Of a DNA stretch of 64,000 nucleotides, positions 1 to 64,000 are shown one piece after another; within the stretch, counting starts at the first letter, position 1; each line of letters begins with the position of its first letter. The stretch covers positions 904,093 through 968,092 of the forward strand of contig JADJEI010000013.1 in NCBI GenBank assembly GCA_016709155.1. The letters are read 5' to 3'. Position numbers and translations under genes: made by a program. Below the pieces are notes generated by a model. It did no database searches. It was not told where the DNA came from and was given only the letters and a program-made list of their open reading frames with translations. This DNA comes from Ignavibacteriales bacterium. GTDB taxonomy: Bacteria; Bacteroidota; Ignavibacteria; Ignavibacteriales; Ignavibacteriaceae.

Positions 1-1
1 T

Positions 2-781
2 TTTGCTCTCTCTGAACCGGAAGCAGGAAGTGATGCTACAAAACAAAAAACGACTGCTGATCGAAATGGTGATTTTTATATTTTAAATGGCATGAAAAAT
101 TGGATCACCAACGGAACTACAGCAGATTATGTTTTAGTTATGGCTACAACTGATAAGGAAAAAGCTCACCATGGAATTTCTACTTTATTGGTTGAACGCG
201 GTACCCCCGGATTTGATCATGGCAAAAAGGAAGATAAACTTGGTATCAGAAGTTCTGATACTTGCTCATTAACTTTTGAAAATTGTAAAGTTCCAAAAGA
301 AAATATAGTCTGGGAGGAAGGCAAGGGATTTAACTTTGCAATGAATACACTTAATGGCGGAAGAATCGGAATCGCATCGCAGGCTATCGGCATCGCTGAA
401 GCTTCGTTCGAAGCAGCATTGAAATATTCAAAAGAAAGAAAAGCATTCGGAACGATAATTTCAAATCATCAGGCAATTCAATTTAAACTTGCCGACATGG
501 CTGTAAAGATTGACGCAGCAAAGATGCTTACACTAAAAGCTGCCGCTATGAAAGATGCCGGTCAAAAATATTTTAAGGAAGCTGCGATGGCTAAACTTTA
601 CTCTTCCAAAATAGCGTTTGAATGTGCTTCGGAAGCGATTCAAATCCATGGTGGTTACGGCTATGTGAGAGAATATCTGGTAGAAAGATATCTTCGTGAT
701 TCAAAAATCACTGAAATTTATGAAGGCACAAATGAAATTCAGCGCGTCGTTATTGCAAGAGCATTATTAGATTCAAAATAA
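2..781 (+). CDS. acyl-CoA dehydrogenase, C-terminal part (5' end outside window)
   Basis: Frame open from base 2 (FALSEPEAGSDA...). ACAD-type motifs through ...IYEGTNEIQR. ORF track 92..781 is the part after an internal Met. Confidence 0.9.
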   Translation, partial: FALSEPEAGSDATKQKTTADRNGDFYILNGMKNWITNGTTADYVLVMATTDKEKAHHGISTLLVERGTPGFDHGKKEDKLGIRSSDTCSLTFENCKVPKENIVWEEGKGFNFAMNTLNGGRIGIASQAIGIAEASFEAALKYSKERKAFGTIISNHQAIQFKLADMAVKIDAAKMLTLKAAAMKDAGQKYFKEAAMAKLYSSKIAFECASEAIQIHGGYGYVREYLVERYLRDSKITEIYEGTNEIQRVVIARALLDSK

Positions 782-783
782 AA

Positions 784-1239
784 TTGAAATTGTTATTGAT
801 TTATATCTTTCTTCTGCTTCAATCTTTTTTAATCGCACAGAGTGATTGGAAAAAATGGGAAGCAGAAGAAATTTCTTATCAGCGAACTGATAATCATCGA
901 AGCCGTGATTATTCATTCGGATTTGAAAACATCTCTGATTTTAGCGTCAAAATTTTTACTAATTCTTATTGGTTTTTTATTTCAGAGGTGGATGGAGACA
1001 ATTGTCCTTACAGCCCGTCCTGTTCTGCATTTTTTGTGGCTTCGGTAAAAGAGACTAATCCCGCTCAAGGTTTGCTGATGTTTTTTGATCGCTTTACACG
1101 CGACTTTAATATTTTCAATCGCAAATCTCACTATCCTCGTATTCTTGACGGTCATTACTTCGACCCACCTTCGCTTTATACTTTGGAAGAATCAAAAATA
1201 AAATATACACCACCTGTCCTTTTAACCTCCGATAAATGA
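784..1239 (+). CDS. secreted protein with YidD-like (haemolytic-domain-like) Cys motif, tentative
   Basis: TTG start, N-terminal signal-like segment. CPYSPSCSAFF resembles the YidD CxxxPSCSxY core, but the rest of the family signature is not obvious. Confidence 0.4.
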   Translation: MKLLLIYIFLLLQSFLIAQSDWKKWEAEEISYQRTDNHRSRDYSFGFENISDFSVKIFTNSYWFFISEVDGDNCPYSPSCSAFFVASVKETNPAQGLLMFFDRFTRDFNIFNRKSHYPRILDGHYFDPPSLYTLEESKIKYTPPVLLTSDK

Positions 1240-2098
1240 AAATATTTTTTTTAATTGCGCTATTTACATTTAGCTTAATATTTGTAAAAAATTTATCAGC
1301 ACAAAATGAATTGCATTCTCCCAAAAATGTAAAATTATTTGCTGATTATATTTTCTGCGAAAAAGATTACTTGCGCGCTGCCGGGGAATATCAAAAATTA
1401 GATGGGGAGGGTATGAGTGACACCGTTGCCTATAAAATTGCTCTATCCTACTCAATTACTCAAGACTTTGATAAAGCAATAGAATCATTTAATAAAATAG
1501 AGGCTAAATCACTTTTCTATGAATTGTCGTTGCTCCAATTAATGAAAATCAAATTTCTACTTAATAACAAAATGGAATTAGAGCGAACCGTAAACCTCAA
1601 TTTCCCATTCTTTAATAATAATGTGAAGCGAGCGGCAATGAAATTAACATTGCTTTCAAATTTGAAACTGACTCCTGATTTTTTGAATGAAACAGATTTT
1701 TATCAGCCTTCGAAGACTCCGAAAAAGTTTCAGCAAAATATTTATTTGATTTAAGAACTGATCCGCCATACAGAAGTTCTTTTACTGCAGGAATTTTATC
1801 TGCTATTATTCCCGGCGCCGGAAAATTTTATGTTGATGAAATCGGCGATGGAATAATGGCTTTACTTACTACAGGGATATTTGCCTTTTTATCTTACGAT
1901 AACTTTAGAGCAAATCATGATTTTAGAGGATGGTTATTTGCAGGCATAAGTTCGCTTTTTTATGCGGGTAATATTTATGGTTCGGTTGCGGCTGCACAAA
2001 TTTATAACTCGCGTGTTGATTATGAATTTGGGGTAAACCTAAATTTATTCCTCGAAGACAACAATTTTTTTATTCCACAGACTAACTTTTGCAAATAA
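1236..2098 (+). CDS. TPR-like protein with C-terminal PG(A/L)G(K/Q)FY membrane module; apparent frameshift at T-run 1697..1701
   Basis: ORFs 1236..1754 and 1856..2098 lie in different frames. One extra T at 1697..1701 gives NETDFLSAFEDSEKV...ILSAIIPGAGKFYVDE, parallel to the paralogue 2103..2945. Confidence 0.5.
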
Positions 2099-2102
2099 TT
2101 TA

Positions 2103-2945
2103 ATGCGATGTTTTAACCGATTAATTGTTTTTGTAATTCTGATATTTTTAACCTGTAGTTCTTTTTCTCAAACGATTTACGAAAATCAATTCGAACTTGC
2201 TAAAAATTTGATGGGTAAGAAAAAATATTTCGATGCAATTACAGAATTCAAGCGATTAATATTTTTTGAAAAAGACAGTGGAAATATTTATTCGAATTAT
2301 TCTCTTCTTGGCGATTGCTACAAAGCGGGTGCAAAGTTGGATGAATCAATTTATTACTACACTTTGTCCGAAATAAATTCAAAAACTTCAGAGCAGATTT
2401 ATGATGCACAAATAAAAATCATCCGCAGTAATATTTTACGGAGAACTACTAACCGGGCATTAACTTTACTCGATTCTCTGGAAGCGAATAAAAATTATCC
2501 TGATAAAATTGATGAAATAAATTACTGGCGAGGCTGGGCTTTTATTTTTTCTGATGACTGGGAAGCTGCTTCTGCTGAATTTTCTAAAGTAGATTCAGCA
2601 AAGCAACTCGAAGAATTTTGCAGACTGACTGATAATAAACTTTACTCAGTACTGCTCGTTAAAGCAATGTCTTTCGTTTTACCGGGGCTGGGGCAATTTT
2701 ATACTGGCAATTACGTTAGCGGCATAATATCGTTTGCCTGGAATGTACTTTGGGGATACACTGCAATAAAAGCCTTTGCAGCCGATCGGGTTTTTGACGG
2801 TCTTATGGTTTCCAATTTTTTATGGTTCAGATTTTATCGCGGTAATTTTGAAAATGCCGAAAAGTTTGCCGAAGCTGATAACTTGATCGAGACCAATAAT
2901 GCATTAAAATGGCTTCAAAATGAATTTACTGGTACAAAACCTTAA
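2103..2945 (+). CDS. TPR-like lipoprotein/membrane protein, paralogue of 1236..2098
   Basis: Signal/lipobox-like N-terminus (LTCSS), helical repeat region, C-terminal LPGLGQFYTGNY membrane segment. Confidence 0.6.
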   Translation: MRCFNRLIVFVILIFLTCSSFSQTIYENQFELAKNLMGKKKYFDAITEFKRLIFFEKDSGNIYSNYSLLGDCYKAGAKLDESIYYYTLSEINSKTSEQIYDAQIKIIRSNILRRTTNRALTLLDSLEANKNYPDKIDEINYWRGWAFIFSDDWEAASAEFSKVDSAKQLEEFCRLTDNKLYSVLLVKAMSFVLPGLGQFYTGNYVSGIISFAWNVLWGYTAIKAFAADRVFDGLMVSNFLWFRFYRGNFENAEKFAEADNLIETNNALKWLQNEFTGTKP

Positions 2946-3069
2946 TTTTTTTTCAGAAGTTTTTATCTTAAAAAAATTCTAATTAAATGTTATATTCATT
3001 TTTAAGAATTATAAAATATTATAGTTGCTTGCAGAAATTCCCTTATTTAAACACCAAATTGGAGATTAA

Positions 3070-3687
3070 ATGAAGAATAAAGGTCTAATAATCGGTTTAT
3101 CAATTGTCGGAGTAATATTGCTTGCAATATTTATGATGATCATGTGGGGAGTAGGCGTTTATAATAATATGGTCACGCTTAACGAATCTGTTACTAAAAG
3201 CTGGGGGCAGGTTGAAAACCAGTATCAGCGAAGAGCCGATCTAATTCCAAATCTTGTAAACACTGTTAAAGGTTATGCTGATTTTGAACAGAAAGTTTTG
3301 ACTGATGTGATTGAAGCGCGCTCAAAAGTTAGTCAATTCAATATTACACCAGAAGTTTTGAATGATCCTGCTGCGTTTCAAAAATTTCAATCGCTTCAAG
3401 GAGAGTTGAGTGGCGCACTTTCAAGATTATTAGTTACAGTTGAAAATTATCCCAACCTAAAAGCAAACGAGGGATTCCTGAATCTACAGGCTCAGCTTGA
3501 GGGAACTGAAAATCGGATTACGGTTGAGCGAAAAAATTTCAATGAATCTGTACTAACTTATAATACCTCTATAAAGAAATTCCCTGCATCATTTTTAGCC
3601 GGAATGTTTGGCTTCAACGAGAAACAATATTTTAAATCTCAGGCAGGAAGTGAAAATGCACCCAAAGTTGATTTCGGTACTCGATGA
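3070..3687 (+). CDS. lemA: LemA family protein
   Basis: N-terminal TM helix followed by the LemA-type sequence NxxVxLxExVxxxWxQVENQYQRRADLIPNLV. Confidence 0.9.
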   Translation: MKNKGLIIGLSIVGVILLAIFMMIMWGVGVYNNMVTLNESVTKSWGQVENQYQRRADLIPNLVNTVKGYADFEQKVLTDVIEARSKVSQFNITPEVLNDPAAFQKFQSLQGELSGALSRLLVTVENYPNLKANEGFLNLQAQLEGTENRITVERKNFNESVLTYNTSIKKFPASFLAGMFGFNEKQYFKSQAGSENAPKVDFGTR

Positions 3688-4385
3688 GAATTTTGCTCTT
3701 CGTTCTTGTTAGTTCGTTAATAGTTTTTGCTCAGCCCAAAATCCCTGAACTTAAAATGTGGGCAACTGACCAGACAAAAACTCTAAAATCTGATGAACTT
3801 TCGAACTTAAACTCTCGCTTAAAAACGTACGAGGACACTACTTCAAATCAGTTGATTACTTTGATGATCGCCTCACTCGAGGGTTATCCAATTGAAGACT
3901 ATTCTCACGAAGCTGCTTCAAAAAATAAAATTGGAACTGAAAAACACGACAATGGTGTTTTACTTCTTGTTGTTAAAGACGATAGAAAACTCCGCATTGA
4001 AGTTGGATATGGATTAGAAGGCGCACTGCCCGATGCTCTTGCAAGCTCAATTATCCGAAATGTCATTGTACCAAAGTTCAAAAACAATGAATACTATGCA
4101 GGCATTAGTGATGGCATCAATGCAATCATTGCAACAATTGCAGGCGAATATAAAGCTGAACCTGATGATGATTCTGACGGAGGCGGTTCAATTATTTTTA
4201 CAGTCTTTGTAATTATATTTATTATTATTATTCTTTTTGGAAAATCAACCGGTGGAAAATCAGGCGGATTTTATTATGGTGGAAGTTCAGGAAGCGGCGG
4301 TTTTTCCAGCGGAGGATTTTCAAGCGGTGGATTTAGCGGAGGCGGTGGTTCATTCGGCGGAGGTGGTGCAAGTGGGAGCTGGTAA
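3684..4385 (+). CDS. TPM-domain (YgcG-like) protein with Gly/Ser-rich tail
   Basis: ATGA overlap with lemA (a common pairing). TPM-like core, TM helix, GGFSSGGFSGGGG tail. Confidence 0.85.
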   Translation: MRILLFVLVSSLIVFAQPKIPELKMWATDQTKTLKSDELSNLNSRLKTYEDTTSNQLITLMIASLEGYPIEDYSHEAASKNKIGTEKHDNGVLLLVVKDDRKLRIEVGYGLEGALPDALASSIIRNVIVPKFKNNEYYAGISDGINAIIATIAGEYKAEPDDDSDGGGSIIFTVFVIIFIIIILFGKSTGGKSGGFYYGGSSGSGGFSSGGFSSGGFSGGGGSFGGGGASGSW

Positions 4386-4471
4386 AAACTTTATAATTGG
4401 ATTGAGTATGAAAAATTATATTCATATTTTTAGATTAAACAATTAGATAATTAAAATTATTATTGAAATAA

Positions 4472-4812
<341 letters not shown>

Positions 4813-4834
4813 AATTTAGAATTTAGTTTTATTA

Positions 4835-4866
4835 ATGCCCGGTAAAAAGAAGCCGGGCATTTTTTA
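4835..4866 (+). terminator. rho-independent terminator
   Basis: ATGCCCGG / CCGGGCAT stem followed by a T-run. Confidence 0.75.
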
Positions 4867-5035
4867 TTTCAATTCAGAGAAAATTCAACCCTCAATTTCT
4901 CACTTCTGATAAATTCTCAATAAATCATTCATTCTATCCTTCTTTTTTTCTAATAGTTCAATCTTTACACTTGACTTCTTCTGGTACGATTTTAGTCATT
5001 ATTTGTGAAATATAATTTGAACAATTGGAGTTATA

Positions 5036-5305
5036 ATGGCTTATAAAATAACTGAAGAATGTATCAACTGCGGTGCTTGCGAACCAGAATGCCCGAACAA
5101 TTCAATATATGAAGGCGGCAATAACTGGGAAATAAATGGCGCTTCATTTGGCGAAAACGACGCTGCTCCTTCGGGTGCAACAGGTTTTTACTCGGGTGAC
5201 TACTATTATATTGTTCCCGATAAATGCACAGAATGTCAAGGCTTTCACGATGAACCTCAATGTGTCAGCGTTTGTCCGGTTGATGCAGTTGTACATATAA
5301 ATTAA
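5036..5305 (+). CDS. 4Fe-4S ferredoxin
   Basis: [12 protein letters not shown] and [18 protein letters not shown] cluster motifs. Confidence 0.9.
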
Positions 5306-5360
5306 TATTTTTCGGGAGAATGGGGAATTTTTCAGGGGACCTTTCTAAATAGAACACGCA

Positions 5361-5400
5361 AAAAGGATGGGCATAAATAGTGCTCATCCTTTTTCGTTTT
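5361..5400 (+). terminator. rho-independent terminator (one mismatch in stem)
   Basis: AAAAGGATGGGCA ... TGCTCATCCTTTT hairpin followed by a T-rich tail. Confidence 0.6.
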
Positions 5401-5470
5401 AAATACTTCGAGACTTTATCCTTTCTTTTTACTTGATTAAATTGTTCTTAAAATTTAATCAATTCCTTAA

Positions 5471-6337
5471 ATGAAAATCGGTAAATATAAATTAAGTCTT
5501 TTTGTTAGCGGTTATTTTTCGTTAGACGGCGGCGCTATGTTTGGCATTATTCCTAAACCATTGTGGAGTAAAACAAATCCTACAGATGAGCAAAATCGAG
5601 TGAGACTTGCCACGAGGCATTTAATCCTTCAGTCTGATAACAGAAATATTATTATAGATACAGGAATGGGAAATAAATGGGATGATAAATCCAAAAGCAT
5701 TTACAATATTGACTCAACTCATGAACTTGAACATGAACTTGAAGATGAACTTGAACTTGAACCTGAACTCAATAACATATCCGCAGCCTCCATCACTGAT
5801 GTACTATTAACTCACCTTCATTTTGATCATACCGGTGGCTCAACAAAAATTGAAAACGGAAAATTGATTCCGACTTTTCCTAATGCAAAATACTATGTGC
5901 AGAAAAAAAATTATGATTGGGCAGTCAATCCATCCGATAGGGATAAGGGCAGCTACATAAAAGAGAATTTTGAACCTTTAATGAAGGAAGGCGTTCTCCA
6001 TTTTATTAATGGCGAAGAGCAGTTTGATGATGAAATTAGTTTCATACTCGTAAATGGTCATACTTTTTATCAACAGCTTATAAAAATATCTGATGGCGAC
6101 AATACTTTTCTCTTTGTATGCGATTTGCTGCCTTTTGCATCTCACATTCCCTTGCCATATATAATGGGCTACGACCTTCAACCGCTGGTGACGTTAAATG
6201 AAAAGAAAATAATATTAAAGCAGGCGGTGGATGAAAATTGGAAATTATTTTTCTACCATGATCCCGAAATTGCGTATGCGACTTTAATGCAAACTGATAA
6301 AGGCATTCGAGTGCAAGAAAAGTTCTCTGCTTTATGA
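5471..6337 (+). CDS. MBL-fold metallo-hydrolase
   Basis: HLHFDHTGG metal-binding motif. Contains an acidic HELEHELEDELELEPEL insert. Confidence 0.85.
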   Translation: MKIGKYKLSLFVSGYFSLDGGAMFGIIPKPLWSKTNPTDEQNRVRLATRHLILQSDNRNIIIDTGMGNKWDDKSKSIYNIDSTHELEHELEDELELEPELNNISAASITDVLLTHLHFDHTGGSTKIENGKLIPTFPNAKYYVQKKNYDWAVNPSDRDKGSYIKENFEPLMKEGVLHFINGEEQFDDEISFILVNGHTFYQQLIKISDGDNTFLFVCDLLPFASHIPLPYIMGYDLQPLVTLNEKKIILKQAVDENWKLFFYHDPEIAYATLMQTDKGIRVQEKFSAL

Positions 6338-6669
6338 GCATAAAAAATGATTTCTACAAAGTCTGTTCTATAAAAGAACTAAAAGAGGAAGTTGGCAAAA
6401 GATTTTTAGTCAACGATATTGATATCGCCGTGTTCAAAATAAAAGATGAAGTGTTTGCTGTTTCAAATAACTGCCCCCATCAGCATACACAAATGATTTA
6501 TGATGGACTGATAGAGGATAATTGTGTCGTTTGCCCGGCGCATGGCTGGATGTTCGATTTGAAAACCGGATGTCTGCCAACAGGCGCAAAAGGATTGAGA
6601 ACTTTCCCCGTTATCATTTCTGGCGATGATGTTTTTGTTAAAGTGGATCGGAAAGAATTAAACTGGTGA
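6334..6669 (+). CDS. Rieske [2Fe-2S] domain protein (NirD-like small subunit type)
   Basis: CPHQH ... CPAHGW Rieske ligand motifs. ATGA overlap with the upstream gene. Confidence 0.8.
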   Translation: MSIKNDFYKVCSIKELKEEVGKRFLVNDIDIAVFKIKDEVFAVSNNCPHQHTQMIYDGLIEDNCVVCPAHGWMFDLKTGCLPTGAKGLRTFPVIISGDDVFVKVDRKELNW

Positions 6670-7622
6670 ATGAAAATATCTCCCCCTTGCTGCCCGATCG
6701 TGTTACAAATGATGTTGTTATCAGCAAAGCTAAATCATTGGGCTTTAGTTTAGTTGGTTTTGCAGAAGTGGAATTGCTCACTAACGAAATTACAAACCTA
6801 AATGACTGGCTGAATCAAAATCATCAAGCTGGAATGAATTACATGCAAAAAAATTCTGATAAGCGTGAAGACATTTCTAAAATACTTCCTGATGCCAAAA
6901 GCGTTATTTCTCTCGGTATGAATTACTACACGAATAATCTGCATTCAAACCAAAAGGGGATGGGAAAAGTATCGCGCTACGCCTGGGGAAAGGATTATCA
7001 TCTCATTATCTGGGAAAAGCTGAATGAGTTTGAAAATTACCTTCAACAAATTGATAAAAAATTCAACTCTAAATCCTATGTTGATACTGGTCCTGTTATG
7101 GATAAAGCCTGGGCTGTTCGTTCCGGCATTGGATGGATGGGGAAGCACTCAAACATTATCAATCGTGAATATGGCAGTTGGTTCTTCATCGCAAATATAA
7201 TTTGTAATCAGGAATTTATTTACTCGGAGCCGATACCTGATTTCTGCGGCGAGTGCACTGCCTGCATTGATGCCTGTCCCACCGATGCAATCATTCAGAA
7301 TTATGTTGTGGATGCGAACAAATGTATTTCATATTTAACCATTGAAAATAAAGGCAGCATTGATACATCTTTCAAAGATAAATTTGATAACTGGCTTTTC
7401 GGATGTGATATTTGTCAGGATGTTTGTCCGTGGAATATTAAATTTGCTCAGGAAACTTCTTTAAAAGAATTTCAACCCGCAGATGGCAACGGAGAAATAG
7501 AATTGAATAGCATTTTGGAAATGAGCGAAGAAGATTTTAAAAAAAGATTTTCAAGCAGCCCGATAAGTCGTGCAAAGCTAAAAGGACTAAAACGTAATGC
7601 TGAATTTTTAAACGATATATAA
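6666..7622 (+). CDS. queG: tRNA epoxyqueuosine(34) reductase
   Basis: GTG start. SRYAWGKDYH, DTGPVMDKAWA..GIGWMGKH, CGxCxACIDACPT and GCDICQDVCPWN motifs. Confidence 0.9.
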   Translation: MNENISPLLPDRVTNDVVISKAKSLGFSLVGFAEVELLTNEITNLNDWLNQNHQAGMNYMQKNSDKREDISKILPDAKSVISLGMNYYTNNLHSNQKGMGKVSRYAWGKDYHLIIWEKLNEFENYLQQIDKKFNSKSYVDTGPVMDKAWAVRSGIGWMGKHSNIINREYGSWFFIANIICNQEFIYSEPIPDFCGECTACIDACPTDAIIQNYVVDANKCISYLTIENKGSIDTSFKDKFDNWLFGCDICQDVCPWNIKFAQETSLKEFQPADGNGEIELNSILEMSEEDFKKRFSSSPISRAKLKGLKRNAEFLNDI

Positions 7623-7711
7623 AAATCTTTTTAATAATGATTTGAAACTATAAACATTAATTTGAATCTAACCATCAATCATAAAAAATATTTTAATCAT
7701 CAGGAGAAATA

Positions 7712-8659
7712 ATGTCGAACAATCATCACAAAGTAATAATAATTGGTTCGGGTCCATCAGGTTTTACAGCCGCCTTATATACGGCACGCGCCGAATTAAA
7801 GCCCGTAGTTTTTGAAGGAATGCAGCCCGGCGGACAGTTAACTATTACAACCGAAGTTGAAAACTATCCCGGCTTCGAAAAAGGAATTATGGGTCCGGAA
7901 CTTATGGACGTTATGCGTAAGCAAGCCCACCGCTTTGGTGCAGTTAGTATCTATAAAGAAGTAACATCAGTGGATTTTTCAAGACGACCTTTCGTAATCA
8001 AAACTTACGATGATCTCTATACTGCCGATTCGGTTATTGTTTCAACGGGTGCTTCTGCAAGACTGCTTGGATTGGAAAGTGAAACAAAATATATGGGCTA
8101 TGGTGTTTCTGCCTGTGCTACGTGTGATGGATTTTTCTTTAAAGGATTAAAAGTAATTGTTGTAGGTGGTGGTGATACTGCAATGGAGGAGGCTAACTTC
8201 CTCACAAAGTTTGCAAGCGAAGTGACTATCATTCACAGGCGTAATGAATTCCGCGCATCAAAAATTATGTATGATCGTGCAAAGAAAAATTCCAAAATAA
8301 AATTGCTCACCAACGAAGTGGTTAAAGAAGTACTTGGCAAAGAAGAAAACGGCAAGAAAGTGATGACGGGAGTTCTTCTCGAAGACACGAAAGATCACGC
8401 TACCACCACCCTCGAAGCAGATGGATTGTTCATCGGTATCGGACATAAACCAAACACGGAATTATTTAAGGGGGTGCTTGATATGGATGAGAACGGTTAC
8501 CTGAAAGTTCAGCCCGGCTCGACTTATACAAACATTCCAGGTGTCTTTGCCGCCGGAGATGTCGCTGACCATAAATATCGCCAAGCCGTCACCGCCGCCG
8601 GTACAGGCTGCATGGCTGCCCTCGATTGCGAGCGCTGGCTGGAAGCACAAGAAGCTTAA
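7712..8659 (+). CDS. trxB: thioredoxin-disulfide reductase
   Basis: GSGPSG FAD motif, redox-active CATCDG, GGGDTAMEEA NADPH motif. Confidence 0.95.
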   Translation: MSNNHHKVIIIGSGPSGFTAALYTARAELKPVVFEGMQPGGQLTITTEVENYPGFEKGIMGPELMDVMRKQAHRFGAVSIYKEVTSVDFSRRPFVIKTYDDLYTADSVIVSTGASARLLGLESETKYMGYGVSACATCDGFFFKGLKVIVVGGGDTAMEEANFLTKFASEVTIIHRRNEFRASKIMYDRAKKNSKIKLLTNEVVKEVLGKEENGKKVMTGVLLEDTKDHATTTLEADGLFIGIGHKPNTELFKGVLDMDENGYLKVQPGSTYTNIPGVFAAGDVADHKYRQAVTAAGTGCMAALDCERWLEAQEA

Positions 8660-8732
8660 ATATTTTTGGAATCAACTTCCAATTGCATTGTCATTGAAGG
8701 AATTGGTATTGGTGAAAATAGAATTGAATTCC

Positions 8733-8800
8733 AAGGCTGTTCAGAAATGGACAGCCTTTTTTACTTTTTAATTGACAACTTTAATAAATTTCTTTAAGTT
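8733..8800 (+). promoter_or_regulatory. terminator hairpin (GGCTGT..ACAGCC + T-run) followed by TTGACA-N17-TAAGTT promoter; copy 1 of a 4-copy module
   Basis: TTGACA 8772..8777, TAAGTT 8795..8800, 17-nt spacer. Near-identical modules at 10688, 12443 and 15148. Confidence 0.6.
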
Positions 8801-8885
8801 GTGATCAGTCTTATAATCATTGCGATTATCTGAATTATTTTGTTTCTTAATTAACCCAATCATCATCAATTAAAGGAGTCTTTAT

Positions 8886-10631
8886 ATGAGGTATAATATT
8901 CAGTTTAACCTGCGGACAGTTTTTTATGTCCTCTTTCTGTTTCTCTTGCTTCCGATATTCTCAATTGCACAGACAACACAATTACCATATCACATCAAAC
9001 CATATTCAATGGAGTCTGGAGTGTTTAATGGTAATTTCGAGATCGAGGCTACTGAGAATATTGCATTTGATGGCGTTGTGCAAGTTGCAGATGCCCCCTG
9101 GTTAAAATTGACATTTAGTAGTGCCAATCTTGGTGAAGATAGTTATTTAATACTTCGTTCCGTACTGGATGGCAAGTGGCAAAGACTCAATGCTGTTGCT
9201 TTAGAGCAGTGGCAAAACTCAAGCGCATTTTTTAATGGGGATGCTGTTGAAATAGAATTACATGTTGCCGATGATGATAAAGGTGTGTACGTGAACATCG
9301 CCGATATCATAGTTGGTGAACAGGTACAGGAATATGGTGTAGAAAGTCAATGCGGTCCCACAGATGATCGAGTAGCTTCTTCAGATGATAGAGCCTGCAG
9401 ATTATTAAATATTGGATGTACAGCGTGGTTGATCACTAATGGAAAACTTGTTTCGGCAGGACATTGTGTGTCTTCAAATTCATTGTTAAATACTCTTGAA
9501 TTTAATGTTCCTCCTTCCTTAGCAAATGGAACATTGCAGCATCCCGGGCCTGAAGATCAATATGCAGTAAACACTGCTACAAAAGTTTTTTCAAATGGTG
9601 GAATTGGAAATGATTGGGGAGTATTTGAAGCTTTTCCGAATTCAAATACAGGTTTAACACCATTGCAGGCACAAGGTGTAGCTTTCACCGTTGTTCAAAA
9701 TTTGGGACCGAGCACAATTAGAATAACCGGTTATGGAGTTGATGGTGGCACAGCAAATCAAACGCAGCAAACATCAATAGGGCCAAACGCCGGTTCATCA
9801 GGAACTACCATGCGATATGTGTGCGATACTGAAGGTGGTAATTCCGGCAGTCCCATAATTGATGAAGCTACCGGCAATTCGGTGGGGGTTCATACAAATG
9901 GTGGGTGTACGACAGGTGGTTCCGGCAGTAACTCTGGCACGAGTGCTTTTAATACTGCTTTCTGGAATGCGCTTAATGCAGGCAGTACTAATCCAAATGT
10001 AACTTGTACTATCACACTCAATCCCACATCAGGGAATGGAACACTCGCTTACACTATGTCCATCACAAACAACGAAGCCACAAATCAAGCTGCTACCGTT
10101 TGGGTAGTGGTAACAGGACCAAATGGATTTAACCAGACAATTTTCAATCGGACTATGAACCTGAAGTCGAACAGAACACTGAATAGATCTAGAAATTATA
10201 CTATCCCTGTTTCTGATCTCGGAGCATTTACATTTACTATAAATGTTGGAACTAATCCAACTCCTATCTGGGATACGGATGCGAAGATTTATACTAAAAC
10301 ATCTCTTGAAAAACAGATTGTTGAATCAGCAGAAAACTTAACTTCAAATCCTGAAAACATGACATTGATCGGTAATTACCCCAACCCTTTCAACCCGACA
10401 ACAAACATTAAATATGCCTTAAACGAAGACGCAAGTGTTTCAATTAAGATATACAATTCTTTGGGGCAGGAAGTTGCAACACTCGTTGATGGCTTTGCAT
10501 CAGCAGGTTATTACGAGGCTGTTTGGGATGGAAGAAATGAATTTGGTGATCTGGTCTCCAGCGGAATTTATTTTTATAGAATGACCACAGGCAATTTTGT
10601 ACAAGTTAAAAAGATGTTACTGAATAAATAG
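8886..10631 (+). CDS. secreted trypsin-like (S1) serine peptidase with T9SS C-terminal sorting domain
   Basis: Signal peptide. Triad contexts SAGHCV, GNDWGVF, GGNSGSPI. C-terminal NYPNPFNPTTNIKY...GIYFYRM tail. Confidence 0.8.
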   Translation: MRYNIQFNLRTVFYVLFLFLLLPIFSIAQTTQLPYHIKPYSMESGVFNGNFEIEATENIAFDGVVQVADAPWLKLTFSSANLGEDSYLILRSVLDGKWQRLNAVALEQWQNSSAFFNGDAVEIELHVADDDKGVYVNIADIIVGEQVQEYGVESQCGPTDDRVASSDDRACRLLNIGCTAWLITNGKLVSAGHCVSSNSLLNTLEFNVPPSLANGTLQHPGPEDQYAVNTATKVFSNGGIGNDWGVFEAFPNSNTGLTPLQAQGVAFTVVQNLGPSTIRITGYGVDGGTANQTQQTSIGPNAGSSGTTMRYVCDTEGGNSGSPIIDEATGNSVGVHTNGGCTTGGSGSNSGTSAFNTAFWNALNAGSTNPNVTCTITLNPTSGNGTLAYTMSITNNEATNQAATVWVVVTGPNGFNQTIFNRTMNLKSNRTLNRSRNYTIPVSDLGAFTFTINVGTNPTPIWDTDAKIYTKTSLEKQIVESAENLTSNPENMTLIGNYPNPFNPTTNIKYALNEDASVSIKIYNSLGQEVATLVDGFASAGYYEAVWDGRNEFGDLVSSGIYFYRMTTGNFVQVKKMLLNK

Positions 10632-10687
10632 TTCCATCTTAAAAAAGAGGTCGTCTTTTCAAAAGATGACATCTTTGATTTTTGACA

Positions 10688-10751
10688 AAGGCTGTTCAGC
10701 AATGGGCAGCCTTTTTTATTAGTTGACAATAGCAATTTTTATCCTTAAGTT
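10688..10751 (+). promoter_or_regulatory. terminator + TTGACA-N17-TAAGTT promoter module, copy 2
   Basis: AAGGCTGTTCAGCAATGGGCAGCCTTTTTT, then TTGACA 10723..10728 and TAAGTT 10746..10751. Confidence 0.6.
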
Positions 10752-10780
10752 ACAAACAAAAATATTTAGGGATAAAAAAA

Positions 10781-12043
10781 ATGACAGTAATAAATCTTCT
10801 GTTCAAAAATTCTCGGCCCCTAAAGTATTTTATCTTTAGTCTTAGTTGTGTTGTTTTTGCAGTGATGTTGACAAGCTGCGAGCAAAACCCCACCGCCCCA
10901 AATGAACCGCCCAAACCCCCCGGCTACCAGGAAGATATTTACTGGCCCAGCCTTGCCGATAGCCCCTGGCCTATGAACCATCACGATCCGCAGAATACGG
11001 GGAGGAGTAAAATCAGTGGTTTCATAGTTGGTAACATATTGGCAGAATTAGAGGAATATTTTATTCAAACCGGTATTTCGGTATCACCTGATTCATCATT
11101 TTATTTGGTTACTTCATATCCGAGCGTTATTCGTTCATTCACAAAGGAAGGAATTGAAAAATGGAATATACAATTAGGAGATTATGAATCCTTTGTAACT
11201 CCTGCCATATCCGCAAGAGGGTATATTTATTCCATAGCCGCACAAGAAGGGTTACTATATCAAATTGATCTTACTGGGAAAATCAAATGGATATATCAAG
11301 ATCCTTATCCAATTTGGCAAAGTGGTATAAGTATTGGATTAGACGAAACAATTTATTTTGTTAATTCAAACAATGAACTTAAAGCGATTGATTTATATGG
11401 GAATTTAATTTGGAGTGTTAGTAATCAAAAGTTCGGAACCAGTACTCAGTCATTTACTGTTTTCTCTCCGGATGGAAAAACTCTATATATTCCGGGAGAA
11501 AATACTGTATCCTTAGTAGCATTTGACATTATAAGCCAACAGATTAAATGGGAAATAGGGCAAACTCCATTACTTGCGCCTCCAGTAATAAATTCAGGGG
11601 GGGATGCTTATATTTTCTGTTCGATTGAAGACATTAACGAATCACGTCCTTCATTGTTTTGCATTTCTGAAAAGGGTGAAATACACTGGGATTATGATTA
11701 CCAAAAAGATCATTCAATTCCCATAATCAATAATTCGGGGGGAGCATTGGATAGATACGGTAATTTTTATTTTGCCGAAGATACCTTATACAAAGTGGAT
11801 TATAATGGAAATCAGAAATGGAAAAAAAGTTTGGATGTTACAAACTGGACTCCAATTATTGTAGATGTCAATGACAATATATTCGTGACAACGATAAATA
11901 AAATATATAAATTTGATCAATCGGGGAATCAAATTACTACAACTGATTTGAATACAATTACCGGAGGATCACCCGCGATTTCTTATGGAGGAAAGGTCTT
12001 AATACCATCATGGAAATCGAAGGAAATCTTTATAATAAATTAA
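10781..12043 (+). CDS. lipoprotein, PQQ/BamB-like beta-propeller repeat protein (cassette gene A1)
   Basis: Lipobox LTSC. First ~77 aa nearly identical to A2/A3. Repeated G.IY/W-containing blade-like units. Confidence 0.7.
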   Translation: MTVINLLFKNSRPLKYFIFSLSCVVFAVMLTSCEQNPTAPNEPPKPPGYQEDIYWPSLADSPWPMNHHDPQNTGRSKISGFIVGNILAELEEYFIQTGISVSPDSSFYLVTSYPSVIRSFTKEGIEKWNIQLGDYESFVTPAISARGYIYSIAAQEGLLYQIDLTGKIKWIYQDPYPIWQSGISIGLDETIYFVNSNNELKAIDLYGNLIWSVSNQKFGTSTQSFTVFSPDGKTLYIPGENTVSLVAFDIISQQIKWEIGQTPLLAPPVINSGGDAYIFCSIEDINESRPSLFCISEKGEIHWDYDYQKDHSIPIINNSGGALDRYGNFYFAEDTLYKVDYNGNQKWKKSLDVTNWTPIIVDVNDNIFVTTINKIYKFDQSGNQITTTDLNTITGGSPAISYGGKVLIPSWKSKEIFIIN

Positions 12044-12053
12044 AGGCATCTAA

Positions 12054-12476
12054 ATGAAATTAATTTTGTTGTTCTTTTTTATGTTAATAAATTTATCGGC
12101 TCAAGAATTCCTACCCCCTCCAGTAGAAATCTATGTTTGGCAGCAGGATAATATATATTCTGCTCCAGTTGAATATCACTTCGATGCTCAATCAATCGTA
12201 TGAGACCAAAATCATAACATCAATATTATAGACCCCGTAGATGGTGATGATATTATTATTACAAAGTTTTTCATATAAGGTAATATGTTGACTTCAAGTA
12301 ACGGAGGATGGCATTTTATTATATCTAATAGCGGCGGTAGCAGTTCACAAGGCTATGAATACCCTGTTATAGGGTATGGATTATATAAGGTATACACAAT
12401 ACAAAGTCCCGAATATTATTTTGAATATAATCAATTGTTCCAGGGCTGTTCAGAAATGGGCAGCCTTTTTTATTAG
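12054..12476 (+). pseudogene. truncated remnant of a cassette B-type (T9SS-tailed) gene
   Basis: 49-codon ORF with signal peptide (MKLILLFFFMLINLSAQ) and VEIYVWQQ matching B2/B3 LEIFTLTT/VEIFIIIQ, then stops. 12285..12476 keeps the GLYKVY..YYFEYN motif and runs into the terminator. Confidence 0.6.
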
Positions 12477-12505
12477 TTGACATTTCATTTCTTTGTGCTT
12501 AAGTT
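12443..12505 (+). promoter_or_regulatory. terminator + TTGACA-N17-TAAGTT promoter module, copy 3
   Basis: GGGCTGTTCAGAAATGGGCAGCCTTTTTT, then TTGACA 12477..12482 and TAAGTT 12500..12505. Confidence 0.6.
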
Positions 12506-12533
12506 TCAAACAAAAATATTTAGGGATAAAAAT

Positions 12534-13850
12534 ATGACAGTAAAAAATCATCTGTTCAAAAACTCTCGGCCCCTAAAGTATTTTATCTTTAGTCTTAGTT
12601 GTGTTGTTTTTGCAGTGATATTAACAAGCTGCGAACAAAACCCCACCGCCCCAAACGAACCGCCAAAACCTTACGGCTACCAGGAAGATATTTACTGGCC
12701 CAGCCTTGCAGATAGCCCCTGGCCTATGAATCATCACGATCCTCAGAGTACAGGCAGGAGTAAATATTTTGGTCCTAGTATCGGTACAATTGAGTGGATT
12801 GTTGATAGCGTAATCATTATGAGTTCGATCTCCATTGGGATAGACTCGTCAATATATTTACCATCACAATCAAGTGCTCATAACGGCTTTTTTTCGTTCA
12901 GCCCCAAAGGTGAATTAAATTGGAAACTTAGTGTACCTGAGGATATTATATTTTCATATGATGTCTCAACACCATTAGCGGCAGCAGATGGCACTATCTA
13001 TTTTACAGGTGGCTTATATGGTGCAATTTATGCAATTAATCCCAATGGTAGTATTAAATGGGAATTTCATCCTGAGAGTTCAATTTATCAAACAGGAATA
13101 AATTTAGGTTTAGATGGAACTATTTATTTTATAACTGTGAATAAAGAGTTGTTTGCTCTCGACCATAATGGGGGTTTAAAATGGACTTTCAAAAATGATG
13201 ATTTCTTCAGCGGTCTTGGTTCCGTCCTTTCTTTTTCTCCTGATGGTAGGACCCTGTATATACTTGGTAAATCAATTTCGTTGTATTCATTTGATATCCA
13301 ATCTCAATCTATAAATTGGACATTCGGAACCGAAACTCTGTATGCTGCACCAATTGTTGATGATGAGGGAAATATATATATACAATCTGCCTCACCGGAT
13401 TTCAATAATGGCATCAACTCTCTATTTTGTTTGAAACCGGATGGAAGTGTCAAATGGTCATTCGCGCACAACAATCCTCAAATGGATCAATCCTATGGCT
13501 ATGCAGAAGGAACAATTGATAAGTTGGGTAATATTTATTTCGCCTTTGATACTCTTTATTCTTTAAATTATTTGGGTCAGTTAAACTGGAAGATCCCTTT
13601 GAATGGTTTTACAGCGTCACCTTTAATATGCGATGCAAATGGAACAGTTTATATTAGCGTTTCTACTGTGGAATCGTATGCACTTAGTGAAATTATTGCG
13701 GTAGATAGTGATGGCAATTTTTTATGGAAAGTACCGATATCATCAATTTCTCCACTTGGAGATGTACTTGGTCTTTCACCAGCACTAAATAATGATAGAA
13801 GACTTTTTGTTCCAACATTTAAACAATATAGATTTTTTGTAATTAAATAA
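12534..13850 (+). CDS. lipoprotein, PQQ/BamB-like beta-propeller repeat protein (cassette gene A2)
   Basis: ATG at 12534 is homologous to the A1 start (MTVKNHLFKNSRPLKYF...LTSCEQNP). The ORF-track TTG at 12477 is the promoter -35 box. Confidence 0.75.
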   Translation: MTVKNHLFKNSRPLKYFIFSLSCVVFAVILTSCEQNPTAPNEPPKPYGYQEDIYWPSLADSPWPMNHHDPQSTGRSKYFGPSIGTIEWIVDSVIIMSSISIGIDSSIYLPSQSSAHNGFFSFSPKGELNWKLSVPEDIIFSYDVSTPLAAADGTIYFTGGLYGAIYAINPNGSIKWEFHPESSIYQTGINLGLDGTIYFITVNKELFALDHNGGLKWTFKNDDFFSGLGSVLSFSPDGRTLYILGKSISLYSFDIQSQSINWTFGTETLYAAPIVDDEGNIYIQSASPDFNNGINSLFCLKPDGSVKWSFAHNNPQMDQSYGYAEGTIDKLGNIYFAFDTLYSLNYLGQLNWKIPLNGFTASPLICDANGTVYISVSTVESYALSEIIAVDSDGNFLWKVPISSISPLGDVLGLSPALNNDRRLFVPTFKQYRFFVIK

Positions 13851-13864
13851 TACAGGAGAGTGTG

Positions 13865-15066
13865 ATGTTTTTAAATTTCGATATTACCTGCTTGTTTTAT
13901 TGTTTGCCTCAACTTTTCAAATTCTATCACAAGAATCAGAATTTCAACTAGAAATCTTTACGCTTACAACTGGATTTGGAGAATATGATGTAACGCGATT
14001 CAGATTGGATCCTTTGGGTGAAGTCTATTGTACGGATAGTTATTCCAACTATTTTCACGTTCCTAACGAAAGGAATACCATAGCATTAGAAGAGGTTACA
14101 GGCAATAACAGCGGTGGATATTTAGGACTTCAAATATGCTTTAATGATGATTCTGATTATGGAAAATTTTGGTTAGGATTGTATAAATTTTCCATTCAAT
14201 ATTTTAATGGGGGTGAGTGGATTGATTATTTCCATTTTTATATAGACTATAGGGATTGTTGGTATGGTAGATCTGGAATTGGAGGCTGTAACTCGAGTGA
14301 TATTGTTATTAAATATGATAATAATCTTGGCAAAACTTTTTGGGCATACGGCATACCTACACCCAATACTCAGTATACTGAATTAACACAGAATGAAGTA
14401 TTGAATTGGTGGGAAGCTAATGAATGTGATTCACATTGTGTAGAAGATTTTGAATCTATAATATTTCCTCAGTTAGAAAATGTAATTATAAACCAGCAGA
14501 ACCATGTTCAATTAAACTGGTCGGAGCCCGATCCCGCTTATGATATTGTTACAAACTATCAAGTTTGGAGAATGATGTTTTCGGGTAGATATGCCGGTCA
14601 GTTCAAATTGCGCACAACTGTAAGCTCAGGTGTTACTTCTTACACAGATTTATCACTCGATATTACTCAAAACCAGAATGGTGAGTTACTCCAATACAAA
14701 GTTGTTGCGCTGTTCCAAAGCAAACCTGATGAGCCATCGAATATTCAAAAAATAAGATTTTATTTTAACGAGGAAAAAAATGTTTTCGAAGTTAATCAGA
14801 CTATGGATTTTGAATTATCTCAAAATATTCCCAACCCCTTCAACCCAAGCACAAGTATTAGCTATTCAATTCCTGAAAATGCTTTTGTTACTTTGAAGAT
14901 TTATGATGTACTTGGAAATGAAGTTGAGGTTTTAATTAACGAGCAGAAAGAGTCGGGCAATTATCAAATAGACTTTAATGCAAGCGAACTTTCCAGCGGA
15001 ATTTATTATTACACATTAACCGCAGGAAATTTTACAAGCACGAAGAAGATGATCCTGGTGAAGTAA
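13865..15066 (+). CDS. secreted protein with FN3-like region and T9SS C-terminal sorting domain (cassette gene B2); start-region frameshift
   Basis: ATG 13865 plus one extra T in T5 13868..13872 gives signal peptide MFFKFRYYLLVLLFASTFQILSQ. The ORF track starts at TTG 13900. C-terminal NIPNPFNPSTSISY... tail. Confidence 0.65.
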
Positions 15067-15069
15067 AAG

Positions 15070-15122
15070 CCTCACCCGAACCCCGCTAAGCGGGGCAAGC
15101 CCCTCTCCAAAGGAGAGGGGAG
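15070..15122. repeat. GC-rich double-hairpin REP-like element
   Basis: CCCCGCtaaGCGGGG (15081..15095) and CCCCTCTCCaaaGGAGAGGGG (15100..15120). Confidence 0.6.
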
Positions 15123-15147
15123 TCTTTTGAATATAATTAATTGTTCT

Positions 15148-15211
15148 AAGGCTGCTCAGAAATGGGCAGCCTTTTTTATTAGTTGACAATGGCAAGCTTT
15201 ATCCATAAATT
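15148..15211 (+). promoter_or_regulatory. terminator + TTGACA-N17-TAAATT promoter module, copy 4
   Basis: AAGGCTGCTCAGAAATGGGCAGCCTTTTTT, then TTGACA 15183..15188 and TAAATT 15206..15211. Confidence 0.6.
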
Positions 15212-15240
15212 ACAAACAAAAATATTTAAGGGATAAAAAA

Positions 15241-16487
15241 ATGACAGCAATAAAGCTTCTGTTCAAAAATCTCGGCCCCTAAAGTATTTTATCTTTAGAC
15301 TTACTTGTGTTGTATTTGCAGTGATGTTGACAAGCTGCGAGCAAAACCCCACCGCCCCAAATGAACCGCCCAAACCCCCCGGCTATCAGGAAGATATTTA
15401 CTGGCCCAGCCTTGCCGGTAGCCCCTGGCCTATGGAACATCATGACCCACAAAATACTGGGCGAAGTAACATTGTAGGCCCAACCTTTGGTGTCATTGAA
15501 AAAATTATTGACGATGTTTTTTCAAATACTGGTATTGTCATTAATGGGGACTCAACTATTTATTTTGCTTGTCAGTACGAACTTAAAGCCTATTCATTCT
15601 TCGGTAATCTTAAATGGAAAATTTCATTTGCTTCAGAAACACTTTCAACCCCAATTATAGGAAATGATGGGACTATTTACGCATTATACTCCGACACGAT
15701 CAAAGCAATAAATCACAATGGTACTATAAAATGGGTGCTTCCAGTACATGCTAAAAATAGTGGAGGCATGAATATTGGGAGAGATGGTACACTGTATTTT
15801 TGTGATAGCGAGGAGCACACTCTTTATGCAGTAAGTAAGTACGGGAAACTATTATGGACAATGAATGACGAAAGAATGATGGGCTGGAACTCGCCAACAT
15901 TCTCTCCGGATGGTAATACGATATATTTACCTGGCAATCAAATATCTGTCGTCGCTATCGATATTGAGAACAAAAAAGTTAAATGGGAATTTGGTTCAAT
16001 AATTAGTGGCTCGGATTTCCTTGTTGATTCAGACGGAAATATATATTTATATACCGATCAATATGTCGATAATGAACATATATTCGGAATATACTCGCTC
16101 AATCAAAATGGTTTTATCCGATGGTATCATAGAGATATTAAAAATATTAATAGTGCTTTTACGATGGATGTGAATGGAAACTTAATTTATGGGGTTGATA
16201 CACTTCATTCTTTAAATTATAGCGGAAATCTAAATTGGAGTTTTCCTCTGAATGGATTTGTTGCCGCCAATTCCCTGGTGTGTGATTTTAATTCGAATAT
16301 TTATGCAATTTCCTCTGAATTATTTTCACAAGGATTCTCATTATTCTGTATTGATAAAGCAGGAATTCTAAAATATTCTATTATTTCTACATTCACCGGG
16401 TGGATCACTAATTCTTCTCCGGCAATAGCATTTAATAGACTAATCATACCCACTGAAGAATCAAATATTGCATATATCATAAAATGA
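15241..16487 (+). pseudogene. beta-propeller lipoprotein A3 with 1-nt deletion in the signal-peptide region
   Basis: ATG 15241 reads MTAIKLLFKNLGP*. Relative to A1/A2 (AAAAATTCTCGG) one T is missing at ~15270. The remainder (15321..16487) is intact and homologous. Confidence 0.7.
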
Positions 16488-16523
16488 AGAAAAAGTAAAA
16501 TGAAAAAAATAAAAAATAATTAA

Positions 16524-17687
16524 GATAATTTTACCCAAAGTCTTGCTTGGCCAGTCGACGTCGAGATTTTTATAATCATTCAAGGTTTGAATGCCGGCGA
16601 AAGTGTAGGATTCAGAATGGTTGCTCAAGGGGCAGTATGGAAAAGTTTAGGTCTTTGGGAGTTTCAATTAACTAATGAATATCATGATGTTTATTATCCA
16701 GGCGAATGTTTGATCACTGGCAATACGATCGGTAATTGGGCTTACGGCAATAATATTGCCGGTGGAAATTCCTTTAATCAACATACTATTGGTTATTCAT
16801 TGTATCGTTTAGAAGTTTATAATAACTATTGTGAATTTTTCCCAACCGTTTATTATTTTGATTACAGAGATTGTGATTATCCATTACGCACTAGGCCTGA
16901 TGGGACACCCTCACCTAATAGTAATAGCACAGGAGGAAATGACATTTGGATATTATACGATGCCCCCACTACTACCTGTTCTCTCAGTATAGATGGTGCA
17001 TTAACATAGCAATTGTTAAATAATAATGCTTATTCTAGTTATTGGGATATCAAAAACAAAAGTACACATTCGCCTTATACCAATTATTTCCCAAGCTACT
17101 GGCAAAATTGCCTTGCTCTAATTCCGTCATCGGGTAATCACCCCCATCTTGTTTGGGGACCTCATCCTACTTTTAATACTACCCAATACAGAATTTACAG
17201 AGCAGTTAGTAACTACCCCAGAAATCCTCAAGTTCTGAATTATTCCTTGATCACAACCGTAAGCTCTTCAACCTTTGATTATGTAGATTATGCTGTTCTA
17301 ATTATTCCAGGCTATCAATATGCTTATTATTATGTAGTTGGATGGGATGGAACTGTTCAATCGGATAAAACAAACTATGTAAGTACACAAGCAGTATTTT
17401 ATAAACAATCAGCTGAGATACCTAACGAATTTAGTATATCCCAAAATTACCCCAACCCATTCAACCCAAGCACAAGCATCAGCTATTCAATTCCGGAAAA
17501 TGCTTTTGTTACATTGAAGATTTATGATGTGCTTGGAAATGAAGTTGAGGCGTTAATAAACGAGCAGAAAGAGCCGGGTAATTATCAAATAGATTTTAAT
17601 GCAAGCGAACTTTCCAGTGGAATATATTATTATGCATTGACAGCAGGTAACTTTATAAGCACGAAAAAGATGTCGCTGATTAAATAA
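16524..17687 (+). pseudogene. cassette gene B3: T9SS-tailed protein lacking a signal peptide and carrying an in-frame TAG
   Basis: ORFs 16587..17009 and 17013..17687 share one frame, separated by TAG 17007..17009. The upstream ATG 16501 is out of frame and stops after 7 codons. The C-terminal tail is close to B2 at DNA level. Confidence 0.65.
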
Positions 17688-17718
17688 CGCCTTCATTTAT
17701 ACAGAAGTTCGTCGCCAG

Positions 17719-17757
17719 AAAAACCTCCAGGGTTTAGGAAAACTCTGGAGGTTTTTT
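17719..17757 (+). terminator. rho-independent terminator
   Basis: AAACCTCCAG ggtttaggaaaact CTGGAGGTTTTTT. Confidence 0.75.
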
Positions 17758-17879
17758 ATCGGAAGTCATCAAAGGTGTGCTAATTCTCCTTCCCAACCGC
17801 GGAATTTATCTTAACTGTGTCCTTTTTTATCTTATCCGTACTCTAATATTCGTTTTTTGTACGGTTTAGTACTTTCTGG

Positions 17880-18226
17880 GTGTCAAAGATGTTATCAAAT
17901 CTAAATAATTTAATAAATTATATGAATAATAATATGAAATATCTAAATAATATTATCTATTATCTAAATATTATTAAGAATTATTAAAATAATAAATAGT
18001 ATTATTTATATAAATCTATATATTACTTGAATAATAATATATTTAACTTATATATTATTTATTATTATTTGTATAATAGAATAAAATATTTGAGTAATAA
18101 TTAGAATTACTTAAGTATTTTTTATTATACTTCAAATAAAATATTAAATAATTTAGATAATACTTAATATTATCTGCCAGTATTTATAAATTGTGTGCGT
18201 TAATACTAAACTAATGAGGATTTTTT
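17880..18226. other. extreme A+T tract upstream of 18227..18859
   Basis: Hand count gives 5, 4 and 7 G+C in the three 60-nt lines 17941..18120. TCTAAATA recurs three times direct and once inverted. No ORF. Confidence 0.8.
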
Positions 18227-18859
18227 ATGCCAAAGCAGGACTATATACCAAAATTAAAGCCCAAACTTTTCACGTGGGTTAAATCTTTTCTGACAAACTT
18301 TCCCACGCTTGCCCCCGGGCTTGGAATTTCTGCCCCCTCCGTTACCGATTTAACAAACCGTCTTAACGATTACCTGACCGCTTACACCGAAATGATAAGT
18401 CTGCGTGCAACCTACCACGCCAAAGTCGCCGAAGTGAAATTGAAACGCAAGCACGCCATCTCCGAAGTGGGTGGGGTAAGGTCAATTGTGAAAATTATGA
18501 AGGCGAGCAGTGCCTACACCCTTGCAGTAGGAGAAAGTTTACAAGTCGAGCTTGATGCGCCTGTGCCGGATAGGAACAATATGCAGCCGCGCTTTAAGGC
18601 AGAGGTGGATGCAAATAGGATTGTAAAATTATTTTATAAGAAAGGAATTGCCAGCGGAGTGAATGCGTATTGCCGACGCGAAGGCGAAAAAGATTTTATT
18701 TTTATCGGGACCGATAGTATAAGTCCTATGCTTGATCCCCGCCCCAACCTAACCGATCAGCCTGAGGAAAGAGAGTATTATTTAATTTATGTAATTGACG
18801 ATGTCCAGGTTGGAAAGAAATCGCCCATCCTAAAGGTTACGGTTGACAAGAAGGGGTAG
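18227..18859 (+). CDS. hypothetical protein, paralogue of 35778..36389 (helical N-half, beta-rich C-terminal module)
   Basis: Clean ORF, visibly higher G+C than neighbours. Shares KDxIPx start and C-terminal RRxGE...EREY..YVIxDVxVG...V motif with 35778..36389. Confidence 0.7.
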   Translation: MPKQDYIPKLKPKLFTWVKSFLTNFPTLAPGLGISAPSVTDLTNRLNDYLTAYTEMISLRATYHAKVAEVKLKRKHAISEVGGVRSIVKIMKASSAYTLAVGESLQVELDAPVPDRNNMQPRFKAEVDANRIVKLFYKKGIASGVNAYCRREGEKDFIFIGTDSISPMLDPRPNLTDQPEEREYYLIYVIDDVQVGKKSPILKVTVDKKG

Positions 18860-18887
18860 TATTTTTTGAATTCATTAATTTTAATTA

Positions 18888-18927
18888 GAAACCTTCGAGG
18901 GTTAGGAAAACCTCGAAGGTTTGTTTA
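18888..18927. terminator. bidirectional terminator between convergent genes
   Basis: AAACCTTCGAGG gttaggaaaa CCTCGAAGGTTT. Loop resembles that of 17719..17757. Confidence 0.7.
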
Positions 18928-18942
18928 GTGAATATAAATTAC

Positions 18943-19293
18943 TCATTCAACTTGTTTGTTCATTTTCCTCGAAAGAATATTTGCAAGAATAAACCCCATC
19001 CCTGAAAATGTGAACAAAGAGAACGGCACCCAGTATTCTTTTGTTGTATTATCTTCAAGCATCAATCCAAAGCCTAAACCAAGCCCGAAGAATAGGATCA
19101 CAATACCTATCTTCATCATTACATAAGGGTCTTTCTTTTCGCGGAAATATTCCCTCACATCCTCGGCTGATAAACCTTTGTCAATCAATGCTTGCTTTTC
19201 TTTAGAACGAAGATAAAATACAGTGACCAAAACCAATCCAGTTACCACTGCAAATACAATCGGTATAAAAACCGCAATTACTTCTTCTCTCAT
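18943..19293 (-). CDS. small membrane protein (3 predicted TM helices)
   Basis: Hydrophobic segments VIAVFIPIVFAVVTGLVLVTVFYL, IGIVILFFGLGLGFGLML, FSLFTFSGMGFILANIL. Divergent from the ECF sigma gene. Confidence 0.6.
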   Translation of the reverse strand: MREEVIAVFIPIVFAVVTGLVLVTVFYLRSKEKQALIDKGLSAEDVREYFREKKDPYVMMKIGIVILFFGLGLGFGLMLEDNTTKEYWVPFSLFTFSGMGFILANILSRKMNKQVE

Positions 19294-19507
19294 TTTATTG
19301 CTCCTTATTTTAAGTTAAATAAATTTTTATTTCTTCTGATAGATAAGACAAAGGATAAAGCAAACAGGTTACAAATTATTTTTTTACTCGTTCTTTAGTT
19401 AAGGGCTAAAGTCACTTCTGGTAAACCTTCTTTCCTTCCTATCAAGGAAAGAAGATTGTATATTTGTCGTTGTAACCGGTCATAGTTTCTATAAGTCTAA
19501 TAGGAAA

Positions 19508-20074
19508 ATGAAAAACATCACCGACATCGAAGTAATAGAATCCGTCCTTAAAGGAAATCAAAACGACTTTGCTTTATTGATAGATAGATATAAAAACAAA
19601 GCCTTCTCAATGCTGAAAAGAATGCTGCGTAACGATTCTGATGCTGAAGAGGTTTTGCAGGATTGTTTTTTGAAAGCATACAAGGCGTTAAATAATTTCA
19701 ATGGTGATGCAAAATTTTCAACCTGGTTTTACAGGATAGTTTATAACACAGCGTTGACAAAACTATCTTCAAAGAAAAGAAAAATAGAATCAGAGATGAC
19801 TTCGATAGATGAGCATTATGATATAGCGGATAACAGTATAAATATTTCAGAACAGTTCAGTGATTCAACCGAACTGATAAACAAAATGATTGAGAAACTT
19901 CCACCATCCTATTCAACAGTGATAAATTTATTTTATATGGAAGAAATGAGCTGTGAAGAAATAAGCAAAGTGATGAATACTTCTGTGTCAAATGTAAAAG
20001 TAATGCTGCACCGTTCAAGAAGCGCTCTTAAGGATATCATCATAAAAAAGAATTTAATACCGGAGTTGTTGTAA
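19508..20074 (+). CDS. ECF-type RNA polymerase sigma-70 family factor
   Basis: Region 2 (FSTWFYRIVYNTAL) and region 4 (EEMSCEEISKVMNTSVSNVKVMLHRSR) signatures. Confidence 0.9.
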   Translation: MKNITDIEVIESVLKGNQNDFALLIDRYKNKAFSMLKRMLRNDSDAEEVLQDCFLKAYKALNNFNGDAKFSTWFYRIVYNTALTKLSSKKRKIESEMTSIDEHYDIADNSINISEQFSDSTELINKMIEKLPPSYSTVINLFYMEEMSCEEISKVMNTSVSNVKVMLHRSRSALKDIIIKKNLIPELL

Positions 20075-20592
20075 TGAAAGTAACAGAAGAAATATTGAAC
20101 AAATATATTGACGGCGAACTAGAACCGGAAGTATTGGAAGAGTTGAATGAACAACTCGTAAAATCAAAAGAAGACTTGGAAAGATTACGCGCTCTACAAG
20201 CACTTCATAGAAGTCTTTCAAAAATAAAACCTGAAGAAACGCCAGCGGATTTTACACGTGCCGTAATGTTCAGGATAAATAAAAAGAGTAAGACGGGCAA
20301 TGAACAGAAGTTTTTTATAGGAATTATATCGTCCGTATTCGTTTCGTTTTCGATAGCAATAGCGGGCTATGTTTTATACTTGATTGCATCCACTTCAACT
20401 ACAACAAATCAAATGGGGGAGGCGTTTACGATTGTTAAATCTTACACTCAAATTGTTACCAATCCCCTGGAGAAATTATTCAGTGGAATTAATATGACAA
20501 TAATAGGTTCAATACTTTCTATGACAATACTCGGAAGTGCATATTATTTCTTCGAGACTTTTAAGAGAATTAAAAATAATATCACTTCTTAA
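20074..20592 (+). CDS. putative anti-sigma factor (membrane-anchored)
   Basis: Start overlaps the sigma gene stop. N-terminal YIDGELEPE motif typical of anti-sigma factors, followed by TM segments. Confidence 0.6.
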   Translation: MKVTEEILNKYIDGELEPEVLEELNEQLVKSKEDLERLRALQALHRSLSKIKPEETPADFTRAVMFRINKKSKTGNEQKFFIGIISSVFVSFSIAIAGYVLYLIASTSTTTNQMGEAFTIVKSYTQIVTNPLEKLFSGINMTIIGSILSMTILGSAYYFFETFKRIKNNITS

Positions 20593-20756
20593 AAAACCGA
20601 ATATTATTTCAACTCAGTGGTTGTTTATGTCCGTTAGTTATCGAATATCAGCGTTATTACTTGTAACTGCCTCTCTTCTTTTTCAGAGAGATTGATTCCG
20701 CCCTCCTAAATTTACTTTCCTGTTTCGTATATTTGAAATAAAAAAAGGAAACTAAA

Positions 20757-21083
20757 ATGTTGGTAACAACCACACCATCAGTCGAAGGTAAAAGAGTAAA
20801 AAAATATTTAGGACTCGTTAGCGGCGAAGCGATAATGGGTGCAAACATATTTAAGGATTTTTTTGCCGGCATACGTGATATCGTGGGGGGTAGGTCAGTC
20901 GCTTATGAAAAAGAATTAAGAAAAGCCAAAGAACTCGCAATCGAAGAAATGATACAAGCATCTGTAGCACTCGGCGGCAATGCAGTAATTGGCGTTGATC
21001 TTGATTATGAAACAATAGGCGGGGGCAGCGGAAATATGTTAATGGTCAGCGCATCCGGCACTGCCGTAGAGATAGAAGAATAA
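20757..21083 (+). CDS. YbjQ/UPF0145 family protein
   Basis: [29 protein letters not shown]...[13 protein letters not shown] pattern. Confidence 0.85.
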
Positions 21084-21084
21084 G

Positions 21085-21993
21085 ATGAGCGAAATCAAAT
21101 CGGGTTACGCTGCGATTGTTGGGTTACCCAATGTTGGTAAATCTACATTACTTAATGCGATGCTTGGACAGAAAATATCTATCACAAGCAATAAGCCTCA
21201 AACCACACGCAAAAGAATCTTGGGAATCTTGAATGAGGAGAATTATCAAATAATATTTTTAGACACACCGGGAATATTAAAGCCGGGTTACCTGCTTCAA
21301 GAAAAGATGATGAAGTTTGTTGAATTATCTTTTCATGATGCTGATGTTCTTATAATTATTATTGATGTGTCAGATGCTGAAAATGGAAAACACACGCTTG
21401 AAAATGAATTAATAAATCAATACTTGATTAAGAAAAAAAAACCGGCAATTCTAGTTCTTAATAAAGTCGATTTGTCATCTGAGGGAAAAATAAAGCAATT
21501 AATAAAACAATATGAAGGATTGAATTTATTCGAACAGATAATTCCTGTATCAGCAACTTTAAGTTTTAATATCCAAAAGTTAACTGAGGCAGTGTTAGAA
21601 TTTATTCCTGTTCATCCAAAATATTTTCCTGAAGATATTATTGCAGACGAGAACGAAAGATTTTTTGTCTCCGAAATAATTCGTGAAAAAATTCTTGAAT
21701 TATTTCAGGAAGAAATTCCATATAGCTGTGAAGTGCGTGTTGTTGATTATAAAGAAAGAGATGAGACAAAAGATTTTATCGAAGCAGAAATTATTGTTGA
21801 ACGTGATACACAAAGAGCAATCATCTTAGGAAAAGGAGGGGCAGCGATTAAAAGACTTGGACTTTCTGCGCGGAAAGAAATCGAACAGTTTGTTCAGAAA
21901 GAAGTCTATCTGGATTTACGGGTGAAAGTTAAAAAGAAATGGCGCTCTGATGATCAATCCCTTAAACAATTCGGCTATACTTCCGAAGAGTAA
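21085..21993 (+). CDS. era: GTPase Era
   Basis: GLPNVGKST G1, DTPG G3, NKVD G4, C-terminal KH domain (IIVERDTQRAIILGKGG). Confidence 0.95.
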   Translation: MSEIKSGYAAIVGLPNVGKSTLLNAMLGQKISITSNKPQTTRKRILGILNEENYQIIFLDTPGILKPGYLLQEKMMKFVELSFHDADVLIIIIDVSDAENGKHTLENELINQYLIKKKKPAILVLNKVDLSSEGKIKQLIKQYEGLNLFEQIIPVSATLSFNIQKLTEAVLEFIPVHPKYFPEDIIADENERFFVSEIIREKILELFQEEIPYSCEVRVVDYKERDETKDFIEAEIIVERDTQRAIILGKGGAAIKRLGLSARKEIEQFVQKEVYLDLRVKVKKKWRSDDQSLKQFGYTSEE

Positions 21994-22002
21994 TCTAATT
22001 CT

Positions 22003-22911
22003 ATGAAAAAGTATTACGGTGAAGGTGCACTTCTTTTGAATACACTTATTTGGGGGGGGACATTTGCTATTGTTAAGAACGCCTTTAACGATGTCTCACC
22101 CTTACTCTTTCTTAGCTTACGATTTATAATTGCAACTTTGCTGTTCCTTCCTTTTGTTTATAAGCATTTATTAAAGGTTGATAAAAAAACTATACTCGCT
22201 GGAGTTGTACTCGGTGTGTTTTACTTTTCTGGATTTGCAACTCAAACTCTTGGTCTGAATATCACGACTGCAACAAAGTCAGGATTTATTACTGGAACTT
22301 TTGTGATCTTTATTCCAATGTTGCAATTAATTATTGAAAGAAGAAAACCTAAATGGTTCAACATCGTTAGCGTGCTTTTAGTCTTGATAGGACTGGTAAT
22401 GCTAGCAAGTAAAGGTGATAATGCAATAGATTTTATACAGCAGCTTGGTACTGATTTTAACTTTGGTGATATACTTACTTTACTTTGTGCAATTCTCTTT
22501 GCGTTTCAAGTTGTCTATGTTGATATATTTACAAAACGGTATTATTATCTGCCAATGGTTTTTGTGCAGTTACTCATTACAGGCTTAGGCGGGTTGGTGT
22601 TCTCATTTATTTTTTCTATTTCGGAATTAGAGGCTTTCAGATTTGATTTGAATTCAAGTGTGATTGCATCTTTAATTTATACTGCAATATTTGCATCAAT
22701 CATTGCAACAATTATTCAGCTTAAATTTCAAAAAATAGTTTCGCCGACGAAAGCAGGGATCATATTCTCAATCGAGCCGATATTTGCTGCCGTATTTGCT
22801 TTCTTTTTACTCAGTGAAAAAATATCTAATTTTGGCTTAATTGGATGTGCAATAATTTTCATTGGATTAGTTCTGTCGGAATTTTTTGAAAACAAGTTTA
22901 AAGATGAATAG
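22003..22911 (+). CDS. DMT (EamA-like) family transporter
   Basis: About ten hydrophobic helices and a duplicated EamA-like architecture. Confidence 0.8.
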   Translation: MKKYYGEGALLLNTLIWGGTFAIVKNAFNDVSPLLFLSLRFIIATLLFLPFVYKHLLKVDKKTILAGVVLGVFYFSGFATQTLGLNITTATKSGFITGTFVIFIPMLQLIIERRKPKWFNIVSVLLVLIGLVMLASKGDNAIDFIQQLGTDFNFGDILTLLCAILFAFQVVYVDIFTKRYYYLPMVFVQLLITGLGGLVFSFIFSISELEAFRFDLNSSVIASLIYTAIFASIIATIIQLKFQKIVSPTKAGIIFSIEPIFAAVFAFFLLSEKISNFGLIGCAIIFIGLVLSEFFENKFKDE

Positions 22912-23179
22912 CAGAGCAATAATAACTGTATCAGGTGTAGTTCAGGGGGTGGGCTTTAGATATTTTGTTTATCGGACTGCGATTGCACTTAAATTAAAAG
23001 GCTTCACAAAAAATTTATACACCGGACAAGTTCTGACTGTGGTTGAAGGTGAAGATATATTTGTTAAAGAAATGATAAATAAAATAAAGATAGGACCTCC
23101 TCACGCTTCAGTAAAAAACTGCAATGTAAGCTGGGAGGCATTTAAAAATGAATTTGAAAGTTTTGAAATACAATCATGA
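22904..23179 (+). CDS. acyP: acylphosphatase
   Basis: VSGVVQGVGFRYF motif. ATG at 22904 preferred over the ORF-track TTG at 22886. Confidence 0.85.
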   Translation: MNSRAIITVSGVVQGVGFRYFVYRTAIALKLKGFTKNLYTGQVLTVVEGEDIFVKEMINKIKIGPPHASVKNCNVSWEAFKNEFESFEIQS

Positions 23180-23661
23180 AAAATAATTATAGAACAGGAA
23201 TTGGCTTCGATGTTCATCAATTTGCAGAAGGCAGAAAATTAATTATTGGAGGCGTGACCATTCCTTATGATAAAGGATTACTTGGGCATTCTGATGCTGA
23301 TGTATTGTTACATGCTATTGCCGATGCCTTATTAGGTGCAGCTTCACTTGGTGATATTGGTCAGCATTTTCCTGATACAGATTCAACATTCAAAAATGCT
23401 GATAGCAAAAATCTTTTGCATCAAGTTGTTAAACTTATCCATGAGAATAATTATAAAATTGAAAATGTTGATTCAATCCTTACACTGCAAAAACCAAAAG
23501 TTGCTCCTTTCATCCCTGAAATGAAGACAGTAATTTCCTCCATCCTTAATATTGAAGAGAGTAGAGTCTCTATTAAAGCAACAACTACAGAGCATTTAGG
23601 TTTTGTTGGGAGAGAAGAAGGCGCTGCAGCTTTTGCCACAGTTTTGATTTATAAAAAGTAA
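23176..23661 (+). CDS. ispF: 2-C-methyl-D-erythritol 2,4-cyclodiphosphate synthase
   Basis: GIGFDVHQF, GHSDADVLLHAI.DALLGA...GDIG..FPDTD motifs. Confidence 0.95.
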   Translation: MKNNYRTGIGFDVHQFAEGRKLIIGGVTIPYDKGLLGHSDADVLLHAIADALLGAASLGDIGQHFPDTDSTFKNADSKNLLHQVVKLIHENNYKIENVDSILTLQKPKVAPFIPEMKTVISSILNIEESRVSIKATTTEHLGFVGREEGAAAFATVLIYKK

Positions 23662-23663
23662 AT

Positions 23664-24272
23664 ATGTTCGAAGATATTTTAAGCAGTATTTCAGATTTCA
23701 GTCCACTCTGGATATATTTATCATTATTATTCTTTTCATACATTGAAAACATATTTCCACCCTCTCCAAGCGATTTAGTCGTTGTTGTAGGTGGTTCGTT
23801 AGTAGGTGCGGGAGCGATAAGCTTTGTCCCGACGCTTCTCATTACAAGTTTTGGGAGCATCGCCGGCTTTATGACTTTGTATTTTCTCGGCTCACAACTT
23901 GATAGAAAAGTAATCAGCTCAGGAAAGTTAAAATTCATTTCGCTCGAGGCATTACAAAAAGCAGAGACATGGTTTAATAAATACGGCTACCGGGTAATTT
24001 TAATTAATAGATTTTTGCCGGGCACACGTTCTGTTATTTCGTTTTTCGCCGGTGTGAGTGAACTAAAAATAAAAAGAACTTTAATACTTGCCGCTGTCAG
24101 TGCAATCGCATGGAATTTTATAATTATTTATTTGGGGATTTTATTCGGTGATAACATTTCGACGGTTGATAAATATCTTTCTATGTACAGCAATATTATC
24201 TTAATTATTTCGGGAGTACTCGTTATAGTTTTTACAGTTCAATATTTTATTAAAAAGAAAAAGAAGAAATGA
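23664..24272 (+). CDS. DedA/VTT-domain membrane protein
   Basis: IFPPSPSD ... NRFLPGTRS motifs typical of the DedA family. Confidence 0.8.
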   Translation: MFEDILSSISDFSPLWIYLSLLFFSYIENIFPPSPSDLVVVVGGSLVGAGAISFVPTLLITSFGSIAGFMTLYFLGSQLDRKVISSGKLKFISLEALQKAETWFNKYGYRVILINRFLPGTRSVISFFAGVSELKIKRTLILAAVSAIAWNFIIIYLGILFGDNISTVDKYLSMYSNIILIISGVLVIVFTVQYFIKKKKKK

Positions 24273-25961
24273 ATGAAATTATTTTTGTTTAAAAAATCAG
24301 AACTCAATCAAGATAAAAAAAAACAGCGAAACAAAAATCGAAAGTTGTTAATATTAAGCGGAGCGATGCTTGGTCTCTCGTTTCCACCCTTTCCGTTTCC
24401 ATTTCAGTTTTTGATGTTCTTTGCATTGATCCCTTTCTTTTTTGTTATTGAAAGGAAAAAAACTTTGCTTGAACTTAATAAAGCAATGTTTTTAACTGCA
24501 TTTATTTTTTGTGTGATTGGAGTATATTGGGTTGGAAGCTGGCAATCAAAAGCCGATCCTTTTTTAATGGCGGGGGGAGGTGCACTTTTATTTTTCTTAC
24601 CCACATTGTATATGATTATCTCCACGCTGTACTATCTTACCCGAAAATTATTCAAAGAAAAAGCTGCTTTGTTTTTGTTTCCTCTGCTTTGGGTTACTCT
24701 CGAACATCTTATGGCAATTACTGAATTTAGTTTTCCCTGGTTGACTCTTGGGCAGGGGCTTTCTTATTTCACTTTGTTTATTCAGATTGCTGATATTGTG
24801 GGAGCATTAGGTCTGTCACTGATAGTGTTATATCTGAATATCTTCATCTATAAAAGTATTTTATTATTTAAGGAAGATAGAAAAAGGTCTGCCTATTGGG
24901 TTTCGATGGCGGGGGTACTTTTTGGTGCAGTTATTATTTATGGCACTTTAAGAGTAAATACCATAAAACTTGATGGCAAGACAATTCGCGTAGGTGTCAT
25001 TCAACCAAATATTGACCCATGGGAAAAATGGAAAGTCACTGGATTAAAGCCCATCCTTTCAAACTATTTTGAATTGTCGCAGCGTGCAGTGAATGAAAAA
25101 ATTGATTTGCTTATTTGGCCCGAAACGGCTTTACCTGTTTATCTTTTGAATGGAGGATATAGTAATCACGTTGATTCGATTTATTCTTTTATTAAAAAAA
25201 ATAATGTTTACTTGTTAACAGGGATGCCGCATGTTGAATTTTATTTTGATAAAGATAATCACCCCAATGATGCAAAGCAGGGTGCTGAAAGCGATTTTTG
25301 GTATCGAACCTACAATTCTGTTTTAATGTTTTCGCCTTACAATAAAAGCATATCCCGATATGGGAAAATGAAGTTAGTCCCTCTTGGTGAGCACACACCG
25401 TATGTTGATAAAATTCCGTTCCTCGGTGATATGCTGAAATGGAGCGTGGGTTTATCAGGCTGGAACTTTGGACAAGATACCAGTGTGTTTAAAATGCTGT
25501 CAGTAAATAATGGTTCGCCAGCCCAATCGCCGAGGCTTAATGATACAATTAGTCTTTCAGGCATAGTATGTTTCGAATCCGTGTTCCCGGATTTCGTTGC
25601 GGGTTTTGTTAATCGCGGTGCACAATTCATCACTGTTGTTACAAATGATAGCTGGTACGGCAAATCAAGCGGACCATATCAGCATAAAGAAATTGGCGTA
25701 CTTCGCGCTGTTGAAAACAGAAGGTCTGTTGTGCGATGTGCAAACGGAGGAGTCAGTTGCATAATTAATCCAATTGGAATAACAGAGAAAGAAACTGAAT
25801 TATTCAAACGGACATATTTAACCGGTGATGTAAAATTAAATTCCGACAAAACTTTTTATACGAAATATCCGTTAATAGTTCCGGTTATCTCTATGGCATT
25901 TTCAATGTGGATTATAGGTATTAATATTTTAATATGGATGAAGAAAAAATTTAAATTATAA
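24273..25961 (+). CDS. lnt: apolipoprotein N-acyltransferase
   Basis: Multi-TM N-terminus plus a CN-hydrolase domain (VIQPNI...WPE...ICFESVFP). Confidence 0.9.
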   Translation: MKLFLFKKSELNQDKKKQRNKNRKLLILSGAMLGLSFPPFPFPFQFLMFFALIPFFFVIERKKTLLELNKAMFLTAFIFCVIGVYWVGSWQSKADPFLMAGGGALLFFLPTLYMIISTLYYLTRKLFKEKAALFLFPLLWVTLEHLMAITEFSFPWLTLGQGLSYFTLFIQIADIVGALGLSLIVLYLNIFIYKSILLFKEDRKRSAYWVSMAGVLFGAVIIYGTLRVNTIKLDGKTIRVGVIQPNIDPWEKWKVTGLKPILSNYFELSQRAVNEKIDLLIWPETALPVYLLNGGYSNHVDSIYSFIKKNNVYLLTGMPHVEFYFDKDNHPNDAKQGAESDFWYRTYNSVLMFSPYNKSISRYGKMKLVPLGEHTPYVDKIPFLGDMLKWSVGLSGWNFGQDTSVFKMLSVNNGSPAQSPRLNDTISLSGIVCFESVFPDFVAGFVNRGAQFITVVTNDSWYGKSSGPYQHKEIGVLRAVENRRSVVRCANGGVSCIINPIGITEKETELFKRTYLTGDVKLNSDKTFYTKYPLIVPVISMAFSMWIIGINILIWMKKKFKL

Positions 25962-25968
25962 TTTAATC

Positions 25969-26035
25969 CGTCATTCCCGCGGAATCGGGAATCCAGTCAG
26001 TGCAAAAACTGATTTCTGCCTTTGCAGGGATGACG
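25969..26035. repeat. REP/MITE-like imperfect palindromic element
   Basis: CGTCATTCCCGCGGAATCGGGAATCC ... GCAGGGATGACG arms. A recurrent intergenic element type in many bacteria. Confidence 0.55.
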
Positions 26036-26048
26036 AACAGAGAAAGAA

Positions 26049-27071
26049 ATGATTGACTTACGAAGCGACACAGTAACACGCCCATCCGAAGCAATGCGTA
26101 AAGCAATGTACAATGCTGAAGTTGGTGATGATGTTTTTAAAGAAGATCCCACAGTAAATAAGCTTGAGGAATATGCCGCAGAACTTTTAGGTAAAGAAGC
26201 CGCATTATTTGTTTCAAGCGGTGTGATGGGAAATCAGCTTTGTTTAAATGTATTGACCAAGCCGGGTGATGAAGTTATCTGTGAAAAAGATTGTCACATT
26301 TTTAATTATGAGTCCGGATCACCGGCAAAGCTTAGCGGTATTCAGTTGCATCCGGTTGAAGGTAAAGGAGGAGCTATCACAGCAGAGCAGGTTGAACCTT
26401 TGATTCGTCCGGAAAGCGCATATTATATGCCGCGCACACGTGTAATTGAAATTGAGAACACGCACAATCGCGCTGGTGGAACTATAATTCCTATCGAAGC
26501 AATTAAGAATTTAAGGCTGCTTGCAAATAAGTATAATTTATTTTTTCATCTTGATGGTGCAAGAATTTGGAACGCATCTGTAGCAACTGGAATTTCAGTA
26601 AAACAATATGCTTCACATTTTGATTCTGTTTCGTGCTGTCTTTCGAAAGGATTAGGTGCACCGATTGGTTCTATCATTGCCGGGACAAAAGATTTTATTC
26701 GTGAAGCGTATCGAGTCAGAAAATCGTGGGGCGGGGGAATGCGTCAAGTTGGAATTCTTGCGGCTGCGGGTTTGTATGCTTTGCAAAATAATATTGAAAG
26801 ATTAAAAGAAGATCACGAGAAAGCAAAATTATTTGCGAGTGCTATTTCTCAAAATTCTAGTCTCGAAATAGACTTATCTGCAGTTCAGACAAACATCGTT
26901 ATCTTCAAGCCAAAAAAAATATCTGTTGAGTTGGCAGTTGAAAAATGTAAGCATAAGGGACTATTACTTTCGGTTGGGAAAATAGACTCATTGAGGGCAA
27001 TTACTCATCTGGATGTTTCAAAAACAGATATTAATAAAGCGATTGAAATCTTAAAAAGAGTTTTCATTTAA
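26049..27071 (+). CDS. ltaE: low-specificity L-threonine aldolase
   Basis: DLRSDTVTRP...GDDVF.EDPTVN N-terminus and a PLP-lysine region (CLSKGLGAP). Confidence 0.85.
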   Translation: MIDLRSDTVTRPSEAMRKAMYNAEVGDDVFKEDPTVNKLEEYAAELLGKEAALFVSSGVMGNQLCLNVLTKPGDEVICEKDCHIFNYESGSPAKLSGIQLHPVEGKGGAITAEQVEPLIRPESAYYMPRTRVIEIENTHNRAGGTIIPIEAIKNLRLLANKYNLFFHLDGARIWNASVATGISVKQYASHFDSVSCCLSKGLGAPIGSIIAGTKDFIREAYRVRKSWGGGMRQVGILAAAGLYALQNNIERLKEDHEKAKLFASAISQNSSLEIDLSAVQTNIVIFKPKKISVELAVEKCKHKGLLLSVGKIDSLRAITHLDVSKTDINKAIEILKRVFI

Positions 27072-27137
27072 TTTATTTCTCAGCTTATATTACAAAAAAG
27101 TTTTCCGGAAAATAATTTCTAACTCCATACTTTTTTA

Positions 27138-27593
27138 ATGATAGAAAAAATATTTTATCACAAAATAATTACACGAGTACGATTTCACGAAGTTGATATG
27201 CTCGGTGTCTGCAACAATGCCGTTTACATTAACTATTTTGAAACTGCAAGGTTGGAATATATCAAAGCAGCCGGATTGATGCCCGAAAGAGGAATATTTT
27301 CTGATGGAAAAATATTTTTTATGGTTCGCAACGAAATAAATTATCGCGATCATGCTCGATACGACGATGAACTCGGAATTTATTCAAGGATATCCTTCAT
27401 AAAAAATTCGTCTTTCGGGTTTGATCATATTATTAAAAACGAAAAAAATGATAAAATAATTGTTGATGGATCGGGTGTTGTTGTCAGAGTTGATCCTAAC
27501 TCGAGAAAATCTATTCGCGTTGATGACGAGTTTATTCAAAAAATTAAAACATTCCAGGGTGAAGTGACAATTTTAAAAGGAGGCGGTAATTAA
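27138..27593 (+). CDS. acyl-CoA thioesterase (4HBT/YbgC-like hotdog fold)
   Basis: RVRFHEVDMLGVCNNAVYINYFE motif. Confidence 0.8.
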   Translation: MIEKIFYHKIITRVRFHEVDMLGVCNNAVYINYFETARLEYIKAAGLMPERGIFSDGKIFFMVRNEINYRDHARYDDELGIYSRISFIKNSSFGFDHIIKNEKNDKIIVDGSGVVVRVDPNSRKSIRVDDEFIQKIKTFQGEVTILKGGGN

Positions 27594-27594
27594 T

Positions 27595-28284
27595 ATGCGA
27601 AAAATTGTATTTGATATTGAAACCTGTTCACTCCCTTTTCAATCCTTAACTGAAAGTCAAAGAGAATATCTGCTTCACTTTGCCGAAAAGGAAAAGGATG
27701 AGGTGATTAAAGCAGAAATGATTAACGAGGCAGTACGATTTACTTCCTTATATCCATTTACAGCTAAAGTTATTTCTATAGGGATTTATGATATTGAGAA
27801 AGATAAATCTTTCGTTTACTATGAGTCTAAGGTTGAAGAAGAATGGTTCTCCGAAGATGATCAAATCCACTTTAAGGGTGTTTCCGAAGAGAACATGATC
27901 AAATCATTTTGGCGAATTGCAGAATTTGCTGATCAGGTAATTACATTTAACGGTCGAAATTTTGACGTACCATTTCTGATGCTTCGCTCGGCATTACTTC
28001 AAATTAAACCTTCAAAAAATTATCTGAAAAATAGATTTGACATTTCAAGACACATAGATTTATTGGAGCAGTTTACATTCTTTGGAGTTACAAGAAAATT
28101 CAATCTTGATTTTTATTGTCAGAGTTTTGGAATTGATTCACCAAAATCAAAAGATATTACAGGAATGGAAGTTAAATCTTTATACGAAGCAGGAAGAATT
28201 AAAGAGATAGCTATTTATTGCAGTAAAGATGTTAGTGCAACATTTCAGTTGTATAAAATATGGAATGAATATCTTAATTCTTAA
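27595..28284 (+). CDS. RNase H-like 3'-5' exonuclease (PolB-exonuclease-like, stand-alone)
   Basis: FDIET Exo I-like motif, ITFNGRNFDVPFL, C-terminal YCSKDV Exo III-like motif. Confidence 0.65.
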   Translation: MRKIVFDIETCSLPFQSLTESQREYLLHFAEKEKDEVIKAEMINEAVRFTSLYPFTAKVISIGIYDIEKDKSFVYYESKVEEEWFSEDDQIHFKGVSEENMIKSFWRIAEFADQVITFNGRNFDVPFLMLRSALLQIKPSKNYLKNRFDISRHIDLLEQFTFFGVTRKFNLDFYCQSFGIDSPKSKDITGMEVKSLYEAGRIKEIAIYCSKDVSATFQLYKIWNEYLNS

Positions 28285-28328
28285 ATAAATAATTTTTTTG
28301 TCATATTAAGTAAACAGGGATTTATTGA

Positions 28329-28817
28329 ATGAACAACTCTAAACATATTTTATTCATCATTCTACTTTTTACATCTTTCCCGTTCATAGGAGGGTGCCAG
28401 GAAAAGACTGAACAACCCGCTGATACAAACAAAACATTTGGAAGGGCAGATGTTAAAACTGAAAATATTGACGGGATTGAAGTGAAAACCATTTATTATG
28501 ATGATAAATCTAGATCAGAAACTCAATATCAAAATGGTGTTAGAAATGGCTGGACAAAAACTATTGATGGCAATGGAAACATTACTTCCGAAGGAAATTA
28601 TTTAAACGGTAAAATGGAAGGTGAATTTCTGTCTTTCTATCCTGATGGAAAAATAATGTTGAAAGCCAATTATAAAAATGGATTGCTTGACGGAATTTCG
28701 TACTATTATTTCCCTGATGGTAAAGTTCAAAAAGAAAGTAAGTACGAACGAAATAAAATTATTTTTATCAGAGAATATGATCAGAACGGCAAATTGCTTT
28801 ATGAAGATAAATTCTAA
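28329..28817 (+). CDS. MORN-repeat (YwqK-like) lipoprotein
   Basis: Lipobox-like IGGC and repeated G.(K/R).(D/N)G....YY..G units. Confidence 0.7.
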   Translation: MNNSKHILFIILLFTSFPFIGGCQEKTEQPADTNKTFGRADVKTENIDGIEVKTIYYDDKSRSETQYQNGVRNGWTKTIDGNGNITSEGNYLNGKMEGEFLSFYPDGKIMLKANYKNGLLDGISYYYFPDGKVQKESKYERNKIIFIREYDQNGKLLYEDKF

Positions 28818-28837
28818 TGAATTAATATGGACATATA

Positions 28838-31060
28838 ATGATTGAAAAAAATGTAAATCTCCAACTCGTTTCAGAACATGGTTTAACTGAAGAAGAATAT
28901 AACAAAATACTCAAGATATTAAAACGCGTCCCCACCTATACCGAACTGGGGATATTCAGTGTAATGTGGAGTGAGCATTGCAGTTATAAAAATTCAATAG
29001 CACTTTTAAAAACATTACCGAGAGAAGGGAAAAAACTATTAGTTGGCGCGGGTGAGGAAAACGCAGGGCTTGTTGATATCGGAGACAATCTTGCTGTTGC
29101 ATTTAAAATCGAAAGTCATAACCATCCTTCGGCAGTCGAGCCATACCAGGGCGCAGCTACAGGGGTTGGGGGAATTATGCGAGATATTTTTACCATGGGT
29201 GCGCGTCCGATTGCTTCATTAAATTCACTTCGATTCGGTTCGTTGAATGATGCACGCACAAGATTTTTATTTGATGGTGTTGTCCGTGGGATTGGTGACT
29301 ATGGAAATAGTTTTGGTGTTCCAACTGTCGCAGGCGAGGTTTATTTTGATGAATGTTATCAGGACAATCCATTAGTCAATGCAATGGCTGTCGGAATTGT
29401 AAATAAAAATCTCGTCGCAAGCGCTGTGGCAAAGGGGGCAGGTAACCCAATAATGATTGTAGGATCTTCTACCGGCAGAGATGGAATACACGGTGCTACT
29501 TTTGCATCAGAAGAAATATCTGAAAAATCTGAAGCAAAAAGACCCTCGGTTCAAGTTGGTGATCCATTTACTGAAAAACTTTTACTCGAAGCAACCCTTG
29601 AAATAATTAAAAATGGCTGGCTCATCGGCATTCAGGATATGGGGGCAGCAGGTATTTCATGCTCTACAAGTGAAATGAGTGCAAAAGGAAATTCCGGAAT
29701 GAAAATTAATCTCGACAGTGTTCCTTTGCGGGAACAAGGGATGACGGCATACGAAATCATGCTTTCTGAAAGCCAGGAGAGAATGCTTTGCTGTGTTAAA
29801 AAAGGTTATGAAGAAAAAGTTAAAGAAGTTTTTACTAAATGGGATTTGAATTGTGAAATCATTGGTGAAGTTACTGATCAAGGCTTATTAGAAATTGACT
29901 ATCAAGGAGAGAAAAAAACTTCAATGCCGGCTTTCGATTTGGTACTTGGCGGCGGTGCCCCGGTTTATTTTCGTGAAAGTATAGAGCCGAAGTACATTCA
30001 TGAATTACGTAAATTCAATTTTAAATCTCTACCGGAACCAAAATCAATTGAAGAAATATTTGAAAAAATATTCTCATCACCGAATATTGTTTCTAAAAAA
30101 TGGGTTTATGAACAATACGATTCGATGGTTCGGACAAACACTATTGTCGGTCCTGGTTGCGATGCTGCCGTCGTTTTTATTAAAGGTACGAAGAAGGCAC
30201 TTGCCATGAAAACAGATTGCAACGGAAGATATGTTTACTTGAATCCGCATGAAGGCACAAAGTTGGCGGTTGCTGAAGCAGCAAGAAATATTGTCTGTTC
30301 TGGTGGGAAACCACTTGCGATTACAAACTGTTTAAATTTTGGAAATCCATATAAGCCTGAAATGTACTGGCAATTTAAAGAAGCAATTGCCGGAATGGGC
30401 GAAGCCTGCAGATATTTCGACACACCTGTTACAGGCGGTAATGTTAGTTTCTACAATGAGTCTCAAAACGCTGCTGTGTATCCCACGCCCACTATTGGAA
30501 TGGTAGGTCTAATTGAAGATCTTAAAAATGTTACCACATCCTATTTCAAAAATGAAAATGATCTTATCTATCTTTTAGGCGAGGATTTCGAGGAAATTGG
30601 AGGAAGCGAATATCTGAAAATTATTCATGGAAAAGTTGCCGGTGATTGTCCTAAAATTAATCTTGCCACAGAAAGTATTCTTCAAAATACCGTGTTAGAA
30701 TTAATTGAAGCAAAATTAATAAACTCAGCTCATGATATTTCGGAAGGCGGTATCGCTTGTGCACTGGCTGAATGTTGTATAATTAATCGAGAGAAAATGA
30801 TTGGCGCTGAAGTGAATATACCAATAAAAAGCAGGGTTGACTTTTCTCTATTCTCGGAAAGTCAATCTCGGGTTTTAATAAGTATTGATATAAAAAATCA
30901 GAATTCAGCAGAAGATATCTTGAATAAGGCTAAGCAGCCATTTATATTAATTGGTAAAACAGGCAGTAACGTTTTAATAATCAATAAAAAAATAAGAATT
31001 AGTTTAGCAAACCTTGCAGATATTTATTTTAATACGATATCCAGAATTATGAATGAATAA
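28838..31060 (+). CDS. purL: phosphoribosylformylglycinamidine synthase subunit PurL
   Basis: [30 protein letters not shown], repeated AIR-synthase-like domains, ~740 aa. Confidence 0.95.
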
Positions 31061-32024
31061 AAAAGCATTACTAAAAAAAATAAAATCATTTGAAGTTTAT
31101 GAACTTTTCAGAAAAGTAAGATTTTTATTTAATGTTAAGCCGGACTATAACAAAGTAAAGATATTCATTCTGCATTATTTTGGTGGTCTATATAAACGAA
31201 TTGACACCCACCATGTTTTTTTATTTGCGGGAGGATTGGCTTTTTCATTATTCGTTTGTATTGTTCCGTTTACTCTGATAATCTTTTGGATACTTGGAAA
31301 TTTTTTAGACTCTGCCGAAGTCGAACTGCAGCTTAACTCGTTAATTCACACAGTCATTCCCTACGAAACATATTCTAATTTTGTTCAGGATATTATTTTC
31401 AAAAGAATTTATGAAGTGATTGAATATAAAAATATTGCGGGCGTTGTCGGTTTTACCGGATTATTTTTTGCAGCAAGCGGGTTCTTTAGCAGTGTAAGAA
31501 CTATTCTTAATAAAGTTTATGGCACCGATGAAGACGTAAGTTTGGTCTTGGGTAAAATTAGAGATTTCGCTTTGATTATTCTGGCTTTGGTTGTGCTGCT
31601 TGTTTCTACTTTCATTATCCCCGCCCTGGATATACTCCGAAATCTTTCCCAAACAATTCCGCTTTTTCACTTTTTTCAATTAGGAATTTTTCAGAAAATA
31701 TTCACCACCCTTTTCTCACTAACGATTCTTTATTTTATTTTTTCAGTAATGTACTCGGTAGTTCCTACTGTAAAGATTAAGAAACGAGCAGTACTTGTTG
31801 GAGCAATGTGGGCAGCGCTTCTTTGGGAAACTGCTAAACAGGCATTCGGTTACTATTTATTTAATTTAGCTTCCTGGGGTAAAATCTATGGTACTTATAC
31901 CTTAGTAGTTGTTGTGGCTTTTTGGATTTACTACTCCTCAATAGTTTTTATTATTGGTGCAGAAATAGGTATGCTGTATCATGAGCGTTTAATTGGAAAA
32001 TTATCTTTGGATGAGAAATTGTAA
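31053..32024 (+). CDS. YihY/BrkB family membrane protein
   Basis: Six TM helices. GGLAFSLF ... [12 protein letters not shown] pattern. Confidence 0.8.
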
Positions 32025-32182
32025 TCAATTTTTATTAATCGGTAAAATTATCTCTTGCTTTTGTTTAATTCTCTTTCTAAATTTCCTACGCCAATACAGA
32101 AAGGAAAATTTTTTAGTTTGAAAAGGATGTACTGGGAGTCATTCTTAATGAATATAAATAATTCTAAAATAATGAGGTAAGT

Positions 32183-32659
32183 ATGAAAAATTATTTGAGG
32201 GTTACTATTGTTTTTTGTTCGATTGTTGTATCAATTTTTAGTCTTAGTTGTTACAAGGCGCCGGTAGAAATATCTTACAATATTGATGTTTGTGCCGAAT
32301 GCGGTATGCTTATTAGTGATCAGCATTTCGGTGCTGAAATAGTTTTACGCAACGGCAAATATCTAAAATTTGATACAATTGACTGTTTAATAAAAACTGT
32401 ACTTGATAAGGATGTTAAAGTTAAACAGATCAACTCAAGATGGGTTGTGGATTACTCCAGACCATCTAATTTTATTTACCTGCCAAATGCAATTTTTTAT
32501 AAGGGCGATAAAATAAAAAGCCCATCGGGTAATAACATTATTGCTGTTGAGGAGAAGGAAGTTGCTGAAAGAATCCAATCTAAACATGGCGGGAAGATAC
32601 TTTCTTTTAGAGATGTAATAGATTTTATTAAAAAAAATCAGTTAGCCGCCAGCCTTTAA
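32183..32659 (+). CDS. nosL: NosL-family copper-chaperone-like lipoprotein
   Basis: Lipobox LSC. CAECGMLISD metal-binding motif typical of NosL. Confidence 0.7.
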   Translation: MKNYLRVTIVFCSIVVSIFSLSCYKAPVEISYNIDVCAECGMLISDQHFGAEIVLRNGKYLKFDTIDCLIKTVLDKDVKVKQINSRWVVDYSRPSNFIYLPNAIFYKGDKIKSPSGNNIIAVEEKEVAERIQSKHGGKILSFRDVIDFIKKNQLAASL

Positions 32660-32707
32660 TTTCCATTATAGTTTTATTTGTTTATTGGGTTATTTAGTGC
32701 TAATTTT

Positions 32708-32729
32708 AATCAGATAATTTAATCTGATT
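32708..32729. promoter_or_regulatory. 8-6-8 perfect inverted repeat abutting the Rrf2 start codon (candidate operator)
   Basis: AATCAGAT aattta ATCTGATT, ending 3 nt before ATG 32733. Confidence 0.45.
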
Positions 32730-32732
32730 ATT

Positions 32733-33164
32733 ATGACAGTAATATTTTCTAAAAAATGTGAATATGGAATCCAGGCGATTCTCTACTTAGCAGCGCACAA
32801 TGGCAAAGGACTGATAGTCTCAGATGAGATTGCAAACAATCTTAATATCCCCAAAGAATTTGTTTCCAAAATTTTACAAAGCCTGACCGAAAGCGGTATT
32901 ATCAATTCCAAAAAAGGAAGGGTTGGCGGTTTTACGCTCGGGAAAAACCCTGACCAAATTACTCTCTTGGATATCGTTGAAGCTATTGACGGGCTTGAAG
33001 TATTTAATAGTTGTGTGCTTGGATTTCCTGAATGTTCTCCCGAAAAACCTTGTCCCCTCCATGATAAATGGGGTAAGCTTAGAACCCAAGCCTATAATAT
33101 GCTGGCGGATGAAACTATTGATGCCTTCAGGCAAAAGACTTTGGATAAAATTTCTAAAAAGTAA
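32733..33164 (+). CDS. Rrf2 family transcriptional regulator (NsrR/IscR-like, three C-terminal Cys)
   Basis: Winged-helix N-terminus (YGIQAILYLA...). Cys cluster CVLGFPECSPEKPCPLH. Confidence 0.85.
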   Translation: MTVIFSKKCEYGIQAILYLAAHNGKGLIVSDEIANNLNIPKEFVSKILQSLTESGIINSKKGRVGGFTLGKNPDQITLLDIVEAIDGLEVFNSCVLGFPECSPEKPCPLHDKWGKLRTQAYNMLADETIDAFRQKTLDKISKK

Positions 33165-33194
33165 TACGAAATAATATTTCCTCCATTAGAAAAG

Positions 33195-34331
33195 ATGGAT
33201 ATGACCGGCAAGAAAAAAATATTAAAAAATTCTGCAAATAAAATTCAGCACTACAGATTTTTTATCCAGTCAACATTCGCAATTCTATGTATATGGATAG
33301 GAATTGAGTTTTATCTTTTTGCAACTTATTTAGAAAGCGGGGGGCATGCTCAATTTTACCAGAGACCTGCCGGTGTTGATGGTTTTCTGCCGATTAGTTC
33401 GTTCATGAGTTTCTATATTTTCCTCACTACCGGTATCATCCATCAAGCTCACCCTGCCGGTTTATTTATTTTCCTCTCCATTATTTTAATGTCAATAATA
33501 TTCGGTAAGTCTTTTTGCAGTTGGATGTGTCCGATTGGTTTTATTTCAGAATTGATAGGAGATTTTGGTGAAAAGATATTCAAGCGAAAGCTACGGCTGC
33601 CAAAAATATTAGATTATCCTTTGAGGAGTGTCAAATATCTTTTGCTGGCTTTTTTATTTTATGCAGTTTTGTTTCTTATGACAGACCTTGCTGTAAATGC
33701 ATTCCTCGATAGCCCATACAATCTTGTCGCCGATTTAAAGATGTACTATTTCTTTGCTGATATTTCCCGCTTCACCATTATTGTTCTTTCGGTGCTTTTC
33801 ATCTTTTCAATTTTTATCAGAAATTTTTGGTGCAGATATTTATGTCCCTACGGTGCGCTGCTCGGAATATTTTCTCTTCTCAGTCCACACAAAATAAAAC
33901 GCGAGGCTAAAAGTTGTATTGATTGCGGCTTATGTTCTAAAGCTTGTCCTTCTATGATTAGAGTTGATAAAGTTAAAACTGTTTTTTCTGATGAATGCAC
34001 CACCTGCCTTAGCTGTGTTGATGCTTGTCCGGTTGCTGATACTCTCCAACTGAAAAATATTTTTTACAAAGAGAAAAAAATCAGCGGGAGGGCAGTTGCT
34101 ATCGGTGTTGTTTCAATTTTTCTTTTAGTTACAGGGGCAGGGATGATTTCCGGCAACTGGCAAAACTCAATTTCGAAAGATGAATATTTAATCCACTATA
34201 AGGAGATGAATAGTTACGGCCATCCGACAGGGACTAATGCAATTAAAAAATTTAATGAATCCCATCAGCAAAAAATTATCGGGAAGGATGATGATTCATC
34301 AAAAGTGGTTCTTCGTTCTGAAATAAAATAA
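33195..34331 (+). CDS. NapH/NosR-type membrane polyferredoxin (4Fe-4S binding)
   Basis: TM helices with CSWMCPIG and CRYLCPYG motifs, plus CIDCGLCSKACP and CTTCLSCVDACP clusters. Confidence 0.8.
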   Translation: MDMTGKKKILKNSANKIQHYRFFIQSTFAILCIWIGIEFYLFATYLESGGHAQFYQRPAGVDGFLPISSFMSFYIFLTTGIIHQAHPAGLFIFLSIILMSIIFGKSFCSWMCPIGFISELIGDFGEKIFKRKLRLPKILDYPLRSVKYLLLAFLFYAVLFLMTDLAVNAFLDSPYNLVADLKMYYFFADISRFTIIVLSVLFIFSIFIRNFWCRYLCPYGALLGIFSLLSPHKIKREAKSCIDCGLCSKACPSMIRVDKVKTVFSDECTTCLSCVDACPVADTLQLKNIFYKEKKISGRAVAIGVVSIFLLVTGAGMISGNWQNSISKDEYLIHYKEMNSYGHPTGTNAIKKFNESHQQKIIGKDDDSSKVVLRSEIK

Positions 34332-34424
34332 ATGGGGAGTTTTGGCTTACTGCTAAATAATTGTTGCATGTAAGTTGTGAGAATAATTCATTATTCAAAT
34401 TCTACATAAAAAGGAGAGGTAGAT

Positions 34425-35658
34425 ATGAAAAGTATAATATCAATTCTGTTTTTTCTTTCAATTTCAATTTCCAACTTTGCGGCTACTTGTATTGAATGCC
34501 ACAGGCAAATTACACCTAACATCGTAACTGACTGGCAGCTCAGCAAGCATTCTGCAAACGATGTTGATTGCTCGGTGTGTCATGGTGATCAACATACAAA
34601 TGCAAATGACTTTAAGAATGCACTTATCCCCACCCCTGAAACATGCAAGCTTTGCCACGAAACTCAGGTTGAGCAATTCAGTAAAGGTAAACATGCAATG
34701 GCTTGGGCTTCGCTTAAGGCTATGCCGACTTTCCACATGCAGCCAATGGCGATGACTGAAGGTATGAAGGGCTGCGGCGGTTGTCATAAGATCGGTTTAA
34801 AATCAGAAGAAGAAATCAAGCAGCTTAAAAGTGAAGGTTCCGGTTTTGGTCTTGCGTCCTGCGACGCCTGCCATACCCGTCACACATTTTCTGTTGTTGA
34901 GGCTAAACAGCCGCAGGCATGTCAAACCTGCCACATGGGTTTTGACCACCCCCAATGGGAAATGTATTCAAGTTCAAAACATGGTGTTCGTAGTTCGTTA
35001 AAGCAAATGGATCTTCTTCCTGAATCTTCTTCTGCACCCACCTGTCAAACTTGTCACATGCAAGAGGGCAATCACGAAGTCCGTACTGCCTGGGGATTTC
35101 TCGCTGTCCGTCTGCCAATGCCTGAAGATAAGCAATGGACTGAGGACCGCGTAACTATATTACAAGGGCTGGGGGTTCTCGATCCTCAAGGCAACCCCAC
35201 CGGAAGGCTTGATGTTGTTAAAGCTGCTGATGTTGCTCGCCTTACTCAGGAAGCCTGGCAAACCGAGCGCGATAAGATGATCAAAACTTGCGGTAACTGT
35301 CACTCCGAGAATTTTGCAAAGGGTGAACTTGAAAAAGGCGACAACATGATCAAAGAAGCTGATCACCTGATGGCGCAGGGTATAAAAATTATTGCCGGGC
35401 TTTATCAGGATGGTATTATTCCTAAGCCTGAAGCTTATGCTTATAATTTCCCCGACTTGCTCACTTTCCATGACGCACCGACGGTTATTGAGCAAAAACT
35501 TTTTTGTGATGTTCCTTGAGCACAGGATGAGAACTTTTCAGGGAACTTTTCACGCGAGCCCTGACTACGCTCTCTGGTACGGCTGGAGTGAAATGCAGCA
35601 GGATTTAACTGAGATTAAAGAAATGGCTATGCAGATGAGAAAAGATTTTAAGCAGTAA
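34425..35658 (+). CDS. periplasmic octahaem c-type cytochrome (HAO-like family, tentative); frameshift at T6 35501..35506
   Basis: Signal peptide and eight CxxCH motifs. Removing one T joins ...TVIEQKLF to VMFLEHRMRTFQGTFHASPDYALWYGWSEM... (ORF 35392..35658 frame). Confidence 0.75.
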
Positions 35659-35692
35659 AAGTTTTTAGCTCCCCCCTCATAGTTGATGAATA

Positions 35693-35731
35693 AAAAAAAC
35701 CTCCGGAGTTTTTAAGCTCCGGAGGTTTTTT
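35693..35731. terminator. bidirectional terminator between convergent genes
   Basis: AAAAAACCTCCGGAG tttttaag CTCCGGAGGTTTTTT. Confidence 0.8.
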
Positions 35732-35777
35732 AAATAATTATTATCAACAAACAATAAATGAACCCCATTAAATATTT

Positions 35778-36389
35778 TTACGGTACTGCGATAGTTGCTA
35801 CATCAGATTCTAATCCAACTTCTACATCACCGATAACATAGACGGCTTTATACTCACGCATCTCTGCACCTGCAGCGAGGTTTTCGCGTGTGTCTATGTA
35901 AGGACTTTCGGTGTCAAAAGCTAAAAGTGTCCATTCAGTTTCACCTGCACGGCGGGTGTATATCTTCACTCCATCAGCAATACTTTTTTGAAATGAAATT
36001 CTAACATGCTGATTTGGCATAAGGAACAACTTCAATATTGGTTTCATTGTGTCTTTATCAACAAATGAATCAACACCTTCAATGCCAAGATCCTGACCGA
36101 TTGCTATAGTGTAATTCGGGTTTGCCTTCATCTGCCTTCCTTGAGCTCTGATTAGGTCATTTGCAATTTTTCGTTTTGCTCTTGTATCGGCGTACAGACT
36201 TTCCATATTTGCTTCGGCAGCAACCTGGGTGGAGTATGCAGTGCGGCAGGCACCCACCTTTGTGTTGGCTTCAGTTACCTGAGCCGGTGTGATGGCAAGC
36301 GCAACATTGTGCAGCGGCAGCTTGGTCAAATAATTTTCGTGAAATGTGTCCTGTTCATCAACAGGGCGGGGGATGAAATCCTTTTTCAT
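35778..36389 (-). CDS. hypothetical protein, paralogue of 18227..18859
   Basis: Clean 203-aa ORF, higher G+C than background. Same N-terminal KDFIPR start and C-terminal RRAGE...MREYKAVYVIGDVEVG module. Confidence 0.7.
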   Translation of the reverse strand: MKKDFIPRPVDEQDTFHENYLTKLPLHNVALAITPAQVTEANTKVGACRTAYSTQVAAEANMESLYADTRAKRKIANDLIRAQGRQMKANPNYTIAIGQDLGIEGVDSFVDKDTMKPILKLFLMPNQHVRISFQKSIADGVKIYTRRAGETEWTLLAFDTESPYIDTRENLAAGAEMREYKAVYVIGDVEVGLESDVATIAVP

Positions 36390-36574
36390 AAAAGGTCCTT
36401 TCTGAAAAAATTTTAAATTTGTTATTTATTAAAAGGAACCCTGCTTAATCCACGTTTATTCTCTTTTAAGCTATAAGAGTTCCAACTCAAACACCGGTTT
36501 CGGAATACCCAACTATTGTGCCATATTGATATTTGTTCTTTATTCTAAAAAAATAAAGAAAAGCACTTGGATGT

Positions 36575-36935
36575 GAGTTGCCGACGGTTAAAAATTACAT
36601 GCTGAAGATAAAAATTACCTGCCCAACGGTGGAAAGGTTGGCGCCAACGCTATGACGGGGGGTGGCAACGCGCCCGGGTTTGTAAGCCCCGCTGTACGGT
36701 TGACGGCAACCGTGAGACGGCGCAGACCAACCGTCGCGCAGATGCCTTCCCCGTGTGACGGGTGCCCACCGACAAGACGGCGTTGCAGGCAACCGTGACA
36801 TGGGCGGCTTCCCCCGTGGGACGGTTGGTCCTCACTTTCCGACGGTTATCGCCAACCATCCAAAAGTTAGTGGCAACCGTAGCACGGTTGGTAAAAAGCT
36901 TCGATTTTAGAGTATTTTCAACGGTTATTGGACAT
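36575..36935. repeat. G+C-rich non-coding block packed with ACGGTTG/CAACCGT heptamers and short hairpins
   Basis: Seven exact heptamers (36696, 36707, 36728, 36790, 36821, 36874, 36884) and about as many one-mismatch variants. Palindrome GTTGGCGCCAAC at 36637..36648. ~65% G+C at 36661..36840. Confidence 0.8.
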
Positions 36936-36990
36936 TAATTGTTGCGTGGGTGAAGGGAAATTAGGAAGCATTAAAGAAGTTTAACGTTTC

Positions 36991-37101
36991 GGGGCTTAAA
37001 GAAGTGGCGGGTTAGAAGCACGAACTGTCAACCTACCACAACTGTTTATTAGAAGCACAAATGTTTGATTAACCACTTCACCCGCCATTTCTTTTAAGCC
37101 C
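36991..37101. other. long imperfect hairpin (~20-bp stem, 66-nt loop), possible structured RNA or recombination site
   Basis: GGGGCTTAAAGAAGTGGCGGGT (36991..37012) pairs with CACCCGCCATTTCTTTTAAGCCC (37079..37101), with one bulge and one G-U. Confidence 0.55.
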
Positions 37102-37270
37102 TTGTTATCGGTAGCTCTTCTGTCTGTCCGAAGATGTGTCGTGTCAAGTTTGCACACACTTTGTCCGAAGCGAATTACATTAGAAGCTATGTCCGTCCAA
37201 TTACGCACAGTGCGTTGACAAAATAAATTAAAACATTGAAGAGTGTATTTTTTTTGCGTTGATTTTTTCA

Positions 37271-37828
37271 TCAGTTGTATCTTTTGTTTACTGTTTCCAT
37301 ATAATCTACCACAACTGCATTCATTTTATTTCGATACCACCGAAAAAAGAAATTAGGAACTTTTGCAGCTTCTTGTCGGCTGATATAAATTTCGTCTTGT
37401 ACGTCACGAAGTTCGTCTGTGCCAATATATATTTTATTGAGAATTATTTCGTCCAAATATATTGAGATAGCTTTTCGTCTATCAATTGCAGATGAGTGTC
37501 CACGAATAAGAGTAATAAAGTGAGTGTAAAATGAGAGTATAGAAAAGTAAATTAAAAAAATAGTCATGCCATTTGAGTTGTAAGAAATAAGAAATATCCA
37601 AAGCACGATTGAATAGGAAATAAGAAATCCCGCCAACCATCTACAATAAATAATGCGTAACTCAATATCCCAACTTGTGTTTGAATGTTGCAAAACTGCT
37701 ACGGAAATATTATGAGGAATCGTTGTTGAAATGTTTGGTGAATACCAATCTATAATTTCATTGCCTTTGTATTCAAGAGAAAATTTTGAAACTTCGAATG
37801 GTCTGGCTTCTTTAAGGTTGACTTCCAT
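37271..37828 (-). CDS. 2-TM membrane protein with charged helical C-tail (candidate membrane effector, second half)
   Basis: TM helices LAGFLISYSIVLWIFLISY and MTIFLIYFSILSFYTHFITLI. Overlaps the upstream gene by 17 nt. Confidence 0.6.
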   Translation of the reverse strand: MEVNLKEARPFEVSKFSLEYKGNEIIDWYSPNISTTIPHNISVAVLQHSNTSWDIELRIIYCRWLAGFLISYSIVLWIFLISYNSNGMTIFLIYFSILSFYTHFITLIRGHSSAIDRRKAISIYLDEIILNKIYIGTDELRDVQDEIYISRQEAAKVPNFFFRWYRNKMNAVVVDYMETVNKRYN

Positions 37829-38135
37829 CGTAAATTAAAAGTGCAGTGTCAAACTCTTCCTTAAATATTGCTCCCTTAGAAGTATTTCCTTTGAAAGTAT
37901 CTGCGAATATTTGAACTAAAACAGTAAGCAAAAAAGAACAACCGAATAAAGCAAGTTTTATGCTTTCGTCTTTGATAAGAACATAGGCGATAGGGTAAGC
38001 AAAAGCAAGAAAGATTAAAAAGTAAGTAACTTTTATTTCACCATTCTTTGCTTTTGTATATGCAACTGTTGATGCTTTTAGCAGCTTAATAAATTCAGGT
38101 TCGTTTTGTTTTATCAGAATTTCATTCATTTTCAT
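37812..38135 (-). CDS. 2-TM membrane protein (candidate membrane effector, first half)
   Basis: TM helices VTYFLIFLAFAYPIAYVLI and LALFGCSFLLTVLVQIFA. The start overlaps the upstream ORF end by 14 nt. Confidence 0.6.
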   Translation of the reverse strand: MKMNEILIKQNEPEFIKLLKASTVAYTKAKNGEIKVTYFLIFLAFAYPIAYVLIKDESIKLALFGCSFLLTVLVQIFADTFKGNTSKGAIFKEEFDTALLIYDGSQP

Positions 38136-38738
38136 TGTTGTTTAATTTCCAATCAGGATAAATAGCTTCATTTACTATTTTCTCTGCGATTTCAAAAAGG
38201 TAATCGGGAATAGTGACTGAATTTTCCTTTTTTGTTTTTACAATTTCCTCTGCCGTTTTTTTTGCTAAAGATTTTAATGAGGGATGGCCCAGTGAAATTC
38301 TTATATGGTCGCCTTTGTGTGATTCTCCATACACTTGAAAAATCTTTTGCTCTATTTCGGTTTGCCAATTATTCATTATAGTTTTACAAATTGGCTTGAG
38401 AGTATCGGGATAAGCCTGATAAGCATTCAACAAATTGGTGATAGCCCTTCTTTCAATTGTTCTCCAATTGGCAAAGATGTATTCACTTTTGTCTTCCATA
38501 AATAATTTTGATGAAAAGGAATATCCATCAATCCATAATAGAAATCCCTGTTTAATTTAAGCTTTCTGTTTGACAAAAAATTGTTAATGATATTGCTTAT
38601 AATGATTGTTACAAAATCATGAGTTGTTTCAATAGAAGAATAATATCTTAATGCAGACAAAACCGAGAATAAATATTTTCCTGAATTCCAATCAGGGTCG
38701 CTCAACCTTTTTTGAGCGGCTTTTTTTTTCCGCCTCAT
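38122..38738 (-). CDS. C-terminal continuation of the repeat protein (two overlapping ORF fragments) or a separate 125-aa protein
   Basis: ORF 38427..38738 continues the repeat consensus (AAQKRLSDPDWNS) in another frame after T9 38721..38729. ORF 38122..38499 overlaps it by 73 nt in a third frame. Confidence 0.45.
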
Positions 38739-39773
38739 TTTCTTTTTGATTAAAAGCGGCTACGACAATATCATGTTGAAGCGAAGTGATGTTTTGGTCG
38801 CTCAATATTTTATGAGCGGCTTGTTGTTTTTCCGTCTCATTTCCTTTTTGATTAAAAGCGGCTACGACAATATGATGTATTAGCGAAGTAATGTTTGGGT
38901 CGCTCAATATTTTATGAGCGGCTTGTTGTTTTTCCGTCTCATTTTCTTTTTGATTAAAAGCGGCTACGACAATATCATGTTGAAGCGAAGTGATGTTTGG
39001 GTCGCTCAATATTTTATGAGCGGCTTGTTGTTTTTCCGTCTCATTTTCTTTTTGATTAAAAGCGGCTACGACAATATCATGTTGAAGTGAAGTGATGTTT
39101 GGGTCGCTCAATATTTTTTGAGCGGCTTGTAGTTTTTCCGTCTCATTTCCGTTTTGATTAAAAGCGGCTACGACAATAACAGTTTGAAGCGAAGTGATGT
39201 TTGGGTCGCTCAATATATTTTGAGCGGCTTGTTGTTTTTCCGTCTCATTTCCTTTTTGATTAAAGGCGGCATTTACAATTATCCCATTGATTGAATAGAT
39301 GTTTGGGTCGCTCAATATTTTTTGAGCGGCTTGTAGTTTTTCCGTCTCATTTCCTTGTTGATTAAAAGCGGCATTTACAATTATCCCATTGATTGAATAG
39401 ATGTTTGGGTCGCTCAATATTTTTGAGCAGCTAATTGTTTTTCCGTCTCATTTTCTTTTTGATTAAAAGCGGCTACGACAATATCATGTTGAAGCGAAGT
39501 GATGTTTTGGTCGCTCAATATTTTATGAGCGGCTTGTTGTTTTTCCTCTTTGCCCGCTTTTTTGAAATAGTTTAACCATGCTAAATTGGGATAAACTTTC
39601 TTGTCATAGAGCTTATCTAAATATCCTACTATTTGAACGGGAGTTAAATTGATATCCTCATCAGTTAAATGATTAAGATATGACGGATATAAGTTGCCTT
39701 TTTCAAATAATATATTTATCAACAATAGTTTCTCCTGACCATCAGCAAATATTTGATTCTGGTATTGCATCAT
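38692..39773 (-). CDS. tandem 34-aa repeat (TPR-length) protein; two ORFs joined across T5 39420..39424
   Basis: Repeats of SDPNITSLQHDIVVAAFNQKENETEKQQAAHKIL. ORFs 39414..39773 and 38692..39417 differ by a 1-nt deletion relative to sister units. Confidence 0.7.
38697..39560. repeat. 102-bp tandem repeat array (about 8 full units plus degenerate ends), coding
   Basis: GTCG landmarks at 38797, 38899, 39001, 39103, 39205, 39307 and 39409 (exact 102-bp spacing), then 39510 (101 bp). Confidence 0.9.
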
Positions 39774-39778
39774 AGCAG

Positions 39779-41248
39779 CTAAAAAAATGATGAGAAATTA
39801 TCATAGCTTGGTGCATAGTTGTCAATTACAATATTCAGAAATTGTTTCAATAATAAATCATCATATTTTTTTGTGACAGGGTTATAAAATTCCAGCCATC
39901 CGTCTAAAATCACTCCGGCTAATCCTTCTTCGGCTAATTTATCGTGGTTGAATTGAACAAAATCTATTTGTTGAAGTTTTTTGTTTCTTAATGATGTATT
40001 CCTTCCTTTGTTTATATAACTTTTTACCCGTTCAAGAATAGTTGAGCGAGCATTCCAACTCGTAAAGGCGTTACTTACTTTATCATTTTCATTATAGGTA
40101 TCCGCAATTTTCAGAAATGTATCAAAGTCAATAAATATTTTGTGGTTGGTGTAAATGCAAGCCCAGTTGTGCAATGCTTTTGCCATTCCGGGATATACGG
40201 CATTTATTTTTTTCAAATCACTTTTCACAATGCTTTTAAAAGCCAAGCCGGGTTCAGAGAAATCAATTTCCATAGGGTCAAATTTTTCATTGCTCACTCG
40301 TGCAATTACAAACAACAAGAGGAATAGACTCGTATTATAATACTCCTGCTTCTTTGTAACTTTTTCTTTGGCATCTTTCCATTCTGTGTGAAGCTCCATG
40401 ATTTCAGCAATAATTTTTTCGTTTTCGGTTGATTGGAGATGAAATACATTTAATGGATCAGGTAGGTTATTAATATATTCCTTCCCCGAAGTTTCCCTGT
40501 CACCAATAATAACTCTGATGTTGTTTATGGCTTGTGTTTTAAGTAAAAACTCTTTTGCTTTTTCCTTTAGATTATCTGTAAGACGATACCAGTCTTCAAT
40601 TATTACTAAATAATTTCTAAAACGGTCCTCTTGTATTTGTATCAATCCATTATCCGTAAAGTTTTCAAACCCCCTGTCTTTTACCCAAATAAATTTAAAA
40701 GATTCGTTGCATAGTTCAACTGCCAATCGTCTAAGCAAGGTAGATTTACCACAGCCACCAAAACCATGCACTACTGCTACAACTTTGTATGTTCTTGGTT
40801 TATCAAAGCAACTAGAAGCGATTGTTTTAACTTTTCCGTAATCATTCCTTACCACATCATAATTATTTATTACACCATACCACTGGCAATTTTCGTCCTG
40901 TTTTGCAGTGTAGAAATCAGGTTTTGTAAATTGTTTTCCGTTCTTAATCCTTCTTATGAAAGTGCTGTTAATTACTTCAGCACCTTCTATATGTATGTTT
41001 TCAATTTTGTCTTTGTTGTCTTGCAGGAATTGGAGAAAAAGTTTTGTGCCTTTGATACATTCATCTTTATATAACTTAATAAAAGTGTAATCCCTATCCT
41101 TAAATTCAGCTTTCTCTGCAACATCATCATTCTTCAAATCAAAGTGGTAGATTTTTATGTCATTTCCTTTTAATCCTTTAAAAAACTTGTCGAATACAAT
41201 CTGTTCATTAAATTGAGTGCCGAGAATAATTAGTTTTTTTTGTTTGAA
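39779..41248 (-). CDS. P-loop STAND/NACHT-like NTPase segment
   Basis: Walker A VVHGFGGCGKSTLL and Walker B YLVIIEDW. The frame is open upstream to 41248, beyond the ORF-track TTG at 41137. Confidence 0.75.
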   Translation of the reverse strand, partial: FKQKKLIILGTQFNEQIVFDKFFKGLKGNDIKIYHFDLKNDDVAEKAEFKDRDYTFIKLYKDECIKGTKLFLQFLQDNKDKIENIHIEGAEVINSTFIRRIKNGKQFTKPDFYTAKQDENCQWYGVINNYDVVRNDYGKVKTIASSCFDKPRTYKVVAVVHGFGGCGKSTLLRRLAVELCNESFKFIWVKDRGFENFTDNGLIQIQEDRFRNYLVIIEDWYRLTDNLKEKAKEFLLKTQAINNIRVIIGDRETSGKEYINNLPDPLNVFHLQSTENEKIIAEIMELHTEWKDAKEKVTKKQEYYNTSLFLLLFVIARVSNEKFDPMEIDFSEPGLAFKSIVKSDLKKINAVYPGMAKALHNWACIYTNHKIFIDFDTFLKIADTYNENDKVSNAFTSWNARSTILERVKSYINKGRNTSLRNKKLQQIDFVQFNHDKLAEEGLAGVILDGWLEFYNPVTKKYDDLLLKQFLNIVIDNYAPSYDNFSSFF

Positions 41249-41844
41249 TCAATATCCCCATAAATAACGTTATATAAAGAGTTTTGTTCTGCTCCAAGTT
41301 TAGTATATGAAGCGGAAGTAAAAACAATATTATCCAAGGTAGTTTCTTCATTCATTAATCCGTGAAGGTGAAGAATACAATTATCATTACTATCCATTGT
41401 ATACGCCGGATAATTAAAAACCGGATACTTTTTCCCTTTATGTTTTGATTGAATTGTAGTTAAAACATTATCAAAATTAAAAGTGAAAATTGAATACCAG
41501 TTCGGCAGAAAAACCGAATCAAACAACTCGAAGTTAAATGCCGTTTCATCCACTAAAAATAAATTTCTTAGCTCATTAAGCAAATTAGGATTATTAGCAA
41601 TTTTGTTTTCCCATACCGATGCAGCAGCTTTATATTCTGTAACTGATTTTGTAAATTTTTCATTTGTAAATTTTATGAATTGTTCAGCCGTTGGAATTGT
41701 ACTAAATTCTTTGTTTTTATTCTTGACTCCAAAACTGAAACCAGCACCGAGAACCAAACAAAAATGCCCTTCTCTTAAGTCATCAAAAAAAGAATTGTCC
41801 GGCTTGAAATCGGCAATCAAAACAATATGGTTATCTTTGCTCAT
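41230..41844 (-). CDS. SIR2-like (SIR2_2-type) domain segment
   Basis: FCLVLGAGFS glycine-rich start, ILHLHG catalytic-His context, IVFTSASY. The expected LIILGTQF strand follows in the next frame after the T8 run 41234..41241. Confidence 0.7.
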   Translation of the reverse strand: MSKDNHIVLIADFKPDNSFFDDLREGHFCLVLGAGFSFGVKNKNKEFSTIPTAEQFIKFTNEKFTKSVTEYKAAASVWENKIANNPNLLNELRNLFLVDETAFNFELFDSVFLPNWYSIFTFNFDNVLTTIQSKHKGKKYPVFNYPAYTMDSNDNCILHLHGLMNEETTLDNIVFTSASYTKLGAEQNSLYNVIYGDIDSNKKN

Positions 41845-42187
41845 ATGTGAAAAACAAAAAAATGTGCTGGGGCAAAAATTAAAAAAACTTCATTGCGGCT
41901 GTGCGATAAAGTTATCATTCCATTTGGTTTCGTATTGAAAAATGTTCGTTTCATATCATTCAGTTTTAAGTTTCACAGTCGCCAATAGGGTTGCACATAA
42001 CTTGTTTATACCAGCCATAAAGTTGCACATATACAATGGCATTGCCATTAGCTTTGCGTTATAAACGGCTGTTATTATTTCTGGTACAAACATAAAAAAT
42101 AATATTATAATTCATCAAATGGTGATTTCATTTTCCGCAAACTTTCATCTCACTCATCACTTCTCTTGTCTACTCTTTGTGGAGCGA

Positions 42188-42949
42188 TTATTTTTTCCTG
42201 ATGTAGATGATTTTAATATTCTTTTTACCTGTGTCACGCTCATCAATTTCAAATCTGTTCAGGCTTTTAATTAAGGGCAGCATTTTGGGGAAGCCGTAAT
42301 TTCTGGGGTCAAAGTCGGGTTTCTTTTTCAGCATCAGGTTCCCTAATTCGCCTAAAAAAGTCCAGCCATTTTCGTCGGCAAGGTCAGTTATGCTGTCGGT
42401 TAATAGATTGATTAAATCAGAGTCAACTTTGCTCAAAGGATTATTGTCAGGTGGTGCTGCATCCTTTGATATTTTTTTATGCCTGTCTGCCGGCTGTCTT
42501 GTTGTTTTTGTTTTTAAAATTTCGAGGTAGATGAATTTATCGCAGGCGGTTATAAAAGGATTTAAGGTTTTCTTTTCTCCAATTCCAATTACTTTCATAC
42601 CTGCTTCTCTAAGTCTTGTGGCAAGTCTTGTAAAATCGCTGTCGCTTGAAACAATACAAAAGCCACCCACCTTACCGGTGTATAAAATATCCATCGCATC
42701 AATTATAAGTGCGCTGTCACTTGCGTTTTTTCCTATCGAGTAGCTGTACTGCTGTATTGGAGTAATGGCATTTTCTAAAAGCACGTGTTTCCAGCCGGAA
42801 ACGGATTGCTTTGTCCAATCAGCATAAATTCTTTTAAAGGTAGGTGTACCATACTTTGCAATTTCCTCAAACATTTCTTTCACGTTTGCGTAAGGCACAT
42901 TGTCGGCATCAATTAATACTGCTAATTTCAGGTCATTTTGGGTTTCCAT
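42188..42949 (-). CDS. NYN (PIN-like) nuclease domain protein with C-terminal LOTUS/OST-HTH-like module
   Basis: LAVLIDADNV...IYADW...GKNASDSALIIDAMD...FCIVSSDSDFTRLATRLRE.G NYN signature. C-terminal GWTFLGELGNLMLKKKPDFDPRNYGF. Confidence 0.8.
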   Translation of the reverse strand: METQNDLKLAVLIDADNVPYANVKEMFEEIAKYGTPTFKRIYADWTKQSVSGWKHVLLENAITPIQQYSYSIGKNASDSALIIDAMDILYTGKVGGFCIVSSDSDFTRLATRLREAGMKVIGIGEKKTLNPFITACDKFIYLEILKTKTTRQPADRHKKISKDAAPPDNNPLSKVDSDLINLLTDSITDLADENGWTFLGELGNLMLKKKPDFDPRNYGFPKMLPLIKSLNRFEIDERDTGKKNIKIIYIRKK

Positions 42950-43116
42950 AATTCAGTCCAATTAATTATTTAGAGAATTAATTAAGCGCCGGAAAACAAC
43001 TTAACCAGGTTGTATTCCATTTTTAATTACAACCAAAAATACTATGAAGTGGTGAAACTTGATACTGCTATGAGAAATAATCATATCAGCAGAGAAACAG
43101 TTACTCCAATGTCTAA

Positions 43117-43665
43117 TTAACTATTGCTGTTAGCTCGTGAATAAATAATTGTGTTTCTTTTCTGTAGTTCTTCTTTATGTTTTTGCTCGAATAAATAATT
43201 ACGTTTAAAATTATTCCGCTCCAAAAGTTTTATAGAAGGCAGATTTTCTTTATGTGTAAATGCTTCAAGAGATTTGAGTTTCATATCGTTAAATCCGAAA
43301 TCAATAACTTTTTTAATTGCTTCGCTCATAAACCCCATCCCTTGAAATTCCGGTTTCAGTTCATATCCGATTTCGCCGCTTGCATCTTCGAATGAAATAT
43401 TCCAGATGCATATAGTCCCGATTACTTTATCATCATCTTTTAATGCAATCGCCCAATAAATCCAGCCATTTTTGTCAATGCCGTCATTTATTTTTTTTAT
43501 AAACAACTGTGCCTCGTCAATTGATGCAGCAGGGCTTCTTTCGAGATATTTATTTACCCCATCGTTTGATCTTATGGCGTATAATTCTTTATCATCACTA
43601 AGCCTCAACTTTCTGAGTGTGAGCCGCCCGGTGGTCAATTCTTTGAATATAATGCTGTCTGACAT
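43117..43665 (-). CDS. GNAT family N-acetyltransferase (RimJ/RimL-like)
   Basis: LRKLRLSD...IGTICIW...IGYELKPEFQGMGFMSEA acetyl-CoA-binding pattern. Confidence 0.8.
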   Translation of the reverse strand: MSDSIIFKELTTGRLTLRKLRLSDDKELYAIRSNDGVNKYLERSPAASIDEAQLFIKKINDGIDKNGWIYWAIALKDDDKVIGTICIWNISFEDASGEIGYELKPEFQGMGFMSEAIKKVIDFGFNDMKLKSLEAFTHKENLPSIKLLERNNFKRNYLFEQKHKEELQKRNTIIYSRANSNS

Positions 43666-43707
43666 TTTATGGCTTTCTATTGAAATAAATTTCGTATCAA
43701 TTCAATT

Positions 43708-44400
43708 TTAAAAATAAACTGATAAACCAAATTTTATAGATGAAGGCATCAGATTGAAGCCCTTTCTTTTGCTCGAAATGTTTTTGCCTAAATAGGTTAC
43801 ATCCTGAGTGGATTCACTTGTTAAATAATATGCACGAACACCGTATTCAGCAGAGAGCGTCATTTTATTATTGAACATCCACTCAACACCGGCTAATAGT
43901 TCGGCACCGAAATTCCACTGGGTGGATGTACTGGAGGAATAAAAATCAAATACATTTGCAGTATCAATATCTTGTTTTGAAAAAGCATAACTGACATAAG
44001 GACCTGCGCCAATAAAAAATCCAACGTCTTCCATAGTGGTTAAATAATTTAAGTATTGCAGATTAACTGAATAAGTCTGGTAGTCGAACGAATTTGTATA
44101 TGAAGGATGAACATAAAAAGAATCAAGTTCTGATGCTGTAATATCATCATCAGAGTTATTTATTTGAGTAGAAACCCCTACCCGAATTGCTGATCGGTTG
44201 TCAAAGTGATACTTTCCTGAAAAAGTAGTTCCTTGAAAATGAGATAGTGTAAAATTGCTGCTGATCTGAAATTGGAGGGCAAACTTTCCGTTAAGTTTAT
44301 CAAGGTAGGTGCTGTCCTGTGAATAAACTTGTACGGTAGATAGTATGAGAAGTGAAATTGCAAGTACTGAATTGCGAAAGAGTAATGATAATGAAAACAT
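43708..44400 (-). CDS. outer-membrane beta-barrel protein
   Basis: Signal peptide, alternating-hydrophobicity strands, C-terminal ...FGLSVYF. Confidence 0.7.
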   Translation of the reverse strand: MFSLSLLFRNSVLAISLLILSTVQVYSQDSTYLDKLNGKFALQFQISSNFTLSHFQGTTFSGKYHFDNRSAIRVGVSTQINNSDDDITASELDSFYVHPSYTNSFDYQTYSVNLQYLNYLTTMEDVGFFIGAGPYVSYAFSKQDIDTANVFDFYSSSTSTQWNFGAELLAGVEWMFNNKMTLSAEYGVRAYYLTSESTQDVTYLGKNISSKRKGFNLMPSSIKFGLSVYF

Positions 44401-44644
44401 AAATCCTCCCGGATAAAATGAAATAATTAATTGAGTTTAATTTATCAATGATAACTTTTACTTTTATCAAGAGTAAACTTAAGTGTAACGGAGTGATCTT
44501 CAAAAACTAAAATTATACACACTGCTGTCCGAAATAATTTTAATATCAGTAAAAGAAATTAAAATTGAATTGTAATGAGAAGGATTTTTTATATAACTAA
44601 AAACAGTCTCTATTACCTATTAGGCAAGTTGATTCTACAGAAGA

Positions 44645-44746
44645 GCAAACCGTTAAAACGGTTGCAGTTAAATATTTTTTAAGTTCTCAACGGGATTAAT
44701 CCCGTTGAGAATGTGAATCAAAGAATGATTAACCGTTTCAACGGTT
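44645..44746. repeat. three AACCGTT/AACGGTT-type palindromic hairpins in a divergent intergenic region
   Basis: GCAAACCGTTaaAACGGTTGC (44645..44665); perfect 28-nt palindrome TTCTCAACGGGATTAATCCCGTTGAGAA (44684..44711); AACCGTTtcAACGGTT (44731..44746). Confidence 0.8.
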
Positions 44747-44914
44747 TCAAAGTTCGATTAGTAAAGTAGTGTATTTAGAATTAGTCAAAAACATTCAATA
44801 TTTTTTCAAAAAAATTATTTTGGAAAGATGTGATTATACAACACTATTTTTAATCCCTTCATTATCAGTGCCTTGAGTATTATTTTTGTTTAGTAAAAAA
44901 AATAAAGAGATGTT

Positions 44915-45886
44915 ATGTCAGAGTATTCAATTTATAAAAAATCTAACCTGTCAGAAGAAGAATGGGATAGTTTTGTGGATAGTTCAGATAACGGAACTAT
45001 TTTTCACAAAAGAGCTTTTCTTAATTATCACGCTAAAGATAAATTTAATGATGCTTCAATTGTTGTCACAAAGGATAAAAAAATCCTTTCGCTATTAACT
45101 GCGGCTGTGATTGAAAGGGAGGGCAAAAAAATCCTTAACTCTCATCCCGGGGCAAGTTACGGTAGTTTTGTGTATAAGCCTGATCTGAATTTTAAGGAAG
45201 CACACGAACTTGTGGATATACTAATCGAACATCCTAAAAACTTAAAGGTGGAGCGAATTCAGTTGACGCTGCCGCCGATAATTTATCAAACTAAATATTC
45301 CAACTATATTGATTTTGCTCTTTACAGAAACGGTTTCAATTATCTGAAAAGGGAGGTGTCAAGTATTGTCCAATTAGATTTTGAAAAGGATAGTTTACTT
45401 AATACCTATCGAGCTGAAGCACGTACTGCAACTAAGAAAGCACTTAAAAGCGGAATTGAAATTGTTGAATGCGAAAGGTTTGATGAGTACTACGAAATCC
45501 TAAAGAAGAATTTGAAATTGCGGCATGGTGTCAATCCCGCCCACACAATTGATGAATTGAAACTGCTAAAAAAAATATTTCCTGCAAAAGTTAGATTGTG
45601 GGGAGCATTCTTAAAAGACAAATTAATAGCAGGTGTTTGTAACTTCTCGGCAAACTCAAATGTTGTGCTTGCGTTTTACATTAGTCACGATGAAGCATAC
45701 CAGGAATATCGCCCGGTAAATTTACTTTTTTATGAAATAATGAATCGCTATCGTGAGGAGGGGTTTAAGTTTTTAGACTTCGGAATATTCACTGTGATAA
45801 TGGAACCAAATTGGGGATTGGCAAGATTTAAAGAAAATTTTGGAGCGCGTGGAATTTTTAGAGACACATTTTATAAAGATATTTAA
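44915..45886 (+). CDS. FemAB-like / GNAT-fold (Acetyltransf_6-like) transferase, tentative
   Basis: N-terminal W..F......G.IFH...FL.YH pattern and ~320-aa size are typical of FemAB-related proteins in polysaccharide loci. Confidence 0.5.
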   Translation: MSEYSIYKKSNLSEEEWDSFVDSSDNGTIFHKRAFLNYHAKDKFNDASIVVTKDKKILSLLTAAVIEREGKKILNSHPGASYGSFVYKPDLNFKEAHELVDILIEHPKNLKVERIQLTLPPIIYQTKYSNYIDFALYRNGFNYLKREVSSIVQLDFEKDSLLNTYRAEARTATKKALKSGIEIVECERFDEYYEILKKNLKLRHGVNPAHTIDELKLLKKIFPAKVRLWGAFLKDKLIAGVCNFSANSNVVLAFYISHDEAYQEYRPVNLLFYEIMNRYREEGFKFLDFGIFTVIMEPNWGLARFKENFGARGIFRDTFYKDI

Positions 45887-46962
45887 TGGCGAAAATTCTA
45901 CACATTGCTCCTGAAAATTTTGCTGGTGTACCAATCAGTTTTGTAAAGATGCACAGGCAATATGGTGATGAATCCCGGCTGATAACACTTCATAAAACTA
46001 AATTAGATTTTGAAGAAGATCTCTGTCTTAATCTGCCCCTTCCTGAATTCAAATTAGCAAAGCTATGGAGAAGTAAAAAAGTCAGCGAGATTCAACAGCA
46101 TAAAAAAATTGCCGCTCCTTTTTTTTCACCCAAAAATATATTCGAAGAGTTATATTTTAATTGGAGTGATGGGCAGCGAAGGGCACTTGTTGATGAGGTT
46201 ATTACGAAACTCAATCTAAATGAGTACGAGATTATTCATTACGATGGCGGTCTTGATTTTTTCCGCAACCCAACTCAGGCATTAAAGTGGAAGAAGGAGG
46301 GGAAGAAGATTGTCTGCTGTTATTATGGAAGTGATCTGCGCAGCCGCGGACTAATTCGTGAGCTTGATCAAATATCAGATCTAAATATTACATCGGAGTT
46401 TGATCATCTCGCATTAAAAAAAAATATTGAATATCTTTTTTATCCTTACGATGGATCAGACCTTCCCGTAAAATCAAATTCAGAAAATGATAGAGTTCGA
46501 ATTGTTCACTCGCCAACAAACAGAAAGTATAAAGGCACTGATTTAATAATATCTGTAATTGAAAAAATTAAAAAAGAAAAACAAATTGAATTTGTGCTTC
46601 TTGAAAATCTTCATCGAAGTGAAGTACTAAAAATAAAAAGTACCTGCGATATAAGCATTGATCAGGTAGGTGGAATAATGGGCGGGACGGGATACGGCAA
46701 AGCGGGGCTCGAAACTCTTGCAATGTCCATTCCAACTATTACAAATATGACGAATGAATATGAAAAATGGCTGCCGGAAAATCCGTTCGTTGTTGCAAAT
46801 AATATTGACCAACTTTACTTAAAGCTAAATGAACTGATTGAAGATAGACTTTTACGTGATGAATATGGAAGGAAAGGACAGGAGTGGGTTAAAAAATATC
46901 ATAGCTTCGAAAGTGTAAACAAGCGGCTTAAAGAATTATACAGATCTTACGGTATAACATGA
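45886..46962 (+). CDS. glycosyltransferase-like protein (GT-B C-terminal half recognisable)
   Basis: ...GKAGLETLAMSIPTITN resembles the GT4 E-x7-E region. Start overlaps the upstream stop. Confidence 0.5.
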   Translation: MAKILHIAPENFAGVPISFVKMHRQYGDESRLITLHKTKLDFEEDLCLNLPLPEFKLAKLWRSKKVSEIQQHKKIAAPFFSPKNIFEELYFNWSDGQRRALVDEVITKLNLNEYEIIHYDGGLDFFRNPTQALKWKKEGKKIVCCYYGSDLRSRGLIRELDQISDLNITSEFDHLALKKNIEYLFYPYDGSDLPVKSNSENDRVRIVHSPTNRKYKGTDLIISVIEKIKKEKQIEFVLLENLHRSEVLKIKSTCDISIDQVGGIMGGTGYGKAGLETLAMSIPTITNMTNEYEKWLPENPFVVANNIDQLYLKLNELIEDRLLRDEYGRKGQEWVKKYHSFESVNKRLKELYRSYGIT

Positions 46963-48377
46963 AAGAAAAAAAAGCCGGGCTCAGCGAATCAACTTTTTGG
47001 TACACTCTCGGAAATCTATTAATTAGATCGGTTAGTTTTTTACTCCTTCCTCTTTATTCCAACTTAATTTCAACTGACGACTTCGGCAGGTATTCTTTAC
47101 TGATGGCTTTTTATACTATCGCGGCAGTTTTTTATCAGGGAGGGTTAACGTCAGCACTAACTAAGTTTTATTTGGACTCGGAGGATGATAAACAGAGAAG
47201 CAAAATATTCTCTACAGTGGTGAATTTAATACTGTTGATTGGTGTTTCATTAACAATTTTAGCCGCTGCATTTTCTACTAATCTTTCAAATTTGATTTTA
47301 GGTTCGGATAAATTTTCGGGATTAGTTCTGCTTACTGTTTTCAGTTTGTTCATTGATAGTTTTGTTACTACAGTTCTTCAACTATTAAAGACGAAAGAAC
47401 TTTCACGAAAAGCGGTATCATTCTCAGCTATTTCTGCCATCACGAATTTGTTACTGAACATTTTACTTGTTTATTATTTAGGATGGGGGATAGTAGGAAT
47501 TATAGCAGCACAATTAATATCAGCTTTATTTGTATTATTAATATTAATACCGACAATTAGAAAAGAATACTCGTTCACTATCGAAACTCCAATTGTAAAA
47601 AGCATTTTAGCTTTTTCTTATCCTTTAATTGCTGCTGGAATTTTATCAACAGCAGTTGATGTAATTGACAGATTTATTATCAACTATTATTTCGGGGAGG
47701 AAACCACAGGTATTTACAGCTTCTCTTACAAAATTGCGCTGGTAATGAATGTCTTTGTCATTTCAATGAGGACAGCGTGGACCCCATATTCTATTAGATT
47801 ATTCAGGACGGGTAATTATGCTGATGATTACGGCAAAGTACTGACAAAAATTATTGCAGTATCTTCAATTATATTTCTTGCAACTTCCCTGTTAGCCGGT
47901 GATTTATTCAACTTTACTTTCAACGGTAAATATTTATTCAATCCATCATATCAGGGTGGGGTGATAATAATCCCGATCGTGCTTATCGCTTATGGCTTTA
48001 ATGCTTTAGCCGGCTTTTACGCAATCTATCCATTTATTATAGGAAAAAGTTCCTATTTCTTTTATGTTGATTTGTTAGCTTTGATTTTTAACCTTGTGTT
48101 CAATTATCTATTAATACCTAAGTATGGAATTGTTGGAGCTGCAATTGCAACACTGATAAGTTACTGTGCAGGATTTATGTTTTTCTTTTCAATATCACAC
48201 AAAAAGATGCAGATAAATTACCAGCTAAATAAAATCTTGCAATCATTGTTTGTAACAGGAATTGCTTATGTTATCTGCAATCAGTTAGATAAAATTTATT
48301 TTGATATAATCTTTGTGGCAATTGTTGTTTACATATTCAAGAGAATTACTTCACTTGATTTTCGCTTTGGTAAATAA
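46959..48377 (+). CDS. oligosaccharide flippase (Wzx/MOP family)
   Basis: About 12-14 TM helices, ~470 aa, in a glycosyltransferase context. Confidence 0.75.
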   Translation: MKEKKAGLSESTFWYTLGNLLIRSVSFLLLPLYSNLISTDDFGRYSLLMAFYTIAAVFYQGGLTSALTKFYLDSEDDKQRSKIFSTVVNLILLIGVSLTILAAAFSTNLSNLILGSDKFSGLVLLTVFSLFIDSFVTTVLQLLKTKELSRKAVSFSAISAITNLLLNILLVYYLGWGIVGIIAAQLISALFVLLILIPTIRKEYSFTIETPIVKSILAFSYPLIAAGILSTAVDVIDRFIINYYFGEETTGIYSFSYKIALVMNVFVISMRTAWTPYSIRLFRTGNYADDYGKVLTKIIAVSSIIFLATSLLAGDLFNFTFNGKYLFNPSYQGGVIIIPIVLIAYGFNALAGFYAIYPFIIGKSSYFFYVDLLALIFNLVFNYLLIPKYGIVGAAIATLISYCAGFMFFFSISHKKMQINYQLNKILQSLFVTGIAYVICNQLDKIYFDIIFVAIVVYIFKRITSLDFRFGK

Positions 48378-48412
48378 TACTTCGGAAAAGTATAATTTAA
48401 TAGCTGCGACAA

Positions 48413-49561
48413 TTAGGGCAAAAGATTTTTAATGAGGTTCAATAGAAGTGGTTCAAGAATTTCCCAATTGTATTTTCCCTCGAATAATTTCCTTGCAAAG
48501 GTTGAATGTGACATTAACAGCAATGAACTATCTAAATATTCTTTAACTTGATTAACAGCCGCTTGTAGGTCATTATTTTCTATAAAAATTCCAAATTGAT
48601 TTTTATCTCTCATTTCTCCAAGTGAATCAAGCTTGGTATAAATCACAGGCTTACCGCAAGCCATATAATCAAATATTTTAATCGGAAGTGATTTATTATA
48701 AACTTTGTTTTTATCACGTAAATCAATGCATATATCTACCGATTTTAATTCGGTTGAAAAGTTTTTGTAGTCCACCCAATCTTTATAATCAATCGATATA
48801 TTACTTAAAGTTGAAAGTGAATTCATGAGTTCGCGAAGTTCTTCATTTTCAAAAGGACCAATAATTTTTATAACAAATGATTTATTTGGAAAATCAGTCG
48901 CAGTCATTTTTACTAATTCTATAAATCTGGCGAATCCTCTTTCTTTTGAAATAATTCCAGTATAGCATAATGTAAAAGTTTTTCCACTATATGGCGGGGG
49001 GCTATACTGGAAATGTTTTTTAGATGGGTAATAACTTATAATAGTGTACTTCTTGAAAGGTGCAAAAAATCTGTACGGTATTGCTTTTAATTTTTCGCCT
49101 ATAATTAAATGATCAGCTCGATTGGAAACATAAATGTTGAACAGTGAATATATCTGGTAGAAAAAAGTACGCTTCAATCCTGAGAATTGATTCAACATAT
49201 TTTGGTGGGGATACCATTCAGTTATATCGTAAATGATTTTCAACTTTGGATTTTGTTTCTTGTATCTTAGTGCTGCAATGATTGTTAAAGGCTCACTGCA
49301 AATCGTTAGGTCGGGCATCGTCTCTTTTAAGAGTTTATTAAACTTTATAAGTTTATCAGGTTTAGAAAAAGCAGATCCGTCAAATCCATAAACTTTAATT
49401 CCATCAATTGTATCTGTGAGCTGCTTTGTTGAAGCAATAACCGAAACGTTGTAACCAGCATTTAGTAATGTCAATCCGAATTTATAAAATATTCTTTCGT
49501 CTAGTGGAGAATGTCCCGAAGTAATCAGGCAGATATTTTTATGAGTATTCACAAAATACAA
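48413..49561 (-). CDS. glycosyltransferase family 4
   Basis: GT-B layout with a C-terminal ...FDYMACGKPVIYT... motif. The exact start is uncertain. Confidence 0.7.
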   Translation of the reverse strand: MYFVNTHKNICLITSGHSPLDERIFYKFGLTLLNAGYNVSVIASTKQLTDTIDGIKVYGFDGSAFSKPDKLIKFNKLLKETMPDLTICSEPLTIIAALRYKKQNPKLKIIYDITEWYPHQNMLNQFSGLKRTFFYQIYSLFNIYVSNRADHLIIGEKLKAIPYRFFAPFKKYTIISYYPSKKHFQYSPPPYSGKTFTLCYTGIISKERGFARFIELVKMTATDFPNKSFVIKIIGPFENEELRELMNSLSTLSNISIDYKDWVDYKNFSTELKSVDICIDLRDKNKVYNKSLPIKIFDYMACGKPVIYTKLDSLGEMRDKNQFGIFIENNDLQAAVNQVKEYLDSSLLLMSHSTFARKLFEGKYNWEILEPLLLNLIKNLLP

Positions 49562-49621
49562 GTTAAGTTAAGTTAGAATTATTTATTAATTTTCAGATAA
49601 CATCAAACGTAAATTAAGCAG

Positions 49622-50374
49622 ATGAATGAGCCAAATAAAATTTCTGTAATTATCATTACAAAAAATGAAAATCAAAATATTACCGATTGCCTTAATTCTG
49701 TAAAATGGGCTGATGAAATCATCATCATTGATGCAGAAAGTTCGGACGATACAATAGAACTTGCAAAAAAATTTACTGATAAAGTTTTCATCAAAAAGTG
49801 GAATGGATATTCGGATCAGAAAATGTATGCGCTTTCATTAGCAAAGAATGAATGGGTTTTAAGTCTCGATGCCGATGAAAGAATTACTGATGAATTAAAA
49901 AATGAAATTATTTTTTCTGATCTTTCCATTGCTGACGGATATAAAATTTCGAGAGCTAATTATTTTTTAGGCAGACTTATTCGAGGCTGCGGCTGGAGTC
50001 ACGATTATCAGTTAAGGTTATTTAGAAAATCAAAAACAAAAGTGACTGAAAGAATGGTACACGAAGGTTTTATCGTTGACGGGAAAATTTCTGAACTGAA
50101 ATCTTCGATGCTTCATTATTCATATCGAAATTTTCATGATGCTGTGAATAAAATTAATAAGTACTCTACTCTTGAAGCACAAGAAAAATATCAGCGCAAA
50201 AAAGTAAATGGTTTTACAATCCTGCTAAATCCTTTTATCGCATTCGTACAGTTTTTTATTTTCAGAAAAGGATTTATTGATGGTACATATGGATTGCTCG
50301 TTTCCATTATGCATGCAATGACCAAGATGATGATGTACATGAAAATGTGGGAACTGCAGAAGAAACAAAAATGA
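49622..50374 (+). CDS. glycosyltransferase family 2
   Basis: ISVIIITKNE...IIIIDAESSDDT...LSLDADE (DxD) motifs. Confidence 0.85.
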   Translation: MNEPNKISVIIITKNENQNITDCLNSVKWADEIIIIDAESSDDTIELAKKFTDKVFIKKWNGYSDQKMYALSLAKNEWVLSLDADERITDELKNEIIFSDLSIADGYKISRANYFLGRLIRGCGWSHDYQLRLFRKSKTKVTERMVHEGFIVDGKISELKSSMLHYSYRNFHDAVNKINKYSTLEAQEKYQRKKVNGFTILLNPFIAFVQFFIFRKGFIDGTYGLLVSIMHAMTKMMMYMKMWELQKKQK

Positions 50375-51487
50375 GTATGAACGTTGTCATAACTAACGAC
50401 GCTGTCAATATTGCCGGTGGTGAAAACTATGCGCTTTATCTTGCCGAAGGATTAAGAGAACGAAATCACAAGGTCATTATAGCACCGTTAAAAAATTCTG
50501 CATTAGCCGACGAAGCACGTGAGCGTAAATTTTTAGTTTATGAAATTCCATATGGACTTAAGGGCAGGGAATTCAATGCAGTAAAAGTTTTATACAATTT
50601 TCTTCGAAAAGAAAAAATTGACATAGTCCATTCTAATTCAAATTTGGATAGAACTATCGCAGCCTTCGCTGGAAAATTTATTGGAGCTAAAAATTTTACT
50701 ACCGTTCATTCTTGCTTATCTATTAGCCGAAATGTAACTCATCGCTTTAGAAATAAATTCTTGATTGATCGCTTCACTCCGGTTGGATTTTCTACGAAAG
50801 ATATTTTGATAAACATGGATTTAATCCCTGAAGAAAAAATATCTGTGGTGCATATTGGCTTACCACCGGCTCAATTTGTTTATTCGAGTGAAGGCAGAAG
50901 AAAAATTCGAAATGAATTTTCGATTAAAGATGAAGAAATACTTATAGGAACGGTTTCCCGGTTAGTTGAATTTAAAGGACATTCTAATTTAATAAACGCT
51001 TTTAAGGATGCTTCTTTAAAAAATCAAAAGCTAAAATTGCTGATTGTTGGATCAGGTGAACTTGAGGCGGAATTAAAAACAAACCGCAAATTTTCAGTTG
51101 GAGGACAAAATCATTTTTACCGGGAATAGAAAAGATATTTCCGATATACTTTCTGCAATAGATATCTTTGCACAAACTTCAATTGATAATGGAGGGGAGA
51201 CATTTCCTGTGTCAATTCTCGAAGCTATTTCAGTCGGGCTTCCGATTATTGCAAGTAATGTCGGTGATATTAAATATCTCGTTCGAAATGAAAATGGAAT
51301 TTTGCTTCAGCCGGGAAATGTTTTGCAGATATCGGACTCAATCTTAAAACTTTCTTCTAATCAAAGCTTGATCGAAAAATATAAATCAGCTTCGAGAAAA
51401 TTGTTTGAAAATGAATATACTGTCGGGCGAATGGTAAATAAAATTGAATCACTTTATTTAGAAGAACTAAAAAAAGATGTCCATTAA
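50371..51487 (+). CDS. glycosyltransferase family 4, interrupted at A5 51075..51079
   Basis: ATG 50371 overlaps the GT2 stop. Removing one A joins ...GSGELEAELK to QTANFQLEDKIIFTGNRKDIS...ETFPVSILEAISVGLPIIAS. Confidence 0.75.
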
Positions 51488-52606
51488 AATATTGATCGCA
51501 CCCGATTCGTTTAAGGAATGTATTGACTCAATTTCGCTGGCAGCGCTTATTGAAGATGAATTTAAAAAGTTTAATAACTATGAACTGAAATCAAAACCAA
51601 TTTCTGACGGCGGAGATGGATTTCTGAATGTTTGTAAAAATTACTTTCAACTTGAAGAAGTTAAATATTCAGTCTCAACAGCTTATAATGAAGACATAAT
51701 GATTTGCCAAATTGGATATGATAAGATTAGAAGAAATATTTTTATAGAATCGGCTGATGTACTCGGACTAAAAAAATTCCTGCCGACAAGAGAAAACCTT
51801 TAAAGCTTAACTCAAAAGGATTAGGAGAGCTTCTTTTACAAATTAAATCAGATGTAGAAAAAGAAAAACTAAATTGTGACTCAATTTATCTTGGTATTGG
51901 CGGCACCGGCACAGTTGATTTCGGACTTGGTATGTGTTCAAAACTCGGGTTACAAATATCTGATTTTTATAAAAAAGAAATGGATGTACTCCCTGAAAAT
52001 TATTTCCGCATGGGTGAAATTTATCCGCCGAACAAGACTTTGCCATTTAATATTATTTGTGTTGTTGACGTTCAGAATCAATTGATAGGACAGGATGGGG
52101 CAGTGATAAAATTTGCCTCACAGAAAGGCGCATCACCGTCAGATATTAAATTGTTAGAACTTGGGTTTAGTAAAATTCTAAACATCCTTCAAACGAAAAA
52201 CTTGATAGGGAATGAAAAATCTTTTTCCGGGGCAGGTGGAGGAATTGCTGCGGCACTTCAAATATTTTATAATGCGAAAATTATACAAGCCAAAGATTTT
52301 ATTCTTAATTTGCTCGATGTGAAGATGGAGATTGATCATTCGGAAATTATAATTACCGGTGAAGGCAAGTTCGATTCACAAAGTTTACTCGGCAAAGGTG
52401 CATACTCAATTGCAGAATATGCCTTACAAAAAAATAAAAAGGTTTTTTTTGTCTGTGGTAAATCTGAAATGAAAGCCGGCAATTTTGATAATGACAATTT
52501 CTCTATTATAGAGTTGAGCAATTTTATGAGTTCAGAAAACGAATCAATTCAAAATATAAATCGGGGTATTTCTTTAGCATGTGAGCTAATCCGGTCTAAA
52601 CTTTGA
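51477..52606 (+). CDS. glycerate kinase, interrupted at A7 51770..51776
   Basis: KILIAPDSFKE...SDGGDGF N-terminus. One extra A joins ...DVLGLKK to IPADKRKPLKLNSKGLGELL...GIGGTGTVDFG and the 51932..52606 ORF. Confidence 0.75.
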
Positions 52607-52679
52607 TTATCATTTTTCCTCAGAGTCTAAATTGTTAAATTGAAATTGTAATGATTATATTTTTGGAAAAAGGATTTAG

Positions 52680-53567
52680 ATGAGAGAATATCTCGATTTA
52701 GTCAAACTTGTAATTGACAAAGGAACACGCAAATCATCCCGAACAGGGATTGATACTATTTCTTACTTTGGCGCCTTTTATAAGGTTGATTTACAAAATG
52801 GTTTTCCATTATTAACAACCAAGAAAGTTGAATGGAAGTCTCTGCTTAATGAAGTTTTGTGGTATTTATCCGGTGAGCATCATATAAAAAATTTGAGACA
52901 ACACACTAAAATCTGGGACGCCTGGGCGGATGAAAATGGACTGCTTCAAACAGCTTACGGTAGATTCTGGCGGCGTTATCCCGTACCCGAAGCAAAATCA
53001 ATTCTTGAAGGAGAAGTTTATGTTGATGATTCTCATCCATTTGTTCATAGAGAATCTAACGGCGCACTAACATTTGATCAGATAGGGTGGGTGATCAATG
53101 AGATTAGTACTAATCCCAACTCACGCAGATTAATTATCAATGCATGGCATCCTGCAAATGCAGTCATTAGCAAGCTGCCCCCTTGTCATTATACTTTTGC
53201 ATTCAATGTAAATTCCGGAAAATTAAATTGTCATTTAACTCAGCGAAGCGGCGATATTGCTTTGGGAATTCCTTTTAATCTTGCAGCTTATTCATTACTG
53301 ACACAAATAATTGCTCAAGAAACGAATCTGCAGTTAGGTGAATTCGCTCATACAATTATTGATGCACATATTTATGTTGCTGACAAGGGGAGTGTAAATG
53401 AAAAGTTTGATCATCTTGCAGGATTAAAACTACAACTTCAAAGAGAACCCCTTCCATTGCCAAAATTGAAAATTAATATGAAGCCGATTGATGAATTAAA
53501 GTTTGATGATTTTCAATTGATTGATTATCAGTATCATGAGAAGATAAAGTTTGAGGTTGCTGTTTGA
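52680..53567 (+). CDS. thyA: thymidylate synthase
   Basis: RTG.DT.S.FG, LPPCH active-site Cys context, QRSGDIALGIPFN. Confidence 0.95.
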   Translation: MREYLDLVKLVIDKGTRKSSRTGIDTISYFGAFYKVDLQNGFPLLTTKKVEWKSLLNEVLWYLSGEHHIKNLRQHTKIWDAWADENGLLQTAYGRFWRRYPVPEAKSILEGEVYVDDSHPFVHRESNGALTFDQIGWVINEISTNPNSRRLIINAWHPANAVISKLPPCHYTFAFNVNSGKLNCHLTQRSGDIALGIPFNLAAYSLLTQIIAQETNLQLGEFAHTIIDAHIYVADKGSVNEKFDHLAGLKLQLQREPLPLPKLKINMKPIDELKFDDFQLIDYQYHEKIKFEVAV

Positions 53568-54043
53568 AAAAAATTATCATTGCGGCAATTGCCAAAAATG
53601 GTGTAATAGGTCGGGCTGATAAACAAATGCCCTGGCATGATTCCGAGGAGTTTAAACATTTTAAGCGTACTACTTTTGGTTACCCAATTATCATGGGGCG
53701 GAAAACTTTTGAGTCGCTTGGTAAACCTTTAATTGGAAGATTAAATATTGTAATTACTAAAAACTTGGATTGGAAATGTAATTATCCTGAAGTTTTGGTT
53801 TTGACTTCACTTGAATCTGCAATTAAACATTGTGAAAACAGTCACTATGAAAAAATATTTATTACCGGCGGCGGACAATTATATAAGCAGGCTATTTTGA
53901 TTGCCGATGAGATGATTCTATCTTTTATGAATTTCGAAGCTAAAGGCGAAGTGTTCTTTCCGGCAATTGATGAATCAAACTGGATAATAAACAAAAGAGA
54001 ACCGAAAGAAAATTTTGAAATTGTAACCTACATTAGAAAATAA
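53564..54043 (+). CDS. folA: dihydrofolate reductase
   Basis: IIAAIAKNGVIG...MPWH..EEFKHFKRTT.G..IIMGRKTFES. Overlaps the thyA stop. Confidence 0.9.
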   Translation: MKKIIIAAIAKNGVIGRADKQMPWHDSEEFKHFKRTTFGYPIIMGRKTFESLGKPLIGRLNIVITKNLDWKCNYPEVLVLTSLESAIKHCENSHYEKIFITGGGQLYKQAILIADEMILSFMNFEAKGEVFFPAIDESNWIINKREPKENFEIVTYIRK

Positions 54044-55903
54044 ATGAGCTTAAATAAAAAAATAAATATACTTCCCGAAAACATTGCCAATAAAATTGCA
54101 GCCGGCGAAGTAATACAGCGCCCGGAATCGGCAGTTAAGGAATTACTTGAAAATTCAATTGATGCCGGGGCTGATTCAATTGAGGTAGTTGTAAAACGTG
54201 CCGGAAAAATCCTGATTCAAGTTTGCGATAATGGAATCGGAATGTCGCCCGAAGACGCAATTGACTGTATTAAAAAACATGCAACAAGTAAAATTACAAT
54301 CGTAGAAGATCTGGATAATATCAGAACGTTAGGTTTTCGGGGGGAGGCACTCAGTTCGATTGCTGCTGTTGCTCAACTTGAAATTCGTACTGAAAGAAAT
54401 GATGATGAAATTGGCTGTTTAATTAAATATGAAGATTCAATCGGAGTAGTAAAAGAAGCGGGCTCATTTGCAAAAGGCACTTGTGTTTCTGTAAAAAATT
54501 TATTTTATAATATTCCTGCCAGACGAAATTTTTTAAGGAGTGATGCGACTGAATTAAAACACATTTTAGATACTTTTAATAAAATTTCATTAAGCCATCC
54601 GCAAATATCATTTCGATTTTTTAACGATGATGATTTAATTTTTGATTATAAATCCGGAACTTTAGAAGAAAGAATAATGCAAGTGTTTGCAGATAATATT
54701 CTTGATGCTTTAATACCTGTTCAGGAGCATACAGAATATTTGAATTTGAAAGGATATGTAAGTAAGCCGGCTTATCTAAAAAGAAGTAAAGGCGAACAGT
54801 ATGTTTTCTTAAATAACCGTTATGTTATAAGCAGACAAATAAATCATGCTGTTTTTTCGGCTTATGAAAACATTCTTGAAAAGGGCGATTTCCCGTTCTT
54901 CATAATATTTATTGAACTTGACCCCAAAAAGGTTGATGTTAATGTTCATCCTTCAAAGCTTGAAGTGAGGTTTGATGATGAAAAAGATATTTATAGTTTT
55001 GTTCGTGCTGTTGTTAGAAAAGGACTCGGTTCTTTTGATCTAGTGCCTTCACTAAAATTTACAGAAAGTACTAACGATGGAGAGCGAACCCGCTTCGACA
55101 AATTTACTAAAACCGACGTGAATGATTTTTCCGATCGTCCTGTCTTTGAAGCAAAGCATTCGACTGCCAAATCCAATTTCAGCGATAAAGAAATTGATCT
55201 GATATTCAGCACAATTCCGGATGACATTTTACCTGCTAAACCGGGAGAAATTTCTACCCATCCCTTTGAGCAGGCAAATCAAAATACTGAAGTAAAAACT
55301 GAAAAATCTTTCCCAAATTCACCGGTGAGTGAGGAAACTCCATTCATTATTCAGCTTCATAATAAGTATATCCTATCGCAAATTAAATCCGGACTTATGA
55401 TTATTGATCAGCATGTTGCACATGAAAGAATTTTATATGAAAAAGTTCTAAACAGACTTGACGCTAATATTCCTTTTTCTCAACAATTACTATTTCCGAA
55501 AACACTTGAATTAAATCCGGGTACTTTTGGATTATTGAAAGAGATTTATCCAATATTAGCAAGGCTGGGGTTCGAGGTTAAATTTTTTAGCAAGCAAACA
55601 ATTGTTATTGAAGGTGTCCCGGATGATATAAAAAATGGTTCAGAAGAAGTTGTGTTAAAGGAAATAATTGATGAGTATATCTCGAACTCGCGTGAGAAAA
55701 AACTTGAGGAAACTGAAAACATTGCCAAGTCTTATTCTTGTAAAGCAGCTATTAAGGCTGGGGATAAATTAAGTGACCGCGAAATGCGCCTATTGATTGA
55801 TCAACTTTTTGCTACCTCCATGCCTTATATTTGTCCGCATGGAAGACCAATAGTTGTTAAAATTTCTCTTGATGAATTTGATCGAAGATTTGGTAGAACT
55901 TAA
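54044..55903 (+). CDS. mutL: DNA mismatch repair protein MutL
   Basis: IAAGEVIQRPESAVKELLENSIDAGA, DNGIGM, FRGEALSSI GHKL ATPase motifs. C-terminal dimerisation domain. Confidence 0.95.
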   Translation: MSLNKKINILPENIANKIAAGEVIQRPESAVKELLENSIDAGADSIEVVVKRAGKILIQVCDNGIGMSPEDAIDCIKKHATSKITIVEDLDNIRTLGFRGEALSSIAAVAQLEIRTERNDDEIGCLIKYEDSIGVVKEAGSFAKGTCVSVKNLFYNIPARRNFLRSDATELKHILDTFNKISLSHPQISFRFFNDDDLIFDYKSGTLEERIMQVFADNILDALIPVQEHTEYLNLKGYVSKPAYLKRSKGEQYVFLNNRYVISRQINHAVFSAYENILEKGDFPFFIIFIELDPKKVDVNVHPSKLEVRFDDEKDIYSFVRAVVRKGLGSFDLVPSLKFTESTNDGERTRFDKFTKTDVNDFSDRPVFEAKHSTAKSNFSDKEIDLIFSTIPDDILPAKPGEISTHPFEQANQNTEVKTEKSFPNSPVSEETPFIIQLHNKYILSQIKSGLMIIDQHVAHERILYEKVLNRLDANIPFSQQLLFPKTLELNPGTFGLLKEIYPILARLGFEVKFFSKQTIVIEGVPDDIKNGSEEVVLKEIIDEYISNSREKKLEETENIAKSYSCKAAIKAGDKLSDREMRLLIDQLFATSMPYICPHGRPIVVKISLDEFDRRFGRT

Positions 55904-55950
55904 ATTGTAACAGATTGAATTTTTATTCACTACAAAAACAGGATTAACTT

Positions 55951-57606
55951 ATGACAGATCCAAATTACCTTTCTAAAAAGGAAAAGTATTTTAATAATGC
56001 GGCTGCCGCTAAAACAACGGGAATGAAATTTACAAGTGTCAGCGGCGAGGATGTAAAAGTACTTTATACACCTGATGATATAACTCATTTGAATTATTTA
56101 GAGGAGATGAACTTCCCGGGGGAGTATCCTTATACAAGAGGAATCCATCCAAATGGTTATCGCGGAAAAATTTGGACGATGCGGCAATTTGCCGGGTTCG
56201 GATCGCCGGAGGATACTAATGAGCGATTTCATTATTTGCTCAAGAATGGTCAAACAGGATTATCTGTTGCTTTCGATTTACCTACTTTGATGGGATGGGA
56301 TGCCGATGCAGAGTTGAGCGCTGGAGAAGTTGGTATTTGCGGTGTTGCTGTTTCTTCATTGCAGGACATGGAAATTCTTTTTGATAAAATACCACTTGAT
56401 AAAGTCTCCACTTCAATGACAATCAATTCTCCGGCAGCAATGATTTTTGCGTTTTATCTTGCTGTGGCGCAAAAGCAGGGGGTTGATTTAAAAAGTTTAC
56501 GAGGTACTTTGCAGAATGATATTTTAAAGGAGTATATCGCTCAAAAAGAATTTATTTACCCACCCCATCCTTCTATGCGCATTATTGTAGATATGATTGA
56601 ATACTGCAAGAACGAAGTTCCGCAATGGAACCCTGTGTCTGTCAGCGGATATCATATACGTGAAGCCGGATCAACTGCTGTTCAGGAATTGGCTTATACA
56701 CTTGCTGATGGCTTCGCTTACATCGAAGCGTGCATCGAACGGGGAATGGATGTTGACGAATTCGCACCTCGTATTTCATTTTTCTTTAATTCACATCTTG
56801 ATTTTTTCGAAGAGATAGCTAAATACAGAGCTGCACGAAAAATTTATGCTAAAAGAATGAAAGAAAAATATGGTGCGAAAAATCCAAGAAGCTGGTGGTT
56901 AAGATTTCATACTCAAACTGCCGGCTGCACATTAACAGCACAGCAGCCTGAAAACAACATCGTGCGCACAGCGTTTCAGGCGCTTGCCGGCGTCCTTGGC
57001 GGTACGCAATCACTTCATACAAATTCGATGGATGAGACTCTTGCCCTTCCGAGCGAGAAGGCTGTTAAAATAGCATTACGTACTCAGCAGTTAATTGCTT
57101 ATGAAACAGGTGTGATCAACACAGTTGATCCACTTGGCGGAAGCTATTATGTTGAAGCGTTGACTGATAAAATGGTGAAAGGCGCTAATGAGATTTTTGA
57201 GCAAATAGATTCTCTGGGTGGGGTTATTCCCGCAATTGAAACCGGGTATTTTCAAAAAGAAATTGCAGATGCAGCGTATCGTTACCAAAAAGAAGTTGAA
57301 AGGAAAGAAAAGTATATTGTAGGTGTAAATGAATTTATTGAAACGAACGAAAAAGTTGATATACCTATTCTAACCATCTCCCCCGAAGTGCAGAAGAGAC
57401 AAATTCAAAGATTATCCGAATTAAAACAAAGTAGAAATCAGCAGATGGTAATTGATTGTCTAAATGAAATAAACCAGGCAGCTATTGATGGTAAAAACCT
57501 AATGCCTGTTTTTGTGAAAGCTGCCCATAATTATATTACACTTGGTGAAATGGTGAGCGAACTTAAAACAGTATTCGGTACTTATGAGGAAGTCTCGGTA
57601 TTTTGA
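55951..57606 (+). CDS. methylmalonyl-CoA mutase family, large (substrate-binding barrel) subunit
   Basis: [10 protein letters not shown]...[10 protein letters not shown]...FHTQTAG...NIVRTA.QALA motifs. No B12-binding domain in this ORF. Confidence 0.9.
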
Positions 57607-58472
57607 TGATCAGAACAGTTTCCCAATTACTAAGAATTACACAATGGATTAAAAACTTATTCGTTTTTATTCCCTTGTTGTTTTCGCTTCATCTGTTTCA
57701 TCAAAATTATTTTCTTACAGTATTGTTTGCTTTTATTGTGTTCTGTTTTGCTTCAAGTATAGTTTATATTATTAATGATGTCGTAGATCGGGAAGCTGAT
57801 AGTCAGCATCCTGTAAAAAAAAATCGCCCTATTCCATCCGGGAAAATTTCAATAAAAGCTGCATTATCAATCGCGGCAATATTAGTGAGTATAATAATAA
57901 TTATGCTCTATTTCCTTCCGGTAATGTTTATTTATTCGATCGCCGGTTTTTTATCTCTGAATCTTTTTTATACATTTATTTTTAAGCACATAGTCTTGCT
58001 TGATATTTTCAGTATTGCTGCAGGTTTTTCAATCAGAGTGATAGCTGGAGCCTATGTTATCAATGTTGAAGTATCCAACTGGCTGTTACTAACAACGATG
58101 TTCATCTCACTTTTTCTTGCGGTGATGAAAAGGTATTCGGAGTTAAATCTGCAAAATTCTGAAGCCGGAAAATCGCGCAAGGTACTTTCACAATATTCAC
58201 TTGAGTTTACATCGCAACTCTCGACTGTAGCAGCCGCAGCAGTTATTATATGTTACGCACTTTATACAGTTTCCACACGTACAGTTTCAGTTTTCGGGAC
58301 TGAAAATCTCATTTATACTACACCCTTTGTTGTATTTGGAATTTTTAGGTATATGTTTCTGGTATATATGAATCACGAAGGCGAGAACACTTCCAAAATA
58401 ATGATCACTGATTTGCAGATGATAGTAACAGTAATTCTATATATCACAACCATTGTTCTTATTGTTTACTAA
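57606..58472 (+). CDS. UbiA-family prenyltransferase (decaprenyl-phosphate phosphoribosyltransferase-like)
   Basis: NDVVDREAD motif and about 8-9 TM helices. ATG 57606 overlaps the mutase TGA. Confidence 0.8.
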   Translation: MIRTVSQLLRITQWIKNLFVFIPLLFSLHLFHQNYFLTVLFAFIVFCFASSIVYIINDVVDREADSQHPVKKNRPIPSGKISIKAALSIAAILVSIIIIMLYFLPVMFIYSIAGFLSLNLFYTFIFKHIVLLDIFSIAAGFSIRVIAGAYVINVEVSNWLLLTTMFISLFLAVMKRYSELNLQNSEAGKSRKVLSQYSLEFTSQLSTVAAAAVIICYALYTVSTRTVSVFGTENLIYTTPFVVFGIFRYMFLVYMNHEGENTSKIMITDLQMIVTVILYITTIVLIVY

Positions 58473-58487
58473 AATTATTTATAAAGC

Positions 58488-59729
58488 ATGATAAGCGAGT
58501 TATCCTTACTGATTATTTTGATTTTATTGAGCGGATTTTTTTCCTCAACAGAACTTGCATTCATTGTGAGTAATAAATTGAAGTTGGAAATTAAAGCCCG
58601 GAAGAAAAACATCGCAGCTATTAACGCAGTATTTTTCAATAATCATTCACAAAATTTTTATTCAACTATTTTATTGGGTAATAACGTTGTTGGAATTGCC
58701 TTTGCATCGCTCAGCACAATATTTTTTTCATCTGCTTTCGGTTGGGACGATTGGACTATATTAATTGTATCCACTTTAACTTTACTGTTATTTGGTGAAC
58801 TATTGCCAAAATATTTTGCCCGTGAAATTCCTGATAGATTTGTATTAATATCTTCAAGTCCGTTAAGAATATTTTACATCATTTTTTCTCCGTTTATTAA
58901 AACTCTTAGCGCATTTTCATCGCTGCTATTCAAATCCTCTGAAGTAAAATCCGGTAATATCAATTACATCTTTGATAAGGAAGACATCGAATTATTAGTC
59001 AAAGAAAGTGAGGCGGCAGGAATGGTTGAGAAAAAAGAAAGTGATTTCATTAGCAGGGTATTCGATTTAGGCGAGCAAAAAGTGTATGAAGCTATGCGCC
59101 CGAGAACTGAGATTGTCGGTATTGAAATTTCACAGGGGATAGATGAAGTGCTCGATATTTTCATCCAATCAGGTTACTCTAAACTTCCGGTTTTTGAAGA
59201 TAATCTGGACAACATAAAGGGAGTGGTTTATGCCTACGATTTATTTAGTAAGCCTTCAAACCTTCAAAGCATCATTCGCAATATTGAATTTGTACCGGAA
59301 ACTAAAAAAAGTTTTGACTTACTTAAAGAGTTTCTCTCGCGGAGATTTTCCATTGCCATAGTCATTGACGAATTTGGAGGCACTGCAGGATTGGTCACTA
59401 TGGAAGATATTCTTGAAGAAGTATTTGGTGAAATTGAAGATGAATACGATACAACTGAGGATATTTGCAGAAAAATTTCTGCCGACTCATTTTTAATAAG
59501 CGGAAAAGTTGAGGTAGATTATTTTAATGAAAAATATGGCGAGATTTTTCCTATTGGCGATTATGAAACTGTTGCCGGCTTTATAATATCTCGAATTGGA
59601 AAAATCCCGATACAAGGCGAGACGATTATTATTGACGGACTTCATTTCCTTATTGCCCGATCAACAAATTCAAAGATTGATTTAATTAAACTTACTCTTC
59701 CGGGTGACTACATTATTAAAAATGAATAA
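58488..59729 (+). CDS. CNNM/HlyC-CorC family transporter (DUF21 + CBS pair + CorC_HlyC)
   Basis: N-terminal TM domain, CBS region, C-terminal ...VDEFGGTAGLVTMEDILEE. Confidence 0.85.
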   Translation: MISELSLLIILILLSGFFSSTELAFIVSNKLKLEIKARKKNIAAINAVFFNNHSQNFYSTILLGNNVVGIAFASLSTIFFSSAFGWDDWTILIVSTLTLLLFGELLPKYFAREIPDRFVLISSSPLRIFYIIFSPFIKTLSAFSSLLFKSSEVKSGNINYIFDKEDIELLVKESEAAGMVEKKESDFISRVFDLGEQKVYEAMRPRTEIVGIEISQGIDEVLDIFIQSGYSKLPVFEDNLDNIKGVVYAYDLFSKPSNLQSIIRNIEFVPETKKSFDLLKEFLSRRFSIAIVIDEFGGTAGLVTMEDILEEVFGEIEDEYDTTEDICRKISADSFLISGKVEVDYFNEKYGEIFPIGDYETVAGFIISRIGKIPIQGETIIIDGLHFLIARSTNSKIDLIKLTLPGDYIIKNE

Positions 59730-60130
59730 ACACACTCATGATATAATCCTTTTCGATGGTATTTGTAACTTTTGTAATTTTTGGGTAAACCAATTATTGA
59801 AGTTCGATAAAAAATTCATTTTTAAATTTGCCGCTTTGCAATCAACTGCCGGTAAAAGAATTATTACAACAACATCTACAAACCGAAATTGATTTCGACT
59901 CATTCATTTTAATTAGCAACAACAAATTATTCAAGAAGTCAACCGCTGCATTATTAATTGCCAGAAAACTGGGAGGAGCTTTTATTTTGTTTTATCTTTT
60001 GATTTTTCTTCCACTTTCATTTCGGGATTTTGTATATGAAATTATTGCTTCGAATCGCTATAAAATCTTTGGCAAAAAAGATTCCTGCCGCGTCCCATCA
60101 GCCAAGGATCGTGAAAGATTTCTGAACTGA
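59722..60130 (+). CDS. DCC-family thiol-disulfide oxidoreductase, interrupted at A4 59854..59857
   Basis: ILFDGICNFCN motif. Removing one A joins ...ALQSTAGK to ELLQQHLQTEIDFDSFILI... (ORF 59828..60130). Confidence 0.7.
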
Positions 60131-60209
60131 TTTTAGGATTGTTTGCTTGCGAGTTAAATGATCTTGCACTTAAATTTAAATGTAATTAATTAAAACTTTT
60201 TGATAAGAA

Positions 60210-61358
60210 TTGAAATTCGAATTACTAAAAAAAAATTCGGCATCTAAGGCACGGGCAGCAAGAATAACGACTGAGCATGGCATCATTGAAACTCCAATAT
60301 TCATGCCTGTTGGTACGCAGGGAACAGTCAAAGCAGTAAACCAAAAACTTCTTCTCGAAGATATTAAAGCTCAAATTGTTTTATCGAATACATATCATCT
60401 ATATTTAAGACCAGGAACTGAAACACTTAATCAGGCTGGCGGTTTGCACAAATTTATGAATTGGGAAAAACCAATTTTAACCGACAGCGGTGGTTACCAG
60501 GTATTCAGCCTTTCTGAATTAAGAAAACTGAAAGCTGACGGAGTTGAATTTCGTTCTCACCTCGATGGTTCGAAGCATTTCTTTACTCCCGAGAAAGTGA
60601 TTGAAATTCAGCGAATCATCGGATCGGATATTATGATGTCTCTTGATGAATGCACTCCATTTCCGTGCGATTATGATTATGCAGTCAATTCAACTAAACT
60701 GACATCAGAATGGGCAGTGTTAAATAAACTTGCTTTTGAAAATTCGAATTCACTTTATGGGTTTGATCAGAATTTATTCGGTATTATTCAAGGGAGTGTT
60801 TATAAAGATTTACGTGAAAAATCTGCTGCGGATTTATTGAAATTAGATTTTGATGGTTATGCAATCGGCGGACTTGCTGTTGGTGAACCGACTGAAACAA
60901 TGTATGATTTAGTTAACTTTACAACTGATTTTATGCCGGAAAATAAACCCCGATATTTAATGGGTGTTGGTCGTCCCGAGAATATTCTCGAAGCAATTGA
61001 TCGCGGAGTTGATATGTTCGATTGTGTAATGCCGACACGAAATGCGAGAAATGCGAATTTGTTTACATCAAACGGCACTCTTTCAATGAGAAATGCAAAA
61101 TATAAAAATGATTTTTCAGTCATTGATGAAAATTGTGATTGTTACACTTGTTGTAATTTTACAAAAGCCTATTTGAGACATCTTTTTATTGCTGGGGAGA
61201 TTCTTGCTTTAGAACTTGCTTCGATACACAATTTGCATTTCTATCTTTGGTTAGTTGCAGAAGCAAGAAAACATATTCTTGACGAATCGTTTGGCAAATG
61301 GAAATCAGAAATTTTAAATAACATAACTTCAAATAATAAAATTACTCTGGAGGAATAA
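60210..61358 (+). CDS. tgt: tRNA-guanine transglycosylase
   Basis: TPIFMPVGT, TDSGG(Y)QV, GLAVGE, and the zinc site CDCYTC...H. Confidence 0.95.
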   Translation: MKFELLKKNSASKARAARITTEHGIIETPIFMPVGTQGTVKAVNQKLLLEDIKAQIVLSNTYHLYLRPGTETLNQAGGLHKFMNWEKPILTDSGGYQVFSLSELRKLKADGVEFRSHLDGSKHFFTPEKVIEIQRIIGSDIMMSLDECTPFPCDYDYAVNSTKLTSEWAVLNKLAFENSNSLYGFDQNLFGIIQGSVYKDLREKSAADLLKLDFDGYAIGGLAVGEPTETMYDLVNFTTDFMPENKPRYLMGVGRPENILEAIDRGVDMFDCVMPTRNARNANLFTSNGTLSMRNAKYKNDFSVIDENCDCYTCCNFTKAYLRHLFIAGEILALELASIHNLHFYLWLVAEARKHILDESFGKWKSEILNNITSNNKITLEE

Positions 61359-61359
61359 C

Positions 61360-61692
61360 TTGAGTATAATATTAGCAATGGCTCCGCAAGGCGGAGATGG
61401 TGGTGGCAGTTTAATAAGCACCCTGATAATGTTCGGTGCTATCTTTCTTATTTTTTATTTTATGATAATCAGACCGCAGCAAAAGCGTGCTAAGGAAAGA
61501 GAAAAAATGCTGAGTGCAATGGACAAAGGGGATAAAGTAGTCACAAGCGGTGGTTTACATGGTACAATCGCGGGACTTGATGATAAAACTGTTTTACTGC
61601 AAGTAGCTGACAATGTCAAAATGAAATTTGAACGCTCAGCGATAGCTTCGATAGTTTACAAAGAAAGATTCACTTGCATAATAATCAGATAA
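61360..61692 (+). CDS. yajC: preprotein translocase subunit YajC
   Basis: TM helix, then RPQQKR.KE...M...L.KGD.VVTSGG..G.I. The start may be ATG 61378. Confidence 0.85.
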   Translation: MSIILAMAPQGGDGGGSLISTLIMFGAIFLIFYFMIIRPQQKRAKEREKMLSAMDKGDKVVTSGGLHGTIAGLDDKTVLLQVADNVKMKFERSAIASIVYKERFTCIIIR

Positions 61693-61846
61693 TCTTTATG
61701 TATCTTCTCATGTTTAAATTAACAAAGAATAGATATTTAGAAATCCAAATTAGAACTTAGTTAAGGGGTGTATTTCTACATCCCTTCACTGATTAAAATG
61801 GGGAAGTCAAAAAGTAGATTATCCTTCTAATGATCAGTCAATAAAT

Positions 61847-63175
61847 ATGAGCCGTAACATGAAAAGCATTTTTATCCTATTCATAACATTCATTATTGCA
61901 TTCAGCATCTCAGCGCAGACTAACAAAGTTTTTCTGATCACTATTGATGAAGAAATTGACATCGGATTAGTGCCTTATGTCACCCGTGTGATTCACGAAG
62001 CCGAGATTTCAAATGCCTCAGCGATCATTGTCAAAATTAATACTTTCGGCGGGAGGGTGGATGCCGCTACTCAGATAAAAGATGCATTATTGAAAAGTAA
62101 GATAATAACAATAGCATTTATTAATAATCGCGCTATATCTGCCGGTTCATTAATTGCGCTTTCGTGTAATAAGATCATTATGGCACCTGGCGGATCAATT
62201 GGTGCTGCTACTGTTGTTGATCAGATGGGTGAAAAGCAAAGTGAAAAATACCAATCATACATGCGTTCTGAAATGAGATCCACTGCAGAAAAAAATGGAA
62301 GAAGAACAGATATTGCACAAGGAATGGTAGATGAAAGAATTATTATTCCCGGCTTGGTTGATTCAACTCAATTAGTTACTCTTACAACCGAAGAAGCGAT
62401 TAAATATGGGATTGCTGATATTGAATCTTCCGATTTAAAGGAAGGACTTCAAAAACTCGGCTTCGAAAATTTTGAAGTGGTAAACAATGAATCTAACTGG
62501 GCAGAAAATGTTGTTAAGTTTCTGAATAATTCATTGGTCTCTTCAATCCTGATAATGATTGGAATATTTGGTTTGATTGCCGAGGTCAAAACCCCGGGAT
62601 GGGGTGTACCCGGTACTGCTGGAGTAATTGCTTTAGCATTGTTTTTTGGTTCATCATATATACTTCAATTAGCTTCGACATTAGATATTATCTTATTCAT
62701 AATTGGACTTATTCTGCTCGCAGCAGAAATATTTGTTATCCCGGGTTTTGGAGTTGCGGGAATTGGAGGAATACTTCTAATACTTATTTCATTATTTTTG
62801 TCACTCACTCCATCCGGTCCATTTTTTAATTTTGAAAGCATTTCATTAGCATTTGTTCAATTGGCAGGAGCTTTGGCTGCGGCGTTCATTTTAATTTTGG
62901 TTCTCGCGAAATTCCTGCCCAAATCCAGATCATTCAGCAAGTTAATACTTGATGAATCAGAAAAAAGCGAGAAAGGATTTGTTTCTTATCCATCAGAGAA
63001 AAATTTAATAGGAGCCGAAGGCGTTGCTTTAACTACATTACGACCAGCCGGCACAGCAGAAATAAACGGGAAACGCGTTGATGTTATGACTGATTCGGAA
63101 TATGTTCAGCAGGGAAGCAGAATAGTTGTTGAGAGGGTTGAAGGTATTAAAGTAGTGGTCAAAAAGATCAGTTGA
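61847..63175 (+). CDS. NfeD family membrane-bound ClpP-class protease
   Basis: Signal peptide, ClpP-like domain (INTFGGRVDAA...AISAGSLIAL), TM block, C-terminal OB-like NfeD domain. Confidence 0.8.
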   Translation: MSRNMKSIFILFITFIIAFSISAQTNKVFLITIDEEIDIGLVPYVTRVIHEAEISNASAIIVKINTFGGRVDAATQIKDALLKSKIITIAFINNRAISAGSLIALSCNKIIMAPGGSIGAATVVDQMGEKQSEKYQSYMRSEMRSTAEKNGRRTDIAQGMVDERIIIPGLVDSTQLVTLTTEEAIKYGIADIESSDLKEGLQKLGFENFEVVNNESNWAENVVKFLNNSLVSSILIMIGIFGLIAEVKTPGWGVPGTAGVIALALFFGSSYILQLASTLDIILFIIGLILLAAEIFVIPGFGVAGIGGILLILISLFLSLTPSGPFFNFESISLAFVQLAGALAAAFILILVLAKFLPKSRSFSKLILDESEKSEKGFVSYPSEKNLIGAEGVALTTLRPAGTAEINGKRVDVMTDSEYVQQGSRIVVERVEGIKVVVKKIS

Positions 63176-63226
63176 TCAGAGCGACTAAATAAAATGCTAT
63201 CACTCTTCGTTTAGGATCATTCATAA

Positions 63227-63478
63227 TTAATTCTTGTCTAAAGAAAACCCCGATTCAATTTGTGGTTTATCGGAATTGGTTTTACTAAGATAAATTGTGT
63301 TGAAGATACTGATTATAAAATAGACTAATGCTAACCATGAATGATAATCGAAATCTCTATCCATAGAAGTCGCATAGAGCCAAAACAAACTTAGACAAGC
63401 AAATATTGCGTTCAGTATAATCATTATAAACCTCCGAAGGTTTTTTGTATTATTATTTTCAAACTGGTTTATCACCAT
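63227..63478 (-). CDS. small hypothetical membrane protein
   Basis: 83-aa ORF with two hydrophobic helices. No family recognised. Confidence 0.4.
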   Translation of the reverse strand: MVINQFENNNTKNLRRFIMIILNAIFACLSLFWLYATSMDRDFDYHSWLALVYFIISIFNTIYLSKTNSDKPQIESGFSLDKN

Positions 63479-63682
63479 TTTTGATAAAATTTATCAATCA
63501 AAACTTTCTAATGAAACGAATCATTGGAAAAATTGCTTGAAATCTATTTAATTATTTTAATATGACACTAATTTGAAGTAAAAATATAGTAATCCTTTCA
63601 AGTAAACAATAAGAAAATTTATCAAACATTATCAGACAAATTCCTATTTATTTTCGGGTTGGGTTAGCAGGTTTTATTTAGT

Positions 63683-63973
63683 TCAACTATGTTCACCGGC
63701 AACTAATAGTAAATCATGCCCCGCTGGTTCACCGGAGGTAGTAATCGAATAGTTAGACATTGTTACCGAGAGTTCAAGCGCGAAGGATTTTGGAAGACTT
63801 ATGTAGTATATAACCCCTTTGTCCATACTTTTTTCCTGCGATAATAGTAAAGCCATTCCATCAGGGGAAGATGATCTTCGATATAGCATTTCAAATTCTC
63901 TTTTGAGTTGAGCTTCTTTATTATTTAAAATTTCTTTCTGCGAAAAACGAATTCTGTACCATCTCTTTTCCAT
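63683..63973 (-). CDS. hypothetical protein
   Basis: 96-aa ORF. No family recognised. Confidence 0.4.
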   Translation of the reverse strand: MEKRWYRIRFSQKEILNNKEAQLKREFEMLYRRSSSPDGMALLLSQEKSMDKGVIYYISLPKSFALELSVTMSNYSITTSGEPAGHDLLLVAGEHS

Positions 63974-64000
63974 ATAGTCTATCTCCGGTAAATTTATAAT

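Follow-up and report, generated by a model that had tools for sequence, protein, structure and literature searches.

The tandem array downstream of trxB in the window (the whole 64,000-nucleotide stretch analysed, from the genome of an uncultured Ignavibacteriaceae bacterium, here G000) appears from its sequence to be one locus of a family of paralogous two-gene surface cassettes. We consider it probable (about 0.8) that the cassettes are paralogues whose ends have been homogenised by recombination, whose cores are old, and which have been shuffled as units. The original prediction had described the three cassettes of this array; the family extends beyond them, as a genome-wide search revealed seven head copies (89-92% identity) and five family-type tails. 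The cassette, gene A followed by gene B, is present 7 times in G000, spread over four loci (the window array W, and X, Y and Z), with locus X (C13:547-553 kb) forming a second array. Each cassette is organised as an operon, in which B starts 10-14 nt after the stop of A and a terminator is present only after B. The same A-B adjacency is seen in other genera. For comparison, we used a sister species (G001), Ignavibacteriales genomes of other genera (G008, G022, G032, and G059), and related metagenome contigs (L035, L036, L039, L040, L041, and L043). The features of the window are as follows.

8733..8762, + strand: terminator hairpin copy 0, the trxB terminator, followed by a TTGACA-like box and then the protease gene; a 42-nt match (85-90%) to the junction blocks.
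8886..10631, + strand: trypsin-like serine protease with a T9SS tail (Pfam Trypsin_2, Trypsin, Por_Secre_tail); the CTD is generic, not family-type.
10687..11011, + strand: junction/head block 1, with terminator hairpin, TTGACA-N17-TAAGTT promoter-like site, leader, and A1 codons 1-77, which encode the signal peptide, lipobox LTSC, linker, and YWPSLADSPWPM..TGRS motif.
10781..12043, + strand: A1, predicted PQQ-like eight-bladed beta-propeller lipoprotein (Pfam); core orthologous to G059_c.
12054..12440, + strand: B1 remnant, signal peptide intact, two stops, ending ...YYFEY at the next junction block.
12419..12764, + strand: junction/head block 2 (repeat comparison, BLAST).
12534..13850, + strand: A2, intact propeller lipoprotein (Pfam PQQ_2), compared with contig L041.
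13865..15066, + strand: B2, T9SS cargo whose N-domain is variable, with an FN3-like module and a family-type CTD.
14801..15240, + strand: junction block 3, with the family-type CTD tail of B2, a GC-rich palindromic element (15070-15122), terminator hairpin (15148-15173), promoter-like site, and leader.
15241..16487, + strand: A3, gene for a propeller lipoprotein, lacking 1 nt in the signal-peptide region; core orthologous to G032_a.
16500..17687, + strand: B3, decayed T9SS cargo gene with a broken start, an in-frame TAG, and a family-type CTD tail (17422-17687).
17100..18859, + strand: right-hand end common to the window and locus X (85% identity with C13:547-553 kb), which takes in B3's C-terminal half, a terminator, a tract rich in AT, and a gene for 210 aa without a family match.

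The gene types originally read from the letters were borne out by Pfam, with Trypsin_2 and Por_Secre_tail in the protease (8886-10631), PQQ_2 in A1-A3, and Por_Secre_tail in B2 and B3. The PQQ_2 scores of the three A genes (41.6, 42.1, and 34.0) exceed the 27.6 cut-off. Their signal peptides end in a lipobox of the form [LVI][ASTVI][GAS]C, the criterion used here for lipoproteins, and this lipobox (...VFAVMLTS-C, residues 30-33) is invariant in all 16 of the 16 aligned copies. An AF2 model of A (pLDDT 77, pTM 0.76) has YxaL and BamB as its top natural Foldseek matches (E 1e-12 to 1e-17, TM 0.6-0.68), suggesting that A is an eight-bladed propeller lipoprotein sharing the PQQ-like fold of BamB and YxaL (PDB 3prw, 7dxn). 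An N-terminal segment of ~45 residues is conserved and is modelled at low confidence. The likeness to BamB, also a lipoprotein, is one of fold only, as the equivalog models are rejected (TIGR03300, 17.6 bits against 285; NF008351, 13.3 against 423), and a PQQ dehydrogenase assignment falls far under the NCBIfam cut-off (19 against 480 bits). Unlike BamB and YxaL, A is multi-copy and paired with a T9SS cargo. A would be an outer-membrane lipoprotein.

The B genes and the protease carry what is predicted to be a C-terminal T9SS type A cargo domain, with PF18962 scores of 44.8 (B2), 43.2 (B3), and 28.1 (protease) above the curated 27-bit cut-off, and TIGR04183 at 42.8 against 23. A PorU sortase at C13:1043416-1046718 (NF033707, 994 bits against 420) and over 40 ORFs with a CTD suggest that the T9SS machinery is encoded in G000. 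B combines an N-domain that is variable, beta-rich, and orphan with one or two FN3-like modules and a CTD specific to the family. Searches of Pfam, NCBIfam, and PDB gave no match to the N-domain, in which no catalytic family is recognisable; its structure model is poor (pLDDT 30-40), and among 1.84 billion representative proteins only 22 clusters match it at E<=0.001. A signal peptide is present in the intact B relatives P0001 (MFFKFRYYLLVLLFAS..), XB2, and ZB, and out of frame in B2 and B3 of the window. B would be a Sec/T9SS-exported protein, and both products may be displayed at the cell surface. The protease is absent from the syntenic locus of G001.

A terminator hairpin with a T-run lies at 8733, 10687, 12442, and 15148. 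The terminator-promoter-leader-head block (~320 nt) shows 85-92% identity among the three tandem units, against only ~45% for the cores. In the repeat-family comparison, the head blocks at 10775-11011, 12528-12764, and 15234-15470 show 100, 92, and 85% identity, and the upstream blocks at 10688, 12442, and 15148 show 74-89%. A sliding window across all seven genomic copies gave 86-93% identity from ~10670 to 10990, followed by a sharp drop to 35-50%; the cores are unalignable as DNA. The repeat families, the sliding window, and the four hairpin sites thus confirm that each unit opens with a shared terminator, promoter, 5'UTR, and head, and that the central parts have strongly diverged. A ~250-nt sorting tail is also shared by the B genes, but the earlier description of it as near-identical was too strong, since 14801-15066 and 17422-17687 are 85% identical (88.6% by BLAST). 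No RNA element was found.

The heads appear to be under concerted evolution, because they are genus-specific while the cores pair by orthology across genera. Head identity is 0.80 within the genus and 0.29 between genera, whereas core identity is 0.31 and 0.32, respectively. The head segment therefore clusters by genome and the core by orthologue. In the core tree, six of the seven G000 paralogues group with orthologues from other genera (W3-G032, X1-G059, Y-G059, Z-G008/G059, W1-G059, and W2-G022); support is 96/94 to 100/99 for four pairings, which are starred, and weaker for W1-G059 (91/83) and W2-G022 (90/77). A second genus, represented by the eight copies of G059, has its own homogenised head of different sequence. 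These contrasts favour the gene conversion suggested from the window alone. A Sawyer-type runs test on the junction blocks was significant (p<0.0005). Within the first 32 codons, pS is 0.095 between G000 and G001 and 0.126 within G000, compared with 0.2-0.63 in neighbouring housekeeping genes. Since these codons are equally alike between and within genomes, intragenomic conversion alone is insufficient, and exchange between lineages or nucleotide-level constraint is required.

Synonymous divergence climbs along gene A: codons 1-32 have 0.11, codons 33-50 have 0.30-0.48, codons 51-77 have 0.54-0.68, and the core has 0.72. Of the ~77 conserved codons that had been noted, the homogenised head stands, but the last ~27 are better attributed to purifying selection on the protein than to conversion: in codons 51-77, pS is near saturation and pN is about 0.1. 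The YWPSLADSPWPM...TGRS motif, which is conserved across genera, is maintained by this protein-level selection and not by conversion. Purifying selection could in principle explain the whole pattern with no recombination, if the shared promoter, leader RNA, signal peptide, and T9SS tag were kept while the cores drifted. Consistent with this, the B tail has a pN/pS of about 0.1, and neither the leader nor a 23-nt block within the signal-peptide coding region varies in any copy, sister species included. Moreover, a PHI-type test on the 321-nt head alone was null, with 45% incompatible site pairs and no distance effect (p 0.33-0.55), so recurrent mutation at a few free sites could contribute. However, selection of this kind cannot yield genus-specific heads while cores follow cross-genus orthology, and the signal peptides with which other genera export this protein are quite different. 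Nor does it account for junctions more diverged than cores in close orthologues: between X1 and L036, an orthologue with 95% identity, the difference is ~3% in the core, 7-13% in the junction/head, and up to 23% in the C-terminal half of B. For the predicted SD-sequestering helix, z is -0.9; no covariation supports it, and other genera lack it. We regard selection alone as unlikely.

Recombination between copies is further indicated by the mosaic divergence along single cassettes, which jumps between 0% and 17% where selection alone would not predict it. Compared with L041, the window differs by 4.5%, 17%, 0% (about 700 nt), 5%, and then 7-18% along the cassette. The 5' two-thirds of A2 accounts for the 4.5% and its 3' third for the value of about 17%, and the B2 core (~13857 to 14574) is identical to ENA contigs, with zero differences over about 700 nt. 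The A2-B2 cassette occurs in ENA contigs with different neighbours, and homology to the window stops exactly at the junction blocks (12444-15469). In L039, this cassette is linked to a flank of X type that has only 87% identity to G000, and L035, from another organism, carries a core of X2 type in its Y locus. Some contig joins could in principle be chimeric, but exact repeats shared by junctions reach at most 53 nt, which is less than k=141. As for copy number, one cassette follows trxB in G001, compared with the protease and three cassettes in G000. The proposed cassette exchange thus gains support from breakpoints at junctions, changed neighbours, and a core found at another locus, and cassettes have probably been rearranged by recombination at the conserved stretch, with breakpoints in the junction block.

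Repeat families are hard to assemble, and G000 consists of 14 contigs with 2.4% estimated contamination, so collapsed or duplicated repeats, or a consensus polished from mixed strains, might mimic such an array and place frameshifts in homopolymers. Duplication in assembly is excluded, as the shared block differs by 8-15% between copies and the cores are unrelated. The same architecture is present in independent assemblies, namely G001 (SPAdes), contigs from JGI, and, from different samples, ten ENA contigs assembled with MEGAHIT. In addition, gene breakage is enriched in the family (7/14 versus at most 1 of about 22 syntenic non-family genes), and B genes are also broken in G001, L036, L040, and L043. 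An artefact is therefore extremely unlikely.

The decay of family genes is frequent. The expectation that each cassette holds one A and one B gene is correct for A1-A3, B2, and B3 as genes present, but B1 is a truncated remnant, and A3, B2, and B3 bear frameshifts or stops. Only 390 nt of B1 remain, with stops and fused to the next junction; an intact relative (~397 aa) adjoins the W1 orthologue in G059. A3 has its 1-nt deletion at about 15271 and is intact from GTG 15321, then lacking a signal peptide. The ATG of B2 (13865) is 1 nt out of frame because of a T6-to-T5 change relative to the intact homologue P0001, and the longest in-frame ORF begins at TTG 13900. The start of B3 is broken (MKKIKNN*), and its in-frame TAG lies at 17010-17012. 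Three lesions in G000 fall in short homopolymers (B2, T5/6; X2, A4/5; YB, G5), these frameshifts and the cassette order being read from one assembly. Several other lesions are nonsense substitutions or large truncations.

Half-broken families with conserved flanks around variable cores also invite comparison with programmed variation, as in p44 (PMC1366493), in which silent donors would feed one expression site (p44/msp2, pilE/pilS, vls), or a site-specific recombinase or slipped-strand switches would act. The homopolymer tracts are short, however, and nonsense substitutions and large truncations are not reversible switches. A promoter-like site, leader, and ATG are carried by all seven G000 copies and by relatives, broken cassettes included, which leaves no single expression site and argues against expression-site antigenic variation of the vlsE type. 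All cassettes are co-oriented, and we found no flanking inverted repeats and no tyrosine recombinase (PF00589) on the contig near the arrays; the sole resolvase (PF00239) is 9 kb away from locus X and 370 kb away from the window array. With neither a recombinase nor an expression site found for the G000 family, a shufflon or invertible system fits poorly, and programmed variation of any of these kinds is very unlikely.

Homogenised ends with old, shuffled cores probably arose as follows. The cores are old lineages, older than the split of the Ignavibacteriales genera. Homologous recombination (gene conversion), possibly RecA-dependent, would keep a ~640-nt junction block, comprising the family CTD, terminator, promoter-like site, leader, and signal peptide with linker, alike among all copies of a lineage. 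Serving as portable homology, this block could promote unequal crossing-over, with cassette gain and loss that left the B1 remnant, as well as movement between loci and replacement by DNA from related lineages. We tentatively suggest that the block might also be a recombinase-free "plug-and-play" adaptor, made up of the family-specific T9SS tag, terminator, promoter, leader, and lipoprotein export head. As a genus-wide gene pool shares this block, an imported A-B core inserted between two copies of it would be expressed and exported at once. If this doubtful but possible proposal were true, these free-living bacteria would keep and trade at least 11 cognate lipoprotein-cargo pairs as a pan-genomic library, possibly used as variable adhesins, variable phage or predator targets, or effector/guard pairs like potempin-KLIKK. 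Cassette diversity may be adaptive.

Conserved ends, variable cores, and inter-copy recombination are well studied in pathogen surface-gene families; to our knowledge, they are rarely documented in free-living environmental bacteria. The gene family described here is uncharacterised, while the recombination mechanism is already familiar from pathogens. The phenomenon can be traced in public metagenomes, with old cores, genus-specific homogenised export and control sequences, and changes of locus. A practical lesson for annotation is that much of the conservation across the 77 codons records past recombination and not function, and that half of the genes in the family are pseudogenes.

The Helicobacter pylori paralogues babA/babB and homA/homB lie at several loci, exchange sequence through recombination within the genome, and have one segment that is more alike within than between genomes (reviewed in PMC3960876). 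The cassettes resemble them in having several loci and a homogenised segment alongside a remainder of allelic or orthologous history. However, the H. pylori unit is a single gene homogenised at its 3' end, whereas here the unit has two genes, and the homogenised part runs from the 3' CTD of one gene through the control region between the genes to the 5' head of the following gene. The host here, by contrast, is a free-living uncultured Ignavibacteriaceae. The tandem lpl lipoproteins of Staphylococcus aureus, whose arrangements vary by strain, have one conserved stretch per unit that serves as a homologous-recombination site (Tsuru & Kobayashi 2008, PMC2568036). Both are tandem lipoprotein clusters whose evolutionary unit is two adjacent ORFs with the intergenic region, but the layout is reversed: the conserved site of lpl lies in the middle of each ORF, and its variable unit extends across the intergenic region, whereas here it is the conserved unit that does so and the gene bodies vary. 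Anaplasma p44/msp2 has many copies with conserved 5' and 3' flanks and a variable core (PMC1366493), and truncated copies or fragments occur in both as apparent recombination by-products. There, promoterless silent copies feed one expression locus, whereas each copy here has a promoter-like site and start codon.

The closest gene arrangement is that of the KLIKK/potempin loci of Tannerella forsythia, where an outer-membrane lipoprotein gene lies directly upstream of a T9SS cargo gene (PMC4404884, PMC9890683). Both form two-gene arrays in which cargo bodies are dissimilar and the family-specific CTD is nearly identical, and the likeness is limited to this arrangement and the homogenised CTD. 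The KLIKK cargos are proven peptidases, whereas no catalytic family is recognisable in the B N-domain; potempins are small (98-132 aa), mutually unrelated inhibitors, whereas the lipoproteins here are homologous ~430-aa propellers with a homogenised head. The family defines an uncharacterised pair, a propeller lipoprotein and a T9SS cargo with an orphan domain, and because its arrangement mirrors the potempin-KLIKK loci, it offers a concrete hypothesis, namely that A may bind its cognate B.

The window (G000:C13:904093-968092) belongs to a 4.0-Mb genome in 14 contigs (G000), for which the genome collection has a single congener, an Ignavibacteriaceae MAG. The array and its left flank comprise the following features:

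7712-8659, trxB, upstream of the array
8886-10631, + strand, trypsin-like protease with a T9SS tail, after trxB
10781-12043, + strand, A1
12054-12440, + strand, B remnant of cassette 1, 390 nt
12534-13850, + strand, A2
13865/13900-15066, + strand, B2
15241-16487, + strand, A3
about 16500-17687, + strand, B3
3' of B3, + strand, terminator, AT-rich tract and 210-aa gene

The A genes encode lipoproteins with an LTSC lipobox and a Pfam PQQ_2 propeller, and the B genes encode proteins with a Por_Secre_tail domain. In every cassette, 10-14 nt separate the A stop from the B start, and the strong hairpin followed by a T-run is found within the cassette only 3' of B. This hairpin recurs after trxB and after the protease gene, with copies at 8733, 10687, 12442, and 15148. 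The proposed array of three cassettes is real, but the B gene of the first is truncated and contains stops. Three further genes of the array are damaged as well. The A3 signal peptide has a 1-nt deletion (~15271); the ATG of B2 is out of frame, with a T5 run (~13868) in place of the T6 expected from P0001, an intact homologue of 99% identity; and in B3 the start is broken and an in-frame TAG interrupts the gene. Across G000, 7 of the 14 A and B genes are broken, some with indels at A4/5 and G5 runs, as compared with at most 1 among about 22 syntenic non-family genes. Since B genes are also damaged in the sister species (G001), in a JGI contig (L036), and in two ENA contigs (L040 and L043), decay is a property of the family rather than of one assembly.

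The original observation of conserved ends around diverged centres is borne out. Identity is 85-92% among the three head blocks (terminator, promoter-like site, leader, and A head) and 85-89% between the two B tails. When all genomic copies were aligned, identity was 86-93% over ~10670-10990 and then fell abruptly to 35-50%. Seven head copies occur in G000: W1-W3 in the window array, X1 and X2 in another array at a distance of 365 kb, and Y and Z in single cassettes on contig C1. Of the five family-type C-terminal tails, one is carried by a 757-aa BNR/Asp-box-repeat T9SS protein (G000:C1, about 748.7-751.0 kb), which precedes the Y cassette and is unrelated to B. After this gene, with its family-type CTD, come the usual junction block and an A gene, so the homogenised tail is not confined to B genes. 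The right-hand ends of arrays W and X, comprising half a B gene, the AT-rich tract, and the 210-aa gene, are 85% identical. The A family is present in 27 of the 121 Ignavibacteriales genomes searched and is multi-copy in several of them; G059, G128, G047, and G056 have four or more copies each.

The AT-rich tract and 210-aa gene (window 17880-18859; G000:C13, about 552.7-553.8 kb; L039:5050-6218) terminate arrays W and X and also the array on metagenome contig L039. The 210-aa gene has no Pfam or NCBIfam match; at this end W and X share 85% DNA identity, and the protein encoded on L039 has 75% identity. A GC-rich palindrome, CCCCTCTCCAAAGGAGAGGGG (window 15100-15120), has 14 G000 sites at ≤1 mismatch, including C13:550013 and C1:748647; its reversed control has 0. 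Family junction blocks contain three of these sites, and the palindrome resembles a small dispersed REP-like element.

A phylogeny of the variable cores was built with IQ-TREE from 22 sequences representing six genera. The G000 cores pair with those of other genera: W3 with G032_a (support 96/94), X1 with G059_a (97/81), Y with G059_g (100/96), Z with G008_a and G059_f/h (100/99), W1 with G059_c (91/83), and W2 with G022_a (90/77). The orthology of W1 and G059_c is backed by their neighbours, as the intact B gene adjoining G059_c is a relative of the B1 remnant. On this tree, genus labels cluster no more than shuffled labels. Mean core identity is 0.31 within a genus and 0.32 between genera, and mean head identity is 0.80 and 0.29, respectively. 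The complete genome G059, with eight copies, repeats this pattern with a head sequence of its own, about 80% identical at the nucleotide level from -10 to +140 and about 40% thereafter. The pairing of cores across genera together with genus-specific heads indicates that the paralogues predate the genera and that the heads have been homogenised within lineages, which is the result expected for gene conversion, as originally proposed. A Sawyer-type runs test, restricted to distinct junction blocks with near-duplicate rows left out, was significant (SSCF 11688 vs 6995, p<0.0005), and also when run on the three G000 blocks alone. A PHI-type compatibility test on the head alone (46 informative sites, 45% incompatible pairs) detected no distance effect (p 0.33-0.55).

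Cassette exchange, also proposed originally, is supported by related metagenome contigs. A search with B2 recovered P0001 in different ENA samples, on a total of 11 MEGAHIT contigs. Homology between window and contigs spans exactly 12444 to 15469, from junction block to junction block, and the neighbours of A2-B2 vary by contig. On L041, a new A type (423 aa) and a 414-aa B lie upstream, and a G1b-type A and a 501-aa B downstream. L043 has a G1b-type cassette beside A2-B2 and then an X2-type A, and on L039, A2-B2 is directly joined to an X2-type cassette and a locus-X flank that is only 86-87% identical to G000. The longest exact inter-junction repeat is 53 nt, shorter than the assembler k of 141. 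Compared with L041, the window cassette diverges unevenly: 7-18% in junction and head, 4.5% in the 5' two-thirds of A2, ~17% in its 3' third, 0% in the B2 core (~700 nt), and 5% in the B2 tail. Similarly, between X1 and L036, an orthologue with 95% identity, divergence is ~3% in the core, 7-13% in junction and head, and up to 23% in the C-terminal half of B. Contig L035, for which a place beside trxB was considered and ruled out, is the Y locus by BLAST; it matches G000 at 88% through the head end and continues with an X2-type core. In G001, trxB is followed by one cassette of another type, without the protease and the 210-aa gene.

Synonymous divergence from the sister species was also recorded, by comparison with contig L031, for the genes on both sides of the array. 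On the left (window 5471-8659; MBL, Rieske, queG, and trxB) pS is 0.46-0.63, and on the right (window 18943-21083; a membrane protein, sigma factor, anti-sigma factor, and YbjQ-like gene) it is 0.20-0.28, a contrast in the sequences that suggests a recombination boundary at the array. On L039, from a related organism, a PHO4-family phosphate transporter gene (8787-9914) is inserted between aroE and the next gene; G000 lacks it at this position, and its closest protein match at another place in G000 has 64% identity.

The 77 conserved codons resolve into two layers according to Nei-Gojobori counts over nine copies. In codons 1-32, pS is 0.11 and pN 0.08; in codons 33-50, pS is 0.30 within G000 and 0.48 against G001, with pN 0.02; in codons 51-77, pS is 0.54-0.68 and pN ~0.1; and in the cores, pS is 0.72 and pN 0.49. 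Overall pN/pS between core orthologues is about 0.3, and that of neighbouring housekeeping genes 0.05-0.15. A homologues in four other genera keep the motif PPGYQ(E/Q/K)DIPWPSLADSPWPM..DPQ.TGRS despite quite different signal peptides, so that the PPGYQ..TGRS motif reflects an old, protein-level constraint. For the promoter-like site, leader, signal peptide, and linker, it is the nucleotide sequence that is conserved, regardless of codon position. A Velcro-strand role for the WPSLADSPWPM motif was considered and is not supported by the A2 model (pLDDT 77, pTM 0.76), which has pLDDT below 50 at residues 31-70.

Intragenomic conversion does not account for all of this similarity. In codons 1-32, G000 and G001 are as alike as copies within G000, while neighbouring genes have pS of 0.2-0.63. 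Either the heads belong to a genus-wide exchanging pool, or they are under an additional nucleotide-level constraint. A genus-wide pool fits the identical B2 core found across an 87% background. As for constraint, RNAalifold predicted a 13-bp helix between the leader (AAAAAUAUUUAGGG, SD site included) and codons 13-17 (CCCCUAAAGUAUUUU), with all pairs invariant. A leader RNA element was nevertheless rejected as unsupported: with an MFE z-score of -0.9 to -1.0 the energy is ordinary, the pairs show no covariation, and the fold shifts with more upstream context. The helix has no counterpart in four other genera, and the leader has no Rfam match.

A search for a cassette recombinase or inverted repeats was negative, and no expression site was found among the cassettes. 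The sole serine recombinase in the genome is a resolvase (G000:C13:537703-538134) about 9 kb upstream of array X, and a two-component system lies between the two. Just 3' of the window array (19508-20592), both G000 and G001 encode a sigma-70-family (ECF-like) sigma factor and a putative anti-sigma membrane protein.

At the protein level, A has the BamB/YxaL-like eight-bladed propeller fold and is not a BamB equivalog. In B, a variable N-domain (~170 aa, signature YxDYRDC) is combined with FN3-like modules and the CTD. The N-domain has no sequence match in Pfam, NCBIfam, or PDB, including when a profile of 21 sequences was used; its pLDDT in an AF2 model from seven sequences is 30-40, and of 1.84 billion representative proteins only 22 clusters matched at E≤0.001. 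PorU is encoded in the genome, as are more than 40 CTD proteins. Signal peptides of B precursors (P0001, XB2, YB, and the L041 B genes) end in ...S/A-Q (LSQE, FSQE, FAQN, YCQI), resembling the 'Q-rule' for signal peptidase I substrates in Bacteroidetes (PMC5837995). A-B adjacency is retained in other genera, and A-core/B-core pairings are kept together wherever both are visible.

The nearest architectural analogue of the A-B cassettes is the Tannerella KLIKK/potempin system, in which the gene for a T9SS peptidase is preceded by one for an outer-membrane lipoprotein inhibitor, and cargos that are otherwise dissimilar have almost the same CTD (PMC4404884, PMC9890683). By analogy with this layout, we propose that A might bind its cognate B at the cell surface. 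The overall pattern first read from the window is real, and its interpretation as conversion or exchange is supported. This kind of evolution is already known, and the gene family carrying it is uncharacterised. The process matches the segmental concerted evolution of Helicobacter pylori bab/hom (PMC3960876) and the recombination-driven rearrangement of the Staphylococcus aureus lpl cluster (PMC2568036), and more loosely that of p44 (PMC1366493).

Follow-up and report, generated by a model that had tools for sequence, protein, structure and literature searches.

A G+C-rich, non-coding block in the window (the whole stretch of DNA analysed here, 64,000 nucleotides or 64 kb in length) consists of degenerate repeats arrayed in tandem at a strict period of 21 nt, and the heptamers ACGGTTG and CAACCGT that recur in it are the half-sites of its unit, CAACCGT-N3-ACGGTTG-N4. 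This array (array 1) lies upstream of gene 1, a member of an unannotated protein family, and the arrangement is not unique, as arrays of the same period precede the genes of this family in distant bacteria and a second array with its own family gene is found in the same window. The 21-bp array, its linkage to the gene family and the second copy in the window are, in our opinion, secure. The recurrence of array plus gene, in at least six bacterial phyla and twice in one window, points to an undescribed DNA-protein module. That the block, which lies upstream of a gene of this family, is the cis half of such a two-part module is a proposal for which we consider the chances to be evenly balanced.

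The G+C-rich block as a tandem array

The composition and the heptamers that had first drawn attention to the block were both borne out by recounting. The three 60-nt lines between 36661 and 36840 contain 40, 41 and 39 G+C, and 200-nt windows at 36600-36900 reach a G+C fraction of 0.61-0.63, in a window that has 35.4% G+C as a whole. The heptamer or its complement is present at all seven positions where exact copies had been described (36696, 36707, 36728, 36790, 36821, 36874 and 36884). These are seven of the 13 exact copies found in 64 kb, where 3.9 would be expected, and outside the block the heptamer is at background level. A frequency explained by local composition had been named as grounds for refuting the observation, and the counts do not refute it: when the 361-nt block was shuffled 2000 times with its dinucleotides preserved, exact copies averaged 0.16 (maximum 3) against the seven found, and heptamers with at most one mismatch averaged 2.2 against 16, with none of the shuffles reaching the observed counts. 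The palindrome GTTGGCGCCAAC (36637-36648) and the hairpins ACGGTTGacggCAACCGT (36696-36713) and CAACCGTagcACGGTTG (36874-36890) are likewise present, and the block is indeed covered by partial open reading frames only, with stop codons in all six frames.

The feature absent from the original prediction is the fixed 21-nt register of the heptamer copies. Autocorrelation of 36620-36900 is highest at lag 21 (z = 6.6) and also high at lag 42 (z = 4.7) and at lags 62/63 (z of approximately 6), and when the minus strand is written in rows of 21 the register is held from 36935 to 36578. This span contains 13 core units and 4 worn ones (some 13-17 in all). The consensus of the core on the gene strand is nnCAACCGT-nnn-ACGGTTGnn, and the core shows a single 1-nt register slip, near 36725. 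The longer sequences into which the heptamer had been seen to extend (GGCAACCGT, GTTGGCGCCAAC) are the second dyad centre of the array, which lies half a period away because any tandem palindrome must have one. Tandem Repeats Finder (36400-37100, minimum score 30) did not report array 1, as its units are only about 45% alike. Within the 64 kb, the unit CAACCGT-N3-ACGGTTG, in this or the other register, is essentially restricted to 36624-36890, with three isolated 3-mismatch matches elsewhere. More generally, a local outlier in composition, such as this island of 65% G+C, can turn out to be a worn tandem array.

Table 1. Features of the two modules, with positions in the window.
Feature	Positions	Strand	Basis and remarks
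Array 2, about 14 tandem 21-nt units, 14% G+C	17893..18186	+	Lag autocorrelation; ends 40 nt before gene 2
Partner gene 2, 210 aa, paralogue of gene 1	18227..18859	+	33% identity, BLASTP 2e-36; hhalign against the family profile, 99.9% probability
Intrinsic-terminator-like hairpin closing gene 1	35694..35731	-	15-pair stem, then T run
Partner gene 1, 203 aa, helical N-domain and FN3-like C-domain	35778..36389	-	Unannotated family; profile, AlphaFold2
A+T-rich spacer, array 1 to start codon	36390..36577	-	95.2% identity to L001; two sigma-54-like -24/-12 matches
Sigma-54-like match TGGAACTCTTATAGCT	36469-36484	-	GG-N10-GC
Sigma-54-like match TGGCACAATAGTTGGG	36508-36523	-	Better -24 match, but GG not GC at -12
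Array 1, two proximal worn units, A+T-rich	36578..36620	-	Row register; TAAAAATTACNTGC repeated at 20-nt spacing
Array 1 core, 13 tandem 21-nt units	36621..36893	-	Autocorrelation, row register, half-site conservation against L001
Array 1, two distal worn units (ATGTCCAATAACCGTTGAAAA, TACTCTAAAATCGAAGCTTTT)	36894..36935	-	In register, keep AACCGTTG, conserved in L001
Conserved distal flank of module 1	36936..36987	-	Homology to L001 stops at about 36987

Conservation in an orthologous locus

A Logan contig, L001, carries an orthologue of gene 1 whose protein is 97% identical, and gene, spacer and array are all conserved in it, the 21-nt period of the array included. Nucleotide identity is 96.1% in the gene, 95.2% in the spacer and 88.9% in the array, the spacer being better conserved than the array. 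The distal end of the module (36901-36987) is 93% identical; the alignment ends at window position 36987 and nothing aligns further out, where the window has defence genes and L001 has unrelated lipoprotein-like genes. The block had been described as lying between a defence island and an atypical gene. The adjacency is correct, but the block is more than something that happens to be placed in between, as it is the upstream partner of that gene.

Substitutions in gene 1 are distributed 4/1/19 over the three codon positions, with third positions changed at 19 of 203 sites, a pattern that points to a real coding gene. Array 1 as a whole evolves about as fast as synonymous sites and has a 1-nt indel, at 36753. 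Its changes are not evenly spread, as 17 substitutions fall in the 7 linker positions of the unit and 14 in the 14 half-site positions; half-sites thus change 2.4 times less often than linkers.

The partner gene and its family

The 203-aa product of gene 1 has no match in Pfam, NCBIfam, PHROG or PADLOC and no record on exact look-up. Its AlphaFold2 model (mean pLDDT 87) shows a helical domain at the N-terminus, spanning residues 9-100, and an FN3-like C-domain of seven strands. Foldseek with the whole model returned generic FN3 domains only; the N-domain modelled alone (pLDDT 95) had no structural relative in the PDB at E <= 0.001, and a PDB profile search produced coiled-coil noise only. Profile and Foldseek searches revealed no recognisable DNA-binding fold in this protein.

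A search with the family profile among 1.84 billion cluster representatives retrieved 3065 relatives at E <= 0.001, of which 451 reach E <= 1e-30; almost all of the relatives are 200-235 aa long. Those that have a name are all called 'hypothetical', and they have neither a Pfam domain nor a fusion partner. According to record titles and source names, members are found in Verrucomicrobiae, in Chthonomonadales, Fimbriimonadaceae and other Armatimonadota, in Nitrosomonadales (Proteobacteria), in Chitinophagales, Flavobacterium and other Bacteroidota, and in Blastocatellia/Pyrinomonadaceae (Acidobacteriota). No relatives were found among 50,697 phage records, 72,556 plasmid records and IMG/VR. The proteins are mostly mildly acidic, with a median pI of 5.9; the products of genes 1 and 2 have values of 5.5 and 9.2, respectively.

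A second module in the same window

The strongest lag-21 signal of the whole window (z = 8.0) is that of array 2, not that of the G+C-rich block, and at lags 42 and 63 array 2 has z values of 6.4 and 7.9, respectively. The dyad consensus of array 2 is AAATAATAtT-a-tatATTATTT, and genes 1 and 2 are the only members of the family in the 64 kb. Arrays 1 and 2, with 65% and 14% G+C, share nothing but period and dyad. In another gene of the window (17013-17687), a T9SS-type C-terminal sorting domain was seen by eye, and a Pfam match to such a domain is present in the locus L002.

The array as a trait of the gene family

The loci surveyed came from genomes (11) and metagenomes (36), and several were obtained by exact look-up. 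They were scanned with the family alignment A5, alignments A4 and A3 being too diverse for this purpose, and an array was scored when the strongest autocorrelation lag (range 4-70) in the upstream 1 kb was 21, 42 or 63. Such a top lag was observed in 40 of the 46 family loci that have at least 300 nt upstream, compared with a background of 8.7% of 252-nt windows of the 64-kb window. When proteins were collapsed at 90% identity, an upstream array was found in 33 of 36 non-redundant clusters, drawn from Bacteroidota, Armatimonadota, Verrucomicrobiota, Acidobacteriota and Nitrosomonadales. Of the three clusters scored without an array, one (L004) has its array cut by the contig. Arrays are also present in three further loci that were retrieved separately. 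The association is with the upstream side, as arrays were found downstream of none of 34 family genes and within one of 49 gene bodies. An all-against-all search of the family loci showed no other conserved neighbour gene beside the module, and no description of the gene-array pair was found in searches of the literature and of four family libraries (Pfam, PHROG, NCBIfam and PADLOC).

The family arrays have 7-27 units and end between about 20 and about 560 nt before the start codon, commonly at 50-100 nt; an array at a distance of 20-60 nt necessarily either overlaps the promoter or is part of the transcript. Different lineages have unrelated unit sequences. Many of these are dyad-symmetric, although this symmetry, clear in many arrays, is not significant in all. 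For instance, the array of a Nitrosomonadales genome consists of TCAGAAATTCTTTTTGTTGCA repeated 16 times and then CACAAACTTGGCGCCTGATAA repeated 7 times, that of a Chitinophagales genome has 8 copies of GCTGTGGTTAGTCACAGTGTG, Bacteroidota arrays have GCCAAT...ATTGGC units, and Chthonomonadaceae show a 42-nt super-period. The G+C content of an array may be above or below that of its own genome, depending on the locus. Consequently, the high G+C of array 1 is incidental, and what is constant is the period.

The number of units changes in steps of 21 bp. At two loci with near-identical flanks (one mismatch in the aligned sequence), the difference in array length is exactly 63 bp, and the inner units are reshuffled. 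Homogeneity is 95-100% in some arrays, others are worn, and short-period simple repeats are often found beside the arrays.

A proposed phased array of double-stranded DNA

Array 1 is probably a phased binding array that functions at the DNA level, a putative role that its sequence and period lead us to favour slightly. According to this explanation, the array would act as double-stranded DNA with a half-site every 10 or 11 bp, one per helical turn. Since 21 bp are two turns of B-DNA and the 21-bp unit is palindromic, the half-sites would all be on one face of the helix, with alternating orientation; identical sites can be put exactly every 10.5 bp only if the 21-bp unit is palindromic. This geometry may let head-to-head protein dimers polymerise cooperatively along the DNA of the array, and the resulting polymer could either govern how the gene next to it is expressed or form a fixed nucleoprotein complex at this site. 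For the mechanism of the module as a whole, we consider the arguments on the two sides to be of about equal weight.

By analogy, the geometry appears most like that of a phased multi-dimer binding array, and phased protein-binding arrays are already known. Among the three readings originally offered for the block, that of an iteron-like protein-binding array came closest: the phased 21-bp tandem array and the multi-dimer geometry agree with it, whereas a Rep gene and a plasmid or phage context are missing and the units are palindromic, not direct. Intrinsic curvature as the sole function is not supported. When curvature was predicted from dinucleotide wedges, the arrays had a median percentile of 0.36 among column-permuted periodic controls, and arrays 1 and 2 were at the level of shuffles.

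Two candidates may be considered as the binder, the gene's own product and a trans-acting regulator, and either assignment is tentative. The gene's own product would be the simplest binder, because the gene is the sole conserved neighbour and its paralogues have completely different arrays, and if it were the binder the module would be self-contained. Additional points in favour are that arrays are specific to each lineage and paralogue and that parC-ParR pairs share this layout; points against are that the protein has no known DNA-binding fold and that the family is mostly mildly acidic. In such a self-contained module, which we put forward as a conjecture, a family with helical and FN3-like domains, and with no known nucleic-acid-binding fold, would read a rapidly evolving, paralogue-specific array of 7-27 dyad-symmetric 21-bp units upstream of its own gene while polymerising on one face of the DNA. 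If the own-product reading holds, which is similarly doubtful, the family would represent a new class of proteins that bind DNA sequence-specifically and have a landing pad of their own built into the chromosome.

Promoter signals and the possibility of a trans-acting regulator

The array could instead be an enhancer or upstream activating array for a regulator acting in trans, for example a sigma-54 enhancer-binding protein or a response regulator of the NarL/OmpR type, with the FN3 gene as target only. We estimate that there is a modest chance of this. The geometry of the array matches that of BvgA arrays, and in one Flavobacterium locus a HisKA_3 kinase and a response regulator adjoin the module; no trans regulator, however, is conserved beside the module, and a scan of the open reading frames of the 64 kb for GAFTGA/ELFGH motifs found no enhancer-binding protein. 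Sigma-54-like -24/-12 motifs lie between array and gene in the clade of array 1 and in the clade of L011, L012, L039 and L051. They were matched on the sense strand of 11 of 46 loci and on the antisense strand of none of the 46, and the loci that have them are among those with the longest array-to-gene distances. Nevertheless, the motif is missing from most loci, and in the window the better of the two -24 matches has GG at -12. Furthermore, each lineage and both paralogues would need a separate dedicated regulator.

Regarding other promoters, a sigma-70 scan of the minus-strand spacer gave no match, and sigma-70 scans of three regions performed no better than shuffles, so that promoters could not be placed. 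The spacer has a folding z of -1.65, which is not significant.

The unlikely reading of a transcribed repeat

A structured RNA, which was also among the original proposals, is unlikely. In this explanation, the array would be a transcribed repeat leader (5' UTR) or a non-coding RNA of about 13 small hairpins, each with a 7-bp stem and a 3-nt loop. The hairpins would either serve as binding sites for a protein, conceivably the FN3 protein, or regulate translation or stability, as in CsrB or TRAP-binding leaders; we hold this functional part to be just as improbable. Many arrays end 20-60 nt before the start codon, leaving scant room for a promoter, and array 1 can be drawn as hairpins, with a minimum free energy on the gene strand that is below that of shuffles (z = -2.6). 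The opposite strand, however, folds about equally well (z = -2.0). No Rfam match at gathering score was found over the 64 kb, and in a search of 36300-37300 at E <= 10 the sole overlap with the block was at chance level, with 10.6 bits against a gathering score of 440.

The substitutions lead in the same direction. Although one hairpin of array 1 differs from L001 by G.U/G-C exchanges only, the comparison of the two arrays, which has low power with only two orthologues, shows 0 double changes from one Watson-Crick pair to another and 10 WC/GU exchanges against 8 WC/AC. Across 40 arrays, gene-strand dyad mismatches are G.T in 619 cases and A.C in 607, and at well-paired positions in 712 and 1090, respectively. 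Because an RNA helix should strongly favour G.U, these counts do not support the RNA reading. Additionally, several arrays have loop-less palindromes or 14-40% G+C. Loop-less dyads, such as TTGGCGCCAA in L011 and L012 or GTTGGCGCCAAC in array 1, would be unable to form RNA hairpins, and the sister array in the window, with 14% G+C, also speaks against an RNA defined by high G+C. Finally, an RNA gives no reason for an exact 21-nt period in unrelated sequences. The G+C-rich structured RNA is consequently not supported as an account of the block: no Rfam match, no asymmetry between strands, no excess of G.U and no compensatory change relative to L001 was found.

Other improbable readings

It is also conceivable, and in our judgement quite improbable, that the array is a hypermutable minisatellite without a specific binder, either one whose copy number tunes promoter spacing or expression or a neutral product of slippage that hitch-hikes. 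Several of the properties described above would fit such a repeat, namely the different copy numbers of near-identical loci, the coexistence of arrays that are 95-100% homogeneous with worn ones, the near-synonymous rate of evolution of array 1 and the short-period simple repeats that often adjoin arrays. By contrast, a neutral repeat would not hold its 21-bp period through full replacement of its sequence across phyla, would not favour half-sites over linkers and is not expected to lie upstream, and only upstream, in 33 of 36 clusters; moreover, predicted curvature is no greater than in column-permuted periodic controls.

That the block encodes a protein of 7-residue repeats (21 nt being 7 codons) or is a REP/BIME cluster hardly deserves consideration, as the one gene-strand frame that stays open for about 95 codons has no ATG and the heptamers, although they form palindromes as REPs do, belong to a unit that is absent from the remainder of the 64 kb. 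A protein-coding heptad-repeat gene was excluded by stops in every frame, by the 1-nt indel relative to L001 inside array 1 and by the lack of a phase bias in its substitutions (12/14/10, p = 0.72, against 4/1/19 in gene 1). The nested REP/BIME-like elements first suggested for the block can be discarded as well, since the unit is confined to it within the 64 kb and the array is tied to one gene family across phyla.

Implications

If the reading of a phased array paired with its gene holds, a 'hypothetical' family whose members, thousands in number, occur in bacteria of soil, sediment and freshwater would gain a defining and easily recognised cis partner. A strict 21-bp period that persists through replacement of the sequence amounts to a natural experiment in helical phasing, and the paired diversity of arrays and proteins might, if true, provide a ready-made set of orthogonal protein-DNA pairs. 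It also raises a testable question, namely whether an FN3-type protein without a known DNA-binding fold can read DNA.

Comparison with known systems

REPs occur as many scattered copies, mostly behind genes, without a fixed phase and without ties to one particular neighbour. Array 1 is like REP/BIME elements in that short, G+C-rich, imperfect palindromes are clustered in an intergenic region, and unlike them in that its unit is found at a single locus of the 64 kb, repeats in phase every 21 bp and accompanies one gene family. The repeats of CsrB/RsmZ-type RNAs are not strictly periodic and show RNA-specific conservation. The array resembles these RNAs in the many copies of a short motif within one non-coding stretch and differs from them in that no RNA signature was found in it. 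In a CRISPR array, unique spacers of similar length separate the repeats, and cas genes are usually present. Such an array was considered and rejected, as the units directly adjoin one another, the variable stretch between half-sites being only 3-4 bases, and there are no cas genes among the neighbours scanned.

The iterons of theta plasmids and lambdoid origins are sequences of approximately 17-22 bp spaced at about two helical turns, with an A+T-rich stretch and then a gene behind them. They are usually direct repeats, 3-7 in number, beside a Rep initiator. The arrays described here share with them this layout and, at 21 bp, a spacing of about two helical turns; unlike iterons, they are palindromic, have 7-27 units and are chromosomal in many phyla. 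An iteron origin was rejected because the neighbour is a helical and FN3 protein, there is no Rep and the family is absent from the phage, plasmid and IMG/VR collections.

Among partition systems, ParR binds iteron arrays around its own promoter in the parC-ParR system of plasmid R1 (PMC2241845), and parH-ParG of TP228 is a further centromere/operator array bound by an adaptor encoded downstream (PMC3130281). As in both of these, tandem short repeats are found here directly upstream of a gene; there, it is the product of that gene that binds them. The parC-ParR precedent supports the idea that the module is defined by the cis-linkage of array and gene. The differences are that parC repeats are 11-bp direct repeats, whereas the units of array 1 are 21-bp palindromes, and that, unlike plasmid centromeres, the family arrays have a chromosomal context without a ParM, ParA or TubZ motor gene and without a ribbon-helix-helix or winged-helix protein. 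A type II or III partition centromere was accordingly rejected, as no cytomotive NTPase and no RHH/wHTH adaptor is adjacent and the neighbour is a helical bundle with an FN3 domain.

At the ptx promoter of Bordetella, BvgA binds as head-to-head dimers 22 bp apart, with one monomer per turn and six dimers on one face of the DNA (PMC7250471). BvgA arrays differ from those of the family in having 3-6 dimers that abut the -35 element, compared with 7-27 units at a variable distance, and no response regulator is conserved near the family arrays. The likeness lies in the architecture. As with phosphorylated BvgA (BvgA~P) at the ptx and fha promoters, head-to-head half-sites, most of them weak or degenerate, would be set on one face upstream of a gene, with one monomer of the putative binder per turn, and dimer centres would be two helical turns apart, 22 bp in BvgA arrays and 21 bp here.

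Array–gene pairs and repeat variation

The strongest 21-nt periodic signal of the window comes from a second array (17893-18186), which, at 14% G+C, is extremely A+T-rich. It lies directly upstream of the gene at 18227-18859(+), a paralogue of the atypical gene that accompanies the G+C-rich array.

Differences in copy number can be observed between L036 and L037, two near-identical loci of this gene family whose aligned flanks contain one mismatch. In the upstream 700 nt, the two arrays are exactly three 21-nt units apart in length, and their inner units are reshuffled. The 21-nt arrays behave like variable-number tandem repeats whose edges are conserved and whose interior is homogenised. Additionally, short-period simple repeats are found immediately distal to the arrays at several unrelated loci (see the table).

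Motifs in the spacer and neighbouring genes

The conserved spacer between the G+C-rich array and its gene contains two matches to a sigma-54-like -24/-12 element. In L004, whose spacer is 85% identical, both matches are unbroken and the sequence between them has diverged; a near-identical element, TGGAACTCACATAGCA, is found at -103 in L007, a Chthonomonadales locus.

At the locus of a Flavobacterium MAG (L052, 2040-4756), a HisKA_3 histidine kinase and a response regulator adjoin the module and are divergently transcribed from it; no such neighbours were seen at the other loci.

Borders of the G+C-rich module and the defence island

A multi-haem cytochrome c gene, 34425-35519(+), sited between a Fer4 gene and the module, has no counterpart in L001, the otherwise syntenic contig with the orthologous locus, and, because of this absence, the module has variable DNA on both sides. 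On the distal side, a long hairpin (36991-37012/37080-37101; 22-nt arms, 82% complementary, 67-nt loop) is placed exactly where homology between the window and L001 ends; it could mark the boundary of the variable defence island, or the point at which that island's transcript terminates.

Beyond it, two mutually overlapping ORFs match different parts of the same effector profile and look like the two pieces of a single defence effector gene that a frameshift has interrupted.

Motifs, simple repeats and effector ORFs
Feature	Locus	Position	Strand	Remarks
Sigma-54-like -24/-12 matches, TGGAACTCTTATAGCT and TGGCACAATAGTTGGG	window	36469-36484 and 36508-36523	minus	within conserved spacer
SMODS-associated 4TM effector, C-terminal part	window	37271-37828	minus	profile positions 120-285; Pfam S_4TM; PADLOC 4TM effector
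SMODS-associated 4TM effector, N-terminal part	window	37812-38135	minus	profile positions 1-96; Pfam S_4TM; PADLOC 4TM effector
ACCACTY x15 and TAAGTGG x6	L015	1895-2006 and 3364-3407		distal to 21-nt array
CCTTACA x15	L045	1-110		distal to 21-nt array
CAACCGCG x7	L005	2522-2575		distal to 21-nt array

Follow-up and report, generated by a model that had tools for sequence, protein, structure and literature searches.

A predicted Avs5-like SIR2-STAND gene and an S_4TM gene form a two-gene operon in a variable slot of an Ignavibacteriales chromosome

Results

Content and borders of the slot

The window is the 64,000-nt stretch of an Ignavibacteriales chromosome analyzed here. Positions 36990-42105 of the window fill a variable defence slot (hotspot). 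This segment carries a two-gene operon in which a SIR2-STAND gene is followed by an S_4TM gene (Table 1). The borders, ∼42105 and ∼36990, are approximate and correspond to the ends of DNA homology with congeneric contigs and with a close relative, respectively. In one congener (L058), an NgoFVII-type restriction-modification (R-M) system occupies the equivalent slot. The original prediction of a defence island is supported. As also predicted, all genes are on the minus strand, and no integrase or transposase ORF was found in 36990-42105. The tail of the island holds a long imperfect hairpin at 36991-37101 (inverted repeat I3; fold z-score -2.7) and a 91-aa ORF with no Pfam or PADLOC match.

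The locus had further been described as bracketed by one family of CAACCGT/ACGGTTG hairpins. This description does not hold, since CAACCGT occurs seven times at 36696-36890 and a single time at 44658, and the hairpins at 44.65-44.75 kb share only the 6-mer AACCGT/ACGGTT and sit outside the island, in core DNA where synteny with relatives is preserved.

Table 1. Positions of features in the window; frameshift sites compare the window with short-read contigs.
Feature	Positions	Strand	Evidence or detail
NYN + OST-HTH/LOTUS gene, conserved core flank	42188..42949	-	NYN E 2.5e-37; OST-HTH/LOTUS E 2.7e-20
Leader, non-coding, 5' of operon	41845..42105	-	Synteny with L058-L061 ends at 42105
SIR2-STAND gene (SIR2_2, nSTAND5 P-loop NTPase, helical arm, 34-aa repeats, conserved C-terminal domain), single gene	38122..41844	-	Pfam; three-frame read-through
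SIR2_2 domain, ∼aa 1-280	41004..41844	-	Pfam PF13289 E 5e-7, match in fragment 41844..41230
STAND NTPase core, nSTAND_NTPase5	40475..40888	-	PF25199 E 7e-11, exceeds curated cut-off; match in ORF fragment 41137..39779
102-bp (34-aa) tandem repeat, predicted ligand sensor	38695..39546	-	TRF; 8.4 copies, 89% matches
S_4TM effector gene (predicted), 288 aa corrected	37271..38135	-	PF18159 halves; PADLOC 4TM models
Island tail, non-coding	36990..37270	-	Homology with L062 ends at 36999
Frameshift site 1	41234..41241	.	A8 (minus strand) in window, A9 in short-read contigs
Frameshift site 2	39781..39787	.	T7 vs T8
Frameshift site 3, within repeat array	39420..39424	.	A5 vs A6
Frameshift site 4, 2 nt missing in window	38721..38729	.	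GGAAAAACAAAAAGCC against GGAAAAA--AAAAGCC
Frameshift site 5	38487..38490	.	A4 vs A5
Frameshift site 6, S_4TM, 1-nt deletion at 37836	37837..37840	.	T4 vs T5
Frameshift site 7, S_4TM, 1-nt deletion at 37795	37795..37797	.	CATTC-GAAG against CATTCCGAAG

The SIR2-STAND gene

After correction of five indels (four 1-nt deletions and one 2-nt deletion), the first gene encodes a protein of ∼1242 aa. The run of ORF fragments originally read as a SIR2 domain, a STAND ATPase and repeats does hold these three parts together, and is in truth one gene. Intact homologues are 967-1443 aa long, with coverage of the corrected sequence reaching 99%. All NADase and P-loop motifs quoted in the original prediction were found in the translation, and Pfam profiles match both domains. 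The SIR2 motifs GAGFS, TFNFD (N123/D125) and HLHG (H159/H161) align with LGAGFS, TTNYD and KFHG of 9v0g, a stand-alone SIR2-domain protein of solved structure, and N123/D125 and H159/H161 are invariant across the family alignment. The NTPase carries Walker A (GFGGCGKST), Walker B (LVIIEDW) and GDR motifs, with G361-T369, D418 and G448-R450 invariant in the same alignment, as are GGCGKST and IIEDW; 58 of 58 invariant family columns are kept in the window protein. The best Pfam NTPase profile is nSTAND5, and the nSTAND3 profile scores under its cut-off (E 0.0046). Note that 9v0g was deposited under the name 'NAD-dependent protein deacetylase'.

The roughly nine near-identical 34-aa repeats that had been predicted correspond to the 8.4 copies of a 102-bp unit. 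A per-position table places their variation mainly at repeat positions 9-14, 17, 23-24 and 30-31. The repeats are not TPR by Pfam, and those of the homologue P0011 are all-helical in its AF2 model. The allele in the same-species assembly L069 has one repeat unit fewer than the window.

The P0011 model (pLDDT 87) represents a homologue with its own S_4TM neighbour. Its top PDB matches in Foldseek were EfAvs5 (9jap, E 2e-16), human SAMD9 (9zjs, E 9e-14) and PaAvs5 (9nc9, E 7e-13), followed by DSR2 and ThsA. Global TM-scores against the Avs5 structures are only 0.22-0.30, and identity in the structural alignment is ∼15%. No PADLOC model, Avs5 included, matched the corrected protein or five homologues, and a PDB sequence-profile search with the SIR2-STAND protein did not reach Avs5.

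Domain content and modeled fold, the latter nearest EfAvs5, support the original assignment to the Avs5 type of single-protein sensor and suggest an Avs5-like pattern-recognition protein with a putative SIR2 NADase domain, an nSTAND5 NTPase and a sensor built from the highly similar 34-aa helical repeats and the C-terminal domain. Like Avs5 (AVAST type 5: EfAvs5, EcAvs5, PaAvs5), the protein has SIR2_2, a STAND NTPase and a C-terminal repeat sensor in identical order, with the catalytic N/D + H and Walker motifs present. The NTPase is nSTAND_NTPase5, whereas that of Avs5 is nSTAND3 (bioRxiv 10.1101/2025.07.08.663546), and the sensor repeat, 34 aa long, is novel and is not TPR, Sel1 or PPR. Further differences from Avs5 are the second, co-transcribed S_4TM gene and the distribution of the family, which occurs in Ignavibacteriota, Bacteroidota, Cloacimonadota and one Acidobacteriota MAG (Pyrinomonadaceae, L010) rather than in Pseudomonadota.

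The S_4TM gene

The start of the second gene overlaps the SIR2-STAND stop by 14 nt. Two small proteins, overlapping and each with two TM helices, had been proposed here as a dedicated membrane pair. That reading was rejected: the two ORFs match positions 1-96 and 120-285 of the PF18159 profile (length 291) and together make up one protein, whose N- and C-terminal halves are split by two 1-nt deletions. The corrected protein matches the PADLOC CBASS '4TM Effector' end to end (E 1.8e-34) and has hydrophobic helices at aa 36-54, 59-77, 167-185 and 193-211 (four 19-residue segments, mean Kyte-Doolittle 1.9-2.15). It keeps 86 of 86 columns that are invariant among six homologues, and an intact allele (P0327), also of 288 aa, is identical at 285 of 288 positions. 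Profile matches and hydropathy identify a predicted S_4TM, a membrane effector with four helices that is familiar elsewhere from type I CBASS.

As in type I CBASS with a 4TM effector (e.g. EcCdnD12-4TM), a PF18159 effector follows directly on a nucleotide-handling enzyme, the two genes making up the operon. CdnD12-4TM CBASS operons protect only if the CD-NTase is active (bioRxiv 10.1101/2023.05.21.541620), which speaks for S_4TM as a signal-dependent effector. In the island, no ORF has a CD-NTase/SMODS match, and the upstream enzyme is a predicted SIR2 NADase fused to a STAND sensor.

Recurrence of the gene pair

The pair recurs in 13 other distinct loci spread over several bacterial families (L006, L018, L019, L021, L025, L031, L032, L035, L036/37, L038, L039, L053 and the P0002 contig); in each of them an intact S_4TM gene lies directly downstream of a divergent SIR2-STAND gene, in the same order and on the same strand. 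The junction gap is -29 to +37 nt, as measured in nine of the 13 loci and the window. Partner STAND proteins are only 27-57% identical across loci, their NTPase clades vary (nSTAND5, nSTAND3-like and NB-ARC/AAA_16-like), and their sensors are either TPR or 34-aa repeats. S_4TM was found beside none of 11 nSTAND5 loci without SIR2, and Pfam revealed no CD-NTase/SMODS in the upstream SIR2-STAND genes scanned (L018, L019, L021, L025 and L053). The recurring adjacency supports the earlier proposal of a membrane protein dedicated to the sensor. No description of the pairing was found in the literature searched.

Three close homologues (P0001, P0006 and P0009) are without S_4TM, and a fourth (P0003) retains only a remnant. 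Because several close homologues have none, S_4TM is dispensable for the sensor, and the case for an obligatory signaling relay is therefore weakened. Related S_4TMs, 50-70% identical, come after other enzymes that handle nucleotides or NAD, for example a TIR-like protein, which again speaks for a signal-dependent effector. S_4TMs 68-70% identical to that of the window are encoded behind unrelated enzymes (PurM-like AIRS, for example) and so do not imply a ligand specific to SIR2.

Discussion

In the mechanism that we propose, a phage protein would bind the 34-aa repeat sensor. ATP-dependent oligomerization or filamentation of the STAND would then gather the SIR2 domains and activate NAD+ cleavage; the NADase of Avs5 is turned on by filamentation (PMC11897194; bioRxiv 10.1101/2025.07.08.663546). 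S_4TM might be triggered by ADP-ribose, by a SIR2-made derivative or by the activated assembly itself. Once triggered, it would permeabilize the inner membrane, leading to abortive infection. A point against this scheme is that characterized defence SIR2 domains work through NAD+ depletion and are not known to produce second messengers.

Type II Thoeris consists of a TIR protein and a Macro-TM effector. It and the TIR/PNPase-SLATT systems likewise join an NAD+-processing enzyme to a small membrane effector, and effectors of TIR-type systems are predicted or shown to answer an ADPr-derived signal (PMC9503650, PMC7159879). The window operon differs from these in that its enzyme is SIR2 rather than TIR, its TM family is unrelated, and no Macro-like ligand-binding domain is recognizable.

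It is conceivable, if rather unlikely, that no small-molecule relay exists and that the two proteins are parallel effectors. The oligomerized STAND would contact and recruit or open S_4TM, or S_4TM would merely anchor the STAND at the membrane, with SIR2 depleting NAD+ independently. The gene overlap suggests stoichiometric co-production, S_4TM is optional within the family, and PaAvs5 acts at the membrane-bound phage vesicle (bioRxiv 10.1101/2025.07.08.663546). Avs2-trypsin + MBL offers a precedent, in that an enzyme fused N-terminally to a STAND sensor acts directly on, and activates, a separately encoded effector (bioRxiv 10.64898/2026.08.25.746987), although there a protease cleaves a nuclease and here an NADase would be paired with a membrane protein. 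However, S_4TM association tracks the SIR2 domain and not the NTPase clade or sensor, and near-identical S_4TM cassettes are swapped among unrelated enzymes, which is hard to square with a conserved protein-protein interface.

As assembled, the window copy of the operon is non-functional, with five frameshifts in the SIR2-STAND gene and two in S_4TM. These seven most likely reflect consensus errors in the assembly, or at most strain-private changes, rather than decay. It is improbable that they are real and that the strain has two dead pseudogenes here, since neither gene is interrupted in L069-L072, four short-read assemblies made independently for the same species (98.3-99.3% DNA identity). 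The original prediction had allowed for a dead central gene with read-confirmed frameshifts, and these assemblies point the opposite way. At all seven sites the window is short by 1-2 bases relative to these assemblies, and five of the sites fall in A/T runs of 4-9 bases. In L069, a single SIR2-STAND ORF runs uninterrupted for at least 1204 aa and is 99.5% identical to the corrected window protein. The corrected frames have no nonsense codons, the invariant residues are all kept and the S_4TM branch shows no acceleration. What speaks for real decay is the frameshift density, ∼20-fold greater in the island, with seven in 4.6 kb, than in the remaining 59 kb of the window, where three were found. 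To this are added the many A8 and A9 runs that are intact elsewhere and the decay seen in relatives, where L018 carries an IS3 insertion and L002 an S_4TM remnant. Window-only homopolymer indels of the same kind nevertheless occur outside the island: they disrupt GT4, glycerate kinase and a cytochrome, the last of which is unbroken in five other assemblies of the species.

Since Avs5-type proteins and TM effectors both inhabit defence islands and some SIR2-STAND homologues stand alone, the two genes might be independent single-gene defence systems that are neighbors by chance, but this is very improbable given that order, strand and overlapping or near-touching genes are kept in 13 further loci with partner identity down to 27%.

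The original prediction also included a nuclease, and the NYN domain and LOTUS/OST-HTH tail of the gene 344 nt upstream, on the same strand, were confirmed by Pfam. A three-component system, with this nuclease acting together with the sensor and membrane protein, has a very slight chance of being correct and is largely refuted already. The gene has more than 8000 homologues, and the best 120 matches, which include Saprospiraceae, Mucilaginibacter and Arcticibacter, are 80-96% identical (nearly all 82-87%), versus 57% for the best SIR2-STAND relative. It keeps its GNAT and OMP neighbors in relatives whose slot holds the R-M system, congener DNA synteny covers it and ends 83 nt past its stop codon, and tblastn (E ≤ 1e-3) with the window protein gave no match in the first 30 loci fetched (L031-L057 lay outside this screen). 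One related contig does have an NYN gene 1.7 kb downstream of S_4TM, but it encodes 189 aa and no LOTUS. The window gene shares the exact architecture of LabA/DUF88 NYN + OST-HTH proteins (MARF1/limkain-b1-like), and databases name its homologues 'LabA/DUF88 family'; this likeness covers the neighbor gene only, with no link to the defence genes found. It is a conserved core gene flanking the slot and not a component of the module. Of the locus originally envisaged, the SIR2-STAND-repeat sensor and a membrane protein dedicated to it stand, and the nuclease and hairpin bracket fall away.

We consider it probable, on the whole, that the SIR2-STAND sensor and the S_4TM effector form an antiphage module linked to NAD+ cleavage and carried in a defence slot, the operon as a unit being predicted to protect the cell against phage.

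Reconstruction of the sensor and effector genes

Every ORF in the region is encoded on the minus strand. The original prediction read a run of ORF fragments as a SIR2 domain, a STAND ATPase and repeats; the run comprises six fragments whose frames alternate from one to the next. These three parts stand, and every motif quoted for them was found in the translation, but the fragmentation is most likely artefactual and the run is one gene. The first fragment matches SIR2_2 (Pfam, E 5e-7), the second matches nSTAND_NTPase5 (PF25199, E 7e-11, exceeding the curated cut-off), and the following ones carry a tandem repeat with a unit of 102 bp (8.4 copies, 89% matches). Stitched together, the fragments give a protein of ~1242 aa, for which a search of 5.8 billion proteins returned 83 relatives. 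The best of these are single ORFs of 967-1443 aa, 52-57% identical and annotated as SIR2_2 plus nSTAND_NTPase5, with 99% query coverage for several. In a 20-sequence alignment the window sensor keeps 58/58 invariant columns, including GAGFS, N123/D125, H159/H161, Walker A and B, and GDR.

The two small ORFs downstream match separate parts of the S_4TM profile (positions 1-96 and 120-285 of 291) and were therefore assigned as halves of one gene. Both also match nine PADLOC CBASS "4TM effector" models. They had been taken for two separate proteins with two TM helices each, an appearance explained by the corrected protein, in which four hydrophobic helices are arranged in a 2+2 layout. No match was obtained in a PDB sequence search with S_4TM, and a scan of viral contigs returned relatives of neither gene.

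Within the sensor gene, each 102-nt repeat unit contains, on the plus strand, a hairpin of 9-12 bp, GGGTCGCTCAA-N6-8-TTGAGCGGCT, which lies antisense to the AAQKILSDP codons. The same-species contig L069 has one unit (34 aa) fewer than the window, which could reflect either real copy-number variation or short-read collapse. A single-sequence AF2 model of the repeat fragment was set aside (pLDDT 51.5).

Coordinates of features in the window and in comparison loci, with the bases found at each frameshift site
Sequence	Feature	Coordinates	Short-read contigs	Window
Window	SIR2-STAND sensor gene, six ORF fragments	41844..38122
Window	102-bp tandem repeat	38695-39546
Window	S_4TM, first ORF	38135..37812
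Window	S_4TM, second ORF	37828..37271
Window	NYN-LOTUS gene	42949..42188
Window	Cargo	~36990-42105
Window	Imperfect hairpin	36991-37101
Window	GC-rich block	36600-36950
Window	Weak Rfam matches	35690-35796
Window	Extra intergenic segment	44523-44833
Window	Frameshift site	41233	A9	A8
Window	Frameshift site	39787	T8	T7
Window	Frameshift site	39424	A6	A5
Window	Frameshift site	38724	with CA	without CA
Window	Frameshift site	38486	A5	A4
Window	Frameshift site	37836	T5	T4
Window	Frameshift site	37795	CC	C
L002	S_4TM N-terminus remnant	4335-4444
L031	S_4TM N-terminus remnant	1233-1337
L018	SIR2-STAND gene broken by transposase	10076-11221
L058	Restriction-modification genes past NYN-LOTUS	10871-14010

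Frameshifts and intact alleles

Seven frameshifts fall in the 4.6 kb island and three were found in the other 59 kb, in genes for a multihaem cytochrome, a GT4 glycosyltransferase and a glycerate kinase. This 20-fold excess, together with the many A8 and A9 runs that are intact elsewhere in the window, would suit a decaying pseudogene; that reading was rejected because same-species short-read contigs keep both genes intact. An exact-sequence cluster look-up placed the 185-aa S_4TM fragment with an intact 288-aa allele, P0327, which is identical to the reconstructed window protein at 285/288 positions. P0327 lies on contigs L069-L072, which were taken from four short-read assemblies and share 98.3-99.3% identity with the window. 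In L069 nothing interrupts the STAND ORF, which extends over at least 1204 aa and matches the corrected window protein at 99.5% identity; an intact S_4TM comes next. At 7/7 frameshift sites, bases present in the short-read contigs are missing from the window.

The defect extends beyond the island. A window-only indel at 35500 (T6 against T5) splits the cytochrome, which five other assemblies of the species encode as an unbroken ORF of 410 aa, and further window-only homopolymer indels lie at about 51100, 51770-51776, 32109-32113 and 36752; two of those outside the island are intergenic. The glycosyltransferase and glycerate kinase are intact in the congener contig L058. Given the intact alleles in L069-L072 and the window-only indel in the cytochrome, sequence comparison points to consensus errors, or at most to changes private to the strain. 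The expectation for nonsense mutations (usable figure, a stop-prone fraction of roughly 5.5%) and a relative-rate test each gave weak support either way. MAGs with locus tags like those of this assembly presumably come from a long-read activated-sludge project, which would fit homopolymer errors of the deletion type. Because the indel problem in this assembly is general, other "split genes" on the contig should be distrusted; homopolymer errors in a MAG can make a two-gene system look like eight ORFs.

Comparison with described systems

An AF2 model of the sensor homologue P0011 (pLDDT 87) gave EfAvs5 as its best structural match (9jap, E 2e-16), with PaAvs5 (9nc9), DSR2 and ThsA among the later ones. 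The second-best match was human SAMD9 (9zjs, E 9e-14, TM 0.30), ahead of PaAvs5. A PDB sequence-profile search with the sensor reached stand-alone SIR2 proteins only. No PADLOC model recognises the sensor protein or its homologues, and since PADLOC v2 misses the family, such loci are unannotated in Bacteroidota and Ignavibacteriota genomes.

Described Avs5 proteins are single genes with nSTAND3 and TPR, Sel1 or PPR sensors (bioRxiv 10.1101/2025.07.08.663546; PMC11897194), whereas the window system has an nSTAND5 NTPase and a second gene, S_4TM. The 4TM effectors are found in CD-NTase operons, and their toxicity needs CD-NTase activity (bioRxiv 10.1101/2023.05.21.541620). Pairing of NAD-processing enzymes with small TM effectors has been predicted for SLATT (PMC7159879, PMC9503650), and for Avs2-trypsin and MBL a STAND-fused enzyme has been shown to activate a separate effector (bioRxiv 10.64898/2026.08.25.746987). 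No description of SIR2-STAND plus S_4TM was found in the literature searched, which did not extend to the S-4TM-defining paper (Burroughs et al. 2015); the main body of a Nature 2026 STAND survey mentions neither SIR2 nor 4TM. The operon combines an Avs5-like sensor and a CBASS-type effector.

Recurrence of the pairing

A sensor-based scan, with each GTDB species represented by one genome, yielded 24 loci, and an intact S_4TM lies behind the sensor gene in four of them (L018, L019, L021 and L025), as it does in two contigs from protein look-ups (P0002 and P0007/L006). At nSTAND5 loci of the same scan without a SIR2 domain, S_4TM was found in 0/11. Conversely, an S_4TM-based metagenome scan yielded 27 loci, with SIR2-STAND upstream in eight of those that had enough upstream DNA (L031, L032, L035-L039 and L053). 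Sensor/S_4TM junctions, where measured, range from -29 to +37 nt. The partner STANDs vary in NTPase clade and sensor; the SIR2 domain is constant. Pairing is patchy in close relatives, S_4TM being absent from P0001, P0006 and P0009.

Remnants of an S_4TM N-terminus, 25-35 aa long, were observed immediately past the STAND stop codon in L002 (25 aa) and in L031, where a different intact S_4TM follows. Such sequences indicate that cassettes are swapped or lost where the two genes meet. In L018, from a Spirosomataceae MAG, the SIR2-STAND gene is broken by an IS3-family transposase (rve, HTH_Tnp_1) and the S_4TM is intact.

S_4TMs that are 50-70% identical to that of the window also occur behind other genes. 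In L043 the upstream partner is a guanylate-kinase-like plus TIR-like protein, accompanied by another two P-loop kinase-like genes. PurM-like AIRS takes this place in L051 (with the histidine phosphatase His_Phos_1), in L055 and, judging by the match of its ORF sizes, in L056, whereas L049 has a metallophosphoesterase and L057 a reverse-transcriptase-like protein. These combinations may be further undescribed systems.

Borders of the cargo

The predicted NYN-LOTUS gene was confirmed as an intact 253-aa protein (NYN, E 2.5e-37; OST-HTH/LOTUS, E 2.7e-20). It has more than 8000 homologues. Among the best 120 of these, identity is 80-96% (82-87% for nearly all), and their sources include Saprospiraceae, Mucilaginibacter and Arcticibacter; judged by this conservation, it behaves as a core gene. 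In congener contigs NYN is 96% identical, the DNA is 78-87% identical, and the order glycerate kinase, glycosyltransferases, OMP, GNAT, NYN-LOTUS is kept. Past NYN-LOTUS, where the window has its SIR2-STAND operon, L058 carries a pair of N6_N4 methyltransferases and a restriction endonuclease of the NgoFVII type. The slot next to NYN-LOTUS is a defence hotspot. NYN-LOTUS itself, proposed as a component of the system, is a bystander, given its core-like conservation and its retention beside the restriction-modification slot in the congener.

DNA homology with the congener contigs ends at 42105. On the other side, homology with the close relative L062 runs to 36999, GC-rich block included, and then gives way to unrelated genes; the cargo was therefore placed in a variable slot between these limits. 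The proposal that hairpins bracket the locus was abandoned, as was a reading of them as mobile-element ends: CAACCGT is clustered on one side only, the hairpins at 44.65-44.75 kb lie in syntenic core DNA, and the island borders fall elsewhere. The whole window contains no tRNA genes, hence no tRNA integration site. Rfam searches of 35.5-45.5 kb gave no family at gathering score. Neither the island nor the GC-rich block was matched; the weak hits obtained (E 0.06-0.8) all fall outside them.

The GC-rich block is non-coding and reaches about 60% GC against a background of 33%. In it a ~22-nt unit, GTTGNNGGCAACCGTGANANGG, is present in four copies at a spacing of 62-84 nt, alongside 7 CAACCGT heptamers. 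It is 91% conserved in L062 and so was assigned to the chromosomal backbone. Same-species short-read core contigs reaching that far (L063-L067) all end at 36212-36684, before or inside the block (5/5). The lower island border coincides exactly with a long, imperfect hairpin downstream of S_4TM, also present in L069, whose 22-nt arms are 82% complementary and enclose a loop region of 67 nt; it may serve as a terminator or be the scar of a recombination event. Relative to L058, the window has ~310 nt extra between the OMP and FemAB-like genes, with three short hairpins (AAACCGTTAAAACGGTT, TTCTCAACGGGATTAATCCCGTTGAGAA and AACCGTTTCAACGGTTT); this segment is possibly a small inserted element.

Mechanism and implications

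The pairing, whose anatomy and recurrence this analysis demonstrates, most likely constitutes an abortive-infection operon, with activities that we infer. The repeat sensor would bind a phage protein, STAND assembly would switch on the SIR2 NADase, and S_4TM would add membrane permeabilisation, triggered by a SIR2 product or by the assembly itself. A bolder version, which we consider possible but rather doubtful, is that SIR2 drains NAD+ and also makes an NAD-derived nucleotide (ADPR, or a modified or cyclised form) as the gating signal of the S_4TM pore. The 4TM effectors of CBASS type would in that case be generic receivers for SIR2-STAND, TIR-like and PurM-like generators.

Characterised Avs5 proteins are single-gene NAD+-depleting sensors, and S_4TM has so far been tied only to CD-NTase signalling. 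The operon poses a testable choice between a sirtuin that signals to a membrane effector and a STAND protein that deploys two killing activities, for which the intact L069 allele offers a clean construct. Were the bolder version true, bacterial immunity would include a second-messenger pathway based on SIR2, and 4TM effectors would be wired in nature to several signal generators other than CD-NTases.

Follow-up and report, generated by a model that had tools for sequence, protein, structure and literature searches.

The S-4TM family, reportedly defined by Burroughs and colleagues in 2015, is represented in PADLOC v2 solely as the "4TM effector" of CBASS. Membrane effectors of other architectures are used in related systems, one example being the TM-Macro protein ThsA of type II Thoeris. 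As to the 4TM effectors of CBASS, an operon of this kind, EcCdnD12-4TM, protects Escherichia coli (bioRxiv 10.1101/2023.05.21.541620), and an analogous role has been proposed for the SLATT proteins encoded beside TIR or PNPase domains (Kaur et al., 2020; PMC7159879). As to the sensors that combine SIR2 and STAND domains, those of Avs5 (AVAST type 5) are single-gene antiphage sensors (PMC11897194, PMC12931631), and a text search of one of these papers (PMC12931631) returns no mention of transmembrane, accessory, or operon components. The S_4TM family is known, its pairing with SIR2-/TIR-STAND sensors outside CBASS is little described, and no description of such pairing was found in the literature searched. 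The conserved occurrence of this pairing is the lasting biological point of the analysis presented here, of a locus of an Ignavibacteriales bacterium that, as assembled, appears to encode something different.

The locus is on the minus strand of a 64,000-nt stretch of DNA, the whole of which is referred to as the window. Two overlapping ORFs, each with two transmembrane helices, had been singled out in an earlier note as a possible split, pore-forming 4-TM effector. Both are indeed present, the N-half ORF at 37812..38135 (107 aa, TM1-TM2) and the C-half ORF at 37271..37828 (185 aa, TM3-TM4 and C-terminal helices), overlapping by 17 nt, and the former does begin 14 nt before the upstream ORF ends (38122). 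The two hydrophobic helices per ORF are also recognized by Kyte-Doolittle analysis when mapped on an intact homolog, P0122, in which the hydrophobic segments are at residues 34-55, 58-81, 165-187, and 192-211; the four helices in a single chain of about 290 aa are true of P0122, while the assembly as written presents them as two plus two. The S_4TM family, brought up in the note, proved to be the correct one: the profile PF18159 of Pfam ("SMODS-associating 4TM effector domain") matches the 107-aa ORF over profile positions 1-96 (E 1.6e-13, 51.1 bits) and the 185-aa ORF over positions 120-285 of 291 (E 7.5e-22, 78.5 bits), both scores exceeding the curated cut-off of 26.9 bits, and in a genome-wide profile search these two adjoining ORFs are the only matches in the genome. 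By comparison, L008, a relative with an intact gene, matches the profile at positions 1-282 with 177.7 bits. NCBIfam has no model for either S_4TM or its STAND partner. Judging from these sequence matches, the assignment of the gene at 37271..38135 to the S_4TM family of predicted membrane effectors is right, and based on Pfam, the homologs, and P0122, this stretch corresponds to a single gene of about 288 codons, assembled as two ORFs. It is our view, held with considerable confidence, that this one 288-codon gene has been cut by two losses of one base each, and that both losses most likely arose as errors in the consensus of a long-read assembly.

The relatives of the gene speak for a single protein. 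Of 300 genomes sampled from the order, four besides this one carry S_4TM in an uninterrupted frame; in three the match extends over the full profile (308-336 aa), and in the fourth a contig end truncates it. The closest of the same-order relatives, L006, reads FKEEFDVLLFGLPWKSTLAKVDHKEVSKLSTQYKG across the region in question, and the counterpart in the window is distributed over three frames, with FKEEFDTALL in the frame of the N-half ORF, (R)WKSTLKKPDHS in a third frame, and EVSKFSLEYKG in the frame of the C-half ORF. When the window frame read through, with an X at each break, was used as a query against a large protein collection, 175 relatives were retrieved at E <= 1e-10, with identities of 55-85%, some of them named by NCBI "S-4TM family putative pore-forming effector." The best 120 of these 175 are unsplit, measure 283-303 aa, and align with 94-100% of the query, with the exception of two proteins of 248 and 250 aa (86% covered) and of the 185-aa ORF of the window itself. 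A decayed member of the family was also noted, in a Bacteroidota MAG (L009, 6577-7242), which is 51% identical, contains three in-frame stops, and has no STAND gene upstream.

The positions of the breaks can be specified precisely. When aligned with the DNA of three intact relatives, the window shows just two gaps, each of a single nucleotide, at sites separated by 44 nt. One break, at 37837..37840 (listed as 37841), is a run of four T in place of the five found in the contigs L031-L034, and it moves the reading from the frame of the N-half ORF into the third frame. The other, at 37796 (listed as 37797), is a single C in place of the CC of L031-L034 (CA or CG in more distant relatives), and it moves the reading from the third frame into that of the C-half ORF. 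The stretch in between (37797..37836, minus strand) encodes the conserved segment FNLRWKSTLKKPDHS, as revealed by three-frame translation against L006, L008, and P0001-P0005, and it does so in the third frame only, which neither of the listed ORFs uses. As a result, the two ORFs together miss profile positions 97-119 of PF18159, including L102, W104, K105, and T107, each conserved at 90% or more across the family.

This bears directly on the proposal of a genuine two-gene arrangement, with two 2-TM subunits forming a 4-TM effector, or of its relative, a gene expressed through programmed ribosomal frameshifting. The ATG at 37828 and the 17-nt overlap do resemble coupled genes, and each half does retain its two TM helices, but we consider a functional split of either kind extremely improbable. 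The relatives examined all have a single chain of some 288 aa, nearly identical contigs are intact (see below), none of the best 120 of the 175 relatives is split, and the two-ORF layout is likewise absent from the approximately 35 loci inspected. A split would need independent losses of one nucleotide at two sites with 44 nt between them, would throw away the four near-invariant residues listed above, and would leave aside the fact that the partner gene is also broken, five times. The arguments raised in favor of two genes stand in part only. The overlap of the ORFs is itself not at a base run, but the actual breaks are outside it, at the T4 run and at the C; a TAA does precede the ATG at 37828 by three codons, but it is no sign of a second gene, as the bases of both are shared with the intact genes of L027 and L030, where they are out of frame. 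Programmed frameshifting was considered separately and rejected, as restoring the protein would take a -1 shift at each of two sites separated by 44 nt, with neither of the sites presenting a slippery heptamer, and with the partner gene broken as well.

Intact versions of the gene, nearly identical to the one in the window, are available from short-read data. The protein P0122 (288 aa), which belongs to the 90% cluster of the 185-aa ORF, originates from the ENA and Logan short-read assemblies, was found on six short-read contigs, and equals the window read-through except for three C-terminal residues. At the DNA level, the contig L031 (5.85 kb) is 98.3-98.5% identical to the window between 41832 and 35888, and L032-L034 are 99.3% identical. 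On these contigs, the gene upstream forms a single open frame of at least 1204 aa, overlapping the S_4TM gene by 14 nt. The 102-nt repeat array of this upstream gene in the window (38695-39549) is, by BLAST segment offsets, one unit longer than its counterpart in L031 (2287-3042), and this difference represents either real copy number or a collapse in the short-read assembly.

The upstream gene, at 38122..41889 of the minus strand, comprises a SIR2_2 domain, an nSTAND_NTPase5 domain, tandem repeats of 34 aa, and a conserved C-terminal domain of about 115 aa. In the window it is present as six frame pieces that together rebuild one protein, with the SIR2 motifs GAGxS, NFDN, and HLHG intact, and all of the pieces have counterparts in intact genes located directly before S_4TM on other contigs. 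Its stop overlaps the S_4TM start by 14 nt (38122..38135, minus strand), precisely as in L031, and overlaps of 8-35 nt are found in L019, L024, L030, L037, L042, L045, and L059. From this arrangement, the SIR2-nSTAND5-repeat gene and the S_4TM gene are predicted to be translationally coupled.

Could these breaks be real? One possibility is that both genes have become strain-specific pseudogenes, lost to slipped-strand deletions in a decaying locus, a cost or self-toxicity of the cassette being one conceivable cause. We regard this as improbable, though clearly less so than a functional split. Frame breaks occur at about 1.3 per kb in the locus versus about 0.05 per kb over the remainder of the window, a density 10-30 times higher, and decay is known elsewhere in the family, in the S_4TM gene of L009 with its three in-frame stops, and in the SIR2-STAND partner of L021, which carries an IS element. 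The nature of the lesions argues to the contrary. When the window was compared with the intact contigs outside the repeat array, the indels besides the two in the S_4TM gene were A9 to A8 at 41242, T8 to T7 at 39788, A5-C-A5 to A9 at 38726, and A5 to A4 at 38491, all four within the SIR2-STAND gene, and G5 to G4 at 36753, in non-coding DNA, every one of them a loss of a base by the window at a base run. No in-frame stops are present in any frame piece of the locus, i.e., there is zero nonsense in about 1,550 codons, and the divergence from the intact contigs is only 0.04-1.5%. Within the SIR2-STAND part (2285 nt), two indels are found versus one substitution, while a natural mutation spectrum would yield far more substitutions per indel. 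Moreover, like lesions affect genes elsewhere. One example is a GT4 glycosyltransferase, split in the window into 50347-51129 and 51098-51487, and another is a glycerate kinase, split into 51477-51803 and 51758-52603. Full-length proteins for both (370-372 and 376 aa, respectively) are present in the 90% clusters, from many assemblies, and a contig 96.7% identical to the window places the lesions at 51074 (A7 to A5) and at 51769 (A8 to A7). The former gene, at 50347-51487, is classed as GT4/GT1. A further example is the TonB-dependent receptors: of the 13 genes for these in the genome, two (G000, C6:201680-203852 and C13:418221-420598) are each broken over two frames, with one break at GAATTTTTGG.

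The losses at base runs, the lack of nonsense mutations, the high ratio of indels to substitutions, and the housekeeping genes being hit all suggest an insufficiently polished long-read assembly (14 contigs, the largest of 2.08 Mb). Thus the breaks are, with good probability, consensus errors of a long-read assembly under-calling base runs, in which case the organism probably has an intact gene. Some features fit this explanation less smoothly. The loss at the CC site is atypical of errors in long runs, and a uniform error process does not account for the density of breaks in the locus; low local coverage or strain mixing would be needed to explain it, and a lower coverage of a strain-variable island would do so. 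The genome-wide density of overlapping same-strand ORF junctions places the locus at approximately the top 1%, but with normal operons making for a high background this measure is not decisive. Consensus error remains the preferred explanation, and a practical caution follows, that overlapping ORF pairs in this assembly need to be checked against nearly identical contigs before being read as designed splits.

With the gene restored, its placement directly behind a SIR2-STAND gene, pointed out in the earlier note, turns out to be a linkage kept in other genomes, as represented by metagenomic contigs; it is from these contigs only, and not from genomes of the same order, that the linkage is evident. 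Of the closest STAND homologs in the order, one (G051) has no S_4TM alongside, and for another (G295) the contig ends before the downstream neighbor. On the metagenomic contigs, one example is a 1396-aa protein with SIR2_2 and nSTAND5 domains, whose gene precedes S_4TM with a 20-nt overlap (L019). Another is a 1001-aa nSTAND5 protein, with an overlap of 17 nt (L024), in which a SIR2 domain was not seen, the contig beginning 235 nt upstream. Further full-length examples of SIR2-nSTAND5 followed by S_4TM are presented by L041, L042/43, and L045, and partial examples by L027/35, L030, L037, L038, and L059. The SIR2_2 domain, the nSTAND_NTPase5, and the repeats are contained in one protein in L019, L042, and L045, as they also are across the pieces in the window. 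In L027 (1427-1676) and L028 (1248-1497), a 222-nt spacer separates the STAND stop from S_4TM, and in another frame this spacer again matches the STAND C-terminal domain, as a partial duplication.

The pairing extends beyond a single type of sensor. In L021, a SIR2-NB-ARC gene is broken by an IS element and followed by a TPR and by S_4TM of the same subfamily; in this Spirosomataceae MAG (2251-8864), the IS element is an rve transposase, and behind the interrupted gene come a fragment of a TPR and then S_4TM, itself intact. In L025, S_4TM is located behind a TIR-AAA_16-TPR gene, and in L026 it is preceded by a TIR-WD40 gene and an ATP-grasp-like gene and adjoined by a Gabija-like pair. The latter locus (3939-10718) is a compact defense island, encoding TIR-WD40, R2K_2 (274 aa), S_4TM, OLD/TOPRIM AAA_15, and a UvrD helicase. 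The remaining members of the subfamily adjoin unrelated genes, in several cases housekeeping ones, or stand in defense islands.

Compared with the 4TM effectors of CBASS, the protein is alike in matching the profile from end to end when the frame is followed across the breaks, and, in its intact form P0122, in its size of about 288 aa with four TM helices and in its all-helical model; in addition, the intact relative P0005 (of L019) matches nine of the PADLOC models for the CBASS "4TM Effector," at E 1e-32. It is unlike them in its partner, which in the window is a SIR2-STAND NTPase. Membership in CBASS type I was considered and rejected, as no SMODS/CD-NTase domain is found in the neighboring genes. 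Likewise, no SMODS was found beside this S_4TM subfamily (members at least 49% identical) in approximately 30 loci; the S_4TM genes of the order that do adjoin SMODS are distant ones, with 24-28% identity. The only SMODS gene of the genome, a 415-aa open frame (C13:473440-473925), is 468 kb away from S_4TM.

Compared with Avs5, the partner is alike in the order of its parts, an N-terminal SIR2, then a STAND NTPase, then a sensor region at the C-terminus, and it is unlike in that its NTPase is the nSTAND_NTPase5 of Pfam, and in being followed by a separate membrane gene, translationally coupled to it as judged from the overlap. A search of the partner against the PADLOC v2 models, those for Avs included, gave nothing at E <= 1e-3 beyond noise, and the STAND partners in general match no model there; a profile of the SIR2-STAND part, compared with PDB, retrieved no Avs5 chain at E <= 1. 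Assignment of the partner to Avs5 is therefore not supported by sequence, the resemblance being one of architecture, to which neither PADLOC nor PDB sequence profiles give any connection. In the systems with SLATT or 2TM proteins, a domain processing NAD or nucleotides (here SIR2 or TIR) is likewise carried by the sensor, and a small membrane protein with a gene of its own is predicted to answer to a nucleotide signal. The membrane protein in the window differs from these in belonging to the S_4TM family, and it differs from those of both SLATT and Thoeris systems in having no recognizable nucleotide-binding domain (Macro, SAVED, or SLOG), a nucleotide signal being putative here.

By AlphaFold 2, the intact S_4TM protein is modeled with a pLDDT of 93 and a pTM of 0.86, as an all-helical protein with four helices of 33-44 residues. 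The positive-inside rule suggests that the lysine-rich N-terminus, the conserved loop between TM2 and TM3, and the C-terminal helices are cytoplasmic; it is this TM2-TM3 loop that contains both break sites. Foldseek and sequence searches gave no significant match to a solved S_4TM-like structure, the best Foldseek match (E 0.2) being to the TM domains of ABC exporters.

From its family and its neighborhood, we infer that S_4TM and its partner form an antiphage cassette of two genes, in which S_4TM acts as the membrane effector. A scheme triggered by SIR2 or TIR seems the likeliest, as every fully resolved STAND partner carries one or the other. In such a scheme, the repeat arm of the STAND partner would sense a phage component, the STAND NTPase would then oligomerize, and the SIR2 domain of the oligomerized partner would cleave NAD+. 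S_4TM might then be triggered either by a NAD-derived nucleotide or by touching the STAND protein directly at its conserved C-terminal domain, and, once triggered, would breach the inner membrane, aborting the infection. The signaling step from SIR2 to S_4TM is purely conjectural, and the scheme as a whole would mirror, by analogy, both the proposal for SLATT proteins and the working CdnD-4TM CBASS operons. A broader proposal, which we make only tentatively and consider rather doubtful, is that the S_4TM subfamily may represent a dedicated second effector of SIR2-/TIR-STAND sensors, gated by a NAD-derived product of the SIR2 or TIR domain and distinct from CBASS, the sensors in question belonging to two or more NTPase families. 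A variant of lower probability is that runs in the locus, A9 and T8, serve as real on/off switches for a costly cassette. The broader proposal, if true, would amount to a STAND-based signaling system analogous to Thoeris or CBASS, and one that PADLOC v2 (2023) does not list, and if SIR2 or TIR does signal to S_4TM, then single-protein NAD depletion of the Avs5 type would be linked to membrane effectors gated by second messengers.

The DNA downstream of the cassette has features of its own. The region 34400-37300 of the window has a G+C content of 41-47%, versus 31-36% around it, and contains a multihaem cytochrome gene, a 203-aa ORF without a family, and a 91-aa ORF. In the G+C-rich part at 35400-37400, an Rfam search returned sub-threshold, terminator-like matches only, none of them tied to the cassette, and no tRNA was found at 30000-46000 of the window. 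The 91-aa ORF (36996-37271), which is called in L031-L033 as well, shares 1 nt with the stop of S_4TM.
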